DNA from: an uncultured virus (IMG/VR IMGVR_UViG_3300033141_001794)
Lineage: Duplodnaviria; Heunggongvirae; Uroviricota; Caudoviricetes
Length of the DNA: 20,000 nucleotides
IMG/VR virus record: IMGVR_UViG_3300033141_001794
Direction: 5' to 3' (one strand)
The notes under the pieces are model-generated. The model was not told the DNA's origin. It was given only the letters and a program-made list of their open reading frames with translations, and did not search any database. How positions within the stretch are numbered: the stretch's first letter is position 1; the number at the start of each line of letters is the position of its first letter. Made by a program: the position numbers and the translations under genes. This document shows positions 1-20,000 of this stretch, piece by piece.

Positions 1-3000
1 AACATTTGTTATGAGCGCTGCGGTTATGGAATTGAAGCGCCTTGGCATTGCACAGAAGCCTCTTATTGTAGTTCCTAACCACATGATGAAGCAATTGCCA
101 CGGGAATTTTTAAGCATATACCCAAATGCTAACTTACTGGTATCGACAAAAACAGACCTAAACAAGAAGAACCGTAACCGGTTTATGAGCAAGATCGCAA
201 TGGGTAACTGGGATGGTGTTATCGTTCCTATGAGCAGTTTTGGCCTTCTTCCCATGAGTAAGAAAAGCCAAGCAGATTATATCGCCAGGGAGATAGACGA
301 TCTTGAAATAGCTATTCGACAAATGAAAGAGGAAGAGGGCGGGGGAAGGGATAATAAGCTCATCAAGCAAATAGAGGGTATGCGTAAAAGAATGGCCGAG
401 AAATACCAGGCATTGCTTGATAACCCGAAAGATGATACTGTTACCTTTGAAGAGCTTGGTATTGATTTTATGATGGTAGATGAGGCCCACAACTTTAAAA
501 ACCTTTTCTTTGCAACAAAGCAGGGGCGCATTGCAGGAGTATCAAACACAGCATCCAAAAGAGCAAGTGATCTGTTTATGAAAACCAGGTACTTGAATAA
601 GCTCAGACCCGGGCGAAACCTTGTTTTCTCCACAGGCACACCGATTGATAATACTATTGCAGAGATGTACACTATGCAGCGCTATCTCCAAATGGAATCT
701 TTGGAACAGACAGGCCTAACCCATTTTGACGCATGGACGAGCATGTTTGCAGAGCCTGTTACTGGCTGGGAGCTTTCCCCTGATGGAAAGCGAATGAGGG
801 AACATACCAGAATGAGAAGCTTTGTAAACCTCTTCCAGTTAAACCAGATGTTCAGGGAGGTTGCTGATGTTAAGGTTCAGAAGGATCTGAACTTAAAAGT
901 ACCGAAACAGAAAACCGGTGGACCACAGATAGTTGCAGCAAAAGCTTCTGAACATTTAAAGGTGTATGTTGATTCTATTATAGCGCGTATGGAGAACATG
1001 CCTCCGGATCCCCGCGAGGACAATTTTCTTAAAGCTACGAATGATGGGCGCAAGGCAGCGCTGGATATGAGGCTGATTGATCCGCACCTTCCAGATAACC
1101 CTGACAGCAAGATTAATAAAGCCATTGAAAACATATTTGATATTTGGAAAAAGACCAAAGCTGATAAGTCTACTCAGATTGTATTCTGTGATCTGTCCAC
1201 TCCTTCCAAAGAGAGAAGGAAGCTCAAAGAAGAGCTGGAAGAACGAGTGAAACAGGCAGAGGCAGAAGGACGCGAGCCAGATGTAACACAAGATGAGTGG
1301 CTTTCTCTTCAATCGAACTTCTCGGTATATGACGATGTAAGAGAAAAGCTTATTGAAATGGGTGTTCCCGAGAAAGAAATTGCTTTTATCCATGACTATA
1401 ACTCTGATGAGAAAAAGGCCAGCCTGTTTAAAAAGGTGAACGATGGCGATATCAGGGTGGTAATGGGATCTACTGCGAAAATGGGCGAAGGCACCAATAT
1501 GCAGGAACGGGCTTATGCTCTTCATCATTTGGATGCACCATGGAAACCAGGATCTATTAAGCAGCGCGATGGTCGTATTATCCGACAGGGTAACACCAAT
1601 GAGGAAGTAGAGACTTTCCGGTATGTGACCGAGCAGAGCTTTGATGCTTATTTGTGGCAGATTCTTGAAAACAAGGCACTTATGATAGAACAGGTGCTTA
1701 CCGATCCGACCAAGCAAAGGGTTGATGATGTTAGCATGGTGGCTCTTTCTGCAGCACAGGCAAAGGCAGCGGCAAGCGGGAATCCCCTTCAGATGGAAAA
1801 GGTCAAGGTTGATTCTGATGTGTCGAGACTTCAGGCTATGAAGAAGTATCATGACAGGGACCAATTCAGATATAAACGTGAAGCTAAAGAGCTACCGGAC
1901 CGGATTGCCATTAAAAAGAAGAAGGTTGCTGGTGTTGAAAAGGACCTGAAGAAGAGAACAGACACTCTTAAGGGTGATAAATTCAAAGCCATTATTGATG
2001 AAATAGAATATGATAAGCGTAGTGCTGCGGATTTGGCAATGGAAAAAATTGTCAAGAAGAGGCCTGGTCCCCAAGATGCACTTGGAAACATTGGTGGTTT
2101 TGATTTTACTATGAGATTTGATAAGCTTGACCCTACTTTGTTTGAATTTATTGTTAAAGGTGAAAATGATTACCCGACAGGATTTACAAAGACAGCTGCA
2201 GGAGGGTTGTCGAGAATGGTAAATGTTGTTTCCGGTTTAGAGGACCAGATTAAGACAGAGGAAAAAGGTATATCCAAGCTGGAAAGGGAACTTAATACCG
2301 TTAAAGAACAGGTTGGAAAGCCGTTTGATAAAGAGGAAGAGCTTACAAAGCTCGTTAAGCGCCAGGAGGAAGTCTTTAAGGAAATCCAGAACGAGGGACA
2401 GGAAGACACTGTTGAGGAAATTCTTGATGAAATGGGCGTTACTGACGTTGAAACCAAAGAGCCTGCAGTAGATGATACCGATGTAGGAATTAATGTTGAG
2501 GACTATAACTTCGACAAGAAAACTTACACTACTCCCCAGTGGGAAAAGAAGTATTATGGTAAGTATAAGGGTAATGATTTTGTAACCGATGGCACTCTTT
2601 TTTATCGGGACTACTGGGGCCTTACAGAGGCGTTCAAAGAAAGCGGGGAAGGCACAGAACTAACTCCAGAGAATCTTGAAAAGGCTATTCCGGAGCCTGT
2701 TGATAGAGAAGCGAAGCCTTTAAAGGTATATGCGCTTGATAAGAAGATAGACGCAGTTTTGTTTTATGATGGTGAAGCTTACAGGTCTATCGACAAAAAA
2801 CTATATAATACTATCCGTTTGCAATTCCCAGGCGCTACTTTTAAATTTGGACCAGAAGAACGCTCTCCAATTAGCTTTTATCGCGACGATGTGTTTGAGG
2901 GCGTAGTAATGCCCATACTCCCAAACGAAAACACTCGTGCCGTTATCAAAAACCTTGAATCAGACAAAGGTACCGGAGGCAAACAGCTCTATAGCATGAC

Positions 3001-6000
3001 CGAGAGTGAGGCCCGGGACAAGAAGCCAAAGACTCTTCCTGAAGAAACGGTCACTGATATAGTTAAATCCATGGGATCGCCAGAAGCTACCCGTAACCAG
3101 CTCTTAACCGAAGCTAACGCTAAAGAGGGGGAAAAGTTTTTAACGCGGTGGGAGCGTATCTATCAAGGCGCAAAAGACGCTACAGTATCAATCCGGAAGG
3201 TCCAGAAGATATTTGAAAAGGAATTGGGCGTAAAGGTAACTCCCATCAATGATATTGAATATGCCATTGATAGAGTGCGGGGATCCGGTGGAACTGCTAA
3301 ACAGTTTGTTGCTGATTGGCTCTCTCCTATATTTGAAGAGATAAGGAAATCCACAAAAGAGGTAAGGCTGCACCGAAAGGCTGGGCAAATTGGAAAGATA
3401 TCAAGGAACCTGGAACAATACCTGATAGCCAAGCGCCAGGTGTGGTTGTATGAGAACAAGCCGAAGTATGACGATGTTGGATATACGCAGGAATGGAGCC
3501 AGGGTGTTATCGATGATGTTGAAAGCGGAAAAACTCCGGATGCGGCATTGATACAGGCCAGTGCTAATAAGATATGGAACTATTCTGTTAAGCTGAAGGG
3601 TATTAAAAAATCATTTGGCATTATAGATGAAGAGTTTGAAAAGATGTTGAGAGAGCCTTATTACGTTCCATTCTTCAGGGATGTTGAGAAAAAGGTTGTC
3701 CCGGGGATCCGTGGGGAGAAGTTTACTGCAATGTCGAAGGGCATTAAAAGGATTAAGGGCTCGAAATCAGGCAGGAATATCAGGAATGTCTTTGCTAATC
3801 TTATTACCATTACCAATGAAACTCTGGTAAATGCAGCACGAAACGAGGTTTTTAACGGTATTATTAAAATGTCAGAGGAGTCTACTGAGATAGGCGAACT
3901 TATTAAAAAGCTTCCTCCGCGCTGGAAGGTAGCCGGGACCATAGAGCATAGACATGAAATCGATAAGTTTCTCTCTCCTGAATTGAGTAAGATTATTGAA
4001 GAGCTGGGCGCGAAAGAGGGCGTTAAAATAAAGATGGGGAAATATACCGGCTCTTTTAGCAGCGAGAATAAAGAAGTAATGACCATGTTCGGAGCGACTG
4101 AATCTACCAAAGCGCATGAATTAGGACATTTGATTGATCAGGATGTTATTCGTCTGCAGGATATGGTCCGGAAATATCCCAAAGAAATGGTAGCGGTTGG
4201 ATCCACCAGGTATGAAGGAGGGGAAGCAACCCAGTCTTATATAAGATATGTGCATAAGAACGAAGAGCTTGTTGCAGAATTCGTGTCTATGTACATTACT
4301 GACCGGACCAGGCTTGCAGAACTGGCGCCAGATGCTATAAGAGACTTTGAGGGTAGGATCCAGAAGCATAAGACGCTGAAGAAATTGATAAAGCTTTACC
4401 CGAGCAGGCGCAAAGCAATTGAGAAGATTACAGAAAAGAACTGGATTCTTGATACTTCCATACCCAGTGACGAGGACGTTATAAGCGGTTTTGTTGGTGG
4501 AAAGATGGAGCATTACAGGGTGCCGGCTGAACTTGCAAGTGCAGTTAAGAACCTTCATCCTGAACAGATCCCCATAGCGCTGCGAGTACTGACAATCCCT
4601 ACTTCTATATTAAGAAAGGGCGCGGTCCAGTTTAATGTTGACTTCTTTATTCCCAACTCCCTTAGAGATCAGATCGGTGCAACATTTACAAGAAAGTTTT
4701 ATCCTGTAGTCGATTATCTCGCAGGCCTGAAGCATTACATAGCACAGGACGAGGTATACAAGCAATATCTGAGAATGGGTGGTGCAATGGATTCTCCTGA
4801 ATCCGGTGTTGTACAATTACAGAGAAGCGCAAAGGAGCTGATCTACGGATCCAAGCGCGGTGAATTCTTTGACCCTCATTACTGGAAAGAAACTGGTTTA
4901 ATGCGGAAAACGCTGGATATAACGAGTTATTTTGCAAAGGCACCATTCAGGGCGATTGCTAAACTTGGAGAAGCTTCAGAGCAGGCTACAAGACTCGGTG
5001 TATTTGAGAGAGGGTTGAAAAGCGGGGAAAATGTTATGGCTGCAATTCATTCGGGCAGACAGGCTTCTTTAGAGTTCCAGCGGTTTGGAACACATGGGCG
5101 CGTACCTAATCAGATAGTTCCTTTTATAAATGTTGCGCTCGAGGGAGTGGATCGGGCGATCCGTTCGGCCTATGGGAACCCGAAACGGTTTGCCATGGCA
5201 GCATTTACCTATGGTATTGCCCCGACAATTGCACTTACTATATGGAATACTACTGGTGATGATGAAGACGAATATAAGAATGTCAGTGACAGGGACAAAG
5301 AAAATAATTACATTATAATGAGGCACGATGGTACCGGCCGTTATTGGAAAATACCGAAGTCCCATATAGTCAGAATGATAGCGAACCCTTTTCAATTAGC
5401 GTGGGAACGGTCTATAGGTACTTCAATGGGTAGCTGGCACGATCCGGCAAGTACTGTCTGGAGAGCTGCGAGCCCGATTGATGGACTGGGCGCTATTGTT
5501 CCAACAGGCTTGAAGCTGCTCATTGAACCTATTGCGAATTATGACTTCTATTGGCGACAGACTATTGAATCACACAACATGAGGGCAATAGGACAACCAG
5601 GCTTAAGAGCTGAAAAAGGTACTTCTGAAACTCTGAAGAAGATCGGAAAGGCGCTGAACATATCTCCTATAATGATGCAGCATGAGATTAATACATTGTT
5701 TTCAGGCTTGGGAAGACACACGCTGTTTGCAGTAGACTGGGCGCTGGGAAAGACCGGGATACAGCCAGAGACAGAAATAACAGAAAACCGAATACCGGTC
5801 CTGCGAAGATTCTTAGGGAAAGCAGAGGATTGGAAGGGTGAGGCTTCCCGGGCTGTACGTGATATCAACAAGGCAGTATCAGCAATAGATAGAATGTCTG
5901 TTAAGGGCCTGATGAAGTACAATAAGTACAAACCGGTCGAAGCGTTAAAGGTATATAGAGAAAACAAGGCAATGAAGGTGAAGTTGCTCAGAAGAAAGAT

Positions 6001-6124
6001 TGAACTGTTGAAAGCAACGAGAATTACCCAGGACCTCTATGATGAAATTCTGGCAGAAATACAGAAGGCGCAGGAAAAGAGTGCGAAGGCTGAAGATGTT
6101 GTAATTAAAGCTATGGAGGAGTAA
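1..6124 (+). CDS. Large polyvalent virion-type protein: DarB-like SNF2/SF2 helicase + zincin-like HExxH motif + LPD38-like C-terminal domain (5'-truncated)
   Basis: The frame is open from the window edge (..T-F-V-M, as expected just after a Walker A GKT). It contains VDEAHNFKN (motif II), STGTPIDN (III), MGEGTNMQ (V) and QRDGRIIRQGN (VI), plus AHELGH at 4112-4129 followed by EELVAE. The C-terminal KENNYII..YWKIPK and LLIEPIANYDFY segments resemble LPD38. Confidence 0.85.
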   Translation, partial: TFVMSAAVMELKRLGIAQKPLIVVPNHMMKQLPREFLSIYPNANLLVSTKTDLNKKNRNRFMSKIAMGNWDGVIVPMSSFGLLPMSKKSQADYIAREIDDLEIAIRQMKEEEGGGRDNKLIKQIEGMRKRMAEKYQALLDNPKDDTVTFEELGIDFMMVDEAHNFKNLFFATKQGRIAGVSNTASKRASDLFMKTRYLNKLRPGRNLVFSTGTPIDNTIAEMYTMQRYLQMESLEQTGLTHFDAWTSMFAEPVTGWELSPDGKRMREHTRMRSFVNLFQLNQMFREVADVKVQKDLNLKVPKQKTGGPQIVAAKASEHLKVYVDSIIARMENMPPDPREDNFLKATNDGRKAALDMRLIDPHLPDNPDSKINKAIENIFDIWKKTKADKSTQIVFCDLSTPSKERRKLKEELEERVKQAEAEGREPDVTQDEWLSLQSNFSVYDDVREKLIEMGVPEKEIAFIHDYNSDEKKASLFKKVNDGDIRVVMGSTAKMGEGTNMQERAYALHHLDAPWKPGSIKQRDGRIIRQGNTNEEVETFRYVTEQSFDAYLWQILENKALMIEQVLTDPTKQRVDDVSMVALSAAQAKAAASGNPLQMEKVKVDSDVSRLQAMKKYHDRDQFRYKREAKELPDRIAIKKKKVAGVEKDLKKRTDTLKGDKFKAIIDEIEYDKRSAADLAMEKIVKKRPGPQDALGNIGGFDFTMRFDKLDPTLFEFIVKGENDYPTGFTKTAAGGLSRMVNVVSGLEDQIKTEEKGISKLERELNTVKEQVGKPFDKEEELTKLVKRQEEVFKEIQNEGQEDTVEEILDEMGVTDVETKEPAVDDTDVGINVEDYNFDKKTYTTPQWEKKYYGKYKGNDFVTDGTLFYRDYWGLTEAFKESGEGTELTPENLEKAIPEPVDREAKPLKVYALDKKIDAVLFYDGEAYRSIDKKLYNTIRLQFPGATFKFGPEERSPISFYRDDVFEGVVMPILPNENTRAVIKNLESDKGTGGKQLYSMTESEARDKKPKTLPEETVTDIVKSMGSPEATRNQLLTEANAKEGEKFLTRWERIYQGAKDATVSIRKVQKIFEKELGVKVTPINDIEYAIDRVRGSGGTAKQFVADWLSPIFEEIRKSTKEVRLHRKAGQIGKISRNLEQYLIAKRQVWLYENKPKYDDVGYTQEWSQGVIDDVESGKTPDAALIQASANKIWNYSVKLKGIKKSFGIIDEEFEKMLREPYYVPFFRDVEKKVVPGIRGEKFTAMSKGIKRIKGSKSGRNIRNVFANLITITNETLVNAARNEVFNGIIKMSEESTEIGELIKKLPPRWKVAGTIEHRHEIDKFLSPELSKIIEELGAKEGVKIKMGKYTGSFSSENKEVMTMFGATESTKAHELGHLIDQDVIRLQDMVRKYPKEMVAVGSTRYEGGEATQSYIRYVHKNEELVAEFVSMYITDRTRLAELAPDAIRDFEGRIQKHKTLKKLIKLYPSRRKAIEKITEKNWILDTSIPSDEDVISGFVGGKMEHYRVPAELASAVKNLHPEQIPIALRVLTIPTSILRKGAVQFNVDFFIPNSLRDQIGATFTRKFYPVVDYLAGLKHYIAQDEVYKQYLRMGGAMDSPESGVVQLQRSAKELIYGSKRGEFFDPHYWKETGLMRKTLDITSYFAKAPFRAIAKLGEASEQATRLGVFERGLKSGENVMAAIHSGRQASLEFQRFGTHGRVPNQIVPFINVALEGVDRAIRSAYGNPKRFAMAAFTYGIAPTIALTIWNTTGDDEDEYKNVSDRDKENNYIIMRHDGTGRYWKIPKSHIVRMIANPFQLAWERSIGTSMGSWHDPASTVWRAASPIDGLGAIVPTGLKLLIEPIANYDFYWRQTIESHNMRAIGQPGLRAEKGTSETLKKIGKALNISPIMMQHEINTLFSGLGRHTLFAVDWALGKTGIQPETEITENRIPVLRRFLGKAEDWKGEASRAVRDINKAVSAIDRMSVKGLMKYNKYKPVEALKVYRENKAMKVKLLRRKIELLKATRITQDLYDEILAEIQKAQEKSAKAEDVVIKAMEE

Positions 6125-6126
6125 GC

Positions 6127-6381
6127 GTGAAGAAACCAAAGATTAACTATCAGTTTTTGACTTTAATGTTAAGCATTGTAGGATCCCTGGTATATGGCAC
6201 TATGCGTTTTGCAAAGCTGGAAGAGAGGGAGTTGCAGCACTACGAAAGCCAGTGTGAAAAGAATATAGTTTATATCGAAAGTATTCAAAACCTGACGTGT
6301 GCTGTAAAATGCCTTACTACTACTACAGACAGTCTCAGGTATGAAATTAAGTTTATCAATTTTAGGAATGGATTGGAATAA
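6127..6381 (+). CDS. Small protein with an N-terminal transmembrane helix
   Basis: GGAGG RBS and GTG start; hydrophobic FLTLMLSIVGSLVYG; tightly packed behind the large gene. Confidence 0.7.
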   Translation: MKKPKINYQFLTLMLSIVGSLVYGTMRFAKLEERELQHYESQCEKNIVYIESIQNLTCAVKCLTTTTDSLRYEIKFINFRNGLE

Positions 6382-6623
6382 TGTCAGATGAAATACTCGA
6401 TTTAAAAGACCAGACACCAGAAGCGCAGGCGATAGAGCCTTATACTACTAAATTAATGGATTTATTAGATCAGCGAAAGGTAATGTGGGATAAGCAGCCA
6501 GATTCAGAAGAAAAGAAGAAGTGGTTAATATCCAGGCGAGATCCCATTCTCGATATTGCTGAAACTATAGGCACTTATATATATAACGAATTTCCGGAGA
6601 TCATAGATGGTTTACGTAAATAA
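6381..6623 (+). CDS. Hypothetical protein
   Basis: TAATG stop/start coupling within the operon. Confidence 0.65.
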   Translation: MSDEILDLKDQTPEAQAIEPYTTKLMDLLDQRKVMWDKQPDSEEKKKWLISRRDPILDIAETIGTYIYNEFPEIIDGLRK

Positions 6624-6957
6624 AAATTTTAGCAGGGGCAAGATAAAAAAGATAACTCCGGAAAAGGGTGATCAATTTTACCGGTGTAACTTCTCCCAAT
6701 TGAAAGTAACAGAGATATTTAAGGGAATTAAGAATCTTGATTTCGAGGCCTGTAATCTTATGAATTGTATTCTTCCTGCTGGTACGAAGCCTCCAAAAGA
6801 CTGTTTAATTGTTCGAAAGAGCATGTGCAGTCACATTCATCCTGATGTAAGGCCTCTCTGTCCCGTAAATTGCCAACATGTAATTGATACTTATACTATT
6901 AAAATCGACAATAAGCAGGCTAACAAATCCTATAAATATGAAGACAAGGTGATATAA
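6607..6957 (+). CDS. Cys-rich hypothetical protein with short pentapeptide-like repeats
   Basis: FYRCNFSQ / FEACNLMNC repeats and a CSHIH..CPVNCQH cluster; GGAG RBS; coupled to the next gene. Confidence 0.7.
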   Translation: MVYVNKNFSRGKIKKITPEKGDQFYRCNFSQLKVTEIFKGIKNLDFEACNLMNCILPAGTKPPKDCLIVRKSMCSHIHPDVRPLCPVNCQHVIDTYTIKIDNKQANKSYKYEDKVI

Positions 6958-7964
6958 TGCCCGACAGATATTACAAATCAACCGGAAGTAACACGGCCCC
7001 CTATGATACGTGGGTCAAGGCTGCAACGGCTGCACAGACAATAATTGATCTTGCAGTAGCAGGTGACACAAACCATTATTCGGGTACAATTAATGCAATA
7101 TTAGATGTTGATACGAACTCTGGTGCAATAGGGAGTTGGATAAAACACATAGGACATAATAATGATGCGGCCCCTGTTTTAGATGGTACAAGAGTGTTGG
7201 TTGATGGCGCTGGTGTACGTGCTAATTGTATTGGCGCCTGTGATAAAAATTATCATTGGTGGGAAAATTTTGAGTTTACAAGGGCTACAGGTGATGGTGT
7301 TAATTTAGTTGACGCTCCAGATCCTCAAAACTGGGTATTTAAGAATTGTATTTCTCACACAAACGGTGCTGATGGTTGGGGTGGCGATGGGGGTGCGGGT
7401 ACTATTTATTATATACGATGTAAAGCATATAACAACACAGCAAGAGGTTGGGACAGGGCAACCAAAAACGCCAGAGTAATATTGTGTGCTTGTTATGGTA
7501 ATGGTACGGCAGGGCTTTATGAGGGTAATGGTGGGACACTTGTGCTGAACAGTTTATTTTACGACAACGGAGATGTTGCACAGAATTGTTATATTAATGT
7601 TAATGCTGAAGTGATAAACAATGTGTTTGATGGTACTAACCAAGCAAATTCAACGGGACTGCTAACAAAGCAGGATGGTGGGGTTGTGATGTTTAACAGG
7701 TTTACAAACTGCACCATAGGATTAGATGCTGACTTGGAATTTAAAATAGTGGGGTATAACTATTTCCATGACAACACCGCAGATACGGCAAATGCAGTAA
7801 ACTTAGAATTGTTGTTAAATGATCTTGGATTGGATACTAATGAGTATGATGTTGATGTTGACGATGGGTATAATAATGCCGCTACAGCAGATTATAACTT
7901 AAAAGATTCACGCACTTATAATGGTAATGGTGATGATACTGTTGACCTTGGGGTTGGAGTATAA
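6957..7964 (+). CDS. Right-handed parallel beta-helix (pectate-lyase-like) protein, putative tail spike or virion carbohydrate-binding protein
   Basis: Repeating N/C/G-rich units (NCISHTNGADGW, RCKAYNNTARGW, LCACYGNGTAGL, NSLFYDNG) and a C-terminal DYNLK. Confidence 0.7.
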   Translation: MPDRYYKSTGSNTAPYDTWVKAATAAQTIIDLAVAGDTNHYSGTINAILDVDTNSGAIGSWIKHIGHNNDAAPVLDGTRVLVDGAGVRANCIGACDKNYHWWENFEFTRATGDGVNLVDAPDPQNWVFKNCISHTNGADGWGGDGGAGTIYYIRCKAYNNTARGWDRATKNARVILCACYGNGTAGLYEGNGGTLVLNSLFYDNGDVAQNCYINVNAEVINNVFDGTNQANSTGLLTKQDGGVVMFNRFTNCTIGLDADLEFKIVGYNYFHDNTADTANAVNLELLLNDLGLDTNEYDVDVDDGYNNAATADYNLKDSRTYNGNGDDTVDLGVGV

Positions 7965-8212
7965 TGGCACAGACAGGTTCAGTAAAACGAGTTATTACAT
8001 CGGGAATACCTACAATACTTGAAACGGGTAGTGTAAAGTTTCAGATTTGCGCGGGTATTCCAAGTGCGTGGACAGCCGCAGGACCAGGCCCCGAGCCTCC
8101 AACTCCTCCCAGCGAAACCCTGAGAGTAGTCAAAAGCTCTATATCTACTTCCATAGGCCTCTCTCTTTCTGCTTTTATAATGATGATGATAATCTTAATG
8201 GTGATGGTGTAA
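7964..8212 (+). CDS. Small protein with an internal repeat, Pro-rich linker and hydrophobic C-terminus
   Basis: TGSVK..I..GIP occurs twice; PGPEPPTPP linker; AFIMMMIILMVMV tail; GGAG RBS and TAATG coupling. Confidence 0.6.
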   Translation: MAQTGSVKRVITSGIPTILETGSVKFQICAGIPSAWTAAGPGPEPPTPPSETLRVVKSSISTSIGLSLSAFIMMMIILMVMV

Positions 8213-8213
8213 T

Positions 8214-9845
8214 ATGGCAGCAGATTTAATATGTATTGGCGGTGACAGTATTAGGATGGGTTATGATAATAGGGTGGAGGCTTTAATGCCTGCAACTACT
8301 TTTTTTTATAACCCTGCTAATGATCAAGACATGCTGACGTTGTATGGTCATTTAGACACTTATTTGGCTTATATGCCAACCATTTTTCATCTTAACGCTA
8401 CATATCACGATGCGGTAGGAGGAACTACTGATGGGCAGTATGAAGCTCGATTGAGAGATGTCCTTGATAAGTTACTGTCTGTTTATAGGTTGACAATTGT
8501 TTGGGCGCTTGGAACACCTGTTGATAATCCGGTTGACGATGCAAGGGTTGTTGAATTAAACACAATAGCTACAAATGTTATAAATTCATACGGAAACGAC
8601 AGGATATCTATAAACGATTTGTATCAATTTTCGGTTGATAACGGGTTGGTGCGTCATGATGGCGTCCATTTTATAGCAGCCGATTATCAGCAAATTGCTA
8701 TTGAAGTTCAAGGGGTTTTGACCCCATTATTAAGGAGTGGAAGTATGCCTTTACGATATGGTAATTCAAGGTTTTATAGAACCATCCAGGTTAAACCTGC
8801 TAATGTGTATGTTAATGATACGAATGTGCCAGTGTGTCTTTCTGAAGCTGATACTGTCAATGTGCCTGCTGGAGCATATAGAAATGATGGGGGCGATATT
8901 GTTGTAACTGATGCAAACGGTGATCTTATACCAAGAGAAATTGCAACCTTCAATCAAGGTGCTGCTACTATGCAATTATGGTATCGTGATCCTGTGCAAA
9001 ACGTAGCCACAGGTGGCACAGAACTATATCTTCAGTGGGGCGGCTCTGACGTAAATGAAGCTAATAATCCAGTTACTTGGTTTAATAATTTTGGTGGTGC
9101 TGCTCATTGCCAACCGAGCATTCACTGTGAAGAAACTGCTGCAAATTTAACAGACAGTAGCGAGGTTTATACTGCTGCCGATGCTAATATGGTGTATAAC
9201 CAAGCAGGGCAAATAGATGGTGCAGCAGGTTTTAACGGAACAAATTCCTTAAACTCTTGGGGAGATGTTACTGCTTTAAATGGAGTGGTACGATTTACAC
9301 ATCAATACTGGATAAGAATAGTCGATATAACGGCAGCGGATATTACAGCACGAAAACGGGCAAATAACACCAGAAGATACCTTGTTTATAATACAGGTGG
9401 TTCAATGCGTGTGTATGTATGTAATGGTGCCGCCTCTTATGGGCATTTTGCTTTGGCTGGAAAGATTGCTAATAATACATGGGCGCTTGTTACCATAGTA
9501 TATGATGGTTCACTCGCAGGGGATGCAAACAGGTTGAAAATATATGTAGGCACTACTCAAATGGTGCTTGCTTTTGTCAATGCCATACCCGCAACTGCCG
9601 GGAACATGGCTGCCATTGCCTTTGAAATGGGAGACAATGGAGGCATAAGCTCACTTGATGGACGGATAGATGAGAACAGAATTATAGCCGGCGCACTATC
9701 ATTAAATCAAATAAGAGGCCAATATGACAACCAGAACGAGTTCGGTGCAAACGGGACTGTTAATGTCGGTGAAATAGTGTCGTTTCAGACAAACAGAATA
9801 ATCCAATCTCACATGGGACTGACTCAAAACGCAATGTCTTTGTAA
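8214..9845 (+). CDS. SGNH/GDSL hydrolase + DUF2341-like + LamG/concanavalin-A-like domain protein (putative tail or receptor-binding protein)
   Basis: GDS nucleophile motif (IGGDSI), block III HLNAT.HD and block V DGVH; a middle DIVVTDANG..IPREI..LWYR segment; LamG-like WALVTIVYDG..LKIYV..GRIDE. Confidence 0.75.
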   Translation: MAADLICIGGDSIRMGYDNRVEALMPATTFFYNPANDQDMLTLYGHLDTYLAYMPTIFHLNATYHDAVGGTTDGQYEARLRDVLDKLLSVYRLTIVWALGTPVDNPVDDARVVELNTIATNVINSYGNDRISINDLYQFSVDNGLVRHDGVHFIAADYQQIAIEVQGVLTPLLRSGSMPLRYGNSRFYRTIQVKPANVYVNDTNVPVCLSEADTVNVPAGAYRNDGGDIVVTDANGDLIPREIATFNQGAATMQLWYRDPVQNVATGGTELYLQWGGSDVNEANNPVTWFNNFGGAAHCQPSIHCEETAANLTDSSEVYTAADANMVYNQAGQIDGAAGFNGTNSLNSWGDVTALNGVVRFTHQYWIRIVDITAADITARKRANNTRRYLVYNTGGSMRVYVCNGAASYGHFALAGKIANNTWALVTIVYDGSLAGDANRLKIYVGTTQMVLAFVNAIPATAGNMAAIAFEMGDNGGISSLDGRIDENRIIAGALSLNQIRGQYDNQNEFGANGTVNVGEIVSFQTNRIIQSHMGLTQNAMSL

Positions 9846-9872
9846 ATATATATATTACCTCTTATATAGCTT

Positions 9873-9905
9873 AAAGCTCTTCAGAAACGGAGAGCTTTTT
9901 TATTT
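9873..9905 (+). terminator. Rho-independent terminator ending the structural module
   Basis: AAAGCTCT(TC)-loop-(GG)AGAGCTTT hairpin followed by a T-tract. Confidence 0.8.
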
Positions 9906-9915
9906 GAGATTTAGC

Positions 9916-9944
9916 TTGACTTTCCATTAACATTGTAGTAACTT
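9916..9944 (+). promoter_or_regulatory. Sigma70-like promoter for the early operon
   Basis: TTGACT-17 bp-TAACTT immediately after the terminator. Confidence 0.55.
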
Positions 9945-9988
9945 ATAAGAGAAAGGAATAACTAAACCATTTATCAAAGGATAAACTC

Positions 9989-10156
9989 ATGTTGAAGATT
10001 CCCGAAGACCAAAAGGCAACAAAGCCAATATTGGTTACAAAGATCCAGCATAAGCAGATCTGGAAGCTCGCAAAGAAGAGAAATCAGAAGATTACAGAAC
10101 TTATAGATAGCTGGCTGGGCTACGATGAATTGAAGGAAGAGCTTAATGCGTCTTAA
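9989..10156 (+). CDS. 55-aa putative ribbon-helix-helix (Arc/CopG-like) regulator, absent from the ORF track
   Basis: AAAGGA RBS; MLKIPEDQKATKPILVTKIQHKQIWKLAKKRNQKITELIDSWLGYDELKEELNAS fits a beta-strand/helix/helix pattern; first gene after the promoter. Confidence 0.6.
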   Translation: MLKIPEDQKATKPILVTKIQHKQIWKLAKKRNQKITELIDSWLGYDELKEELNAS

Positions 10157-10229
10157 CCCATCAGAGAACAGAAAGCGTGTCCAGCGCTTATTGAGAGATA
10201 TAAAAAAGGTTCGATCTGATGAAAAACAT

Positions 10230-10337
10230 GAGCCGGAAGGTAGCGCAGCGGAGCGCAAGGGCTTTCCCTGGTTTGGGAGTATCTTGCTCGTTCAAATCGA
10301 GGCAAGAGGGCCTGTCCGTAGCTTTCCGGCTCTTTTT
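10230..10337 (+). ncRNA. Candidate structured RNA with tRNA-like D-arm and T-loop elements
   Basis: Closing helix GAGCCGGAAG/TTTCCGGCTC followed by a T-run; inner GCGC-AGCGGA-GCGC, TCCC-N6-GGGA and TCTTGCTCG-TTCAAAT-CGAGGCAAGA. Confidence 0.4.
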
Positions 10338-10361
10338 AATTAACCCTATCAAGGAGTTGTT

Positions 10362-10550
10362 ATGGAAACAGTAAGATTAATAGTTTGTTCAAATGTTAGC
10401 GGAGAAGAAGAGACAATGACATTTACAGACGATTTTGAAGTAAGTTCTGAAGATTATTGCTCGTCCGGTCAAACAGTAGATATTGACAAAAAAATTGAAA
10501 TGGATGTTCCTTCAGGCTTTCCAATGAATCATACTTTTGTAAGGAATTAA
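10362..10550 (+). CDS. Hypothetical acidic protein
   Basis: AAGGAG RBS, ATG start. Confidence 0.6.
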   Translation: METVRLIVCSNVSGEEETMTFTDDFEVSSEDYCSSGQTVDIDKKIEMDVPSGFPMNHTFVRN

Positions 10551-10631
10551 TTGAAACGCAGCGCAGACCTCTTAGCAATAGCGATAGTATTGGGATTGAT
10601 AGCACTTACCCTCATTATCATTTATTTATAA
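10551..10631 (+). CDS. 26-aa single-pass membrane peptide, absent from the ORF track
   Basis: AAGGA RBS and TTG start; MKRSADLLAIAIVLGLIALTLIIIYL fills the gap exactly. Confidence 0.5.
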   Translation: MKRSADLLAIAIVLGLIALTLIIIYL

Positions 10632-10641
10632 AGGAGATCAC

Positions 10642-10872
10642 ATGGCAGACTCGTTAGGCATTACACTCAAGAAGGAACTGTTAATCGACATGGCCAAAGC
10701 TCGCAGCGGGGAGATATTGCCCTGCACAGCTCGGAAGACTTTAGACAATTGTTTCACAACCAGTCCAGAAGGCGTTTTATTTCTTTGGTATGTTGAAGCG
10801 GAATCCAAAACCACTCGCCTTATAAGCGAGAATACTGATATTAACGAGTATTTAACAAAGGAGGCACAATGA
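10642..10872 (+). CDS. Hypothetical protein
   Basis: AAGGAG RBS; overlaps the erf start. Confidence 0.7.
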   Translation: MADSLGITLKKELLIDMAKARSGEILPCTARKTLDNCFTTSPEGVLFLWYVEAESKTTRLISENTDINEYLTKEAQ

Positions 10873-11612
10873 TGAAAAAAGACCTGGTTCCTCAGAACGA
10901 GCAGGCACCAGTAACCGCAGTTAATTCACCAGCTGACATAATGCAGTTAGCTATGAACAAGGACCTTGATCTGGACCGCATTGAGAAGATGCTTGAACTC
11001 CAGACCAAGTATGAAGAGCGTGAGGCAAAGAAGGCCTATACACAGGCCATGGCTAACTTTAAAGCCAATCCTCCGGAAATATCCAAGGATAAGAATGTCC
11101 AATATCAAACTTCAAAGGGACAGACAAATTATAGCCATGCTACCCTTGGGAATGTAACCCAGAAGATTAACCAAGCTCTTGCCGGTCACGATCTTTCTGC
11201 AGGGTGGAAAACAGAGCAGGATAAGGATAATATCACAATTACCTGTACAATAACTCATGCTCTTGGACATAGCGAAAGCACTTCCCTGTCGGCTGGTGCT
11301 GACACTTCTGGAGGGAAAAACAGTATCCAGGCCGTAGGGTCCACAATCACATATCTGGAAAGATATACTCTTCTTGCCCTCACCGGTCTTGCTACCCATG
11401 ATCAGGACGATGATGGCCGGGGAAGTGAAGGTGAAGGCCTTGTTTATATCACAGACAATCAGAAGTCTACTATTGTGGATATGATTGCAGACACTTCGGC
11501 CAATGAAGCAAGGTTCTTAAAATATCTCGGTGCAGAATCGATTGATACTATTCCGGCCACATTTTATAACAGGGCTATTAAGGCATTGGAAGTTAAAAAG
11601 GAGCAGGCATGA
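10869..11612 (+). CDS. erf: Erf-family single-strand annealing protein
   Basis: Erf signature CTITHALGHSES...KNSIQAVGSTITYLERYTLLALTGLA...DDDG; AAGGAGG RBS. Confidence 0.9.
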   Translation: MMKKDLVPQNEQAPVTAVNSPADIMQLAMNKDLDLDRIEKMLELQTKYEEREAKKAYTQAMANFKANPPEISKDKNVQYQTSKGQTNYSHATLGNVTQKINQALAGHDLSAGWKTEQDKDNITITCTITHALGHSESTSLSAGADTSGGKNSIQAVGSTITYLERYTLLALTGLATHDQDDDGRGSEGEGLVYITDNQKSTIVDMIADTSANEARFLKYLGAESIDTIPATFYNRAIKALEVKKEQA

Positions 11613-12214
11613 TAATCGTAGAAGGAATTAAGCAAAACAGTCTGGAATGGTACGCTCTTAAGCTCGGCATTCCCAGTGCTTCCAGCTTTGACAAGATAAT
11701 TACAACCAAGGGAGTTGTATCAAAGACGCGAGCGAAGTATCTGTATAAACTGGCTGGCGAGGTTGTAACTGGTGAGCGTGAGGAGGGATATAACAATTCC
11801 AATATGGATCGAGGCCATGAGCGCGAAGAAGAGTCCAGAAATGCCTATGAGCTCATTAAAGATGTTGAGGTGGAACAGGTAGGCTTTGTCTATTTTGATG
11901 AAAAGAAAGACATTGGCTGTTCTCCTGATGGCCTTGTGGGTGAAGATGGAGGATTCGAGACAAAGGACGCTCTTCCTCATGTTCATCTTGATCGATTAGA
12001 GAATGGCTGGTCAGAGTCACAGCATTTTCAGCAGGTCCAGGGAAGTCTTTATGTTACTGGCCGGAAGTGGTGGGACCTTGTAAGTTATTCCAGAGGGTTC
12101 AAGCCTTTAATCATCAGGTTTGAACGTGACGAGGAGTTTATTAAGAAGTTAGCTGTTGAACTCCGCTTATTCAATAACAACTTAAAAGATGTCGTTAAAA
12201 AGTATTCTGTATAG
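11609..12214 (+). CDS. YqaJ/lambda-exonuclease-family nuclease
   Basis: QNSLEW..LKLGIPSAS, MDRGHERE, CSPDGLV, FETK and QVQG motifs; ATGA-coupled to erf. Confidence 0.9.
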   Translation: MIIVEGIKQNSLEWYALKLGIPSASSFDKIITTKGVVSKTRAKYLYKLAGEVVTGEREEGYNNSNMDRGHEREEESRNAYELIKDVEVEQVGFVYFDEKKDIGCSPDGLVGEDGGFETKDALPHVHLDRLENGWSESQHFQQVQGSLYVTGRKWWDLVSYSRGFKPLIIRFERDEEFIKKLAVELRLFNNNLKDVVKKYSV

Positions 12215-12222
12215 GAGATATT

Positions 12223-13053
12223 ATGGAAACCACTGAACTCATGACTATTAACCAGGAGAACGCTCTTGAAGTATTTACCGGAGACAAGCTGCCGGAATAT
12301 TTAAAAGCTATTAAGGAAGATGCTTTAAACTTTGTTGCAGATCCTGATACTGCTACTGGGAGAAAGCAGATAGCATCAAAAGCCCACTCTATTGCAAAAG
12401 AGAAGGTCCGTATAGATAATATTGGCAAGGTCCTGGTGGCTGACTGGAAAGCAAAGAGTTATATGGTTGATGAAGCCAGGAAGAAGACCCGGGATTTTAT
12501 GGACGATGTTAAAAAGGAGGTTCGCCTGCCATTGACCGAGTATGAGGATGCTAAGAAAGCGGTAGAAGAAGCAGAGCGCCAAGCTATCAAGAAGGAGATG
12601 GAATGGGAAGAGGCCCTGGTTGAAGATGATTTCTTTAACCGGAAAAAGGAGGTTGAGCGCAAAGAGGCTGAGTTGAAAGCCCAGGAAGAAGAGCGTCTTG
12701 CTAAAGAGAAGGCTCTCCAGGCAGAGATTGATCAGAAGAACCGTGAAGAGAGGATAAAACTGGAAGCCAAAGAGAAAGCGGAACGCGAAGCAGCTGATAA
12801 GATTGAGGCACTAAAGCAGGTCCAGCGTGACAAGGTAGCAAAGGAACTCGCTGAGAAAGAGCGCATTGAGGAAGAGAAGCGGGAGGCCCAGAGACTTGCT
12901 GATCGGAAAGCTGCTAACCTGAATCACCAGCGGAAGATCAACCGGGAAGCGCTCGAGGGCTTTGTTGACCATGGCCTTACAGAAGAGCTTGCTAAAAACA
13001 TCATTACCCTGATAGCCAAGGGTGAAATCAAACACATTTCTATTAAGTATTAA
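12223..13053 (+). CDS. Coiled-coil phage protein, E/K/A-rich
   Basis: AGGAG RBS; long charged helical region. Confidence 0.75.
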   Translation: METTELMTINQENALEVFTGDKLPEYLKAIKEDALNFVADPDTATGRKQIASKAHSIAKEKVRIDNIGKVLVADWKAKSYMVDEARKKTRDFMDDVKKEVRLPLTEYEDAKKAVEEAERQAIKKEMEWEEALVEDDFFNRKKEVERKEAELKAQEEERLAKEKALQAEIDQKNREERIKLEAKEKAEREAADKIEALKQVQRDKVAKELAEKERIEEEKREAQRLADRKAANLNHQRKINREALEGFVDHGLTEELAKNIITLIAKGEIKHISIKY

Positions 13054-13056
13054 AGG

Positions 13057-13281
13057 ATGGGTGATATGGGAGACATGGCAGATTTGATGTTAGATGGTAC
13101 AATGTGTTCGGTATGCGGAGTGTATCTGGGTAGTGACGCTGACTACCCTCAAATGTGTGCAGATTGCGAAAAAGAAGAGAAGGAGGCTCGCGCAGAGGAC
13201 CAACACGATGAAACCAGGAAGCCTGCTAACCTGACATGGAACAGAGAAACCGGAAAGTATGAGTCTGCAAATGCCAAATAG
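13057..13281 (+). CDS. Small zinc-finger-like protein
   Basis: CSVC...CADC. Confidence 0.65.
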   Translation: MGDMGDMADLMLDGTMCSVCGVYLGSDADYPQMCADCEKEEKEARAEDQHDETRKPANLTWNRETGKYESANAK

Positions 13282-13525
13282 AACCCTGTATCCCTGCACC
13301 TGTAACGGCTTTGAGAATAATCCTTATTGCGTCTTCCATTATTCAAAGGAAACCAGAATAAGAATATCACCAGTGATTCAGGGATTAAAAGATCAATATC
13401 AATTTAATCACCAGGAAGCTTATGAGAGAGGTGTTGAATTAATTTGTAACGAATTGAAACAGGAAGAAAAAGAACGTAAGCTATTGATAGAAAGAAAGTA
13501 CTATAATTCACTTAAAGTTGCTTAA
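13259..13525 (+). CDS. Hypothetical protein
   Basis: CTC..CVFH motif; overlaps the previous gene; start uncertain. Confidence 0.55.
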   Translation: MSLQMPNRTLYPCTCNGFENNPYCVFHYSKETRIRISPVIQGLKDQYQFNHQEAYERGVELICNELKQEEKERKLLIERKYYNSLKVA

Positions 13526-13603
13526 AAAGAATGTGAGTGCGTATAGCGACTTGTTGTATGACATTATGAGAATCTTTAAATTGTAAAAAGGAGGTTTTGC
13601 TAT

Positions 13604-13912
13604 ATGGAATACCAAATAGTAGTTGAAAGTGACCCGTTTAGAATGGCAGAGTGCGTAAATGATATGTGTAAAGATGGGTGGATGCCGGTAGGTTCGCACC
13701 ACGTTGCTTTTGAGCCTGGTCAAATATGGTATTACTCACAAGCGGTAGTCCGCAAAACTCCTAACACTAAGGAAGCTTTACAAAACGACACACAACAACT
13801 ACAGGCTAAAATTGCCGATTGTGCATTGGTGATTGAAAATAGTGAAAAGGGGCTTGGAAGTATCACGAAAGGTGCAATTGCACACAGGCTTCGGCAACTA
13901 TCAGCCGTGTAG
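13604..13912 (+). CDS. Cassette 1: DUF1737-like protein
   Basis: MEYQIV...VNDMCKDGWMPVG...YSQAVV pattern; AAGGAGG RBS; the stop lies in the hairpin right arm. Confidence 0.6.
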   Translation: MEYQIVVESDPFRMAECVNDMCKDGWMPVGSHHVAFEPGQIWYYSQAVVRKTPNTKEALQNDTQQLQAKIADCALVIENSEKGLGSITKGAIAHRLRQLSAV

Positions 13913-13923
13913 GAACGTTGTCG
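13787..13923 (+). repeat. attC-like site S1
   Basis: CAAC-AA-CTACA-GGCT-AAAA-TTGCCGA ... TCGGCAA-CTATC-AGCC-[G]-TGTAG-GAAC-GTTG. Confidence 0.8.
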
Positions 13924-13987
13924 ATCAATCCCGCTGGGGTTGGGCAGCACGATTTTAATTGTAGTTTAACGAATTGGAGGCTAAATT

Positions 13988-14284
13988 ATGGGAGTATCGG
14001 GTAAAAGTGTAAAGAAGTTTTCAGAAGGAAATTTAGCTATTACAAATGGCGTTCATTTAGACAGCGACTATAAACATGTTTTTTTTGACATAACTGAATG
14101 TGATGATAAGAAGGTTAAGCTAAAAAGTCACTGGAATAGTACTGAGTTTAATTGTGTAATAGAAACTGATACTTTTGGCGAACATACAACAATTAAACAG
14201 ACTTCTGAGGTAGAAAAATTTCTTTTTCATATAAAGTCAAAAAAATTTAAGGTAAGACCGATGAAAGGTGACAGGATTGGATAA
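13988..14284 (+). CDS. Cassette 2: hypothetical protein
   Basis: GGAGG RBS, ATG start. Confidence 0.65.
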   Translation: MGVSGKSVKKFSEGNLAITNGVHLDSDYKHVFFDITECDDKKVKLKSHWNSTEFNCVIETDTFGEHTTIKQTSEVEKFLFHIKSKKFKVRPMKGDRIG

Positions 14285-14428
14285 CAATTCGTTAAAGGAA
14301 AAAGCAAATTGAACGTCACAATGGAAAAAATAACCAGCGGGCACGCGGATGTTAAACACCGCTTTAATCGACAACGCCCTCTTACAAACCGATTGAGAGC
14401 TTGTCTAATGTCCACTCCAGCCGGACAG

Positions 14429-14503
14429 CCGACAACAATCTTAGGGGAAAATATCAGGACGAAAAGAAGCCCTGACACGTTCCCCCGTAAGAGGGCGTTG
14501 CAG
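14429..14503 (+). repeat. attC-like site S2
   Basis: CAAC-AA-TCTTA-GGGGAA-AATA-TCAGG ... CCTGA-CACG-TTCCCC-[CG]-TAAGA-GGGC-GTTG. Confidence 0.75.
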
Positions 14504-14564
14504 GAAATTAAACCGCTAAGAGCATAATTGTAGTTTGGCTCATTAGCAGAAAAGGATTGTAAAA

Positions 14565-14873
14565 ATGGAAATTGATTACGGAAATGGAAAAACTAAATAT
14601 GGGCCTGGTGTGCAAATAGAATTAAGCGGCGGCGAGGTGGCAATTGCAATAGACACATATTTAACAGCACACAATGTATATATATCCGGCCCCAGAACTA
14701 TTACAGTAAACAATGAGCTGTGTAAAATTGGGAGTGTCTATGTTGATCCATCTGGGTTTGCAATTGCTAATGGTATAAAATATAGTGGTAGAGGTTCAAG
14801 CCTTCGCCAAAAGAGAATTAAGGAAAACGCGGTTGAACATCCTGCAACACCGAAAGGCCAAAATGACAAGTAA
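14565..14873 (+). CDS. Cassette 3: hypothetical protein
   Basis: AAAGGA RBS; the stop lies in the S3 loop. Confidence 0.7.
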   Translation: MEIDYGNGKTKYGPGVQIELSGGEVAIAIDTYLTAHNVYISGPRTITVNNELCKIGSVYVDPSGFAIANGIKYSGRGSSLRQKRIKENAVEHPATPKGQNDK

Positions 14874-14899
14874 CTTCGGCCATTCCGGGAACGTTGTCG
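14840..14899 (+). repeat. attC-like site S3 (shortest)
   Basis: CAAC-A-CCGAAA-GGCC ... GGCC-[A]-TTCCGG-GAAC-GTTG. Confidence 0.75.
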
Positions 14900-14944
14900 G
14901 AAATACCGAATCGATTGTAAATTGGGTGATAAACGGAGGTTAAA

Positions 14945-15220
14945 ATGCAATTTTTAGACAAGTTGGGGTGGCCTGTTGAAAGAGTAAAGGGCAGGCCGGT
15001 GTTAAATTTTTTGCGGTTGTTAATTCACACCCGTAAAATTAAGCGGGGCAAGTTTGTTTACAAGCAGGAACCATCACCCAATGTAACTTGTGGAAATTCG
15101 GAACATACCGACAACAAGACACAGCCTAAAACTTCGGCTTTTGGTGATGCGGTTCGTAAACATGCCGAAAAAGAAGGAATTGATTTGGATGTTAAGCCTA
15201 AACAAATTTACGGTGGGTAG
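14945..15220 (+). CDS. Cassette 4: hypothetical basic protein
   Basis: GGAGGT RBS; the stop lies in the S4 loop. Confidence 0.65.
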   Translation: MQFLDKLGWPVERVKGRPVLNFLRLLIHTRKIKRGKFVYKQEPSPNVTCGNSEHTDNKTQPKTSAFGDAVRKHAEKEGIDLDVKPKQIYGG

Positions 15221-15252
15221 CCTTCGCATCAGGCGTGTGCAAGACGTTGGAG
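15108..15252 (+). repeat. attC-like site S4
   Basis: CAAC-AAGA-CACA-GCCT ... AGGC-[G]-TGTG-CAAGAC-GTTG. Confidence 0.7.
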
Positions 15253-15282
15253 TAAATTTTTTCTTTTGAGATTGGAGTTTTT

Positions 15283-15519
15283 ATGCGTGATAATGATATT
15301 GAAAGGTTAGACTATCACCTTAGTCGTAAAGAGTTTAAATCGCTCCGTTTTGTGTGGGATCGCATAAAAAAGGCTTTAAGCGGAAGCGAAAAAACTCCCA
15401 CCAACAACGACAGCCCAAAATTGCATTGTCCTAAGTGTGGCGCAACCGACAATATAGCACAATCGACAGAGGGGCATAAGTATCATTGTTTTAGGTGTGA
15501 TAATTACTGGAAAAAATAA
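15283..15519 (+). CDS. Cassette 5: protein with a C-terminal zinc ribbon
   Basis: GGAG RBS; CPKCG...CFRC. Confidence 0.7.
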   Translation: MRDNDIERLDYHLSRKEFKSLRFVWDRIKKALSGSEKTPTNNDSPKLHCPKCGATDNIAQSTEGHKYHCFRCDNYWKK

Positions 15520-15550
15520 TGCAACTGTCGGGCGTGTCTTGACGTTGTGA
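15399..15550 (+). repeat. attC-like site S5
   Basis: CAAC-AAC-GACA-GCCC-AAAA-TTGCATT ... AATGCAA-CTGTC-GGGC-[G]-TGTC-TTGAC-GTTG. Confidence 0.8.
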
Positions 15551-15583
15551 CGAAATTAATCCTTTAGAATATTGGAGTTGCGA

Positions 15584-15835
15584 ATGAAATTAAAAGAAGC
15601 TATGAAAACAATCGGGAGTTTGGTATCTGGTTGCGGTTATTCAAAGGATGTTGATGCGTATAATGTCATTCGCAAAGCATTAGAGGAAGCGGATGAACTG
15701 TCGCACAACACCGCCAGGGATGCCATCGCTTTCGTTGAACAGGTAAAAGGGTGTAGTAAGCGGGTGGCCGGTTCGAACAAAGTATTAGTTGCATTAATCA
15801 ATCAGGCTGCGGTCATAGCGCAACGGCACCCATAG
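15584..15835 (+). CDS. Cassette 6: hypothetical protein
   Basis: The GGAG RBS favours ATG 15584 over TTG 15572; the stop lies in the S6 right arm. Confidence 0.65.
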   Translation: MKLKEAMKTIGSLVSGCGYSKDVDAYNVIRKALEEADELSHNTARDAIAFVEQVKGCSKRVAGSNKVLVALINQAAVIAQRHP

Positions 15836-15850
15836 CGTAATCCGTTGTTT
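15703..15850 (+). repeat. attC-like site S6
   Basis: CAAC-AC-CGCCA-GGG-[A]-TGCC ... GGCA-CCC-[A]-TAGCG-TAATCC-GTTG. Confidence 0.75.
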
Positions 15851-15894
15851 TCAATTAACCGCCGATTATAGGTCGGCAGAAAGAAAGGTAACAG

Positions 15895-16437
15895 ATGGAT
15901 GATAAACAAACGTTAGTGGAGTCCGGCAAGCAGTTGACGGCAACTTTGCCAAATGATACGATGCGTATTATGAGCATTGCTATTGAAACCTTAGCCGTGG
16001 CAAGGGATAATTTAAAGAAACGTCTTGGCAACTGTAATGTTTCACAAATGGTTGCAGAAAGTGACGATAGATATTCTGCGATATTAACAGAACCTAATGG
16101 TAAAAAACATTTCTGGAAAAAGGACGGTTCTTATGATGGTAACGATAAGGAGTGCTCTGACGACATTTATAAGGAAGCGGTTAACACTGCGGAATTGAAA
16201 AACCAGATTATAGGGGTTATTAACCAGGCCGACAATCTAACAATTAAACAGATGCACGCAAATGTTGACAATATTTTCAATTCCTTGCCCTCACGGGAAA
16301 AACAACAAACGCAGCCTGCAATTAAGTTACTACAGGAGTTTTTGGAAGTTTACCAGTCGTGCGGAATATCAAGTGAATTAGCAAACTTTGCTGACAAGGT
16401 ACATAGTTTCGTAACTGAACAGCAGGCGGGTGCGTAA
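15895..16437 (+). CDS. Cassette 7: hypothetical protein
   Basis: AAAGGT RBS; the stop lies in the S7 right arm. Confidence 0.7.
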   Translation: MDDKQTLVESGKQLTATLPNDTMRIMSIAIETLAVARDNLKKRLGNCNVSQMVAESDDRYSAILTEPNGKKHFWKKDGSYDGNDKECSDDIYKEAVNTAELKNQIIGVINQADNLTIKQMHANVDNIFNSLPSREKQQTQPAIKLLQEFLEVYQSCGISSELANFADKVHSFVTEQQAGA

Positions 16438-16447
16438 TCCGTTGTCC
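16299..16447 (+). repeat. attC-like site S7
   Basis: CAAC-AA-ACGCA-GCCTGC..AGTTAC ... GTAACT..GCAGGC-[GGG]-TGCGT-AATCC-GTTG. Confidence 0.75.
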
Positions 16448-16474
16448 AAAATATTTAAAATTGGAGTGTTGTAA

Positions 16475-16726
16475 ATGGAAAATTTAACAAGGTATTGTTT
16501 ATTAAAAGGGGCGTTTGATGGATGTTCTTGCAAAATCGTTGAGGTAGACGATGGTGATTATACCAAATTTTCCGACATTAAGGATATTTTAAACAAATCG
16601 GACAACAAAGCTATGGACGCAATTATCGACAAAGTAGACGAATATATCAATAGCCATTGGGAGAGCGAAATGGTTGTTGAACGGCTTCGTTCTTTTGCTG
16701 CCTGGTGTCGACAACAGCGCCAGTAG
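16475..16726 (+). CDS. Cassette 8: hypothetical protein
   Basis: GGAG RBS; the stop lies in the S8 right arm. Confidence 0.7.
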   Translation: MENLTRYCLLKGAFDGCSCKIVEVDDGDYTKFSDIKDILNKSDNKAMDAIIDKVDEYINSHWESEMVVERLRSFAAWCRQQRQ

Positions 16727-16739
16727 CTAAACGTTGTAT
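16600..16739 (+). repeat. attC-like site S8
   Basis: CAAC-AA-AGCTA-TGG-[A]-CGC..TCGACA ... TGTCGA..GCG-CCA-[G]-TAGCT-AAAC-GTTG. Confidence 0.8.
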
Positions 16740-16770
16740 GCAATAAATTTTTTCAAAAAGGAGTTGTATA

Positions 16771-17091
16771 ATGGCCGAAAAATTATTACCATGTCCGTTT
16801 TGCGGGAAAAATCCAAAGGTTTTAGCAAGAGGTTCAATCATGTGTAGTAATGACAGTTGTTCGGCAGGCCCAATGGCTATGATGTCAATGTTTGCTTCTA
16901 AAAAGGCGTGTGTAAAAGGCTGGAATCATCGGCCACAAATTAAGGAAGAAAAAATTGACAACACACAACACACAAAGGCTACAATTGCTTTGGAGGACGT
17001 GGGTAAAATTTTAAAAAGTTATCCACGTGAAATTAACCCAAATTTTGCCGCAAACCTTATTGTTGAAATGGAAAAAAAGGCGCAACAATAG
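16771..17091 (+). CDS. Cassette 9: Lar-like (restriction alleviation family) zinc-binding protein
   Basis: LLPCPFCG...CSNDSC...KKACVKGWNHRP matches the Lar-family pattern; AAGGAG RBS. Confidence 0.7.
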   Translation: MAEKLLPCPFCGKNPKVLARGSIMCSNDSCSAGPMAMMSMFASKKACVKGWNHRPQIKEEKIDNTQHTKATIALEDVGKILKSYPREINPNFAANLIVEMEKKAQQ

Positions 17092-17111
17092 CCCTTTGCT
17101 GTACGTTGCAC
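16962..17111 (+). repeat. attC-like site S9
   Basis: CAAC-ACA-CAAA-GGCTA-CAA-TTGC ... GCAA-CAA-TAGCC-[C]-TTTG-CTGTAC-GTTG. Confidence 0.75.
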
Positions 17112-17150
17112 AAAATTAAACCGCTAAGAGCAGAATTGTAGTTTGGCAAA

Positions 17151-17375
17151 ATGATGAAACAACTTAAATATTACAAATATGAGGGCTTAAACTGCCACCA
17201 TTGCAGGCGGTCACATTATGATGGTCACGGAAATGGAACGTGTCCAATTGAATTTAAAAAGGGCGCACATGAAAAGAAATTTGTAAACCCTGGCGAAACA
17301 AATCTTATATGCAGATACTTTGAAAAGATTTTGCCAAAAGAAAGTGCGGAAAACATTGAAAACAGTATATTATGA
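17151..17375 (+). CDS. Cys-containing hypothetical protein (possible last cassette, no intact downstream site)
   Basis: CHHC...CP...ICRYF; shares its leader with cassette 3. Confidence 0.6.
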   Translation: MMKQLKYYKYEGLNCHHCRRSHYDGHGNGTCPIEFKKGAHEKKFVNPGETNLICRYFEKILPKESAENIENSIL

Positions 17376-17408
17376 CTTAGAAAGAACGTGTAAAGAAAGG
17401 GGCTTAAG

Positions 17409-17954
17409 GTGAATGAGAAATTTGTAGACATACCAGGATGGAAAGGGCTTTATCAGATTTCTAATTTAGGTAGAGTTAAAAGTTTAGCAAGACCTCTTTT
17501 TAATGGGGCGGGATATTTTAAATCAAAGGAACAAATATTAAAAACAAGCAAAAATATTAATGGTTATCTATCTTTACGTTTGTGCGGGAGCGGGGAACGC
17601 TACAAGGTAGATGTTAGTAGGTTAATGAAATTGGCATTTTTTAACAATTCAAAGCTGGAAATAGACCACATAAACGGAGACAAAACAGATAATCGGTTAG
17701 ACAATCTTAGGCTTTGTACTCATTCACAAAATCATTTTAATATCAAAAAGGCGGGAAGGTGTTCTTCTCGGTTTAAGGGTGTTTATTTTATAAAAAAAAC
17801 CAATAGGTGGTGTGCAAGAATAACGGTGAAAGGTAAAACTTATAGACTCGGCAATTTTTGTACAGAAGAAGACGCAGCAAAAGCCTATGATGTTGAAGCC
17901 AAAAAGCGTTGTGGAGGATTTGCTGTACTAAATTTAAGCTCCGAAAAATCGTGA
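17409..17954 (+). CDS. NUMOD4-HNH-AP2 homing endonuclease
   Basis: DIPGWKGLYQISNLGRVKSL (NUMOD4); IDHINGDKTDNRLDNL (HNH); SRFKGVY..WCARI..LGNF.TEEDAAKAYD (AP2). Confidence 0.9.
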   Translation: MNEKFVDIPGWKGLYQISNLGRVKSLARPLFNGAGYFKSKEQILKTSKNINGYLSLRLCGSGERYKVDVSRLMKLAFFNNSKLEIDHINGDKTDNRLDNLRLCTHSQNHFNIKKAGRCSSRFKGVYFIKKTNRWCARITVKGKTYRLGNFCTEEDAAKAYDVEAKKRCGGFAVLNLSSEKS

Positions 17955-17997
17955 AGGAATACTACCAGAAGAAGGACCAGGATAAATGCAAGGAGAA

Positions 17998-18090
17998 ATG
18001 ATTCTATACTGGCTTGGGGCTATCGGTGGCATAGGAGCTGCAATAGCATTTGGATATATTATTTTTAAACTTATTACGAGGAGGGATTGA
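17998..18090 (+). CDS. 30-aa single-pass membrane peptide (holin-like?), absent from the ORF track
   Basis: AAGGAG RBS; MILYWLGAIGGIGAAIAFGYIIFKLITRRD; the stop overlaps the peptidase start. Confidence 0.55.
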   Translation: MILYWLGAIGGIGAAIAFGYIIFKLITRRD

Positions 18091-18398
18091 TGACTACCTT
18101 ATTCAGAATGAATGTTATCTGGGACGTATGTGACGAGATCGAGGAGGCTCGCAGGCTTTTAGAGAAGTACCTGGCTTCAAAGGGTAAAGAGTTAGTTGTA
18201 ACCTCTGCAAACGATAGCCAGCACTCAGATGGATCCCTTCATCCTTCAGGAAAGGCTTTTGATATCCGGAAGGTCGCGGGAAAATTAACCCGTAAAATAA
18301 TATACAACCTCATTAAACACCTTGGATTTCAGTATAAAGATGTTATTCCTACGTCTTGGGGATTTCATATTGAATATCAACCGAAAAAAAAGAAATAA
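18090..18398 (+). CDS. Peptidase M15 / DD-peptidase-fold protein (putative endolysin)
   Basis: VVTSAND..H...SLHPSGKAFDIR...FHIEY matches SxHxxGxAxD...HxE; GGAGG RBS. Confidence 0.75.
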   Translation: MTTLFRMNVIWDVCDEIEEARRLLEKYLASKGKELVVTSANDSQHSDGSLHPSGKAFDIRKVAGKLTRKIIYNLIKHLGFQYKDVIPTSWGFHIEYQPKKKK

Positions 18399-18399
18399 C

Positions 18400-18428
18400 T
18401 TGCAAACCAGTAACCATTATGCTATATT
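18400..18428 (+). promoter_or_regulatory. Sigma70-like promoter of the replication operon
   Basis: TTGCAA-17 bp-TATATT with an extended -10 TG. Confidence 0.6.
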
Positions 18429-18441
18429 GATATTATCATGT

Positions 18442-18541
18442 TAACCGGCAAGAAATCATGCAAATCATTTACCCAGTAAAAGCCTTCCTCCAAAGGATAG
18501 CCCCGCTGTTGTTTACTTGCCGGTTACAACACGGACTGGGT
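18442..18541 (+). ncRNA. Structured leader RNA, architecture reminiscent of C4/CI antisense RNAs
   Basis: ACCCAGT/ACTGGGT closing helix; inner CCG-TGTTGT/ACAACA-CGG hairpin whose loop CTTGCCGGTTA complements upstream TAACCGGCAAG. Confidence 0.5.
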
Positions 18542-18561
18542 ACCTTATATTGTGAGCAGCT

Positions 18562-19212
18562 ATGGCCCTAAGAGATCAACCCTATATTCCTCTTTATGTA
18601 CAGGACTTTTTAACAGACGAAAAGCTTAACGAGTGTAGTGCAGAAGCAGTTGGAGTATATATAAAAATTATGTGTGTTATGCACAAATCTAAAGAGTATG
18701 GTGTTATTTTGTTAAAGCAAAAAGACAAGCAAAAGGATAAGCAAATAACTAATTTTGCTTTAAAGCTTGATAGTCATATGTCTTTTAAGGTTGCTGTTAT
18801 TGAAAGCGCTCTTGGTGAATTAATAGAGGAAGAGGTTTTAAGGGTAGATGGTGATAGGTTAATACAAAAAAGGATGGTAAGCGACAATGATATAAGCACT
18901 AAGCGTTCTTTGGCTGGTAAAAAGGGAGGGAAAAAAACACAATTTGCTAAAGCAAACTATGAAGCAAACTCTGAAAATGAATATGTAATTGAAAGTGCAA
19001 ATAAAAAAGATATAAAAAAAGCTCTTATAGAAAAACTTAAAAAAGAACTTCAAAACTTAAGCACAATAAATCCTGAAGTAATAGGAGGAGAGTTAAGTGA
19101 TAATTTAAACCTTCCTTTTTATGGATGGGAAAGCTTTTTAGCAAATACTCCTGTAGATGATTTAGAACTTGCTCTTAACTTTTTAGTCAGTTATGATACG
19201 GAGAAGGTATGA
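18562..19212 (+). CDS. Putative replication initiator / replisome organiser with a YdaU/DUF1376-like N-terminus
   Basis: PYIPLYVQDFLTD..CSAEAVGVYIKIMC.MH; LIQKRMV; RSLAGKKGG. Confidence 0.7.
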   Translation: MALRDQPYIPLYVQDFLTDEKLNECSAEAVGVYIKIMCVMHKSKEYGVILLKQKDKQKDKQITNFALKLDSHMSFKVAVIESALGELIEEEVLRVDGDRLIQKRMVSDNDISTKRSLAGKKGGKKTQFAKANYEANSENEYVIESANKKDIKKALIEKLKKELQNLSTINPEVIGGELSDNLNLPFYGWESFLANTPVDDLELALNFLVSYDTEKV

Positions 19213-19547
19213 ACCAGATAAGATTTTCCCATAATTGGAATGATAAATTAGATAGAAGATATTTTACTACTATCAGAAGTCATAGCGATAAAAAATACAA
19301 TTATTATCATGCGGGTATTGGTGGTGTTTTTTATGTGTATTTAAAAGGAGAGATATATTGTGAAGCCGAGTTGTTAGATGTGAGAGGTCTTCTTTATTAT
19401 GATATTCTTTATTCAACGCTATTACTTGATACAGGTATAGAGGATGCAGAAAAAATAGACAATCTGTTTAAAAGGTTTAAAATAAGCGGTGCGGATGAAG
19501 TTATTATTTTAACATTTAAACGAATAATAAAGGAATTACCATTCTAA
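19209..19547 (+). CDS. Possible ASCH/PUA-like domain protein
   Basis: IRFSHNW..KL...FTTIR N-terminal pattern; ATGA coupling. Confidence 0.5.
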   Translation: MNQIRFSHNWNDKLDRRYFTTIRSHSDKKYNYYHAGIGGVFYVYLKGEIYCEAELLDVRGLLYYDILYSTLLLDTGIEDAEKIDNLFKRFKISGADEVIILTFKRIIKELPF

Positions 19548-19560
19548 TCAAGAGGTATCT

Positions 19561-19869
19561 ATGATCCAGACACAGAAAGAACAGCTTCTCCAGATGTTTG
19601 CAGAGAACAATAACCAGCTGACACTTGGCCAGATATTAAAAACCAACTTAGCCAGCGCATACCGGCCGAGGTTAAGCGATCTTCGGGAGGATGGATATGT
19701 TATTGACTGTATTTTAAACAAAGAGGAGCCCAGCAAGAACCTGTATGTCCTTAAATCGAAAGCGCAGGCTAAAGGAGAATTAGTTCAAGTATCCTGGCCC
19801 TGTCCTATTTGTGGAAGCTATTATCGCAGGGGATCTGATTGTAACATTTGTCCAAAGGAGAACGCATGA
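19561..19869 (+). CDS. Winged-HTH protein with a C-terminal zinc finger
   Basis: TQKEQLLQMF..LTLGQI..YRPRLSDLREDGYVI; CPICG..CNIC. Confidence 0.65.
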   Translation: MIQTQKEQLLQMFAENNNQLTLGQILKTNLASAYRPRLSDLREDGYVIDCILNKEEPSKNLYVLKSKAQAKGELVQVSWPCPICGSYYRRGSDCNICPKENA

Positions 19870-20000
19870 CCGAAGATAAAGCAGTATTCAAACACCAGAG
19901 GACCAAGATGATGATCATTCTTGAAGAGAACAAAAAGTTCAAGCGGAGAAACAAGGACCTTCTGGACGAACTAAACGTGAAGGATCTTAAATACGAAGAG
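19866..20000 (+). CDS. Hypothetical protein, 3'-truncated
   Basis: AAGGAG RBS, ATGA overlap, frame open to the window end (MTEDKAVFKHQRTKMM...). Confidence 0.6.
   Translation, partial: MTEDKAVFKHQRTKMMIILEENKKFKRRNKDLLDELNVKDLKYEE

Follow-up and report, generated by a model that had tools for sequence, protein, structure and literature searches.

The segment from position 13553 to 17108 of the DNA analysed here, a 20,000-nucleotide stretch from an uncultured virus of the class Caudoviricetes (the window), is probably an integron-like array of hairpin-ended single-gene cassettes, nine in number, which are recombined as units. An initial annotation had proposed such mobile cassettes, and its reading is strengthened by three observations, namely that all five breakpoints found between related genomes are bound to the core, that hairpin arms fit their cognate arms, and that 18 of 19 cassettes complete their hairpin with their own start. 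The term 'integron-like' holds; however, 'an integron' does not, because no recombinase was found in a complete relative and because the geometry of the sites is unlike that of canonical attC.

Layout of the array

The array is located in the early/accessory region of the phage, between the Erf and YqaJ recombination genes, which lie 1.3 kb upstream of its start, and a replisome organizer gene on the other side. Genes upstream of it are co-oriented small open reading frames (ORFs). Successive cores are 292-597 bp apart, which is the range of site spacing given in the initial annotation, and start codons follow them at a distance of 23-59 nt. As each cassette gene is preceded by its own ribosome-binding site, expression probably occurs via read-through transcription.

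The motif CGTTG-N4-6-AAT occurs 10 times in the window, nine times on the + strand (13916-17116), while shuffled windows contain a mean of 2.04 matches on both strands and none of 200 shuffles reaches 10. CGTTG is invariant in all nine sites, and the trailing AAT described earlier is present, with a preceding spacer of 4-6 nt rather than 4-5 nt before (A/C)AAT. The 7-mers at the sites are nnnCAAC / GTTGnnn (for instance, GTTGTCG and GTTGCAG), in which position 4 alone is fixed. Position 13553, first taken for a hairpin site, proved to be an unstructured GTTG core that opens the array. Every array opens with an unstructured TAGTTG-N5-AAT core, and the one at 13553 is a candidate attI-like counterpart at the array head. 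The coordinates of all features are presented in Table 1.

Table 1. Features of the cassette array and breakpoints between related genomes
Feature	Position	Strand	Remarks
Array start, unstructured core	13550..13561	+	GTTG 13553-13556; no partner arm; E -6.0; window and L003 identical to 13561, then diverge
Cassette 1 gene, 102 aa	13604..13912	+	N-terminus weak DUF1737 match; C-terminal ~40 aa hairpin-encoded
Hairpin S1	13792..13920	-	Bottom strand folded; left arm ACAAC from 13792; right core CGTTG 13916-13920; E -15.7 to -16.6; stem pattern 4 bp/bulge/5/1/6/2/8
Cassette 2 gene, 98 aa	13988..14284	+	Sole array gene stopping ahead of its own hairpin
Hairpin S2	14371..14500	-	Perfect 14-bp stem, 14372-14385 / 14487-14500
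Cassette 3 gene, 102 aa	14565..14873	+	
Hairpin S3, short form	14844..14896	-	52-nt span; pattern 5 bp/3-nt bulge/6/1/9
Cassette 4 gene, 91 aa	14945..15220	+	
Hairpin S4	15111..15249	-	Left CAAC 15112-15115 read by eye; weakest automated fit; E -13.3; with own-start tail -20.0, first in rank
Cassette 5 gene, 78 aa	15283..15519	+	Zinc-ribbon-like tail
Hairpin S5	15404..15547	-	
Cassette 6 gene	15578..15835	+	ORF listed from TTG 15572; in-frame ATG 15578
Hairpin S6	15705..15847	-	Left CAAC 15706-15709; 22 bp, E -15.2; anchored arm search found no arm
Cassette 7 gene, 180 aa	15895..16437	+	
Hairpin S7	16302..16444	-	
Cassette 8 gene, 83 aa	16475..16726	+	
Hairpin S8	16602..16736	-	Window/L003 identity resumes from 16731
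Cassette 9 gene, 106 aa	16771..17091	+	Lar-like restriction-alleviation N-terminus; hairpin-encoded tail
Hairpin S9, final array site	16965..17108	-	
First gene past last core, 74 aa	17151..17375	+	No hairpin of its own; 38-nt leader in common with cassette 3
Breakpoint window/L003, left	13561		After GTTGTA
Breakpoint window/L003, right	16731		From ACGTTG
Breakpoint window/L004	15848		After CGTTGT
Breakpoint L023/L022			After GTTGT
Breakpoint L017/L019			After GTTG

Hairpin structure and the folded strand

Each + strand core of the nine window sites pairs with its own partner arm, whose CAAC starts 52-150 nt upstream. The inverted repeats described in the initial annotation are thus real and of the size class given there (50-144 nt from AAC to GTT), with the exact range corrected to 52-150 nt. 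Their position is not between genes, however, as at eight of nine sites left arm and loop are contained in the 3' part of the preceding ORF. These ORFs read through the hairpin, which overlaps with their final 125-150 nt.

Pairing was assessed in a set of 19 sites (nine from the window, one from L003, four from L023 and five from L033). Cognate arms pair with -14.2 kcal/mol vs -10.4 kcal/mol (sd 2.3) for non-cognate ones, with the cognate arm being the best partner in 8 of the 19 cases and among the best three in 16. On the bottom strand, the nine window sites reach -12.4 to -20.5 kcal/mol, and eight of them are more stable than all 69 other nGTTG sites in the window (mean -7.7, minimum -12.7 kcal/mol). 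Plain MFE z-scores are near zero in 40-nt and 80-nt windows (-2.1 to +0.8) and weak in windows from -150 to +8 (means -0.8 and -1.5), with S2 alone being strong (-5.9/-7.2). The earlier proposal had depended on shuffled controls folding less well; by plain MFE shuffles fold equally well, but the cognate/non-cognate and genomic-null tests separate the sites from chance. The far better fit of a site to its own partner than to the partners of other sites also upholds the view that stems vary in sequence while structure is kept.

A regular architecture, with 3-5 pair types per stem position, is found in 15 sites from all four sources. On the antisense strand, the 5' side begins with (n)CAACG, which forms a 4-6-bp basal helix, and continues with usually a 3-nt bulge and then 5-6 bp; distal to this helix are a 1-3-nt bulge, at least 6 bp and a large loop, and the 3' arm ends with (T/C)GTTG. 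Helix 1 was recovered by RNAalifold, and the proximal GCAAC pairs with TTGC past the left arm as a third helix. The 3-nt interruption is on the AAC arm in 12 of 15 sites, mostly with nothing opposite, and unpaired bases amount to 84 nt on this arm vs 40 on the other. The core alone is invariant, mean column identity of A1 being 43%. A search of the window against Rfam gave one weak, unrelated match away from the sites.

Of the 19 sites, 16 are more stable on the bottom strand under DNA parameters and 17 under RNA parameters. This strand contains 43 G.T pairs, while the top strand has 5, and six canonical Vibrio attC sites treated in the same way are biased in the same direction (12 vs 3), as reported for attC (PMC5027507). 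Since G.T wobbles are nearly confined to the antisense strand, they point to the folding of a DNA single strand, as in attC, and not to mRNA structure. The results show that the hairpin structure is under selection on the antisense strand.

It is hardly credible that the sites are ECF-sigma-type promoters (-35 AAC, N16-18, -10 CGTT) or hairpins for mRNA processing or stability. A promoter would suit the AAC placed 16-18 nt upstream of CGTTG in six of nine sites and the start codon 23-59 nt off, but the conservation of GCAAC is explained by structure, because it pairs with TTGC in the third helix. Moreover, sigma-70 region 2 is without a match in the complete relative, a host sigma factor being possible. 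In sense RNA, in turn, the G.T pairs of the antisense strand would become C.A mismatches.

Exchange of cassettes between genomes

Exchange boundaries at GTT cores had been predicted for related genomes, and all five breakpoints between genome pairs of 99-100% identity do fall at the GTTG core (Table 1). Whole cassettes are exchanged, not elements alone, and L003 has one cassette in place of eight in the window. The same type of array occurs in further sequence groups (L023/L022, L033 and L017); L017 has one structured site, and L019 ends 50 nt past the first core.

The 5' end of each cassette is also structurally part of its own 3' hairpin. Closed with the first 12 nt of its own cassette, a hairpin reaches -21.3 kcal/mol, vs -17.4 kcal/mol when closed with the 12 nt that lie directly behind it in the array. 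Of 19 cassettes, 18 fold more stably with their own start and one does equally well with either tail; in 16 of the 19, the own start outperforms every other tail of the array (2.9 expected by chance; Wilcoxon p = 2e-4). Inspection by eye shows that, in cassettes 2, 3, 4, 7 and 8, the left 7-mer complements the right 7-mer of the previous site exactly. In the Vibrio control, where sites are incompletely mapped, the result is 3/5. With this own-start fit, the array shows the mark of circular permutation known from integron cassettes.

Rickettsia palindromic elements provide a comparison for selfish palindromes inserted in frame. Insertions of this kind, or of the MITE type, at the 3' ends of genes would add a C-terminal tail and leave the array as a by-product, in line with ORFs running through the hairpin at eight of nine window sites and with the ~45-aa extensions of the Lar-like and DUF1737 domains. 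Similarly, the tail that the hairpin loop of cassette 7 encodes has 71% identity over 31 aa with the tail of another gene, in L033, which showed no further similarity. Nevertheless, the copies are alike in structure and hardly in sequence (43% for A1), they are confined to co-oriented arrays and absent elsewhere in the 74-kb relative, the exchanged unit is the whole cassette, and the hairpin is completed by the cassette start, making a selfish origin highly improbable.

A role in regulation was considered as well, with the repeats serving as promoter, attenuator or leader and being shuffled by ordinary or relaxed homologous recombination (Erf/YqaJ), like the PeSL cassettes of T4-type phages. 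As described for the latter, both systems have a hyperplastic region of small genes, a repeat between the stop codon and the next ribosome-binding site, and repeat-bounded indels or replacements, and PeSLs yield circular by-products (PMC2839356, PMC4122927). The order of stop codon, repeat, Shine-Dalgarno sequence and start codon (PMC2839356), the proximity of the Erf and YqaJ genes, and duplicated leader-plus-RBS modules (38 nt and 43 nt) ahead of unrelated genes all agree with such an origin. It is improbable even so. PeSLs combine a sigma-70 promoter with a local stem-loop and recombine by homology, whereas no consistent sigma-70-type promoter or terminator is present at the sites of the array (20 promoter-like and 3 terminator-like matches, none recurring at cores), and its stems are long-range, with the partner arm 50-150 nt off within an ORF and with G.T pairs on the antisense strand. 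Unlike PeSLs, the cassettes show circular permutation of their ends about a fixed core; own-start complementarity is not expected from recombination between regulatory repeats, and the sequence common to different sites is often just 5-6 nt. On the other hand, some boundaries lie away from the core: the leader found behind both S2 and S9 (38 nt) and the one that two cassettes of L033 have in common (43 nt) stop at the start codon or close to it, which requires ordinary recombination in addition.

Proposed recombination mechanism and relation to integrons

In the integron-like reading, the hairpins would fold from single-stranded DNA, and a conservative structure-specific recombinase would cut and rejoin inside the invariant (C)GTTG/CAAC(G) core, so that a cassette would leave as a circle and be reinserted, lost or replaced as a whole. 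The enzyme would act in trans and might be encoded by the host, encoded elsewhere in the phage or a member of an unrecognised family. A complete integron has intI, with attI and a Pc promoter, beside its array; no intI was found in the window or in the complete relative (74,434 nt; CheckV 100% complete). No tyrosine, serine or Y1 recombinase was found among the 31 window ORFs, and the relative has no match to PF00589, TIGR02249, PF00239 or PF01797, with no recombinase in scans of its ORFs against PHROGs (81 ORFs) and Pfam (68 ORFs). Five more array-bearing fragments are without a PF00589 match.

The array has several traits of integrons: its single-gene cassettes are co-oriented; the sites keep their structure without keeping their sequence; AAC/GTT is invariant at the hairpin base, and a G follows the AAC of the bottom strand; the stem has bulged bases and ends in a loop that varies; the bottom strand is favoured and holds the G.T pairs; the first site, at the head of the array, is unstructured; and the crossover is in the core, whereby a cassette takes its first bases from its own site. 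These features, together with spans of 52-157 nt, would also fit a canonical integron fragment (CALIN), that is, ordinary attC cassettes captured and still moved by a classical host IntI. Such fragments are on record, as CALINs with at least two attC sites are reported from 17 phages and IntI1 recombined five of six phage sites tested (PMC9892861); one published phage CALIN, TJE1, has 3 sites, compared with nine here.

The geometry of the sites makes this origin unlikely. Their 7-mers, nnnCAAC/GTTGnnn, do not match the extended core consensus 5'-RYYYAAC-3' / 5'-GTTRRRY-3' described for attC (PMC5027507). In attC, extrahelical bases are placed on the R''-L'' arm, across from the AAC of the bottom strand (PMC2727003, PMC5027507), while unpaired bases in the phage sites are on the cleaved-AAC arm, as a mirror image; the same method gave 27 unpaired nt on the AAC arm vs 43 on the other in the six Vibrio sites. 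When extrahelical bases were moved to the other arm, strand choice was switched and the crossover shifted to the other core (PMC2727003), contrary to the array, whose crossover remains at the core on the right. Canonical attC has a two-sided unpaired spacer between the R and L boxes, seen as 2 x 2 internal loops in the Vibrio control; the phage sites are interrupted at the corresponding place, but mostly by a one-sided bulge of 3 nt. Also unlike canonical integron arrays, the hairpins lie inside ORF 3' ends, with 125-150 nt of coding overlap, and each cassette has a ribosome-binding site and often a conserved leader.

We tentatively suggest that a phage-specific system of structure-guided recombination, apart from classical integrons, could be at work, in which a mirror-image attC is written in the 3' coding ends of cargo genes and a non-IntI recombinase is used, either a compact Xer-like enzyme encoded elsewhere or one of an unrecognised family. 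If so, every cassette protein would carry a hairpin-encoded tail, and use of the left core as well would let these sites reassort N-terminal domains with C-terminal tails. Folded single-stranded DNA is the substrate of conservative cutting and joining by IS200/IS605 TnpA and, with XerCD, at attP of the CTX phage. These systems are not known to form cassette arrays; furthermore, the complete relative has no Y1 transposase match, and no dif-like core was seen. A structure-specific site overlaid on other sequence is also described for synthetic attC in arbitrary sequence (PMC7439510), but those sites were engineered, whereas the coding overlap of the phage hairpins is natural and the rule.

Core motif and exchange boundaries

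In every available pair of near-identical relatives, the exchange boundary falls at the core, as the initial annotation had anticipated for cassettes gained, lost or reordered at GTT (five of five breakpoints). The related locus L003 matches the window over 6148-13561 and 16731-19023, at 99.3% and 100%, and holds one small gene between these blocks, where the window has eight cassettes. Its left break comes directly after GTTGTA and its right break at the ACGTTG of site S8. L004 is 99.98% identical to the window as far as the CGTTGT of S6 and then diverges. Between L022 and L023, the identity of 99.2% ends at GTTGT, and between L019 and L017, the identity of 99.9% runs to GTTG, with BLAST extending 8 nt more on partial matches; L024 terminates upstream of the array. 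Near-identical genomes differ by eight cassettes versus one, and the system as a whole provides a handle on the fast swapping of counter-defence genes by phages.

The motif CGTTG-N4-6-AAT occurs 10 times in the window, nine times on the + strand, compared with a mean of 2.04 per shuffle and 10 or more in 0 of 200 shuffles. The spacing of the nine cores is 292-597 bp, as first described. Each core follows the end of the upstream gene's stop codon by 3-25 nt, except at S2, where the gene ends 212 nt ahead of it. The tenth match, a perfect CGTTG-N6-AAT on the - strand (7556-7569) within a tail-like gene, is kept in L003 and L004 but lacks a partner arm (E -8.3) and is probably a chance match. Partner arms are likewise missing at the core at 13553 and at the degenerate CGTTA at 14290 (E -6.0 to -8.3 for the three places together). 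The Rfam search returned nothing within the array and a single weak, unrelated match in the window.

Hairpin architecture and folding strand

The nine structured inverted repeats claimed from the sequence are borne out by two comparisons of folding energy. In the first, right arms of 29 nt from 19 sites (nine from the window, one from L003, four from L023 and five from L033) were paired in all combinations with the upstream regions (-175 to -28) of the same sites. Cognate pairings, in which an arm meets the partner of its own site, have a mean of -14.2 kcal/mol, compared with -10.4 (sd 2.3) for non-cognate ones. The cognate region ranks first in eight of 19 cases and among the top three in 16, with ranks of 10-11 for S3, L003-7649 and L023-5273. 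In the second, the bottom strand (antisense to the cassette genes) of the nine window sites gives -12.4 to -20.5 kcal/mol, while 69 other nGTTG sites at 200-13300 of the window average -7.7 (sd 1.6), none falling below -12.7 kcal/mol.

The proposed control against shuffled sequence gave a divided outcome. Plain MFE z-scores against dinucleotide shuffles are about zero for 40-, 80- and 158-nt windows, with S2 alone standing out, and this part of the expectation did not stand; the advantage of cognate over non-cognate arms did. Such a test is insensitive to long-range arms closing coding loops of 70-100 nt. A reading without hairpins, which these scores might suggest, was dropped, as the 158-nt folds pair GTTG with CAAC 120-140 nt upstream at seven of the nine sites.

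A common architecture emerges from 15 sites anchored at both cores. Four were set aside: S4, S6 and L023-5273, where the anchored search returned a different arm or none, and L023-5852, whose fit is weak (-8.6). Folded from the bottom strand, the 15 share a basal helix of 4-6 bp, with 5'-CAACG paired to (T/C)GTTG, and above it a 3-nt interruption of the 5' arm (12 of 15). A second helix of 5-6 bp follows in 10 of 15, and beyond it come a 1-3-nt bulge on the 5' arm, at least 6 more bp and a large loop. In total, the 15 sites contain 318 Watson-Crick and 41 G.T pairs, and each stem position is occupied by three to five pair types. The conservation of structure rather than sequence, asserted at the outset, holds. 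MAFFT and RNAalifold applied to 13 sites recovered helix 1 only, because the variable stems are out of register in the alignment.

In a third helix, the proximal GCAAC pairs with TTGC just past the left arm. AAC lies 16-18 nt upstream of CGTTG at six of nine window sites, and the repeats were also considered as ECF-type promoters (AAC-N17-CGTTG) that serve in addition as recombination linkers, in the manner of the promoter-early stem-loops (PeSLs) of T4-type phages. This candidate was dropped on account of the GCAAC-TTGC pairing and the G.T bias.

This bias concerns the strand that folds. With DNA parameters, the bottom strand gives the better fold at 16 of 19 sites (mean gain 1.4 kcal/mol), and with RNA parameters at 17 of 19 (by 5.4 kcal/mol); its folds contain 43 G.T pairs, those of the top strand 5. 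The strand bias and G.T excess thus make an mRNA structure on the sense strand unlikely. The same method applied to six attC sites of the integron in Vibrio phage MK672802 gives 12 G.T pairs versus 3, and a bottom-strand bias is described for published attC sites (PMC5027507).

Cassette starts and comparison with attC sites

A further signature lies in the first nucleotides of each cassette. On visual inspection, each left 7-mer in cassettes 2, 3, 4, 7 and 8 is an exact reverse complement to the right 7-mer of the site before it, rather than to that of the cassette's own site. Across 19 cassettes (nine from the window, one from L003, four from L023 and five from L033), a hairpin closed with the first 12 nt of its own cassette reaches -21.3 kcal/mol, versus -17.4 when closed with the next 12 nt in the array. 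The own start gives the better tail in 18 cassettes and ties in one (Wilcoxon p = 2e-4), and it is the best of its array's tails in 16 of 19, with 2.9 expected by chance; in window cassettes 1 and 5 it ranks second, and in cassette 9 sixth. In the Vibrio integron control, the own start is better in three of five. The pattern seen in the phage arrays is expected if, as with integrons, a putative circular form is joined by crossover within the core, whereas own-start complementarity is not a prediction of recombination between regulatory repeats.

The textbook example of recombination sites identified by their shape instead of their sequence comes from integrons, which count as bacterial. The phage sites follow the same logic as attC and share most of its structural features, but they differ in three respects. 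Their unpaired bases lie on the arm with the cleaved AAC (84 nt versus 40), whereas those of the Vibrio control lie on the other arm (27 versus 43); in canonical attC, according to PMC2727003, the unpaired bases are by definition opposite the cleaved AAC. The phage 7-mers do not fit the extended consensus RYYYAAC/GTTRRRY. Unlike attC, the phage sites also overlap the ORF, and the last 40-45 aa or so of each cassette protein are encoded within the hairpin.

Moving the extrahelical bases of the VCR to the other arm is reported to switch the strand choice, with crossover at the other core (PMC2727003). In the phage arrays, crossover is at the right-hand core. Given this mirror geometry and the right-hand crossover, a classical IntI acting in its classical mode would not be the simplest fit. 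The feature is filed as working like attC, outside the canonical attC family. The arrays point to a structure-specific recombinase.

Clusters of attC sites without an integrase (CALINs) are reported in 17 of 10,705 phage genomes, one example having three attC sites, and IntI1 recombined five of the six phage sites tested (PMC9892861). PeSLs are another phage precedent for repeat-bounded shuffling (PMC2839356, PMC4122927). In the literature searched, only these CALIN and PeSL papers bear on such phage cassette arrays, and no account was found of phage sites that combine antisense-strand folding, embedding in coding sequence and mirror geometry. The arrays are natural examples of recombination sites embedded within genes, with a geometry inverted relative to attC, in a phage lineage that, with no detectable integrase, stores anti-host and accessory genes (such as Lar-like restriction alleviation) in an integron-like way.

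Distribution, recombinase and gene setting

Similar arrays occur in three further sequence groups, which came to light in searches with Erf, with the replisome organizer and with a conserved 64-aa gene: L022/L023 (with L110, whose contig holds the first core only), L017/L019, and L033 in G002, a 74,434-nt relative that is 100% complete by CheckV rating. In these groups, the 64-aa gene (L023 versus L033, 54% identical) always immediately precedes the array, whose opening core, the unstructured TAGTTG-N5-AAT, sits at the gene's stop codon. This gene of 64-65 aa could serve as a platform gene or contribute an accessory factor to recombination. The window lineage has an unrelated 88-aa gene in its place.

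About 100 other related loci contain no such array. The exact motif has nine matches in G002, and four of the six on the + strand lie in the array at 68.6-69.7 kb. An nhmmer profile of the right arm, run over the related loci, returned the known arrays and weak matches in L108 and L017 only. A structure scanner (<= -14 kcal/mol; 1.35 Mb of loci) gave 132 matches versus 98 in reversed sequence, a poor null for true sites because hairpins survive reversal; used alone, the scanner is not specific. Among the clusters inspected, none but the known arrays bears the motif; those in L031, L094 and L095 lack it, and further clusters lie in L005 (60% G+C). The genome-contig scan gave no match, the metagenome scan distant relatives only, and the search of viral contigs with a 180-aa cassette protein no match. 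In tblastn, 13 window proteins (array genes and neighbours, one mis-framed) had one partial match among all other loci.

Apart from Erf, the 31 window ORFs have no recombinase match. Searches of G002 with the models for Phage_integrase, integron integrase, Resolvase, Y1 transposase and sigma-70 region 2 gave no match. Nor did scans of its ORFs, 81 of them with PHROGs and 68 with Pfam, reveal a recombinase of these kinds, and five array-bearing fragments lack a Phage_integrase match. As no candidate apart from Erf was found in these searches, the enzyme of the array is presumed to act in trans.

Features of the window and of related loci
Feature	Sequence	Position	Strand	Remark
DarB-like polyvalent protein, C-terminal 2,040 aa	window	2-6124	+	DarB-like antirestriction, SNF2 helicase, LPD38
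Tail-fibre-like genes	window	between polyvalent protein and Erf	+	
Erf	window	10869-11612	+	
YqaJ exonuclease	window	11609-12214	+	
Series of small ORFs, then Lar-like gene	window	downstream of YqaJ	+	
Cores of S1-S9	window	13916, 14496, 14892, 15245, 15543, 15843, 16440, 16732, 17104	+	
DUF1737-like cassette gene	window	13604-13912	+	match under Pfam cut-off
Lar-like cassette gene	window	16771-17091	+	restriction-alleviation match
Cassette 7 loop-encoded tail	window	16309-16401	+	
38-nt leaders	window	14505-14542, 17113-17150		after S2 and S9
HNH endonuclease, NUMOD4 and AP2 domains	window	17409-17954	+	two genes past last core
Replisome organizer	window	18562-19212	+	
64-65-aa gene, no family match	L023	4142-4336		also in L019, L110
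64-65-aa gene, no family match	L033	6708-6905		
64-65-aa gene, no family match	L017	7528-7716		
Recombination-mediator (NinB/Orf) and Holliday-junction-resolvase-like genes	L023	3312-4161		upstream of array
Recombination-mediator (NinB/Orf) and Holliday-junction-resolvase-like genes	L033	6348-6701		upstream of array
Gene tail resembling that of cassette 7	L033	7844-7936		
Radical SAM gene	L105	14-865		one end of G002
Radical SAM gene	L108	12141-13007		one end of G002

The window is phage DNA, and its ORF annotation places every gene on the + strand. GenBank phage records contain no near match to it; its Erf is nearest to one cyanophage and Xanthomonas phages (40% identity), and the terminase of a relative to phages of Flavobacteriia (33%). 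Erf and YqaJ occupy the place of the NinB/Orf and resolvase-like genes of the L023 and L033 lineages. A Holliday-junction resolvase gene lies directly upstream of the G002 array, and the L023 match to one is weak. G002 carries a 2,327-aa ORF at the position matching the giant polyvalent protein of the window, the likeness being one of relative position. HNH genes also occur in G002, two at the least, together with one GIY-YIG gene. The radical SAM genes at both ends of the 74-kb G002 may represent a terminal repeat or an assembly overlap of a circularly permuted genome.

In the DUF1737-like and Lar-like cassette genes, recognisable domains are limited to the first 50 aa or so, and the remainder of both proteins is a polar linker, often with ..DN(T/K).. 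from the left arm, and a loop-encoded tail. Over 31 aa, the C-terminal tail of cassette 7 shares 71% identity with that of an L033 gene, while the stems and N-terminal parts are unlike. To judge from these sequences, N-terminal domains and hairpin-encoded tails may be shuffled separately, perhaps at the left core. The two 38-nt leaders of the window, about 93% identical, precede two unrelated genes, and a related form lies downstream of L023 site 5852; in L033, a 43-nt leader-plus-RBS duplicate follows sites 7978 and 8742. The boundaries of these shared leaders fall near the start codon, away from the core, and thus ordinary recombination acts here too.

Follow-up and report, generated by a model that had tools for sequence, protein, structure and literature searches.

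A probable integron-like array of gene cassettes in the early or recombination region of an uncultured tailed phage

Layout of the locus and anatomy of its sites

The window, a 20,000-nt stretch of DNA from an uncultured virus of the Caudoviricetes (IMG/VR record IMGVR_UViG_3300033141_001794), contains between positions 13540 and 17108 an entry site and nine co-oriented units (13553–17108), bounded by ten GTTG sites. On re-reading, the positions of these sites agree with those given in the first-pass annotation: the first G lies at 13553, 13917, 14497, 14893, 15246, 15544, 15844, 16441, 16733 and 17105. The context is CGTTG at nine of the ten and TGTTG at site 0, and on the + strand CGTTG occurs 12 times in 13541–17111 versus 3 times in the remaining 16.4 kb of the window. 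Genes for an ERF protein (10869–11612) and a YqaJ exonuclease (11609–12214) lie 1.3 kb upstream of the array, which consists of the following features.

13540..13556, + strand: attI-like entry site (site 0), CGTATAG-N6-GTTG; no left arm
13553..13920, + strand: cassette 1; ORF 13604–13912, 102 aa; attC-like hairpin 13793–13920
13917..14500, + strand: cassette 2; ORF 13988–14284, 98 aa; hairpin 14372–14500, downstream of the ORF
14497..14896, + strand: cassette 3; ORF 14565–14873, 102 aa; short hairpin 14845–14896, 52 nt
14893..15249, + strand: cassette 4; ORF 14945–15220, 91 aa; hairpin 15112–15249
15246..15547, + strand: cassette 5; ORF 15283–15519, 78 aa, zinc-ribbon-like; hairpin 15402/15405–15547
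15544..15847, + strand: cassette 6; ORF 15572–15835, 87 aa; hairpin 15706–15847
15844..16444, + strand: cassette 7; ORF 15895–16437, 180 aa; hairpin 16303–16444
16441..16736, + strand: cassette 8; ORF 16475–16726, 83 aa; hairpin 16603–16736
16733..17108, + strand: cassette 9; ORF 16771–17091, 106 aa; hairpin 16966–17108; final site of the array

Cassette 1 starts within or just past the GTTG of site 0, which has no CAAC in the 170 nt upstream and is not matched by R1, our covariance model of the hairpin sites. At the other end, GCAAC is absent downstream of 17105 in the window, so there is no tenth left arm. Two of the ORFs have domain matches: that of cassette 1, whose TAG stop codon lies 7 nt 5' of GTTG, weakly matches DUF1737 (residues 3–50), and that of cassette 9 carries a Lar-like restriction alleviation domain (residues 3–54; Pfam PF14354, score 29.7 with a cut-off of 28.6) and matches phrog_599.

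Each cassette has one imperfect hairpin site of 52–143 nt. Its outer part, the R box, consists of five variable nucleotides plus CAAC, paired to GTTG plus five variable nucleotides; then come spacers of 1 nt on the left and 4–5 nt on the right, an L box, which covaries and whose right arm bears a purine bulge, and a variable loop, an asymmetry that is strand-specific. A CAAC lies 48–142 nt 5' of its own GTTG in all nine units, and the two pair in the minimum-energy DNA fold of units 1, 2, 5, 7, 8 and 9. Past CGTTG and CAAC the window's sites have little in common. R1 found seven of the nine, each on the + strand, and matched nothing in the window beyond the array: those of cassettes 3 (39.1 bits), 4 (34.8), 5 (41.7), 7 (14.0; E 0.18), 8 (21.3) and 9 (32.5), and that of cassette 1, which scored 109.5 bits but is itself a seed of the model. 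The site of cassette 2 had no R1 match at E ≤ 1 and forms a perfect 14-bp stem (inverted repeat I4; fold −35.0 kcal/mol); that of cassette 6 also had no match, and the arm scan gave it −9.2 kcal/mol. The hairpins of cassettes 5 and 7 also appear in the DNA fold.

Complementarity between left arms and the preceding flank

The first-pass annotation had claimed that the left arm of every unit matches the right flank of the previous site. We rescored this claim with the same arms but left out the invariant CAAC/GTTG core, counting just the 5 nt beyond it, because this 4-bp core pairs with any site and had inflated the earlier counts. Matches to the previous flank were 3, 5, 5, 4, 2, 2, 4, 4 and 3 for units 1–9 (32/45), versus 2, 1, 3, 1, 1, 1, 1, 2 and 0 to the unit's own flank (12/45). 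When partners were permuted, the mean was 15.7 and the maximum 30, and none of 200,000 draws reached 32. The previous site was the best or tied-best partner in eight of nine units (the exception being unit 6) and the unique best in three. The rule thus stands for the array as a whole, but not for nine units taken singly: it is convincing in units 2, 3, 4, 7 and 8 (at least 4/5), weak in units 1 and 9 (3/5), and not visible in units 5 and 6 (2/5). In cassette 8, a 21-nt inverted repeat (I1) links the flank of site 7 to the left arm.

That a left arm pairs only 4–5 contiguous bases with its own flank held up as well, there being 0–1 contiguous matches past the core. The further proposal that circularisation completes the outer stem agrees with folding in silico, where a cassette's own 5' flank gave the lowest energy among ten flanks in seven of nine units. 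The circular form was favoured over the array form by 0.3 to 6.7 kcal/mol per unit, with 6.4 kcal/mol gained in cassette 3 and 6.7 in cassette 4; the sum, −34.2 kcal/mol, was not equalled in 100,000 permutations.

Related arrays, natural variants and a neighbouring recombinase

Elsewhere R1 picked up about 70 related sites. They lie in arrays on 12 further viral contigs, among which are two complete jumbo genomes; 10 related loci that carry no array yielded no site. The flank rule holds in these arrays too. Among neighbouring pairs separated by at most 450 nt, a match of at least 4/5 is seen with the previous flank in 20 of 29 and with the own flank in 1 of 29; among 23 far pairs it is never seen. 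Permuting the 20 distinct flank combinations gave no sum as high as the observed one in 100,000 draws.

Two close relatives differ from the window by whole cassettes. L001, whose backbone is 99.3% and 100% identical to that of the window, departs from it at site 0, directly past GTTGTA, and takes up its sequence again at site 8, at ACGTTG, with a single 273-nt cassette in place of cassettes 1–8; L002 (99.98% identical) departs at site 6, directly past GTTGT. Where L001 rejoins, at site 8, the upstream hairpins differ while the downstream sequence is identical, which places the switch in the right arm. The first bases of cassette 9, TATGCAAT..., are kept behind two different neighbours, as had been predicted of cassettes in general. 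The left arm of the L001 replacement cassette (TCTTACAAC) is the exact 9-nt complement of its own start (GTTGTAAGA). These breakpoints bear out a crossover at the right-arm GTT(G). The flank complementarity from which it had originally been mapped is insufficient for this purpose, because a crossover at the left-arm CAAC would equally keep the right flank of one site together with the left flank of the next. The best reading of these sequences is that units are excised as circles and inserted at the right-arm GTT(G), in the fashion of integron cassettes.

The motif CGTATAR-N6-GTTG stands at the start of the array in the window and in L029, L041 and L031, and the first cassette scores 3/5, 5/6, 5/5 and 4/5, respectively, for the flank rule. 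In two of these contigs a recombinase gene adjoins the array.

L041 4769–5665, immediately upstream of the array, on its strand: Xer-like tyrosine recombinase, 298 aa
L029 5877–6683, immediately upstream of the array, on its strand: Xer-like tyrosine recombinase, 268 aa

The attI-like motif follows the recombinase stop codon by 7 nt in L029 and 38 nt in L041. The two proteins are 43% identical, have XerA and XerC as best matches, and score 114 bits against the integron integrase family TIGR02249 (cut-off 265) versus 174.8 bits for XerA. The enzyme is thus most likely a short Xer/XerA-like recombinase, not an integron integrase, and the analogy with integron cassettes, sound for the logic of excision and insertion, probably does not extend to the enzyme. 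We infer the link between enzyme and sites from adjacency in two contigs. A Xer-like gene occurs in only two of ten array-bearing records; searches of the 20-kb window, L001 and L002 gave no match to any kind of recombinase, and neither the two complete jumbo genomes nor one 92%-complete genome had a match to PF00589 or to the recombinase alignment.

Alternative explanations and the proposed cassette system

Four rival explanations were weighed. That the hairpins act only in RNA (as terminators, or in processing or translational coupling) or reflect a C-terminal protein domain, with the flank matches a side effect, would fit with their position: every one is on the coding strand and is both transcribed and translated, nearly always within reading frames as a protein tail of about 40 aa, with the stop codon at most 40 nt from GTTG in 59 of 69 sites, and they are asymmetric in a strand-specific way. 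Yet CAAC is read in frames 0, 1 and 2 at 35, 28 and 6 sites, so that the signal sits in DNA and not in protein. The stems covary strongly: 95.4% of cells across 78 distinct rows form pairs, 306 double changes stand against 67.6 after shuffling and no more than 55 in slid controls, and the covariation score is 0.506 versus at most 0.051, all counted in an alignment fitted to the model's own structure. One-sided changes of the G-U type are nearly absent, at about 15 in 1508 paired cells, a pattern that favours DNA over RNA. None of the hairpins has a T-run, a terminator-like site or a promoter-plus-terminator pair, Rfam gave no match, the outer stem spans two neighbouring units and closes only on circularisation, and genomes differ by whole units at GTTG. 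The earlier argument against plain terminators or RNA stems is therefore well founded, and we regard a role confined to RNA or protein as very improbable. We give still less credence to an IS200/IS605-type HUH (Y1) transposase that would move the units as single-stranded circles. This family does act on single-strand hairpins and makes circular intermediates, and one IS200-like Y1 gene lies inside the L032 array; but that gene may itself be an insertion, only one of 31 array ORFs of at least 100 aa belongs to the family, none was found in the window, and the units have one hairpin instead of a left-end/right-end pair. Nor is homologous recombination between repeated hairpins, through the upstream ERF and YqaJ genes, at all likely, although it rates slightly above the last two. 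It has a published precedent in the PeSL cassettes of T4-type phages, small non-essential genes with repeated stem-loops and small circles, by which close relatives also differ in whole gene units; PeSL-mediated shuffling and encapsidated mini-circles are described for phi1 and RB49 in the portions consulted of those reports (PMC2839356, PMC4122927). PeSLs, as those portions present them, are however intergenic promoter-plus-terminator repeats that exchange by homology. The present sites lie inside genes, lack that signature and share too little (CGTTG, CAAC) for homologous exchange, which would neither preserve a left arm complementary to its own 5' flank, the footprint of site-specific exchange through a circle, nor put all breakpoints at GTTG.

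The alternative with most in its favour, though still unlikely, is an ordinary bacterial-type attC cluster (CALIN) taken up by a phage and serviced by a host IntI, with nothing phage-specific about it. Architecture and boundary logic are indeed integron-like. As in integrons, an entry site precedes co-oriented single-gene cassettes with cargo mostly of unknown function, each closed by an imperfect palindrome in which ...AAC/GTT... boxes form the outer part, followed inward by an L box and a variable loop; the crossover falls at the right-hand GTT, and a cassette's first bases are complementary to its own inverse core. Classical attC sites are about 57–141 nt long, similar to those found here. 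They carry their extrahelical bases in the other arm, in contrast to the purine bulge in our crossover-bearing right arm, and the unequal spacers, the position of nearly all hairpins within reading frames, and, in the two related arrays that have one, a co-directional recombinase directly upstream that scores below the IntI cut-off, are further differences. The classical crossover lies between the first and second base of GTTRRRY, according to review literature; only GTTG of that core is kept here, followed by five variable nucleotides. Phage attC clusters without an integrase are already published: 17 phage CALINs are described, including those of Tetrasphaera phage TJE1, Polaribacter phage P12002L and Pseudoalteromonas phage PH101, with attC-type hairpins between small genes, and of six attC sites from phages the bacterial IntI1 recombined five (Qi et al., 2023; PMC9892861). 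TJE1 even has its genes in the order seen in the window (ERF, exonuclease, small ORFs, HNH endonuclease, replication protein). These phages lack IntI, and the window has no recombinase of its own. However, R1 matches no site in TJE1, and in P12002L only P12002L_attC1, weakly (15.9 bits), the sole one of the six without verified IntI1 recombinants in the same account. Those authors treat the clusters as bacterial integron parts carried by phages; their text describes no phage recombinase and contains 'Xer' 0 times, and the parts consulted say nothing that we saw about an attI-like motif or about phage genomes differing in their cassettes (Qi et al., 2023; PMC9892861). The sites studied here are on phage contigs, and a 21-mer of the commonest one is absent from 185,579 prokaryote species (one genome each), a weak argument that concerns exact matches only. 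Xer-type enzymes are known from comparable settings: the attP of CTX phage is a folded single strand used in an Xer-dependent manner. Xer-dependent mobile modules (pdif) are likewise described for Acinetobacter plasmids in the consulted part of PMC7399989. Both systems use host XerC/XerD and dif-like 28-bp sites, and neither is known to form arrays in which dozens of single-gene cassettes are bounded by hairpins and the entry site adjoins the gene of a dedicated recombinase.

Given the site anatomy, the flank rule, the stem covariation and the whole-cassette differences at GTTG between near-identical genomes, we consider it likely that 13540–17108 is an array of gene cassettes of integron-like type, situated in a phage's early or recombination region and probably served by a Xer-like enzyme. 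A tyrosine recombinase would cut in or next to the right-arm GTTG of a folded single strand, so that cassettes would leave as circles and re-enter by way of the attI-like site or a different hairpin. The bases just after GTTG would then travel with the following cassette, which would explain a left arm complementary to the cassette's own 5' flank and a 9-bp R box that is complete only in the circle. Since the window has no recombinase gene, the enzyme would be encoded in another part of the genome or supplied in trans, for instance by a co-infecting phage. As the hairpins are nearly always translated, we suggest that ribosomes traversing them may keep them from blocking expression of the downstream cassettes.

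Flank complementarity and cassette exchange in the window

The window is phage-like and holds a real integron-like cassette array, and comparison with other contigs gives direct evidence that its cassettes turn over at GTTG. Ten GTTG sites (numbered 0–9, the last nine of which read CGTTG) delimit nine cassettes, here also called units, each closed by a hairpin between CAAC and GTTG. The array and the genes around it are as follows:

11–6124: polyvalent protein of 2037 aa with SNF2-type helicase and LPD38 domains, extending past the window's left end
10869–11612: ERF recombinase
11609–12214: YqaJ exonuclease
after the YqaJ exonuclease, + strand: small genes in a row
13540–13556: attI-like site 0, CGTATAG-N6-GTTG, which has no left arm and heads the array
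13553, 13917, 14497, 14893, 15246, 15544, 15844, 16441, 16733, 17105: GTTG sites
17409–17954: HNH/NUMOD4/AP2 homing-type endonuclease gene, 300 nt past the last site
18562–19212: replisome-organiser (weak match)

Pfam and PHROGs searches of the window ORFs found no tyrosine or other site-specific recombinase, the window had no megablast match among cultured phages, and an Rfam search of it gave nothing above chance. Scanning viral contigs with the ORF at 19209–19547 found no relative, and a metagenome scan with a 276-aa protein returned distant relatives only. Among the cassette products of the window, a Lar-like protein alone scores above a Pfam cut-off.

In all nine units a CAAC lies 48–142 nt 5' of the GTTG, and minimum-energy folds with DNA parameters pair the two across 120–145 nt in units 1, 2, 5, 7, 8 and 9, the inner helix following after a short unpaired spacer. 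The first-pass annotation had reported that the left arm matches the flank of the previous site, which is the cassette's own 5' start, in nine of nine units. As its match counts took in the invariant 4-bp core, we rescored its arms on the 5 nt beyond that core. Of the 45 positions so scored, the left arms match 32 in the previous flank (3, 5, 5, 4, 2, 2, 4, 4 and 3 in units 1–9) and 12 in their own, while 200,000 draws of random partners averaged 15.7, with a maximum of 30, and never reached 32. When every site was joined to all ten possible flanks in turn and folded, the cassette's own 5' flank was the best partner in seven of the nine units, and the circular form gained 34.2 kcal/mol in total over the array form, a gain that no permutation in 100,000 equalled. 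Because both the matches and the circularised folds fall outside the random draws, this flank rule is real for the array as a whole, and these two of the checks suggested along with the claim came out in its favour. Unit by unit the claim stands less well: units 2, 3, 4, 7 and 8 show the rule clearly, units 1 and 9 show it weakly, and in units 5 and 6 it cannot be seen. Downstream of site 9 there is no left arm complementary to that site's flank, and thus the array ends there.

Flank complementarity by itself is compatible with a crossover in either arm, and we therefore examined natural variants, namely two viral contigs with near-identical backbones. L001 and the window are 99.3% identical across a stretch of 7.4 kb and 100% across one of 2.3 kb; for L002 the figure is 99.98% across 10.3 kb. 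CheckV rates the 10-kb relatives as 15% complete. L001 follows the window up to the GTTGTA of site 0 and again from the ACGTTG of site 8; in between it carries a single different cassette of 273 nt where the window has eight, and the left arm of this cassette, TCTTACAAC, is exactly complementary to its own start, GTTGTAAGA. L002 departs from the window right past the GTTGT of site 6. All three junctions thus break at or within ACGTTG(T), a resolution of a few bases and not of the phosphodiester bond. At the site-8 join the upstream hairpins are unlike and the downstream sequence is the same, which places the exchange point in the right arm, at most a few bases from GTTG, where the first-pass annotation had mapped the crossover. 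Its further expectation, that a cassette keeps its first bases regardless of neighbour, is borne out by cassette 9 (the Lar-like gene), which starts identically behind both its neighbours in the window and in L001. This is the sole case, since an all-against-all blastn comparison of 50 cassettes found none common to different contigs.

Repeats were also seen beside sites of this kind. In the window, 14496–14539 (after site 2, at the start of cassette 3) and 17104–17147 (after site 9, in the backbone) are 93% identical over 44 nt, reading GTTGCA..AAATTAAACCGCTAAGAGCA.AATTGTAGTTTGGC, and the genes behind the two copies are unrelated; site 1 likewise has a shorter AATTGTAGTTT behind it. The repeat could represent a promoter or leader that the places have in common, or the trace of a cassette made from the backbone. 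On another viral contig, L041, identical runs of 24 nt (7685–7708 and 8339–8362, GTTGTAGGCCATTTGGACAAGTCT) come after two sites of a single array, which suggests a duplicated cassette; the contig ends 26 nt later.

A family of coding hairpin sites in other viral contigs

The window's own sites, when aligned with MAFFT, had arms too badly aligned for modelling, and an arm-energy scanner, which put six of the nine true sites on top, was insensitive and strand-symmetric, so a covariance model was used instead. A 17-letter pattern from the right arm of unit 1 matched 18 stretches in viral contigs, 14 of them with GTTG, GTTA or ATTG a few bases on, including the window's own site on a near-identical contig (L040). 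The model, R1, was built from 12 of these stretches plus unit 1. It recovers seven of the nine window sites (units 2 and 6 are missed), all on the + strand and none outside the array, and no site on ten loci that have only the ERF gene in common. In other viral contigs it finds about 70 distinct sites, lying in arrays of L011, L017, L026/27, L029, L031 and L032 and likewise of L035, L036, L037, L038, L041 and L042. Two of these, L026/27 and L038, derive from complete genomes (213 and 253 kb) that have terminal repeats. An exact 21-mer of a site had no match in prokaryote genomes (one per species, 185,579 species), a weak search that covers exact matches only.

Covariation was measured on 78 distinct aligned R1 matches, an alignment that, being fitted to the model, favours structure. 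In it 95.4% of cells are paired, 306 cells have changed on both sides (shuffling gives 67.6, sliding of partners no more than 55), and covariation scores 0.506, with no control above 0.051. One-sided changes of the G-U type amount to only about 15 of 1508 cells, as expected of a DNA duplex and not of an RNA helix. The flank rule, too, extends to these contigs. Among neighbouring sites no more than 450 nt apart, 20 of 29 pairs match the previous flank at four or more of five positions, as opposed to 1 of 29 for their own flank; with repeated combinations removed, 11 of 20 still do so, and none of 100,000 permutations gave the observed sum. Of the 23 pairs more than 450 nt apart none reaches four of five, presumably as intervening sites were missed. 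The 5-nt words next to the core, which with CAAC/GTTG make up the R box, recur from a limited set that includes TAAGA, TACGC, TAGGC, GTTGC and TGCGC.

CAAC and GTTG are kept in 63 of the 78 rows, and the inner stem (L box) covaries. Within these 63 sites, of which a few are echoes from the reverse strand, the left spacer consists of one A in 53 and the right spacer of 4–5 nt in 54 (AAAC being commonest). A one-base bulge interrupts the right L-box arm in 47 (G in 34, A in 11), and the left L-box arm has none in 55. The asymmetry is strong and strand-specific, and since the longer spacer and the bulge are both on the right, the extra bases belong to the crossover-bearing arm. In classical attC sites, by contrast, extrahelical bases lie in the arm opposite to the crossover.

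The hairpins are also coding. A stop codon falls within 40 nt before GTTG in 59 of the 69 sites with an open upstream frame, and the typical cassette protein has about 40 residues before CAAC and about 40 from the hairpin. As CAAC is read in different frames (35, 28 and 6 sites in frames 0, 1 and 2), it is the DNA that is conserved. The window's Lar domain (residues 3–54) and weak DUF1737 match (3–50) stop just before the left arm, and a search for proteins homologous to one hairpin-encoded tail found only four. Many cassette ORFs in the L026, L037, L041 and window arrays are near 80 aa, with 37–42 residues before CAAC, which hints at a preferred cassette size or at a common origin of many cassettes.

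Outside the window, 30 of 31 array ORFs of at least 100 aa have no Pfam match at E ≤ 1e-4. The remaining one lies inside a hairpin-cassette array:

L032 5075–5464, – strand: IS200-like Y1 transposase gene (PF01797, E 2.8e-35)

IS200-like Y1 transposases target single-strand hairpins, and the L032 array may for this reason attract such an element. In one source the cassette protein at L029 7763–8017 bears the name of a hypothetical protein from a Deltaproteobacteria genome bin; that contig is classed as a provirus, and the match is a host lead for L029, not for the window's phage.

A candidate recombinase and its putative entry site

Two of the ten array-bearing records have a PF00589 match, in each case directly upstream of the array:

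L041 4769–5665, same strand as the array: recombinase ORF of 298 aa (P0001)
L029 5877–6683, same strand as the array: recombinase ORF of 268 aa

The two are 43% identical to each other. The 298-aa protein is closest in NCBIfam to archaeal XerA (174.8 bits, cut-off 220), and its best solved-structure matches are Xer structures. Against the integron integrase profile TIGR02249 it scores 114.1 bits (cut-off 265) in two stretches, with about 60 profile positions opposite some 12 residues (207–220), a gap that we infer to be the I2 region of IntI. Relatives in cultured phages are all below 32% identity, a scan of viral contigs with the alignment of the two proteins returned only their source contigs, and a tblastn search of plasmids with the recombinase gave no clear IntI match. 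No recombinase of this type was found in two complete jumbo genomes, a 92%-complete genome, the window, L001 or L002, and arrays without one are the majority here.

The motif CGTATAA-N6-GTTG lies 7 and 38 nt past the recombinase stop codons of L029 and L041, respectively, and the left arm of the first cassette matches the flank after its GTTG at 5 of 6 and 5 of 5 positions. The same motif heads the L031 array, with a first-cassette flank match of 4 of 5. Site 0 of the window is of this form; its sequence is not a known attI, and no integrase adjoins it in the window. In 549 kb of partly redundant loci, counting both strands, CGTATAR-N6-GTTG has seven distinct matches where about three are expected by chance, and four of the seven are the array heads of L029, L041, L031 and the window.

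Relation to known systems and what the arrays may mean

Two features agree with those of an integron. The folds and covariation describe an attC-type R''-L''...L'-R' palindrome with AAC/GTT and a variable loop, and the breakpoints and the flank rule fit a G|TT crossover by which the first bases belong to the cassette. However, only GTTG is kept of the GTTRRRY consensus, and where an integron needs IntI beside its array, no tyrosine recombinase was found in ORFs of the window, L001 and L002, and the 298-aa enzyme of a related array falls under the TIGR02249 cut-off. With nine hairpin sites in 3.6 kb and no integrase, the window may hold a CALIN (a cluster of attC sites lacking integrase). Qi et al. 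(2023; PMC9892861) screened 10,705 phage genomes and counted 17 attC clusters that have no integrase; of the six phage sites that they assayed, IntI1 recombined five. The word Xer is absent from their text. On one phage with such sites, Polaribacter phage P12002L, R1 finds one weak site (15.9 bits, E 0.011, L052 30000–30064), which the supplement gives as P12002L_attC1, the one without verified recombinants. Its L box (GGCTAAA.CGG / CCGTTTAGCC) is of the same kind and its spacers are unequal, one long and one short; the site is oriented opposite to the window's sites relative to the neighbouring methyltransferase genes. Tetrasphaera phage TJE1 has the gene order of the window (ERF, exonuclease, small ORFs, HNH, replication protein; L053 41112–46277), and R1 finds no site on it.

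The nearest phage precedent for unit-wise shuffling is the homology-driven PeSL cassettes of T4-type phages (PMC2839356, PMC4122927), which need an intergenic sigma-70 early promoter and a terminator stem-loop, repeated directly in near-identical copies. Such cassettes are very unlikely here, as no terminator-like site coincides with the hairpins (two in 4.6 kb against 3.7 expected, neither at a hairpin end) and the sites lie within ORFs and have few bases in common. An IS200/IS605-type transposon is made very unlikely by the lack of a Y1_Tnp match in the window (Pfam) and by the single hairpin per unit. A full-text literature search found no description of a phage system of recombinase plus hairpin cassettes.

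The array shares its boundary logic, already known, with integrons. What sets it apart from classical integrons is the candidate enzyme, the entry site, where the unpaired bases lie, and hairpins that are coding. We consider the case evenly balanced that phages run an integron counterpart of their own. In it, a short Xer-like recombinase, without the domain held to equip integron integrases for folded single strands, would act on hairpins that form part of each cassette gene's 3' half, with CGTATAR-N6-GTTG, directly behind the recombinase gene, as the entry site. The cassette pool would be common to unrelated phages, from 40-kb siphovirus-like to 250-kb jumbo genomes, and most arrays, the window's included, would lack the enzyme and be serviced in trans at co-infection.

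If this is true, recombination of single-strand hairpins has arisen, or is maintained, outside the lineage of IntI. It would bear on the evolution of integron recombination because the candidate enzyme appears to be without the region that PMC7790495 holds to be the key innovation of IntI. A recurrent C-terminal peptide of small phage proteins (in L029, for example, ...QQLKAEIAAL...LRQLSAV) would be explained as a translated recombination site and not a protein domain. There would also be a testable mechanism by which phages gain and lose small accessory genes singly, such as a Lar-type restriction-alleviation gene, and a test could start from the defined entry site, the nine natural sites and the candidate enzyme.

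Follow-up and report, generated by a model that had tools for sequence, protein, structure and literature searches.

The attC sites of integrons, as outlined in Cury et al. (2016, PMC4889954), combine R and L boxes, kept apart by an unpaired spacer, with extrahelical bases and a terminal structure that varies from about 20 to 100 nt. Clusters of attC sites without an integrase (CALINs) are known in phage genomes, on the account of Qi et al. (2023, PMC9892861), and T4-type phages carry promoter-early stem-loop (PeSL) cassettes (Arbiol et al. 2010, PMC2839356; Comeau et al. 2014, PMC4122927). We analysed a stretch of 20,000 nt from an uncultured phage (the window), and give a probability of about 0.8 to the reading that its positions 13553–17108 are an integron-type gene-cassette array without an integrase, and thus CALIN-like. 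The features that these sources describe for integrons and CALINs recur here: each cassette has one ORF and one imperfect hairpin site, all co-oriented; the sites have AAC/GTT triplets, two stems, an unpaired spacer, bulges and a variable loop; and the borders lie at GTT, with chimeric sites in which the 5' end of a cassette complements its own left foot. As in CALINs, no integrase adjoins the array.

PeSLs are intergenic promoter–terminator motifs, conserved in sequence and thought to work via homologous recombination. The array is like them, as far as the published descriptions that we compared go, in its small accessory phage genes, which lie in hyperplastic regions and are acquired, lost and exchanged at recurring stem-loops. 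It differs from them in that its sites conserve structure, extend over coding sequence and have the complementarity of circular cassettes. We rejected identity with PeSLs: the sites overlap ORFs, the stems differ in sequence among units, and a promoter-like repeat follows just two of the nine units. This 44-nt repeat lies directly 3' of hairpin 2 (14496–14539, plus strand), with a second copy at 17104–17147 (93% identity between copies), and its sequence suggests that it may act as a promoter.

The array comprises nine cassettes of 292–597 bp, all on the plus strand, each with its own ribosome-binding site (a GGAG/AAGG box ahead of the ATG), one small ORF and one attC-like site. It sits in an early/accessory region, flanked on one side by the Erf and YqaJ recombination genes (1.3–2.7 kb upstream) and on the other by an HNH endonuclease. 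The first junction site (GTTGTATGA, 13553–13561, plus strand) has no left arm upstream, and no CAAC occurs within 170 nt upstream of it. This hairpin-less junction behaves like attI when the window is compared with contig L002, an attI-like start to the array.

An imperfect hairpin, closed by CAAC...(C)GTTG, terminates each of the nine cassettes (hairpin coordinates run from the start of CAAC to the end of GTTG). Cassette 1 (ORF 13604–13912, 102 aa) encodes a DUF1737-like domain (aa 3–50), a linker and a 38-aa tail that lies in hairpin 1 (13793–13920), a class A site with three helices that covaries with six relatives from other phages. The ORF of cassette 2 (13988–14284, 98 aa) ends 88 nt short of the left arm of hairpin 2 (14372–14500), which has a perfect 14-bp foot (CAACGCCCTCTTAC / GTAAGAGGGCGTTG). 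In cassette 3 (14565–14873, 102 aa) the stop falls within the loop of a short, 52-nt hairpin (14845–14896) whose CAAC begins at codon position 2. Hairpin 4 (15112–15249), found by both of our stem detectors, encodes a 36-aa tail of the cassette 4 protein (14945–15220, 91 aa); hairpin 5 (15402–15547), likewise found by both, closes cassette 5 (15283–15519, 78 aa), which has a zinc-ribbon-like tail (CPKC...CFRC; Pfam Zn_ribbon_10, E 0.002, below the curated cut-off). Cassette 6 (15584–15835, from an ATG at 15584, with a TTG at 15572 also possible) has a 42-aa tail and hairpin 6 (15706–15847), and cassette 7 (15895–16437, 180 aa) a 44-aa tail and hairpin 7 (16303–16444, found by the constrained-fold detector). 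Tails of 41 aa end both cassette 8 (16475–16726, 83 aa; hairpin 8, 16603–16736) and cassette 9 (16771–17091, 106 aa), the latter with a Lar-like domain (aa 3–54) and the last hairpin of the array (16966–17108).

Each site consists of a foot (consensus tCnTACAAC / GTTGTAnGa), a spacer, a second stem of 9–13 bp with a one-base bulge and a loop that can reach about 100 nt; some classes add a third stem. All nine window sites read CAAC...CGTTG, preserve the AAC...GTT triplets of attC and, at 52–146 nt, have its R and L boxes, spacer and extrahelical base. Across 41 collected sites, 32 of them from outside the window and selected by CAAC/GTTG itself, the base next to CAAC on its 3' side is A in 38, and the base just before GTTG is C in 36. 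The unpaired spacer is asymmetric: the left side usually has 1 nt and the right side 4 nt, and in 29 of 32 detector calls the left is the shorter one. The foot is not that of integron attC as described: the canonical R' box GTTRRRY fits none of the nine window sites and 1 of the 41 overall.

The hairpins exceed what shuffled sequence yields. CGTTG occurs 15 times on the plus strand of the window, 12 of them within 13702–17104. Our constrained-fold detector finds 14 candidate pairs that cover all nine units, against 0–6 in thirty shuffles of the window; its three minus-strand matches also lie inside the array. A stricter stem detector gives ten plus-strand matches, nine in six of the nine units and one elsewhere (7024–7138), against 0–1 in twenty shuffles.

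The preliminary description had taken these hairpins to be recombination sites, and comparison with near-identical phages bears this out, because whole-cassette differences between them are cut at GTTG. Contig L003 matches window positions 5600–15848 at 99.98% identity; 2 nt past the GTTG of hairpin 6 the two diverge, and L003 continues with a Lar-like cassette. Contig L002 follows the window up to GTTGTA at 13558, has one different cassette in place of cassettes 1–8, and rejoins the window at the ACGTTG of hairpin 8 (16731), with 100% identity on to 19023. The cuts thus fall 2–3 nt past GTTG, with only 5–9 nt in common at the junctions, which place the crossover near, rather than at, a given base; the integron cassette border is G|TT. 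Moreover, a 318-bp duplication in phage contig G005 ends exactly at GTTG.

The cassettes also bear the mark of circularization. The 5 nt past the GTTG of one hairpin complement the 5 nt ahead of the CAAC of the next at 32 of 45 positions, a value reached in none of 100,000 permutations, whereas the two flanks of a single hairpin do so at 12 of 45. A 6-nt version gives 3.9 against 1.7 and 1.8 in the window, and 3.7 of 6 (n=18) against 2.4 and 2.6 in other arrays. The 5' end of a cassette therefore complements its own left flank, as is expected of a circularizable integron-type cassette that passes through a folded circular intermediate.

The fold itself is under selection, because the stems covary with compensatory changes. 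In class A (7 sequences) 96.1% of cells are paired, with double changes in 10 of 22 pairs, and in class B (8 sequences) 93.8% are paired, with double changes in 7 of 20; none of 500 shuffles reaches the score in either class. G-U pairs make up just 1–2 cells in each set (153 and 160 cells). Junctions at GTTG, circularizable cassettes and a selected structure are thus features of the array. A recombinase would recognize the folded single strand of the cassette site and exchange strands within or just past GTTG (G|TT, by analogy with integrons), and cassettes would excise as circles and then re-insert. In integrons IntI recombines the folded bottom strand, and it may recognize these attC-like sites as well.

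The same hairpin classes, with compensatory base changes, are present in four unrelated phage contigs (G003–G006), as called with a purpose-made detector whose loosest setting yields about one false match per 39 kb on each strand. By BLASTP these contigs have no protein in common with the window save a cassette tail, and we found no protein family common to all array-bearing contigs. In Polaribacter phage P12002L (NC_028924, 48.7 kb), one of the phages with CALINs in Qi et al. (2023, PMC9892861), the detector called four CAAC...GTTG hairpins with an asymmetric spacer, which may or may not coincide with the sites in that paper. Fewer than one is expected by chance, as estimated from the window-shuffle rate. 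Two of them (32800–32925 and 39125–39245) lie in a leftward gene block with polarity opposite to the genes, and what falls in the loop is a gene start rather than a gene end. By contrast with integrons as described, these hairpin classes were found only in virus contigs: a search of 185,579 bacterial species genomes for the class A hairpin returned three matches, all attributable to chance, so that such sites are not known from any bacterial integron.

No intI tyrosine recombinase lies beside the array, so that it is not a complete integron. Pfam recombinase families are absent from the 28 ORFs of the window, and PF00589 gave no match at E≤0.1 in G002–G006, which include two complete genomes. 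The attP site of phage CTX is a folded single strand, a hairpin of about 150 nt with two inverted half-sites about 90 nt apart, recombined by host XerCD. A phage without a recombinase of its own can therefore use such a hairpin through a host tyrosine recombinase; the likeness is one of description, and CTX has a single integration site, not a cassette array. Here the enzyme would be a tyrosine recombinase of the IntI or Xer type, with its gene either at another place in the phage genome of about 68 kb or in the host.

The preliminary description had placed the hairpins within coding sequence, and this holds. The ORF runs past CAAC in eight of nine units, unit 2 being the exception, and its stop ends 7–29 nt ahead of the end of GTTG. 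The eight stops listed (13912, 14873, 15220, 15519, 15835, 16437, 16726 and 17091) are all ORF ends, and the eight left-arm peptides are all found in the translations. From the ORFs, hairpin DNA is predicted to encode the last 40 or so residues of most array proteins. The compaction of cassettes that the preliminary description attributed to such dual coding is plausible. CAAC falls on codon position 1 in three units (1, 7 and 9), on position 2 in unit 3 and on position 3 in four (4, 5, 6 and 8). All three phases are therefore used, as claimed, although phase 2 is confined to unit 3 with its short hairpin.

The further claim, that the constraint is on the DNA and not on the protein, stands in its first half only. 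The arms are constrained as DNA, because of the compensatory changes in the stems and because one hairpin class is read in two phases (class B, phase 1 in two cassettes and phase 3 in five). To dismiss the protein was too strong. The loops are kept open in the frame of the gene: in 21 of 26 long hairpins from five records the incoming frame stops between −12 and +45 nt from the end of GTTG, against 8 of 52 for the other frames. Each class keeps to one or two frames, and some tails are zinc-ribbon-like. AlphaFold2 predicts the tail of the cassette 1 protein to be a helical hairpin (helices 56–79 and 86–101, pLDDT 70–86, beside a domain at pLDDT 95–98). In such a design the left arm would be a linker, and the loop would encode a C-terminal module of about 25–40 aa, in the form of a helical hairpin or of a Cys-rich knuckle; the stop codon lies in, or just ahead of, the right arm. 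This would put the arms under DNA-structure constraint and the loop under coding constraint. Long sites differ from integron attC, as the literature cited above presents it, by a coding loop and by an ORF that runs as far as the right arm.

Homologues show that N-terminal domains and tails have been re-paired at CAAC. Short DUF1737-like proteins (51–57 aa) stop right after the domain, and longer ones agree over residues 1 to 64–73 and then have unrelated tails. The domain with its linker is joined to at least five unrelated tails; conversely, look-alike tails on unrelated N-termini, as predicted, were found, the class A tail on at least eight. One N-terminal block is 92% identical between G005 and G006, phages unrelated to each other; in the DNA this identity stops exactly at TCCACCAACA, past which hairpins of different classes follow in the same phase. 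Breakpoints thus fall at the left foot as well, a further difference from attC sites as reported. We put forward, with less than even confidence, that both feet are exchange points: GTTG would move whole cassettes and CAAC, in frame, would re-pair N-terminal domains with hairpin-encoded C-terminal modules, so that the array would shuffle exons at the level of DNA and assemble small phage proteins from two parts in many combinations.

Left-foot breakpoints are not predicted by canonical attC recombination, and they fit an exchange that needs no site-specific enzyme. The feet (5–9 nt) and class-specific arms (about 25 nt) would then be microhomology for Erf/YqaJ annealing or for template switching, as proposed for PeSL cassettes of T4-type phages. 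Erf and YqaJ are indeed encoded close by, an integrase in no array-bearing record, and G005 encodes RecA/UvsX-like and RuvC-like proteins. We nevertheless think this improbable, since the stem covariation places the fold under selection, the complementarity of cassette ends implies a folded circular intermediate, and the near-identical phages have so little sequence in common at their junctions.

Less probable still is the reading that the proteins have a C-terminal module in common (helical hairpin or zinc knuckle) and that selection on the protein gave rise to the inverted repeats as a by-product, the DNA fold being incidental. The predicted helices of the unit 1 tail and the open loops are what such a module would produce, and two proteins (P0014 and P0016) are 51–60% identical to that tail, including GSITKG-I--RLR-LSA. 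However, GTTG and its conserved flank lie past the stop codon in 8 of 8 read-through units, two reading frames are in use for the same arms, the stem changes compensate at the DNA level, and two other proteins (P0008 and P0011) retain only the arm-encoded peptide stretches.

A role of the hairpins in the mRNA, where they would signal processing, stability or termination from one cistron to the next, is highly unlikely: a hairpin does end every cistron and RNA would fold likewise, but no T-run follows the hairpins, the region has two terminator-like sites against 4.1 expected, neither closing a hairpin, G-U pairs are nearly absent, no family in Rfam release 15 matched, and the GTTG-cut cassette polymorphism and complementary cassette ends are left unexplained. 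Equally hard to sustain is movement by a HUH single-strand transposase (Y1, IS200/IS605-type) that reads the hairpins, an identity that we rejected: although Y1_Tnp genes occur in G005 and G006, two of the five records searched, and TnpB genes lie close to the array of G005, Y1_Tnp is missing from the window and from G001, G003 and G004 (65% complete), each cassette has a single large hairpin in place of a left-end and right-end pair, and the guide-and-cleavage-site logic of this family does not predict complementarity between the two ends of a cassette.

Reports of integron-type cassette arrays in phages are recent and have all relied on canonical attC models. The present array has a different foot consensus and site classes common to unrelated uncultured phages; these classes were not found in bacterial genomes, and no integrase adjoins the array. 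This points to a pool of cassettes in the phage world, served by a recombinase that none of our searches recovered. Moreover, the recombination site appears to double as coding sequence for a C-terminal module predicted to fold, and domains and tails are re-paired exactly at its foot. These findings touch on two questions of integron biology, the acquisition of attC by genes (cassette genesis) and the shuffling of protein parts beside whole genes. The peptides encoded by the arms, for example QQLKAKI...LSAV, are practical markers for more such arrays.

The overlap between recombination hairpins and coding sequence is real. The array, at 13553-17108 on the plus strand, holds nine CAAC...CGTTG hairpins (13793-13920, 14372-14500, 14845-14896, 15112-15249, 15402-15547, 15706-15847, 16303-16444, 16603-16736 and 16966-17108, all +), one in each of its nine cassettes, or units. 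As the preliminary description had it, an ORF runs through the left arm, the arm that begins CAAC, in eight of the nine units, and we find all eight of its stop coordinates and all eight of its tail peptides (the C-terminal peptides encoded inside the hairpins) in the window's ORF list. The stops end 7-29 nt ahead of the end of GTTG, which closes the right arm. Unit 2 is the exception: its ORF (13988-14284) terminates 88 nt upstream of its site and, because of that distance, hairpin 2 may be either a fused site or one that lacks an ORF. Units 1, 7 and 9 have CAAC at the first codon position (phase 1), unit 3 has it at the second, and units 4, 5, 6 and 8 at the third; no long hairpin is read in phase 2. 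The cassettes measure 292-597 bp, each with its own GGAG/AAGG box 30-67 nt downstream of GTTG.

The hairpins are concentrated in this part of the window. Twelve of the 15 plus-strand CGTTG motifs lie within 13702-17104. A constrained-fold detector recovered every one of the nine units, and all of its 14 hits, over both strands, lay within the array (0-6 hits in each of 30 shuffles); a stricter version recovered six of the nine plus one site elsewhere, and 20 shuffles gave 0-1 hits. The foot of hairpin 2 is a perfect 14 bp, and its right arm can also pair with a second CAAC, at 14433. Directly after hairpins 2 and 9 lies a 44-nt repeat in two copies that are 93% identical (14496-14539 and 17104-17147) and end in AATTGTAGTTTGG, and a shorter AATTGTAGTTTAA follows hairpin 1. 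The repeat may be a cassette-borne promoter; a sigma-70 scan did not pick it out.

Tail peptides had been proposed as markers for other arrays. A scan built on the unit-1 tail aligned with two homologous tails led to four more virus contigs: G003 (17.8 kb), G004 (117 kb), G005 (86 kb) and G006 (164 kb, complete). The detector finds about five hairpins in G003, about five in G004, more than 20 in G005 and two in G006; within each contig they all cluster in a single stretch, on the strand that carries the genes, and elsewhere across the ~380 kb of these contigs they are almost absent. By BLASTP, G003-G006 have no protein in common with the window apart from a cassette tail. Over 41 sites the consensus reads aTCnTACAAC-A ... 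AAAC-GTTGTAnGAA, and one of the 41 sites matches GTTRRRY. In 29 of 32 detector calls the left spacer is the shorter of the two.

Covariation argues that the fold of these hairpins is under selection and that the arms are constrained as DNA. Seven hairpins of class A (the family that includes hairpin 1), drawn from four phages and aligned arm to arm, have 96.1% of cells paired and double-sided changes in 10 of 22 pairs. None of 500 shuffles reached their covariation score, and sliding the partner by one base brings pairing to about 30%. Eight hairpins of the second family, class B, are 93.8% paired with double changes in 7 of 20 pairs, and again 0 of 500 shuffles reach the score. G-U cells are nearly absent from both sets of stems, and DNA therefore fits better than RNA as the folded molecule. 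Two cassettes read the class-B hairpin in phase 1 (QQAKCAM...), and five read it in phase 3 (NSKSTPC...). A class-A hairpin of G005, considered as a second-frame example with an immediate stop, was rejected because the true ATG-initiated ORF there reads phase 1.

The preliminary description had placed the constraint on the DNA and not on the protein. This holds for the arms, given the covariation and the two phases of class B, but not for the loops, which are kept open in the gene frame. Among hairpins of at least 100 nt (n=26, five records), the incoming frame, taken as that with the longest open stretch upstream, is open through the loop and stops at -12 to +45 nt of the GTTG end in 21 of 26, with a wrongly picked frame accounting for one or more of the five misses; the other two frames show the same pattern in 8 of 52 cases. 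Pfam domains finish ahead of the left arm (DUF1737, residues 3-50 of 102 in unit 1; Lar, residues 3-54 of 106). The unit-5 tail is zinc-ribbon-like, and CxxC pairs are kept in class-B tails. In an AlphaFold2 model from an 18-row alignment, the unit-1 domain reaches pLDDT 95-98, the linker is weak at pLDDT 64, and the tail consists of two helices (56-79 and 86-101, pLDDT 70-86); pTM is 0.50, so the relative placement of domain and tail is not confident. Dual use of the hairpin arms and loop, as site and as predicted coding sequence, is well supported at the sequence level.

The hairpins are very probably recombination sites. L003 (also G001), a contig near-identical to the window, matches it at 99.98% identity from 5600 and splits two bases past the GTTG of hairpin 6, where another, Lar-like cassette begins. 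A second such contig, L002, equals the window up to GTTGTA at 13553-13558, a site that has no left arm upstream and therefore behaves like attI. After 13558 it carries one other cassette with a short hairpin, then rejoins the window at ACGTTG (16731) with 100% identity to 19023, so that eight window cassettes are replaced by one. The first bases of this novel cassette are TTGTAAGA, and those ahead of its hairpin TCTTACAAC. An invertible segment, with inverted repeats around ~100 bp, was rejected: every variant differs by whole cassettes, never by inversions.

The cassette ends carry a further signature. The bases after each GTTG are the reverse complement of those before the CAAC of the next hairpin, in the same cassette, at 32 of 45 positions; for the two flanks of one hairpin, our control, 12 of 45 are complementary, and 0 of 100,000 permutations reach 32. 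With 6 nt compared, the values are 3.9 against 1.7 and 1.8, and in the other arrays 3.7 of 6 (n=18) against 2.4 and 2.6. This is the look expected of a cassette existing as a circle, with the hairpin foot as a 9-bp stem. Complementarity between the 5' end of a cassette and its own left foot is a classical property of integron cassettes, with their chimeric attC sites, according to Cury 2016 (PMC4889954). The G005 array contains a 318-bp duplication (40372-40689 = 41374-41692) in which one cassette occurs twice at 99.7% identity (15578-15690 and 16581-16693 of locus L023); its right edge is exactly GTTG, and its left edge, CCA(C)CAATGG, has no recognised site.

We regard the site family as a probable integron-like variant. 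CALINs, attC clusters without an integrase, occur in 17 phages, and IntI1 recombined five of six tested sites, according to Qi et al. 2023 (PMC9892861). Polaribacter phage P12002L, a CALIN phage of that study, has four hairpins of the window type. Those at 32800-32925 and 39125-39245 (locus L053) have the CAAC...GTTG design and the asymmetric spacer of the window but lie opposite to gene direction, in a leftward block, and one of the two contains the start of gp42. Our literature search, with most subscription journals outside its scope, found no paper describing phage attC sites whose loops are coding or which overlap a gene in frame.

Pfam found no recombinase among the window ORFs, and PF00589 had no match at E<=0.1 in G003-G006 or in G002, a complete phage with a DUF1737 homologue (two of the five records are complete). 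Y1_Tnp occurs in two of the five records G001 and G003-G006 (G005 and G006), and Resolvase in one of five (G006). We scanned 45 array-flanking ORFs and 62 further ORFs from the 94 of at least 90 aa listed in G005, where the others had already been scanned as flanks, were array cassettes or spanned chunk borders; the array flanks and G005 yielded replication/repair genes and IS605 parts, and no recombinase candidate common to the arrays. Two large phage genomes, G006 (locus L027) and G005 (locus L021, 9763-11022 and 14339-15756), contain IS200/IS605 parts (a Y1 TnpA and several ORFs of TnpB/Cas12f-like type), one set being 2-6 kb past the G005 cassette array. The DNA polymerase III alpha gene of G005 (locus L044, 17454-19727) matches an intein splicing domain at E 1.7e-5, which does not reach the curated cut-off.

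The window is phage DNA. It encodes a DarB-like polyvalent protein of >2037 aa (11-6124; PHROG 10089, E 1.7e-248) with an LPD38 domain and an SNF2-like helicase part, truncated by the window start, as well as beta-helix and lectin-like tail proteins. The small-ORF run comes after the genes for Erf (10869-11612), a YqaJ exonuclease (11609-12214) and a phrog_1376 protein (12223-13053). A NUMOD4-HNH-AP2 homing-type endonuclease (17409-17954), for which we found no connection to the cassette array, lies 300 bp past the last hairpin, with a replisome-organiser-like protein beyond. Contigs carrying cassette proteins reach 67,839 bp.

Neither blastn with the array nor tblastn with the unit-1 protein matched anything in 50,697 deposited phages. 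The Lar-like protein and the unit-1 tail retrieved only themselves in a word-indexed protein search, as did the promoter-like repeat and a right-arm pattern in viral contigs, where the 180-aa cassette protein had no relatives. Rfam (E<=10) gave four weak unrelated matches, the one in the array being a chance IRES fragment. In 185,579 bacterial species genomes the class-A right-arm pattern had three matches, with no hairpin array at any of the three loci: those in Rheinheimera and a Lachnospiraceae MAG, read as sequence, are ordinary and have no left arm, and that in a Woeseiaceae MAG was assessed by scan only. The phrog_1376 neighbour, searched against viral and metagenome contigs, found L002 and L003, distant high-GC relatives (L004, L005, L009) and short contigs (L008, L010, L011); scans of L004 and L005 found no array. 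A small DUF1737 alignment led to G002 (39 kb), which has no array. By eye, G002 carries one CAAC...GTTG hairpin (locus L015, 5843-5966) that covers the zinc-ribbon tail of an ORF of 110 aa, and a perfect 9-bp hairpin at 6400-6440 ends in ACTTGTTGTAT, an 11-nt sequence shared with the first junction site of the window.

Homologues of the unit-1 protein (21 hits in a library-wide phmmer search) are mosaics. Four DUF1737-like proteins (51-57 aa) stop right behind the domain. P0003, P0004, P0005 and P0010 match unit 1 from residue 1 to 64-73, through domain, linker and CAAC codons, and have unrelated tails beyond, so that similarity ends at CAAC as had been anticipated. P0014 and P0016 combine different N-termini with a tail that matches the unit-1 tail at 51-60% identity; P0008 and P0011 retain only the arm-encoded stretches (QQLKAKI ... 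KLSAV/I). G005 and G006 share one cassette N-terminal block at 92% identity, and its DNA identity stops exactly at TCCACCAACA, past which the two hairpins are of different classes in the same phase. From the differences in L002 and L003 and from these mosaics, we infer that whole cassettes move and that domains and tails are also re-paired at the left foot.

Follow-up and report, generated by a model that had tools for sequence, protein, structure and literature searches.

A probable integron-like array of one-gene cassettes with non-canonical hairpin sites in an uncultured phage

The window analysed here, a stretch of 20,000 nucleotides from an uncultured virus of the Caudoviricetes, contains a run of small genes that raises the question of whether phages carry mobile gene cassettes of their own and, if so, which recombinase would move them. 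The + strand of the window has 15 copies of the motif CGTTG, nine of which come after the stops of consecutive small + strand ORFs (right-end CGTTG at positions 13916, 14496, 14892, 15245, 15543, 15843, 16440, 16732 and 17104), and in all nine cases CAAC and GTTG form the ends of an imperfect inverted repeat. We consider positions 13553–17108 to be, with good probability, an integron-like phage array in which nine mobile one-gene cassettes with sites S1 to S9 follow a start site, S0. For the window, this reading turns a 3.5-kb 'ORFan' region into a dynamic cassette array with the following parts.

13540–13558, + strand: S0, array start, attI-like simple site (CGTATA, 7 nt, GTTG) without a hairpin; the window and contig L002 diverge directly after GTTGTA
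13604–13912, + strand: cassette 1 ORF, 102 aa, DUF1737-like N-domain (residues 3–50) and a C-terminal tail encoded within S1
13793–13920, + strand: S1, hairpin site of 128 nt, of the widespread 'S1 type', with compensatory changes relative to L021
13988–14284, + strand: cassette 2 ORF, 98 aa, no family
14372–14500, + strand: S2; a perfect stem of 14 bp forms with the outer left arm at 14372
14496–14539, + strand: cassette leader repeat, copy 1, beginning at the CGTTG of S2; 93% identity over 44 nt to 17104–17147
14565–14873, + strand: cassette 3 ORF, 102 aa
14845–14896, + strand: S3, short site of 52 nt, weak hairpin, score 15
14945–15220, + strand: cassette 4 ORF, 91 aa
15112–15249, + strand: S4, weakest hairpin of the array, score 12
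15283–15519, + strand: cassette 5 ORF, 78 aa, zinc-ribbon-like tail
15402–15547, + strand: S5
15572–15835, + strand: cassette 6 ORF, 87 aa
15706–15847, + strand: S6; its right end is the junction with variant contig L003/G001
15895–16437, + strand: cassette 7 ORF, 180 aa
16303–16444, + strand: S7
16475–16726, + strand: cassette 8 ORF, 83 aa
16603–16736, + strand: S8; its right end is the junction with variant contig L002
16771–17091, + strand: cassette 9 ORF, 106 aa, Lar-like restriction-alleviation N-domain (residues 3–54) and a tail encoded in S9
16966–17108, + strand: S9, final site of the array
17104–17147, + strand: cassette leader repeat, copy 2, beginning at the CGTTG of S9

The tail of cassette 1 is homologous to S1-type tails, and the leader of the Lar-like cassette starts at GTTG in three separate contexts (L056, L066 and L021). 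At least 12 further viral contigs contain arrays of the same type of site, the longest with 18 units.

How far the hairpins exceed chance was assessed in two ways. In a crude test, in which an unanchored alignment of the arms was set against 3000 random placements, five of the nine sites ranked in the top 1.2% and S9 at 7.6%; S3, S4 and S6, which are weak hairpins, were indistinguishable from random placements. An anchored scan gave scores of 15–26 for S1, S2, S3 and S5–S9 and 12 for S4, the best pairs outside the array reaching 16 and 14. At a score of at least 19, all six hits in the window lie within the array, and array loci yielded 95 hits in 164,013 bases compared with 15 in 605,004 bases of control loci and two in block-shuffled array loci. 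The 95 sites counted below were picked by this scanner, which rewards arm pairing and allows a free spacer of up to 5–6 nt on the right and 3–4 nt on the left; sites ending in TAAC or GTTA were left out of the counts.

The preliminary description had called the geometry of the sites non-canonical, and this observation is confirmed. Arm alignments place the first bulge in the right arm, as G in S1, S4, S5 and S8, A in S3 and S6, GGG in S7 and C in S9, and likewise recover the second extra A in the left arm of S6 and S8. The CG bulge ascribed to S2 depends on the left arm that is chosen, since the inner arm at 14433 gives typical bulged geometry and the outer one at 14372 the perfect stem. In every window site that was read, the first bulge lies on the crossover-side arm. 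Among the 95 sites it is found in the right, crossover-side arm in 71, in the left arm in 8 and nowhere in 16; in the right arm it is a G in 52 of 71 and is preceded by six paired positions in 46, and extra bases total 134 in the right arm vs 35 in the left. The spacers are asymmetric as claimed, with 0–2 nt after CAAC vs 2–5 nt ahead of GTTG in the window's six strong sites; over all sites, 61 of 95 have a left spacer of 1 nt and 78 of 95 a right one of 4–5 nt, figures that are partly conditioned because the scanner permits a longer right spacer, which does not apply to the counts of bulge side and mismatch type. Finally, none of the nine right ends in the window fits GTTRRRY. The core of the array sites reads GTTG-N5-AAT; GTTRRRY fits 3 of the 95 sites, RYYYAAC 5 and both together none.

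The mismatches within the stems bear on which strand folds. On the coding (+) strand, the 95 sites contain 206 stem mismatches, of which 128 are A.C and 13 G.T; A.C is in excess in 74 sites and G.T in three. The fold of the − strand is the more stable one in 73 of 95 sites (Wilcoxon p = 3e-8), and compensatory changes between S1 and its L021 homologue preserve the pairing of two stem blocks. Because mismatches on the coding strand are mostly A.C and seldom G.T, the non-coding strand appears to be the folding strand, which would exclude an mRNA structure. This argues against regulatory RNA hairpins between early genes (terminators, RNase III or mRNA-stabilising stems) whose shuffling would proceed by homologous recombination at repeats, as for PeSL. 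Such an explanation would fit the position of the elements at the ends of genes within an early or accessory region, the repeated leaders of 44–100 nt that begin at sites and the PeSL-mediated shuffling described for T4-type phages in PMC2839356 and PMC4122927. However, with the wobble pairs on the antisense strand the sense mRNA would bear mismatches, about 38 codons enclosed by the stems are translated, the sites match no Rfam family, their sequence varies while the geometry stays constant, and the complementarity of flanks across cassettes described below has no RNA rationale. We therefore regard RNA hairpins as very improbable.

An equally remote reading is that the conserved unit is a protein, namely a C-terminal tail domain of many small phage proteins, with the palindromy being incidental and the exchange amounting to domain shuffling. 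In 83 of 95 sites the reading frame of the ORF is uninterrupted ahead of CAAC; the stop is located within the site, also in 83 of 95, at a median of 38 codons past CAAC. A profile of S1-type tails matches 537 protein clusters (53 with E ≤1e-10), and among the best 150 of the 537 nearly all matches end at the C-terminus of a protein of 47–162 aa; 13 S1-type copies share one tail length. Against a protein unit, CAAC stands in all three reading frames among the window sites, conservation is confined to the pairing parts and does not extend to the middle of the tail, paired positions co-vary, and both the bias towards A.C and the bulges in the right arm are features of a nucleic acid. The single-sequence AlphaFold model of the cassette 1 ORF is likewise weak (mean pLDDT 63). 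The signs of constraint on the tail as a protein, namely a frame that is open in 83 of 95 sites and the uniform length of S1-type tails, are left unexplained by the recombination model.

Near-identical contigs show where cassettes are exchanged. L003/G001 is 99.98% identical to positions 5600–15856 of the window and diverges immediately past the GTTGT of S6. L002 matches positions 6148–13603 (99.3%) and 16731–19023 (100%) and carries a single, different cassette of 225 nt in place of the window's eight, its true breakpoints lying after the GTTGTA of S0 and at the ACGTTGT of S8. All three junctions thus coincide with a right-end GTTGT, and the differences between the window and these two near-identical viral contigs consist of whole cassettes. 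The flanks of the sites follow the same logic: the 5 nt after the GTTG of one site can pair with the 5 nt ahead of the next site's CAAC at 32 of 45 positions in the window, compared with 12 of 45 for a site's own flanks. Over 72 consecutive pairs from 13 loci the mean complementarity is 3.51 of 5 positions, vs 1.80 for own flanks and 1.84 for random pairs, with at least four of five positions complementary in 42 of the 72. The array thereby displays a feature of classical attC sites, in which crossover occurs in the GTT of R′ and the flank past each site is that of the next cassette.

The preliminary description had further found no integrase in the window, and we agree. None of its 24 ORFs hits PF00589, and tblastn of the window with 11 integrases of the array-associated clade returned nothing better than E = 0.35. 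The array is consequently an orphan. A PF00589 tyrosine recombinase is present in two of ten array-bearing records, both times directly upstream of the array and on the same strand; the other eight, including three of at least 90% completeness (G003, G006 and G007), contain no integrase, and IntI was found in none of the ten. The two array-adjacent enzymes are 42% identical to each other and fall into a tight clade of XerA-like enzymes that lack the IntI insertion, in which the catalytic residues R-K-H-R-H-Y are invariant (11-member alignment A2). As a test for the IntI-specific extra segment (I2 helix region) we used the IntI family model TIGR02249, which the first clade member matches with 114 bits, split in two stretches, vs a cut-off of 265; all 11 members match the model at E-values of 1.7e-37 or weaker. 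An alignment of the array-associated enzyme with XerA 4A8E (292 aa) spans both proteins from end to end, but the enzyme is not a XerA equivalog, because it scores 174.8 bits on NF040815 vs a cut-off of 220.

The S0-like layout TATA-N7-GTT(G/A) also lies 3′ of the integrase stop codon in L065–L069, and so after each of the five clade members in the viral contigs. The scanner detects arrays following the clade integrase in L065 and L068, where the stop codon is 7–8 nt ahead of the first GTTG and the gene is co-oriented with the array. In L069 two variant-ended sites were read by eye after the integrase, a place where the scanner detects none, and the sequences of L066 and L067 end about 160 nt or less past the integrase stop; the link between enzyme and array is thus based on full arrays in two cases and partial ones in three. 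In L068, integrase and array lie between a gp2.5-like SSB and DNA polymerase, which is not a lysogeny module. The distinct recombinase system suggested earlier is hence supported by association, through the same sites elsewhere and an adjacent XerA-like enzyme in two of ten records, whereas its action in trans is what we infer. The array of the window may depend on an enzyme supplied in trans or encoded in another part of the genome, or may be idle at present.

With sites and enzyme at hand, the array can be weighed against an ordinary CALIN, that is, classical attC sites taken from a bacterial integron and served by the classical IntI of the host. By definition a CALIN has at least two attC sites and no integrase nearby; nine sites in 20 kb without an integrase fit this definition, although they are not attC sites of the classical kind. 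The array does share with a CALIN its AAC...GTT ends, its hairpins, the folding of the bottom strand, a single ORF in each unit and the logic of the cassette flanks, and PMC9892861 reports CALINs in phages, with IntI1 recombining five of six phage attC sites tested. On the other side stand the core motifs counted above and the position of the bulges: according to PMC3053210, extrahelical bases of classical attC lie on the R″/L″ (ORF-side) arm in a T-N6-G arrangement, with T12″ and G20″ opposite the crossover-adjacent arm that carries the bulges of the array. The lack of IntI in all ten records, the TIGR02249 score and end-to-end XerA alignment of the sole adjacent enzyme, and the phage-type cassette genes (Lar, Tad8, DUF1737 and orphan methylases) also argue against a CALIN, which we consider unlikely.

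For the integron-like phage array we propose the following course. A cassette would extend from the TTG of one right-end GTTG through the G of the next and comprise a leader, one small ORF and the hairpin site. The bottom (non-coding) strand of the site would fold as single-stranded DNA, and a tyrosine recombinase would swap strands within the gene-distal GTTG/CAAC box, so that cassettes could be excised as circles and inserted at S0 or other sites. The likely enzyme would be the compact XerA-like recombinase without the IntI insertion that is encoded directly upstream of such arrays in related phages. Integrons are regarded as bacterial devices, and XerCD, which integrates the folded single strand of the CTX phage, is a precedent for such use of a folded strand by an enzyme without the IntI insertion. 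Single-strand recombination is tied to the IntI-specific domain in PMC7790495.

A broader reading, to which we give somewhat less than an even chance, is that phages possess a gene-capture machine separate from bacterial integrons. A XerA-like enzyme without the I2 helix, to which the ability of IntI to act on single strands is attributed, would recombine bottom-strand hairpins whose strand-marking bulges are mirrored relative to attC, arrays would stock counter-defence genes (Lar, Tad8 and orphan methylases), orphan arrays would swap cassettes in trans on co-infection, and the sites would also be translated as C-terminal tails. We found no published description of such a system and no match among GenBank phage records. 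If true, cassette logic arose or persists without the IntI-specific domain, in a phage system with a Xer-type enzyme and mirrored sites, and phages own a modular store of small, probably counter-defence genes, which would explain why blocks of accessory genes differ among near-identical phages.

Several known systems resemble the array in part. Gene modules flanked by Xer-type recombinase sites are described in PMC7399989 for the pdif modules of Acinetobacter plasmids. No pdif-type site was seen by eye at the array. The pdif sites are 28-bp double-stranded, dif-like sites of alternating orientation. The alignment with XerA places the array enzyme close to the Xer family (archaeal XerA PDB 4A8E and 5HXY; XerC/D); Xer enzymes, however, resolve dimers at a single dif-type site, whereas the array enzyme stands beside up to 18 sites. 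With the PeSL of T4-type phages the array shares small accessory genes that are bounded by stem-loops and are gained, lost and swapped among close relatives. PeSL are set apart by their description (PMC2839356 and PMC4122927) as a conserved promoter-plus-terminator motif on the sense transcript, thought to use homologous recombination; the array stems instead differ in sequence from one another, have the antisense strand as the folding one, obey circle-junction logic and are accompanied by a tyrosine recombinase.

The closest parallels are with classical integrons and CALINs, among them the phage CALINs of Qi et al. 2023 (PMC9892861): one promoter-proximal start site, co-oriented one-ORF cassettes, a hairpin with AAC/GTT ends per cassette, folding of the non-coding strand and crossover in the gene-distal GTT box. 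Unlike in classical integrons, the core of the array sites is GTTG-N5-AAT, bulges and the longer spacer are on the crossover-side arm, and the ORF usually reads through the hairpin with its stop in the right arm. While classical intI is transcribed divergently from its array, the recombinase of L065 and L068 is co-oriented with the array, abuts it, and is XerA-like without the IntI insertion.

The window is a fragment of a phage genome with every gene on the plus strand, and it carries nine hairpin sites (S1-S9), each closing a one-ORF cassette, behind a start site termed S0. Its features are as follows:

11-6124, plus strand, DarB-like polyvalent protein of more than 2037 aa
within the window, plus strand, beta-helix and lectin-type proteins
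10869-11612, plus strand, Erf annealing protein
11609-12214, plus strand, YqaJ exonuclease
12223-13053, plus strand, phrog_1376 protein
after the phrog_1376 gene and before the NUMOD4-HNH-AP2 gene, plus strand, run of small ORFs
14496-14539 and 17104-17147, copies of a 44-nt leader repeat, after S2 and S9
17409-17954, plus strand, NUMOD4-HNH-AP2 endonuclease
18562-19212, plus strand, replisome-organiser-like protein

The DarB-like antirestriction protein (11-6124) combines an SNF2 helicase, a methylase-like region and an LPD38 domain and is truncated by the left end of the window. The NUMOD4-HNH-AP2 gene (17409-17954) is free-standing, of the homing type, and lies one ORF past the last cassette site. 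In the intergenic space 5' of the replisome-organiser-like gene, a perfect 12-bp inverted repeat has its arms at approximately 18441-18452 and 18508-18519, some 55 nt apart; it is distinct from the cassette sites and could be an origin or operator.

The word CGTTG occurs 15 times on the plus strand of the window, and nine of these occurrences come after the stop codons of nine consecutive small ORFs, each preceded by a CAAC with which it bounds an imperfect inverted repeat. The preliminary description had placed bulges in the right arm, which is the crossover-side arm, and alignment of the arms bears this out: the extra bases are G in S1, S4, S5 and S8, A in S3 and S6, GGG in S7 and C in S9. 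The second extra A that it had reported in the left arm (the ORF-side arm) of S6 and S8 is likewise present. The GTTRRRY core fits no right end among the nine. S2 offers two candidate left arms, the one at 14372 giving a perfect 14-bp stem and the one at 14433 the usual bulged form. These folds (14372-14500) are nested and have the right arm in common; the flank of the outer 14-bp stem pairs with the S1 flank at 5/5 positions, and the inner stem carries the bulge typical of the site family.

When the arms were aligned without anchoring, five of the nine sites ranked within the top 1.2% of 3000 random placements, and S3, S4 and S6 were not separable from such placements. A scan anchored on CAAC...GTTG assigned scores of 15-26 to eight sites and of 12 to S4, the best pairs outside the array reaching 16 and 14. 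With a score of at least 19, six matches are found in the window, all within the array; this threshold yields 95 matches in 164,013 bases of array loci, 15 in 605,004 bases of unrelated loci and 2 in block-shuffled array loci. Since the stem signal is diluted by coding loops, MFE z-scores computed on whole sites stay modest for the window's long sites (-2.4 to +0.5), the exception being -7.4 for the outer S2 fold. The word AACGTTG is not enriched in the window (3 observed versus 2.06 expected), and an Rfam search of the window returned nothing relevant, its single match being at chance level and away from the array. The cassette-site signal is one of structure and position, not of the AACGTTG word.

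A 17-nt pattern taken from the right arm of S1 was run on the viral collection and found 18 stretches, one of which is a near-identical contig, the other 17 comprising 13 genuine sites of the S1 type, spread over 12 contigs, plus four chance matches. Arrays surround the S1-type sites, with 95 sites over 13 loci and up to 18 in a single 10-kb locus; sites ending in TAAC or GTTA lie outside this count. The sites measure 46-207 nt (median 128) and are uniform in geometry. Of the 95, 61 have a 1-nt left spacer and 78 a right spacer of 4-5 nt; both figures are partly conditioned, as the scan rewards pairing and tolerates more free spacer in the right arm than in the left. A is the first base past CAAC in 83/95 sites, C precedes GTTG in 88/95, and AAT comes after GTTG at a distance of five variable bases (79-88 of 95 sites). 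The first bulge falls in the right arm in 71 sites and in the left in eight, 16 sites having none; it is a G in 52 of the 71 right-arm cases and is preceded by six paired positions in 46, and extra bases number 134 in the right arms versus 35 in the left. The mirrored geometry first described for the window was thus correctly read and is true of the whole family.

Scanning downstream in 28 loci of relatives, retrieved via the neighbouring phrog_1376-like protein, revealed a strong site only in one (L021). The array does not track the phylogeny of that gene. GenBank phages gave no match to the array, an S1-type site or the integrase. One array-bearing record, G003 (loci L045 and L046), is a complete 213-kb jumbo-phage genome with terminal repeats, in which about 21 sites spread over roughly 11 kb, beginning directly after a uracil-DNA-glycosylase gene. 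The pieces repeated within and between arrays are of two kinds, the site itself (approximately CAAC to GTTG) and a leader starting at GTTG; a scan with the leader repeat found no contigs beyond the two near-identical ones. The 44-nt leader holds a TAnnTTTG-like word (TAGTTTGG) immediately 5' of the next start codon, which we take to resemble the Bacteroidota -7 promoter motif and which would hint at the host; this hint notwithstanding, the ORFs carry strong Shine-Dalgarno sequences.

The mismatches within the stems indicate which strand folds. Viewed on the coding strand, the 95 sites contain 206 mismatches, of which 128 are A.C and 13 G.T; A.C outnumbers G.T in 74 sites and the reverse holds in three, and the bias persists when the 12 S1-type sites are removed (113 versus 13). 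Since A.C on the coding strand equals G.T on the opposite one, the non-coding strand is the strand selected to fold, and a structure formed by the sense mRNA is thereby excluded. The non-coding strand is also the more stable in 73/95 sites (p = 3e-8). Comparison of S1 with its L021 homologue reveals two stem blocks altered on both arms with pairing kept.

The borders of the cassettes can be read from two near-identical contigs. L003 (record G001) matches window 5600-15856 at 99.98% identity and continues with different DNA from the base following GTTGT of S6. L002 matches 6148-13603 at 99.3% and 16731-19023 at 100%, with 225 nt between the matching blocks versus 3127 nt in the window; read base by base, its left break lies directly after GTTGTA (13553-13558, S0), a simple site without hairpin, and its right break at ACGTTGT of S8. 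The lone L002 cassette has a small site of its own. These are three versions of one phage, with nine cassettes (window), one plus the ninth (L002) and six plus another (L003), and all three junctions lie at a right-end GTTGT. In integrons, the stretch directly 3' of an attC is part of the following cassette and is complementary to the far end of the site carried by this cassette. In the window, the 5 nt past GTTG of one site and the 5 nt before CAAC of the next are complementary at 32/45 positions, compared with 12/45 for the site's own left flank. Over 72 consecutive pairs the mean is 3.51 of 5, compared with 1.80 for a site's own flank and 1.84 when pairs are drawn at random. The circle logic of integrons holds for the window array too.

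The cassettes of the window include DUF1737-like and Lar-like proteins, in each of which the known domain covers only the first ~50 residues. Pfam matches were obtained for 7/66 cassette ORFs of the relatives (MT-A70 methylase, Lar, the Thoeris inhibitor Tad8, a zinc ribbon, a weak C5 methylase and one weak cytochrome-like match), and these lend the arrays a counter-defence flavour. An ORF is open for at least 40 codons 5' of CAAC in 83/95 sites, and in 83/95 the stop codon falls within the site, at a median of 38 codons past CAAC. A profile of 13 S1-type tails matched 537 protein clusters (53 at E ≤1e-10), and in nearly all of the best 150 the matched segment extends to the C-terminus, the proteins being 47-162 aa long; conservation of the tail is limited to the stem-coding ends. 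The single-sequence AlphaFold model of ORF1 has low confidence (mean pLDDT 63) and says little about the tail.

The window encodes no integrase, as had been noted initially; neither a Pfam search of its ORFs nor tblastn with the clade integrases found one. Among ten array-bearing records, each searched whole, two harbor a PF00589 protein, in each case encoded immediately 5' of the array and in the same orientation. The two recombinases share 42% identity and fall in a tight clade (ten clusters at E ≤1e-61, the next at 1e-34) with six invariant catalytic residues. Their best family model is the XerA-type NF040815 (174.8 bits against a cut-off of 220), while the IntI model TIGR02249 reaches 114 bits against 265, split over two stretches; P. 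abyssi XerA is the closest solved structure and aligns end to end with the clade enzyme. The motif TATA-N7-GTT(G/A) follows right after the stop codon in 5/5 clade members of the viral collection. The scanner finds arrays behind the integrases of L065 and L068, the latter being flanked, together with its array, by a gp2.5-like SSB and a DNA polymerase. L069 has no sites at score 19 by the scanner and two variant-ended sites read by eye, and the L066 and L067 contigs stop within ~160 nt of the integrase stop codon. S0 of the window has the same layout, CGTATA-N7-GTTG, without the integrase gene. Just before it (13526-13545), a short frame terminates with C-V, its stop falling on TATAG within the attI-like motif; integrases linked to arrays have G-V or G-I as their final residues, with the stop on TATAA at the same distance to GTTG. 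This frame could be a remnant of the 3' end of an integrase gene since lost, or just the site itself.

That a tyrosine recombinase is missing from eight of the ten array-bearing records, three of them at least 90% complete, counts against a link between enzyme and array. No resolvase was found in five integrase-less array-bearing records, and G003 contains no tyrosine recombinase, resolvase-type serine recombinase or Y1 transposase. An HUH enzyme was considered as the general array enzyme and rejected: among the five records a Y1 HUH transposase occurs in G002 only, ~3.6 kb past the last weak site and not adjoining the array. This IS200/IS605-type gene (G002 contig 55882-56235, L084 4883-5236) is probably an unrelated insertion.

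CALINs in phages have already been published, by a study that used standard attC detection and IntI1 (PMC9892861). Full-text searches of the literature outside subscription journals turned up no account of a phage-borne Xer-type system with sites such as these. The array sites depart from attC in two defining properties, core consensus and bulge arm, and the array-linked enzyme from IntI in two others, the insertion and gene orientation. In classical attC (PMC3053210), the extrahelical T12'' and G20'' are located on the ORF-side arm, whereas in the array sites it is the arm next to the crossover that holds the bulges and the long spacer. The same source gives a bottom-strand rule for integrons, and the bottom strand is also the one that folds here. 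The system shares with integrons both the bottom-strand fold and crossover at the gene-distal GTT box; it works like an integron.
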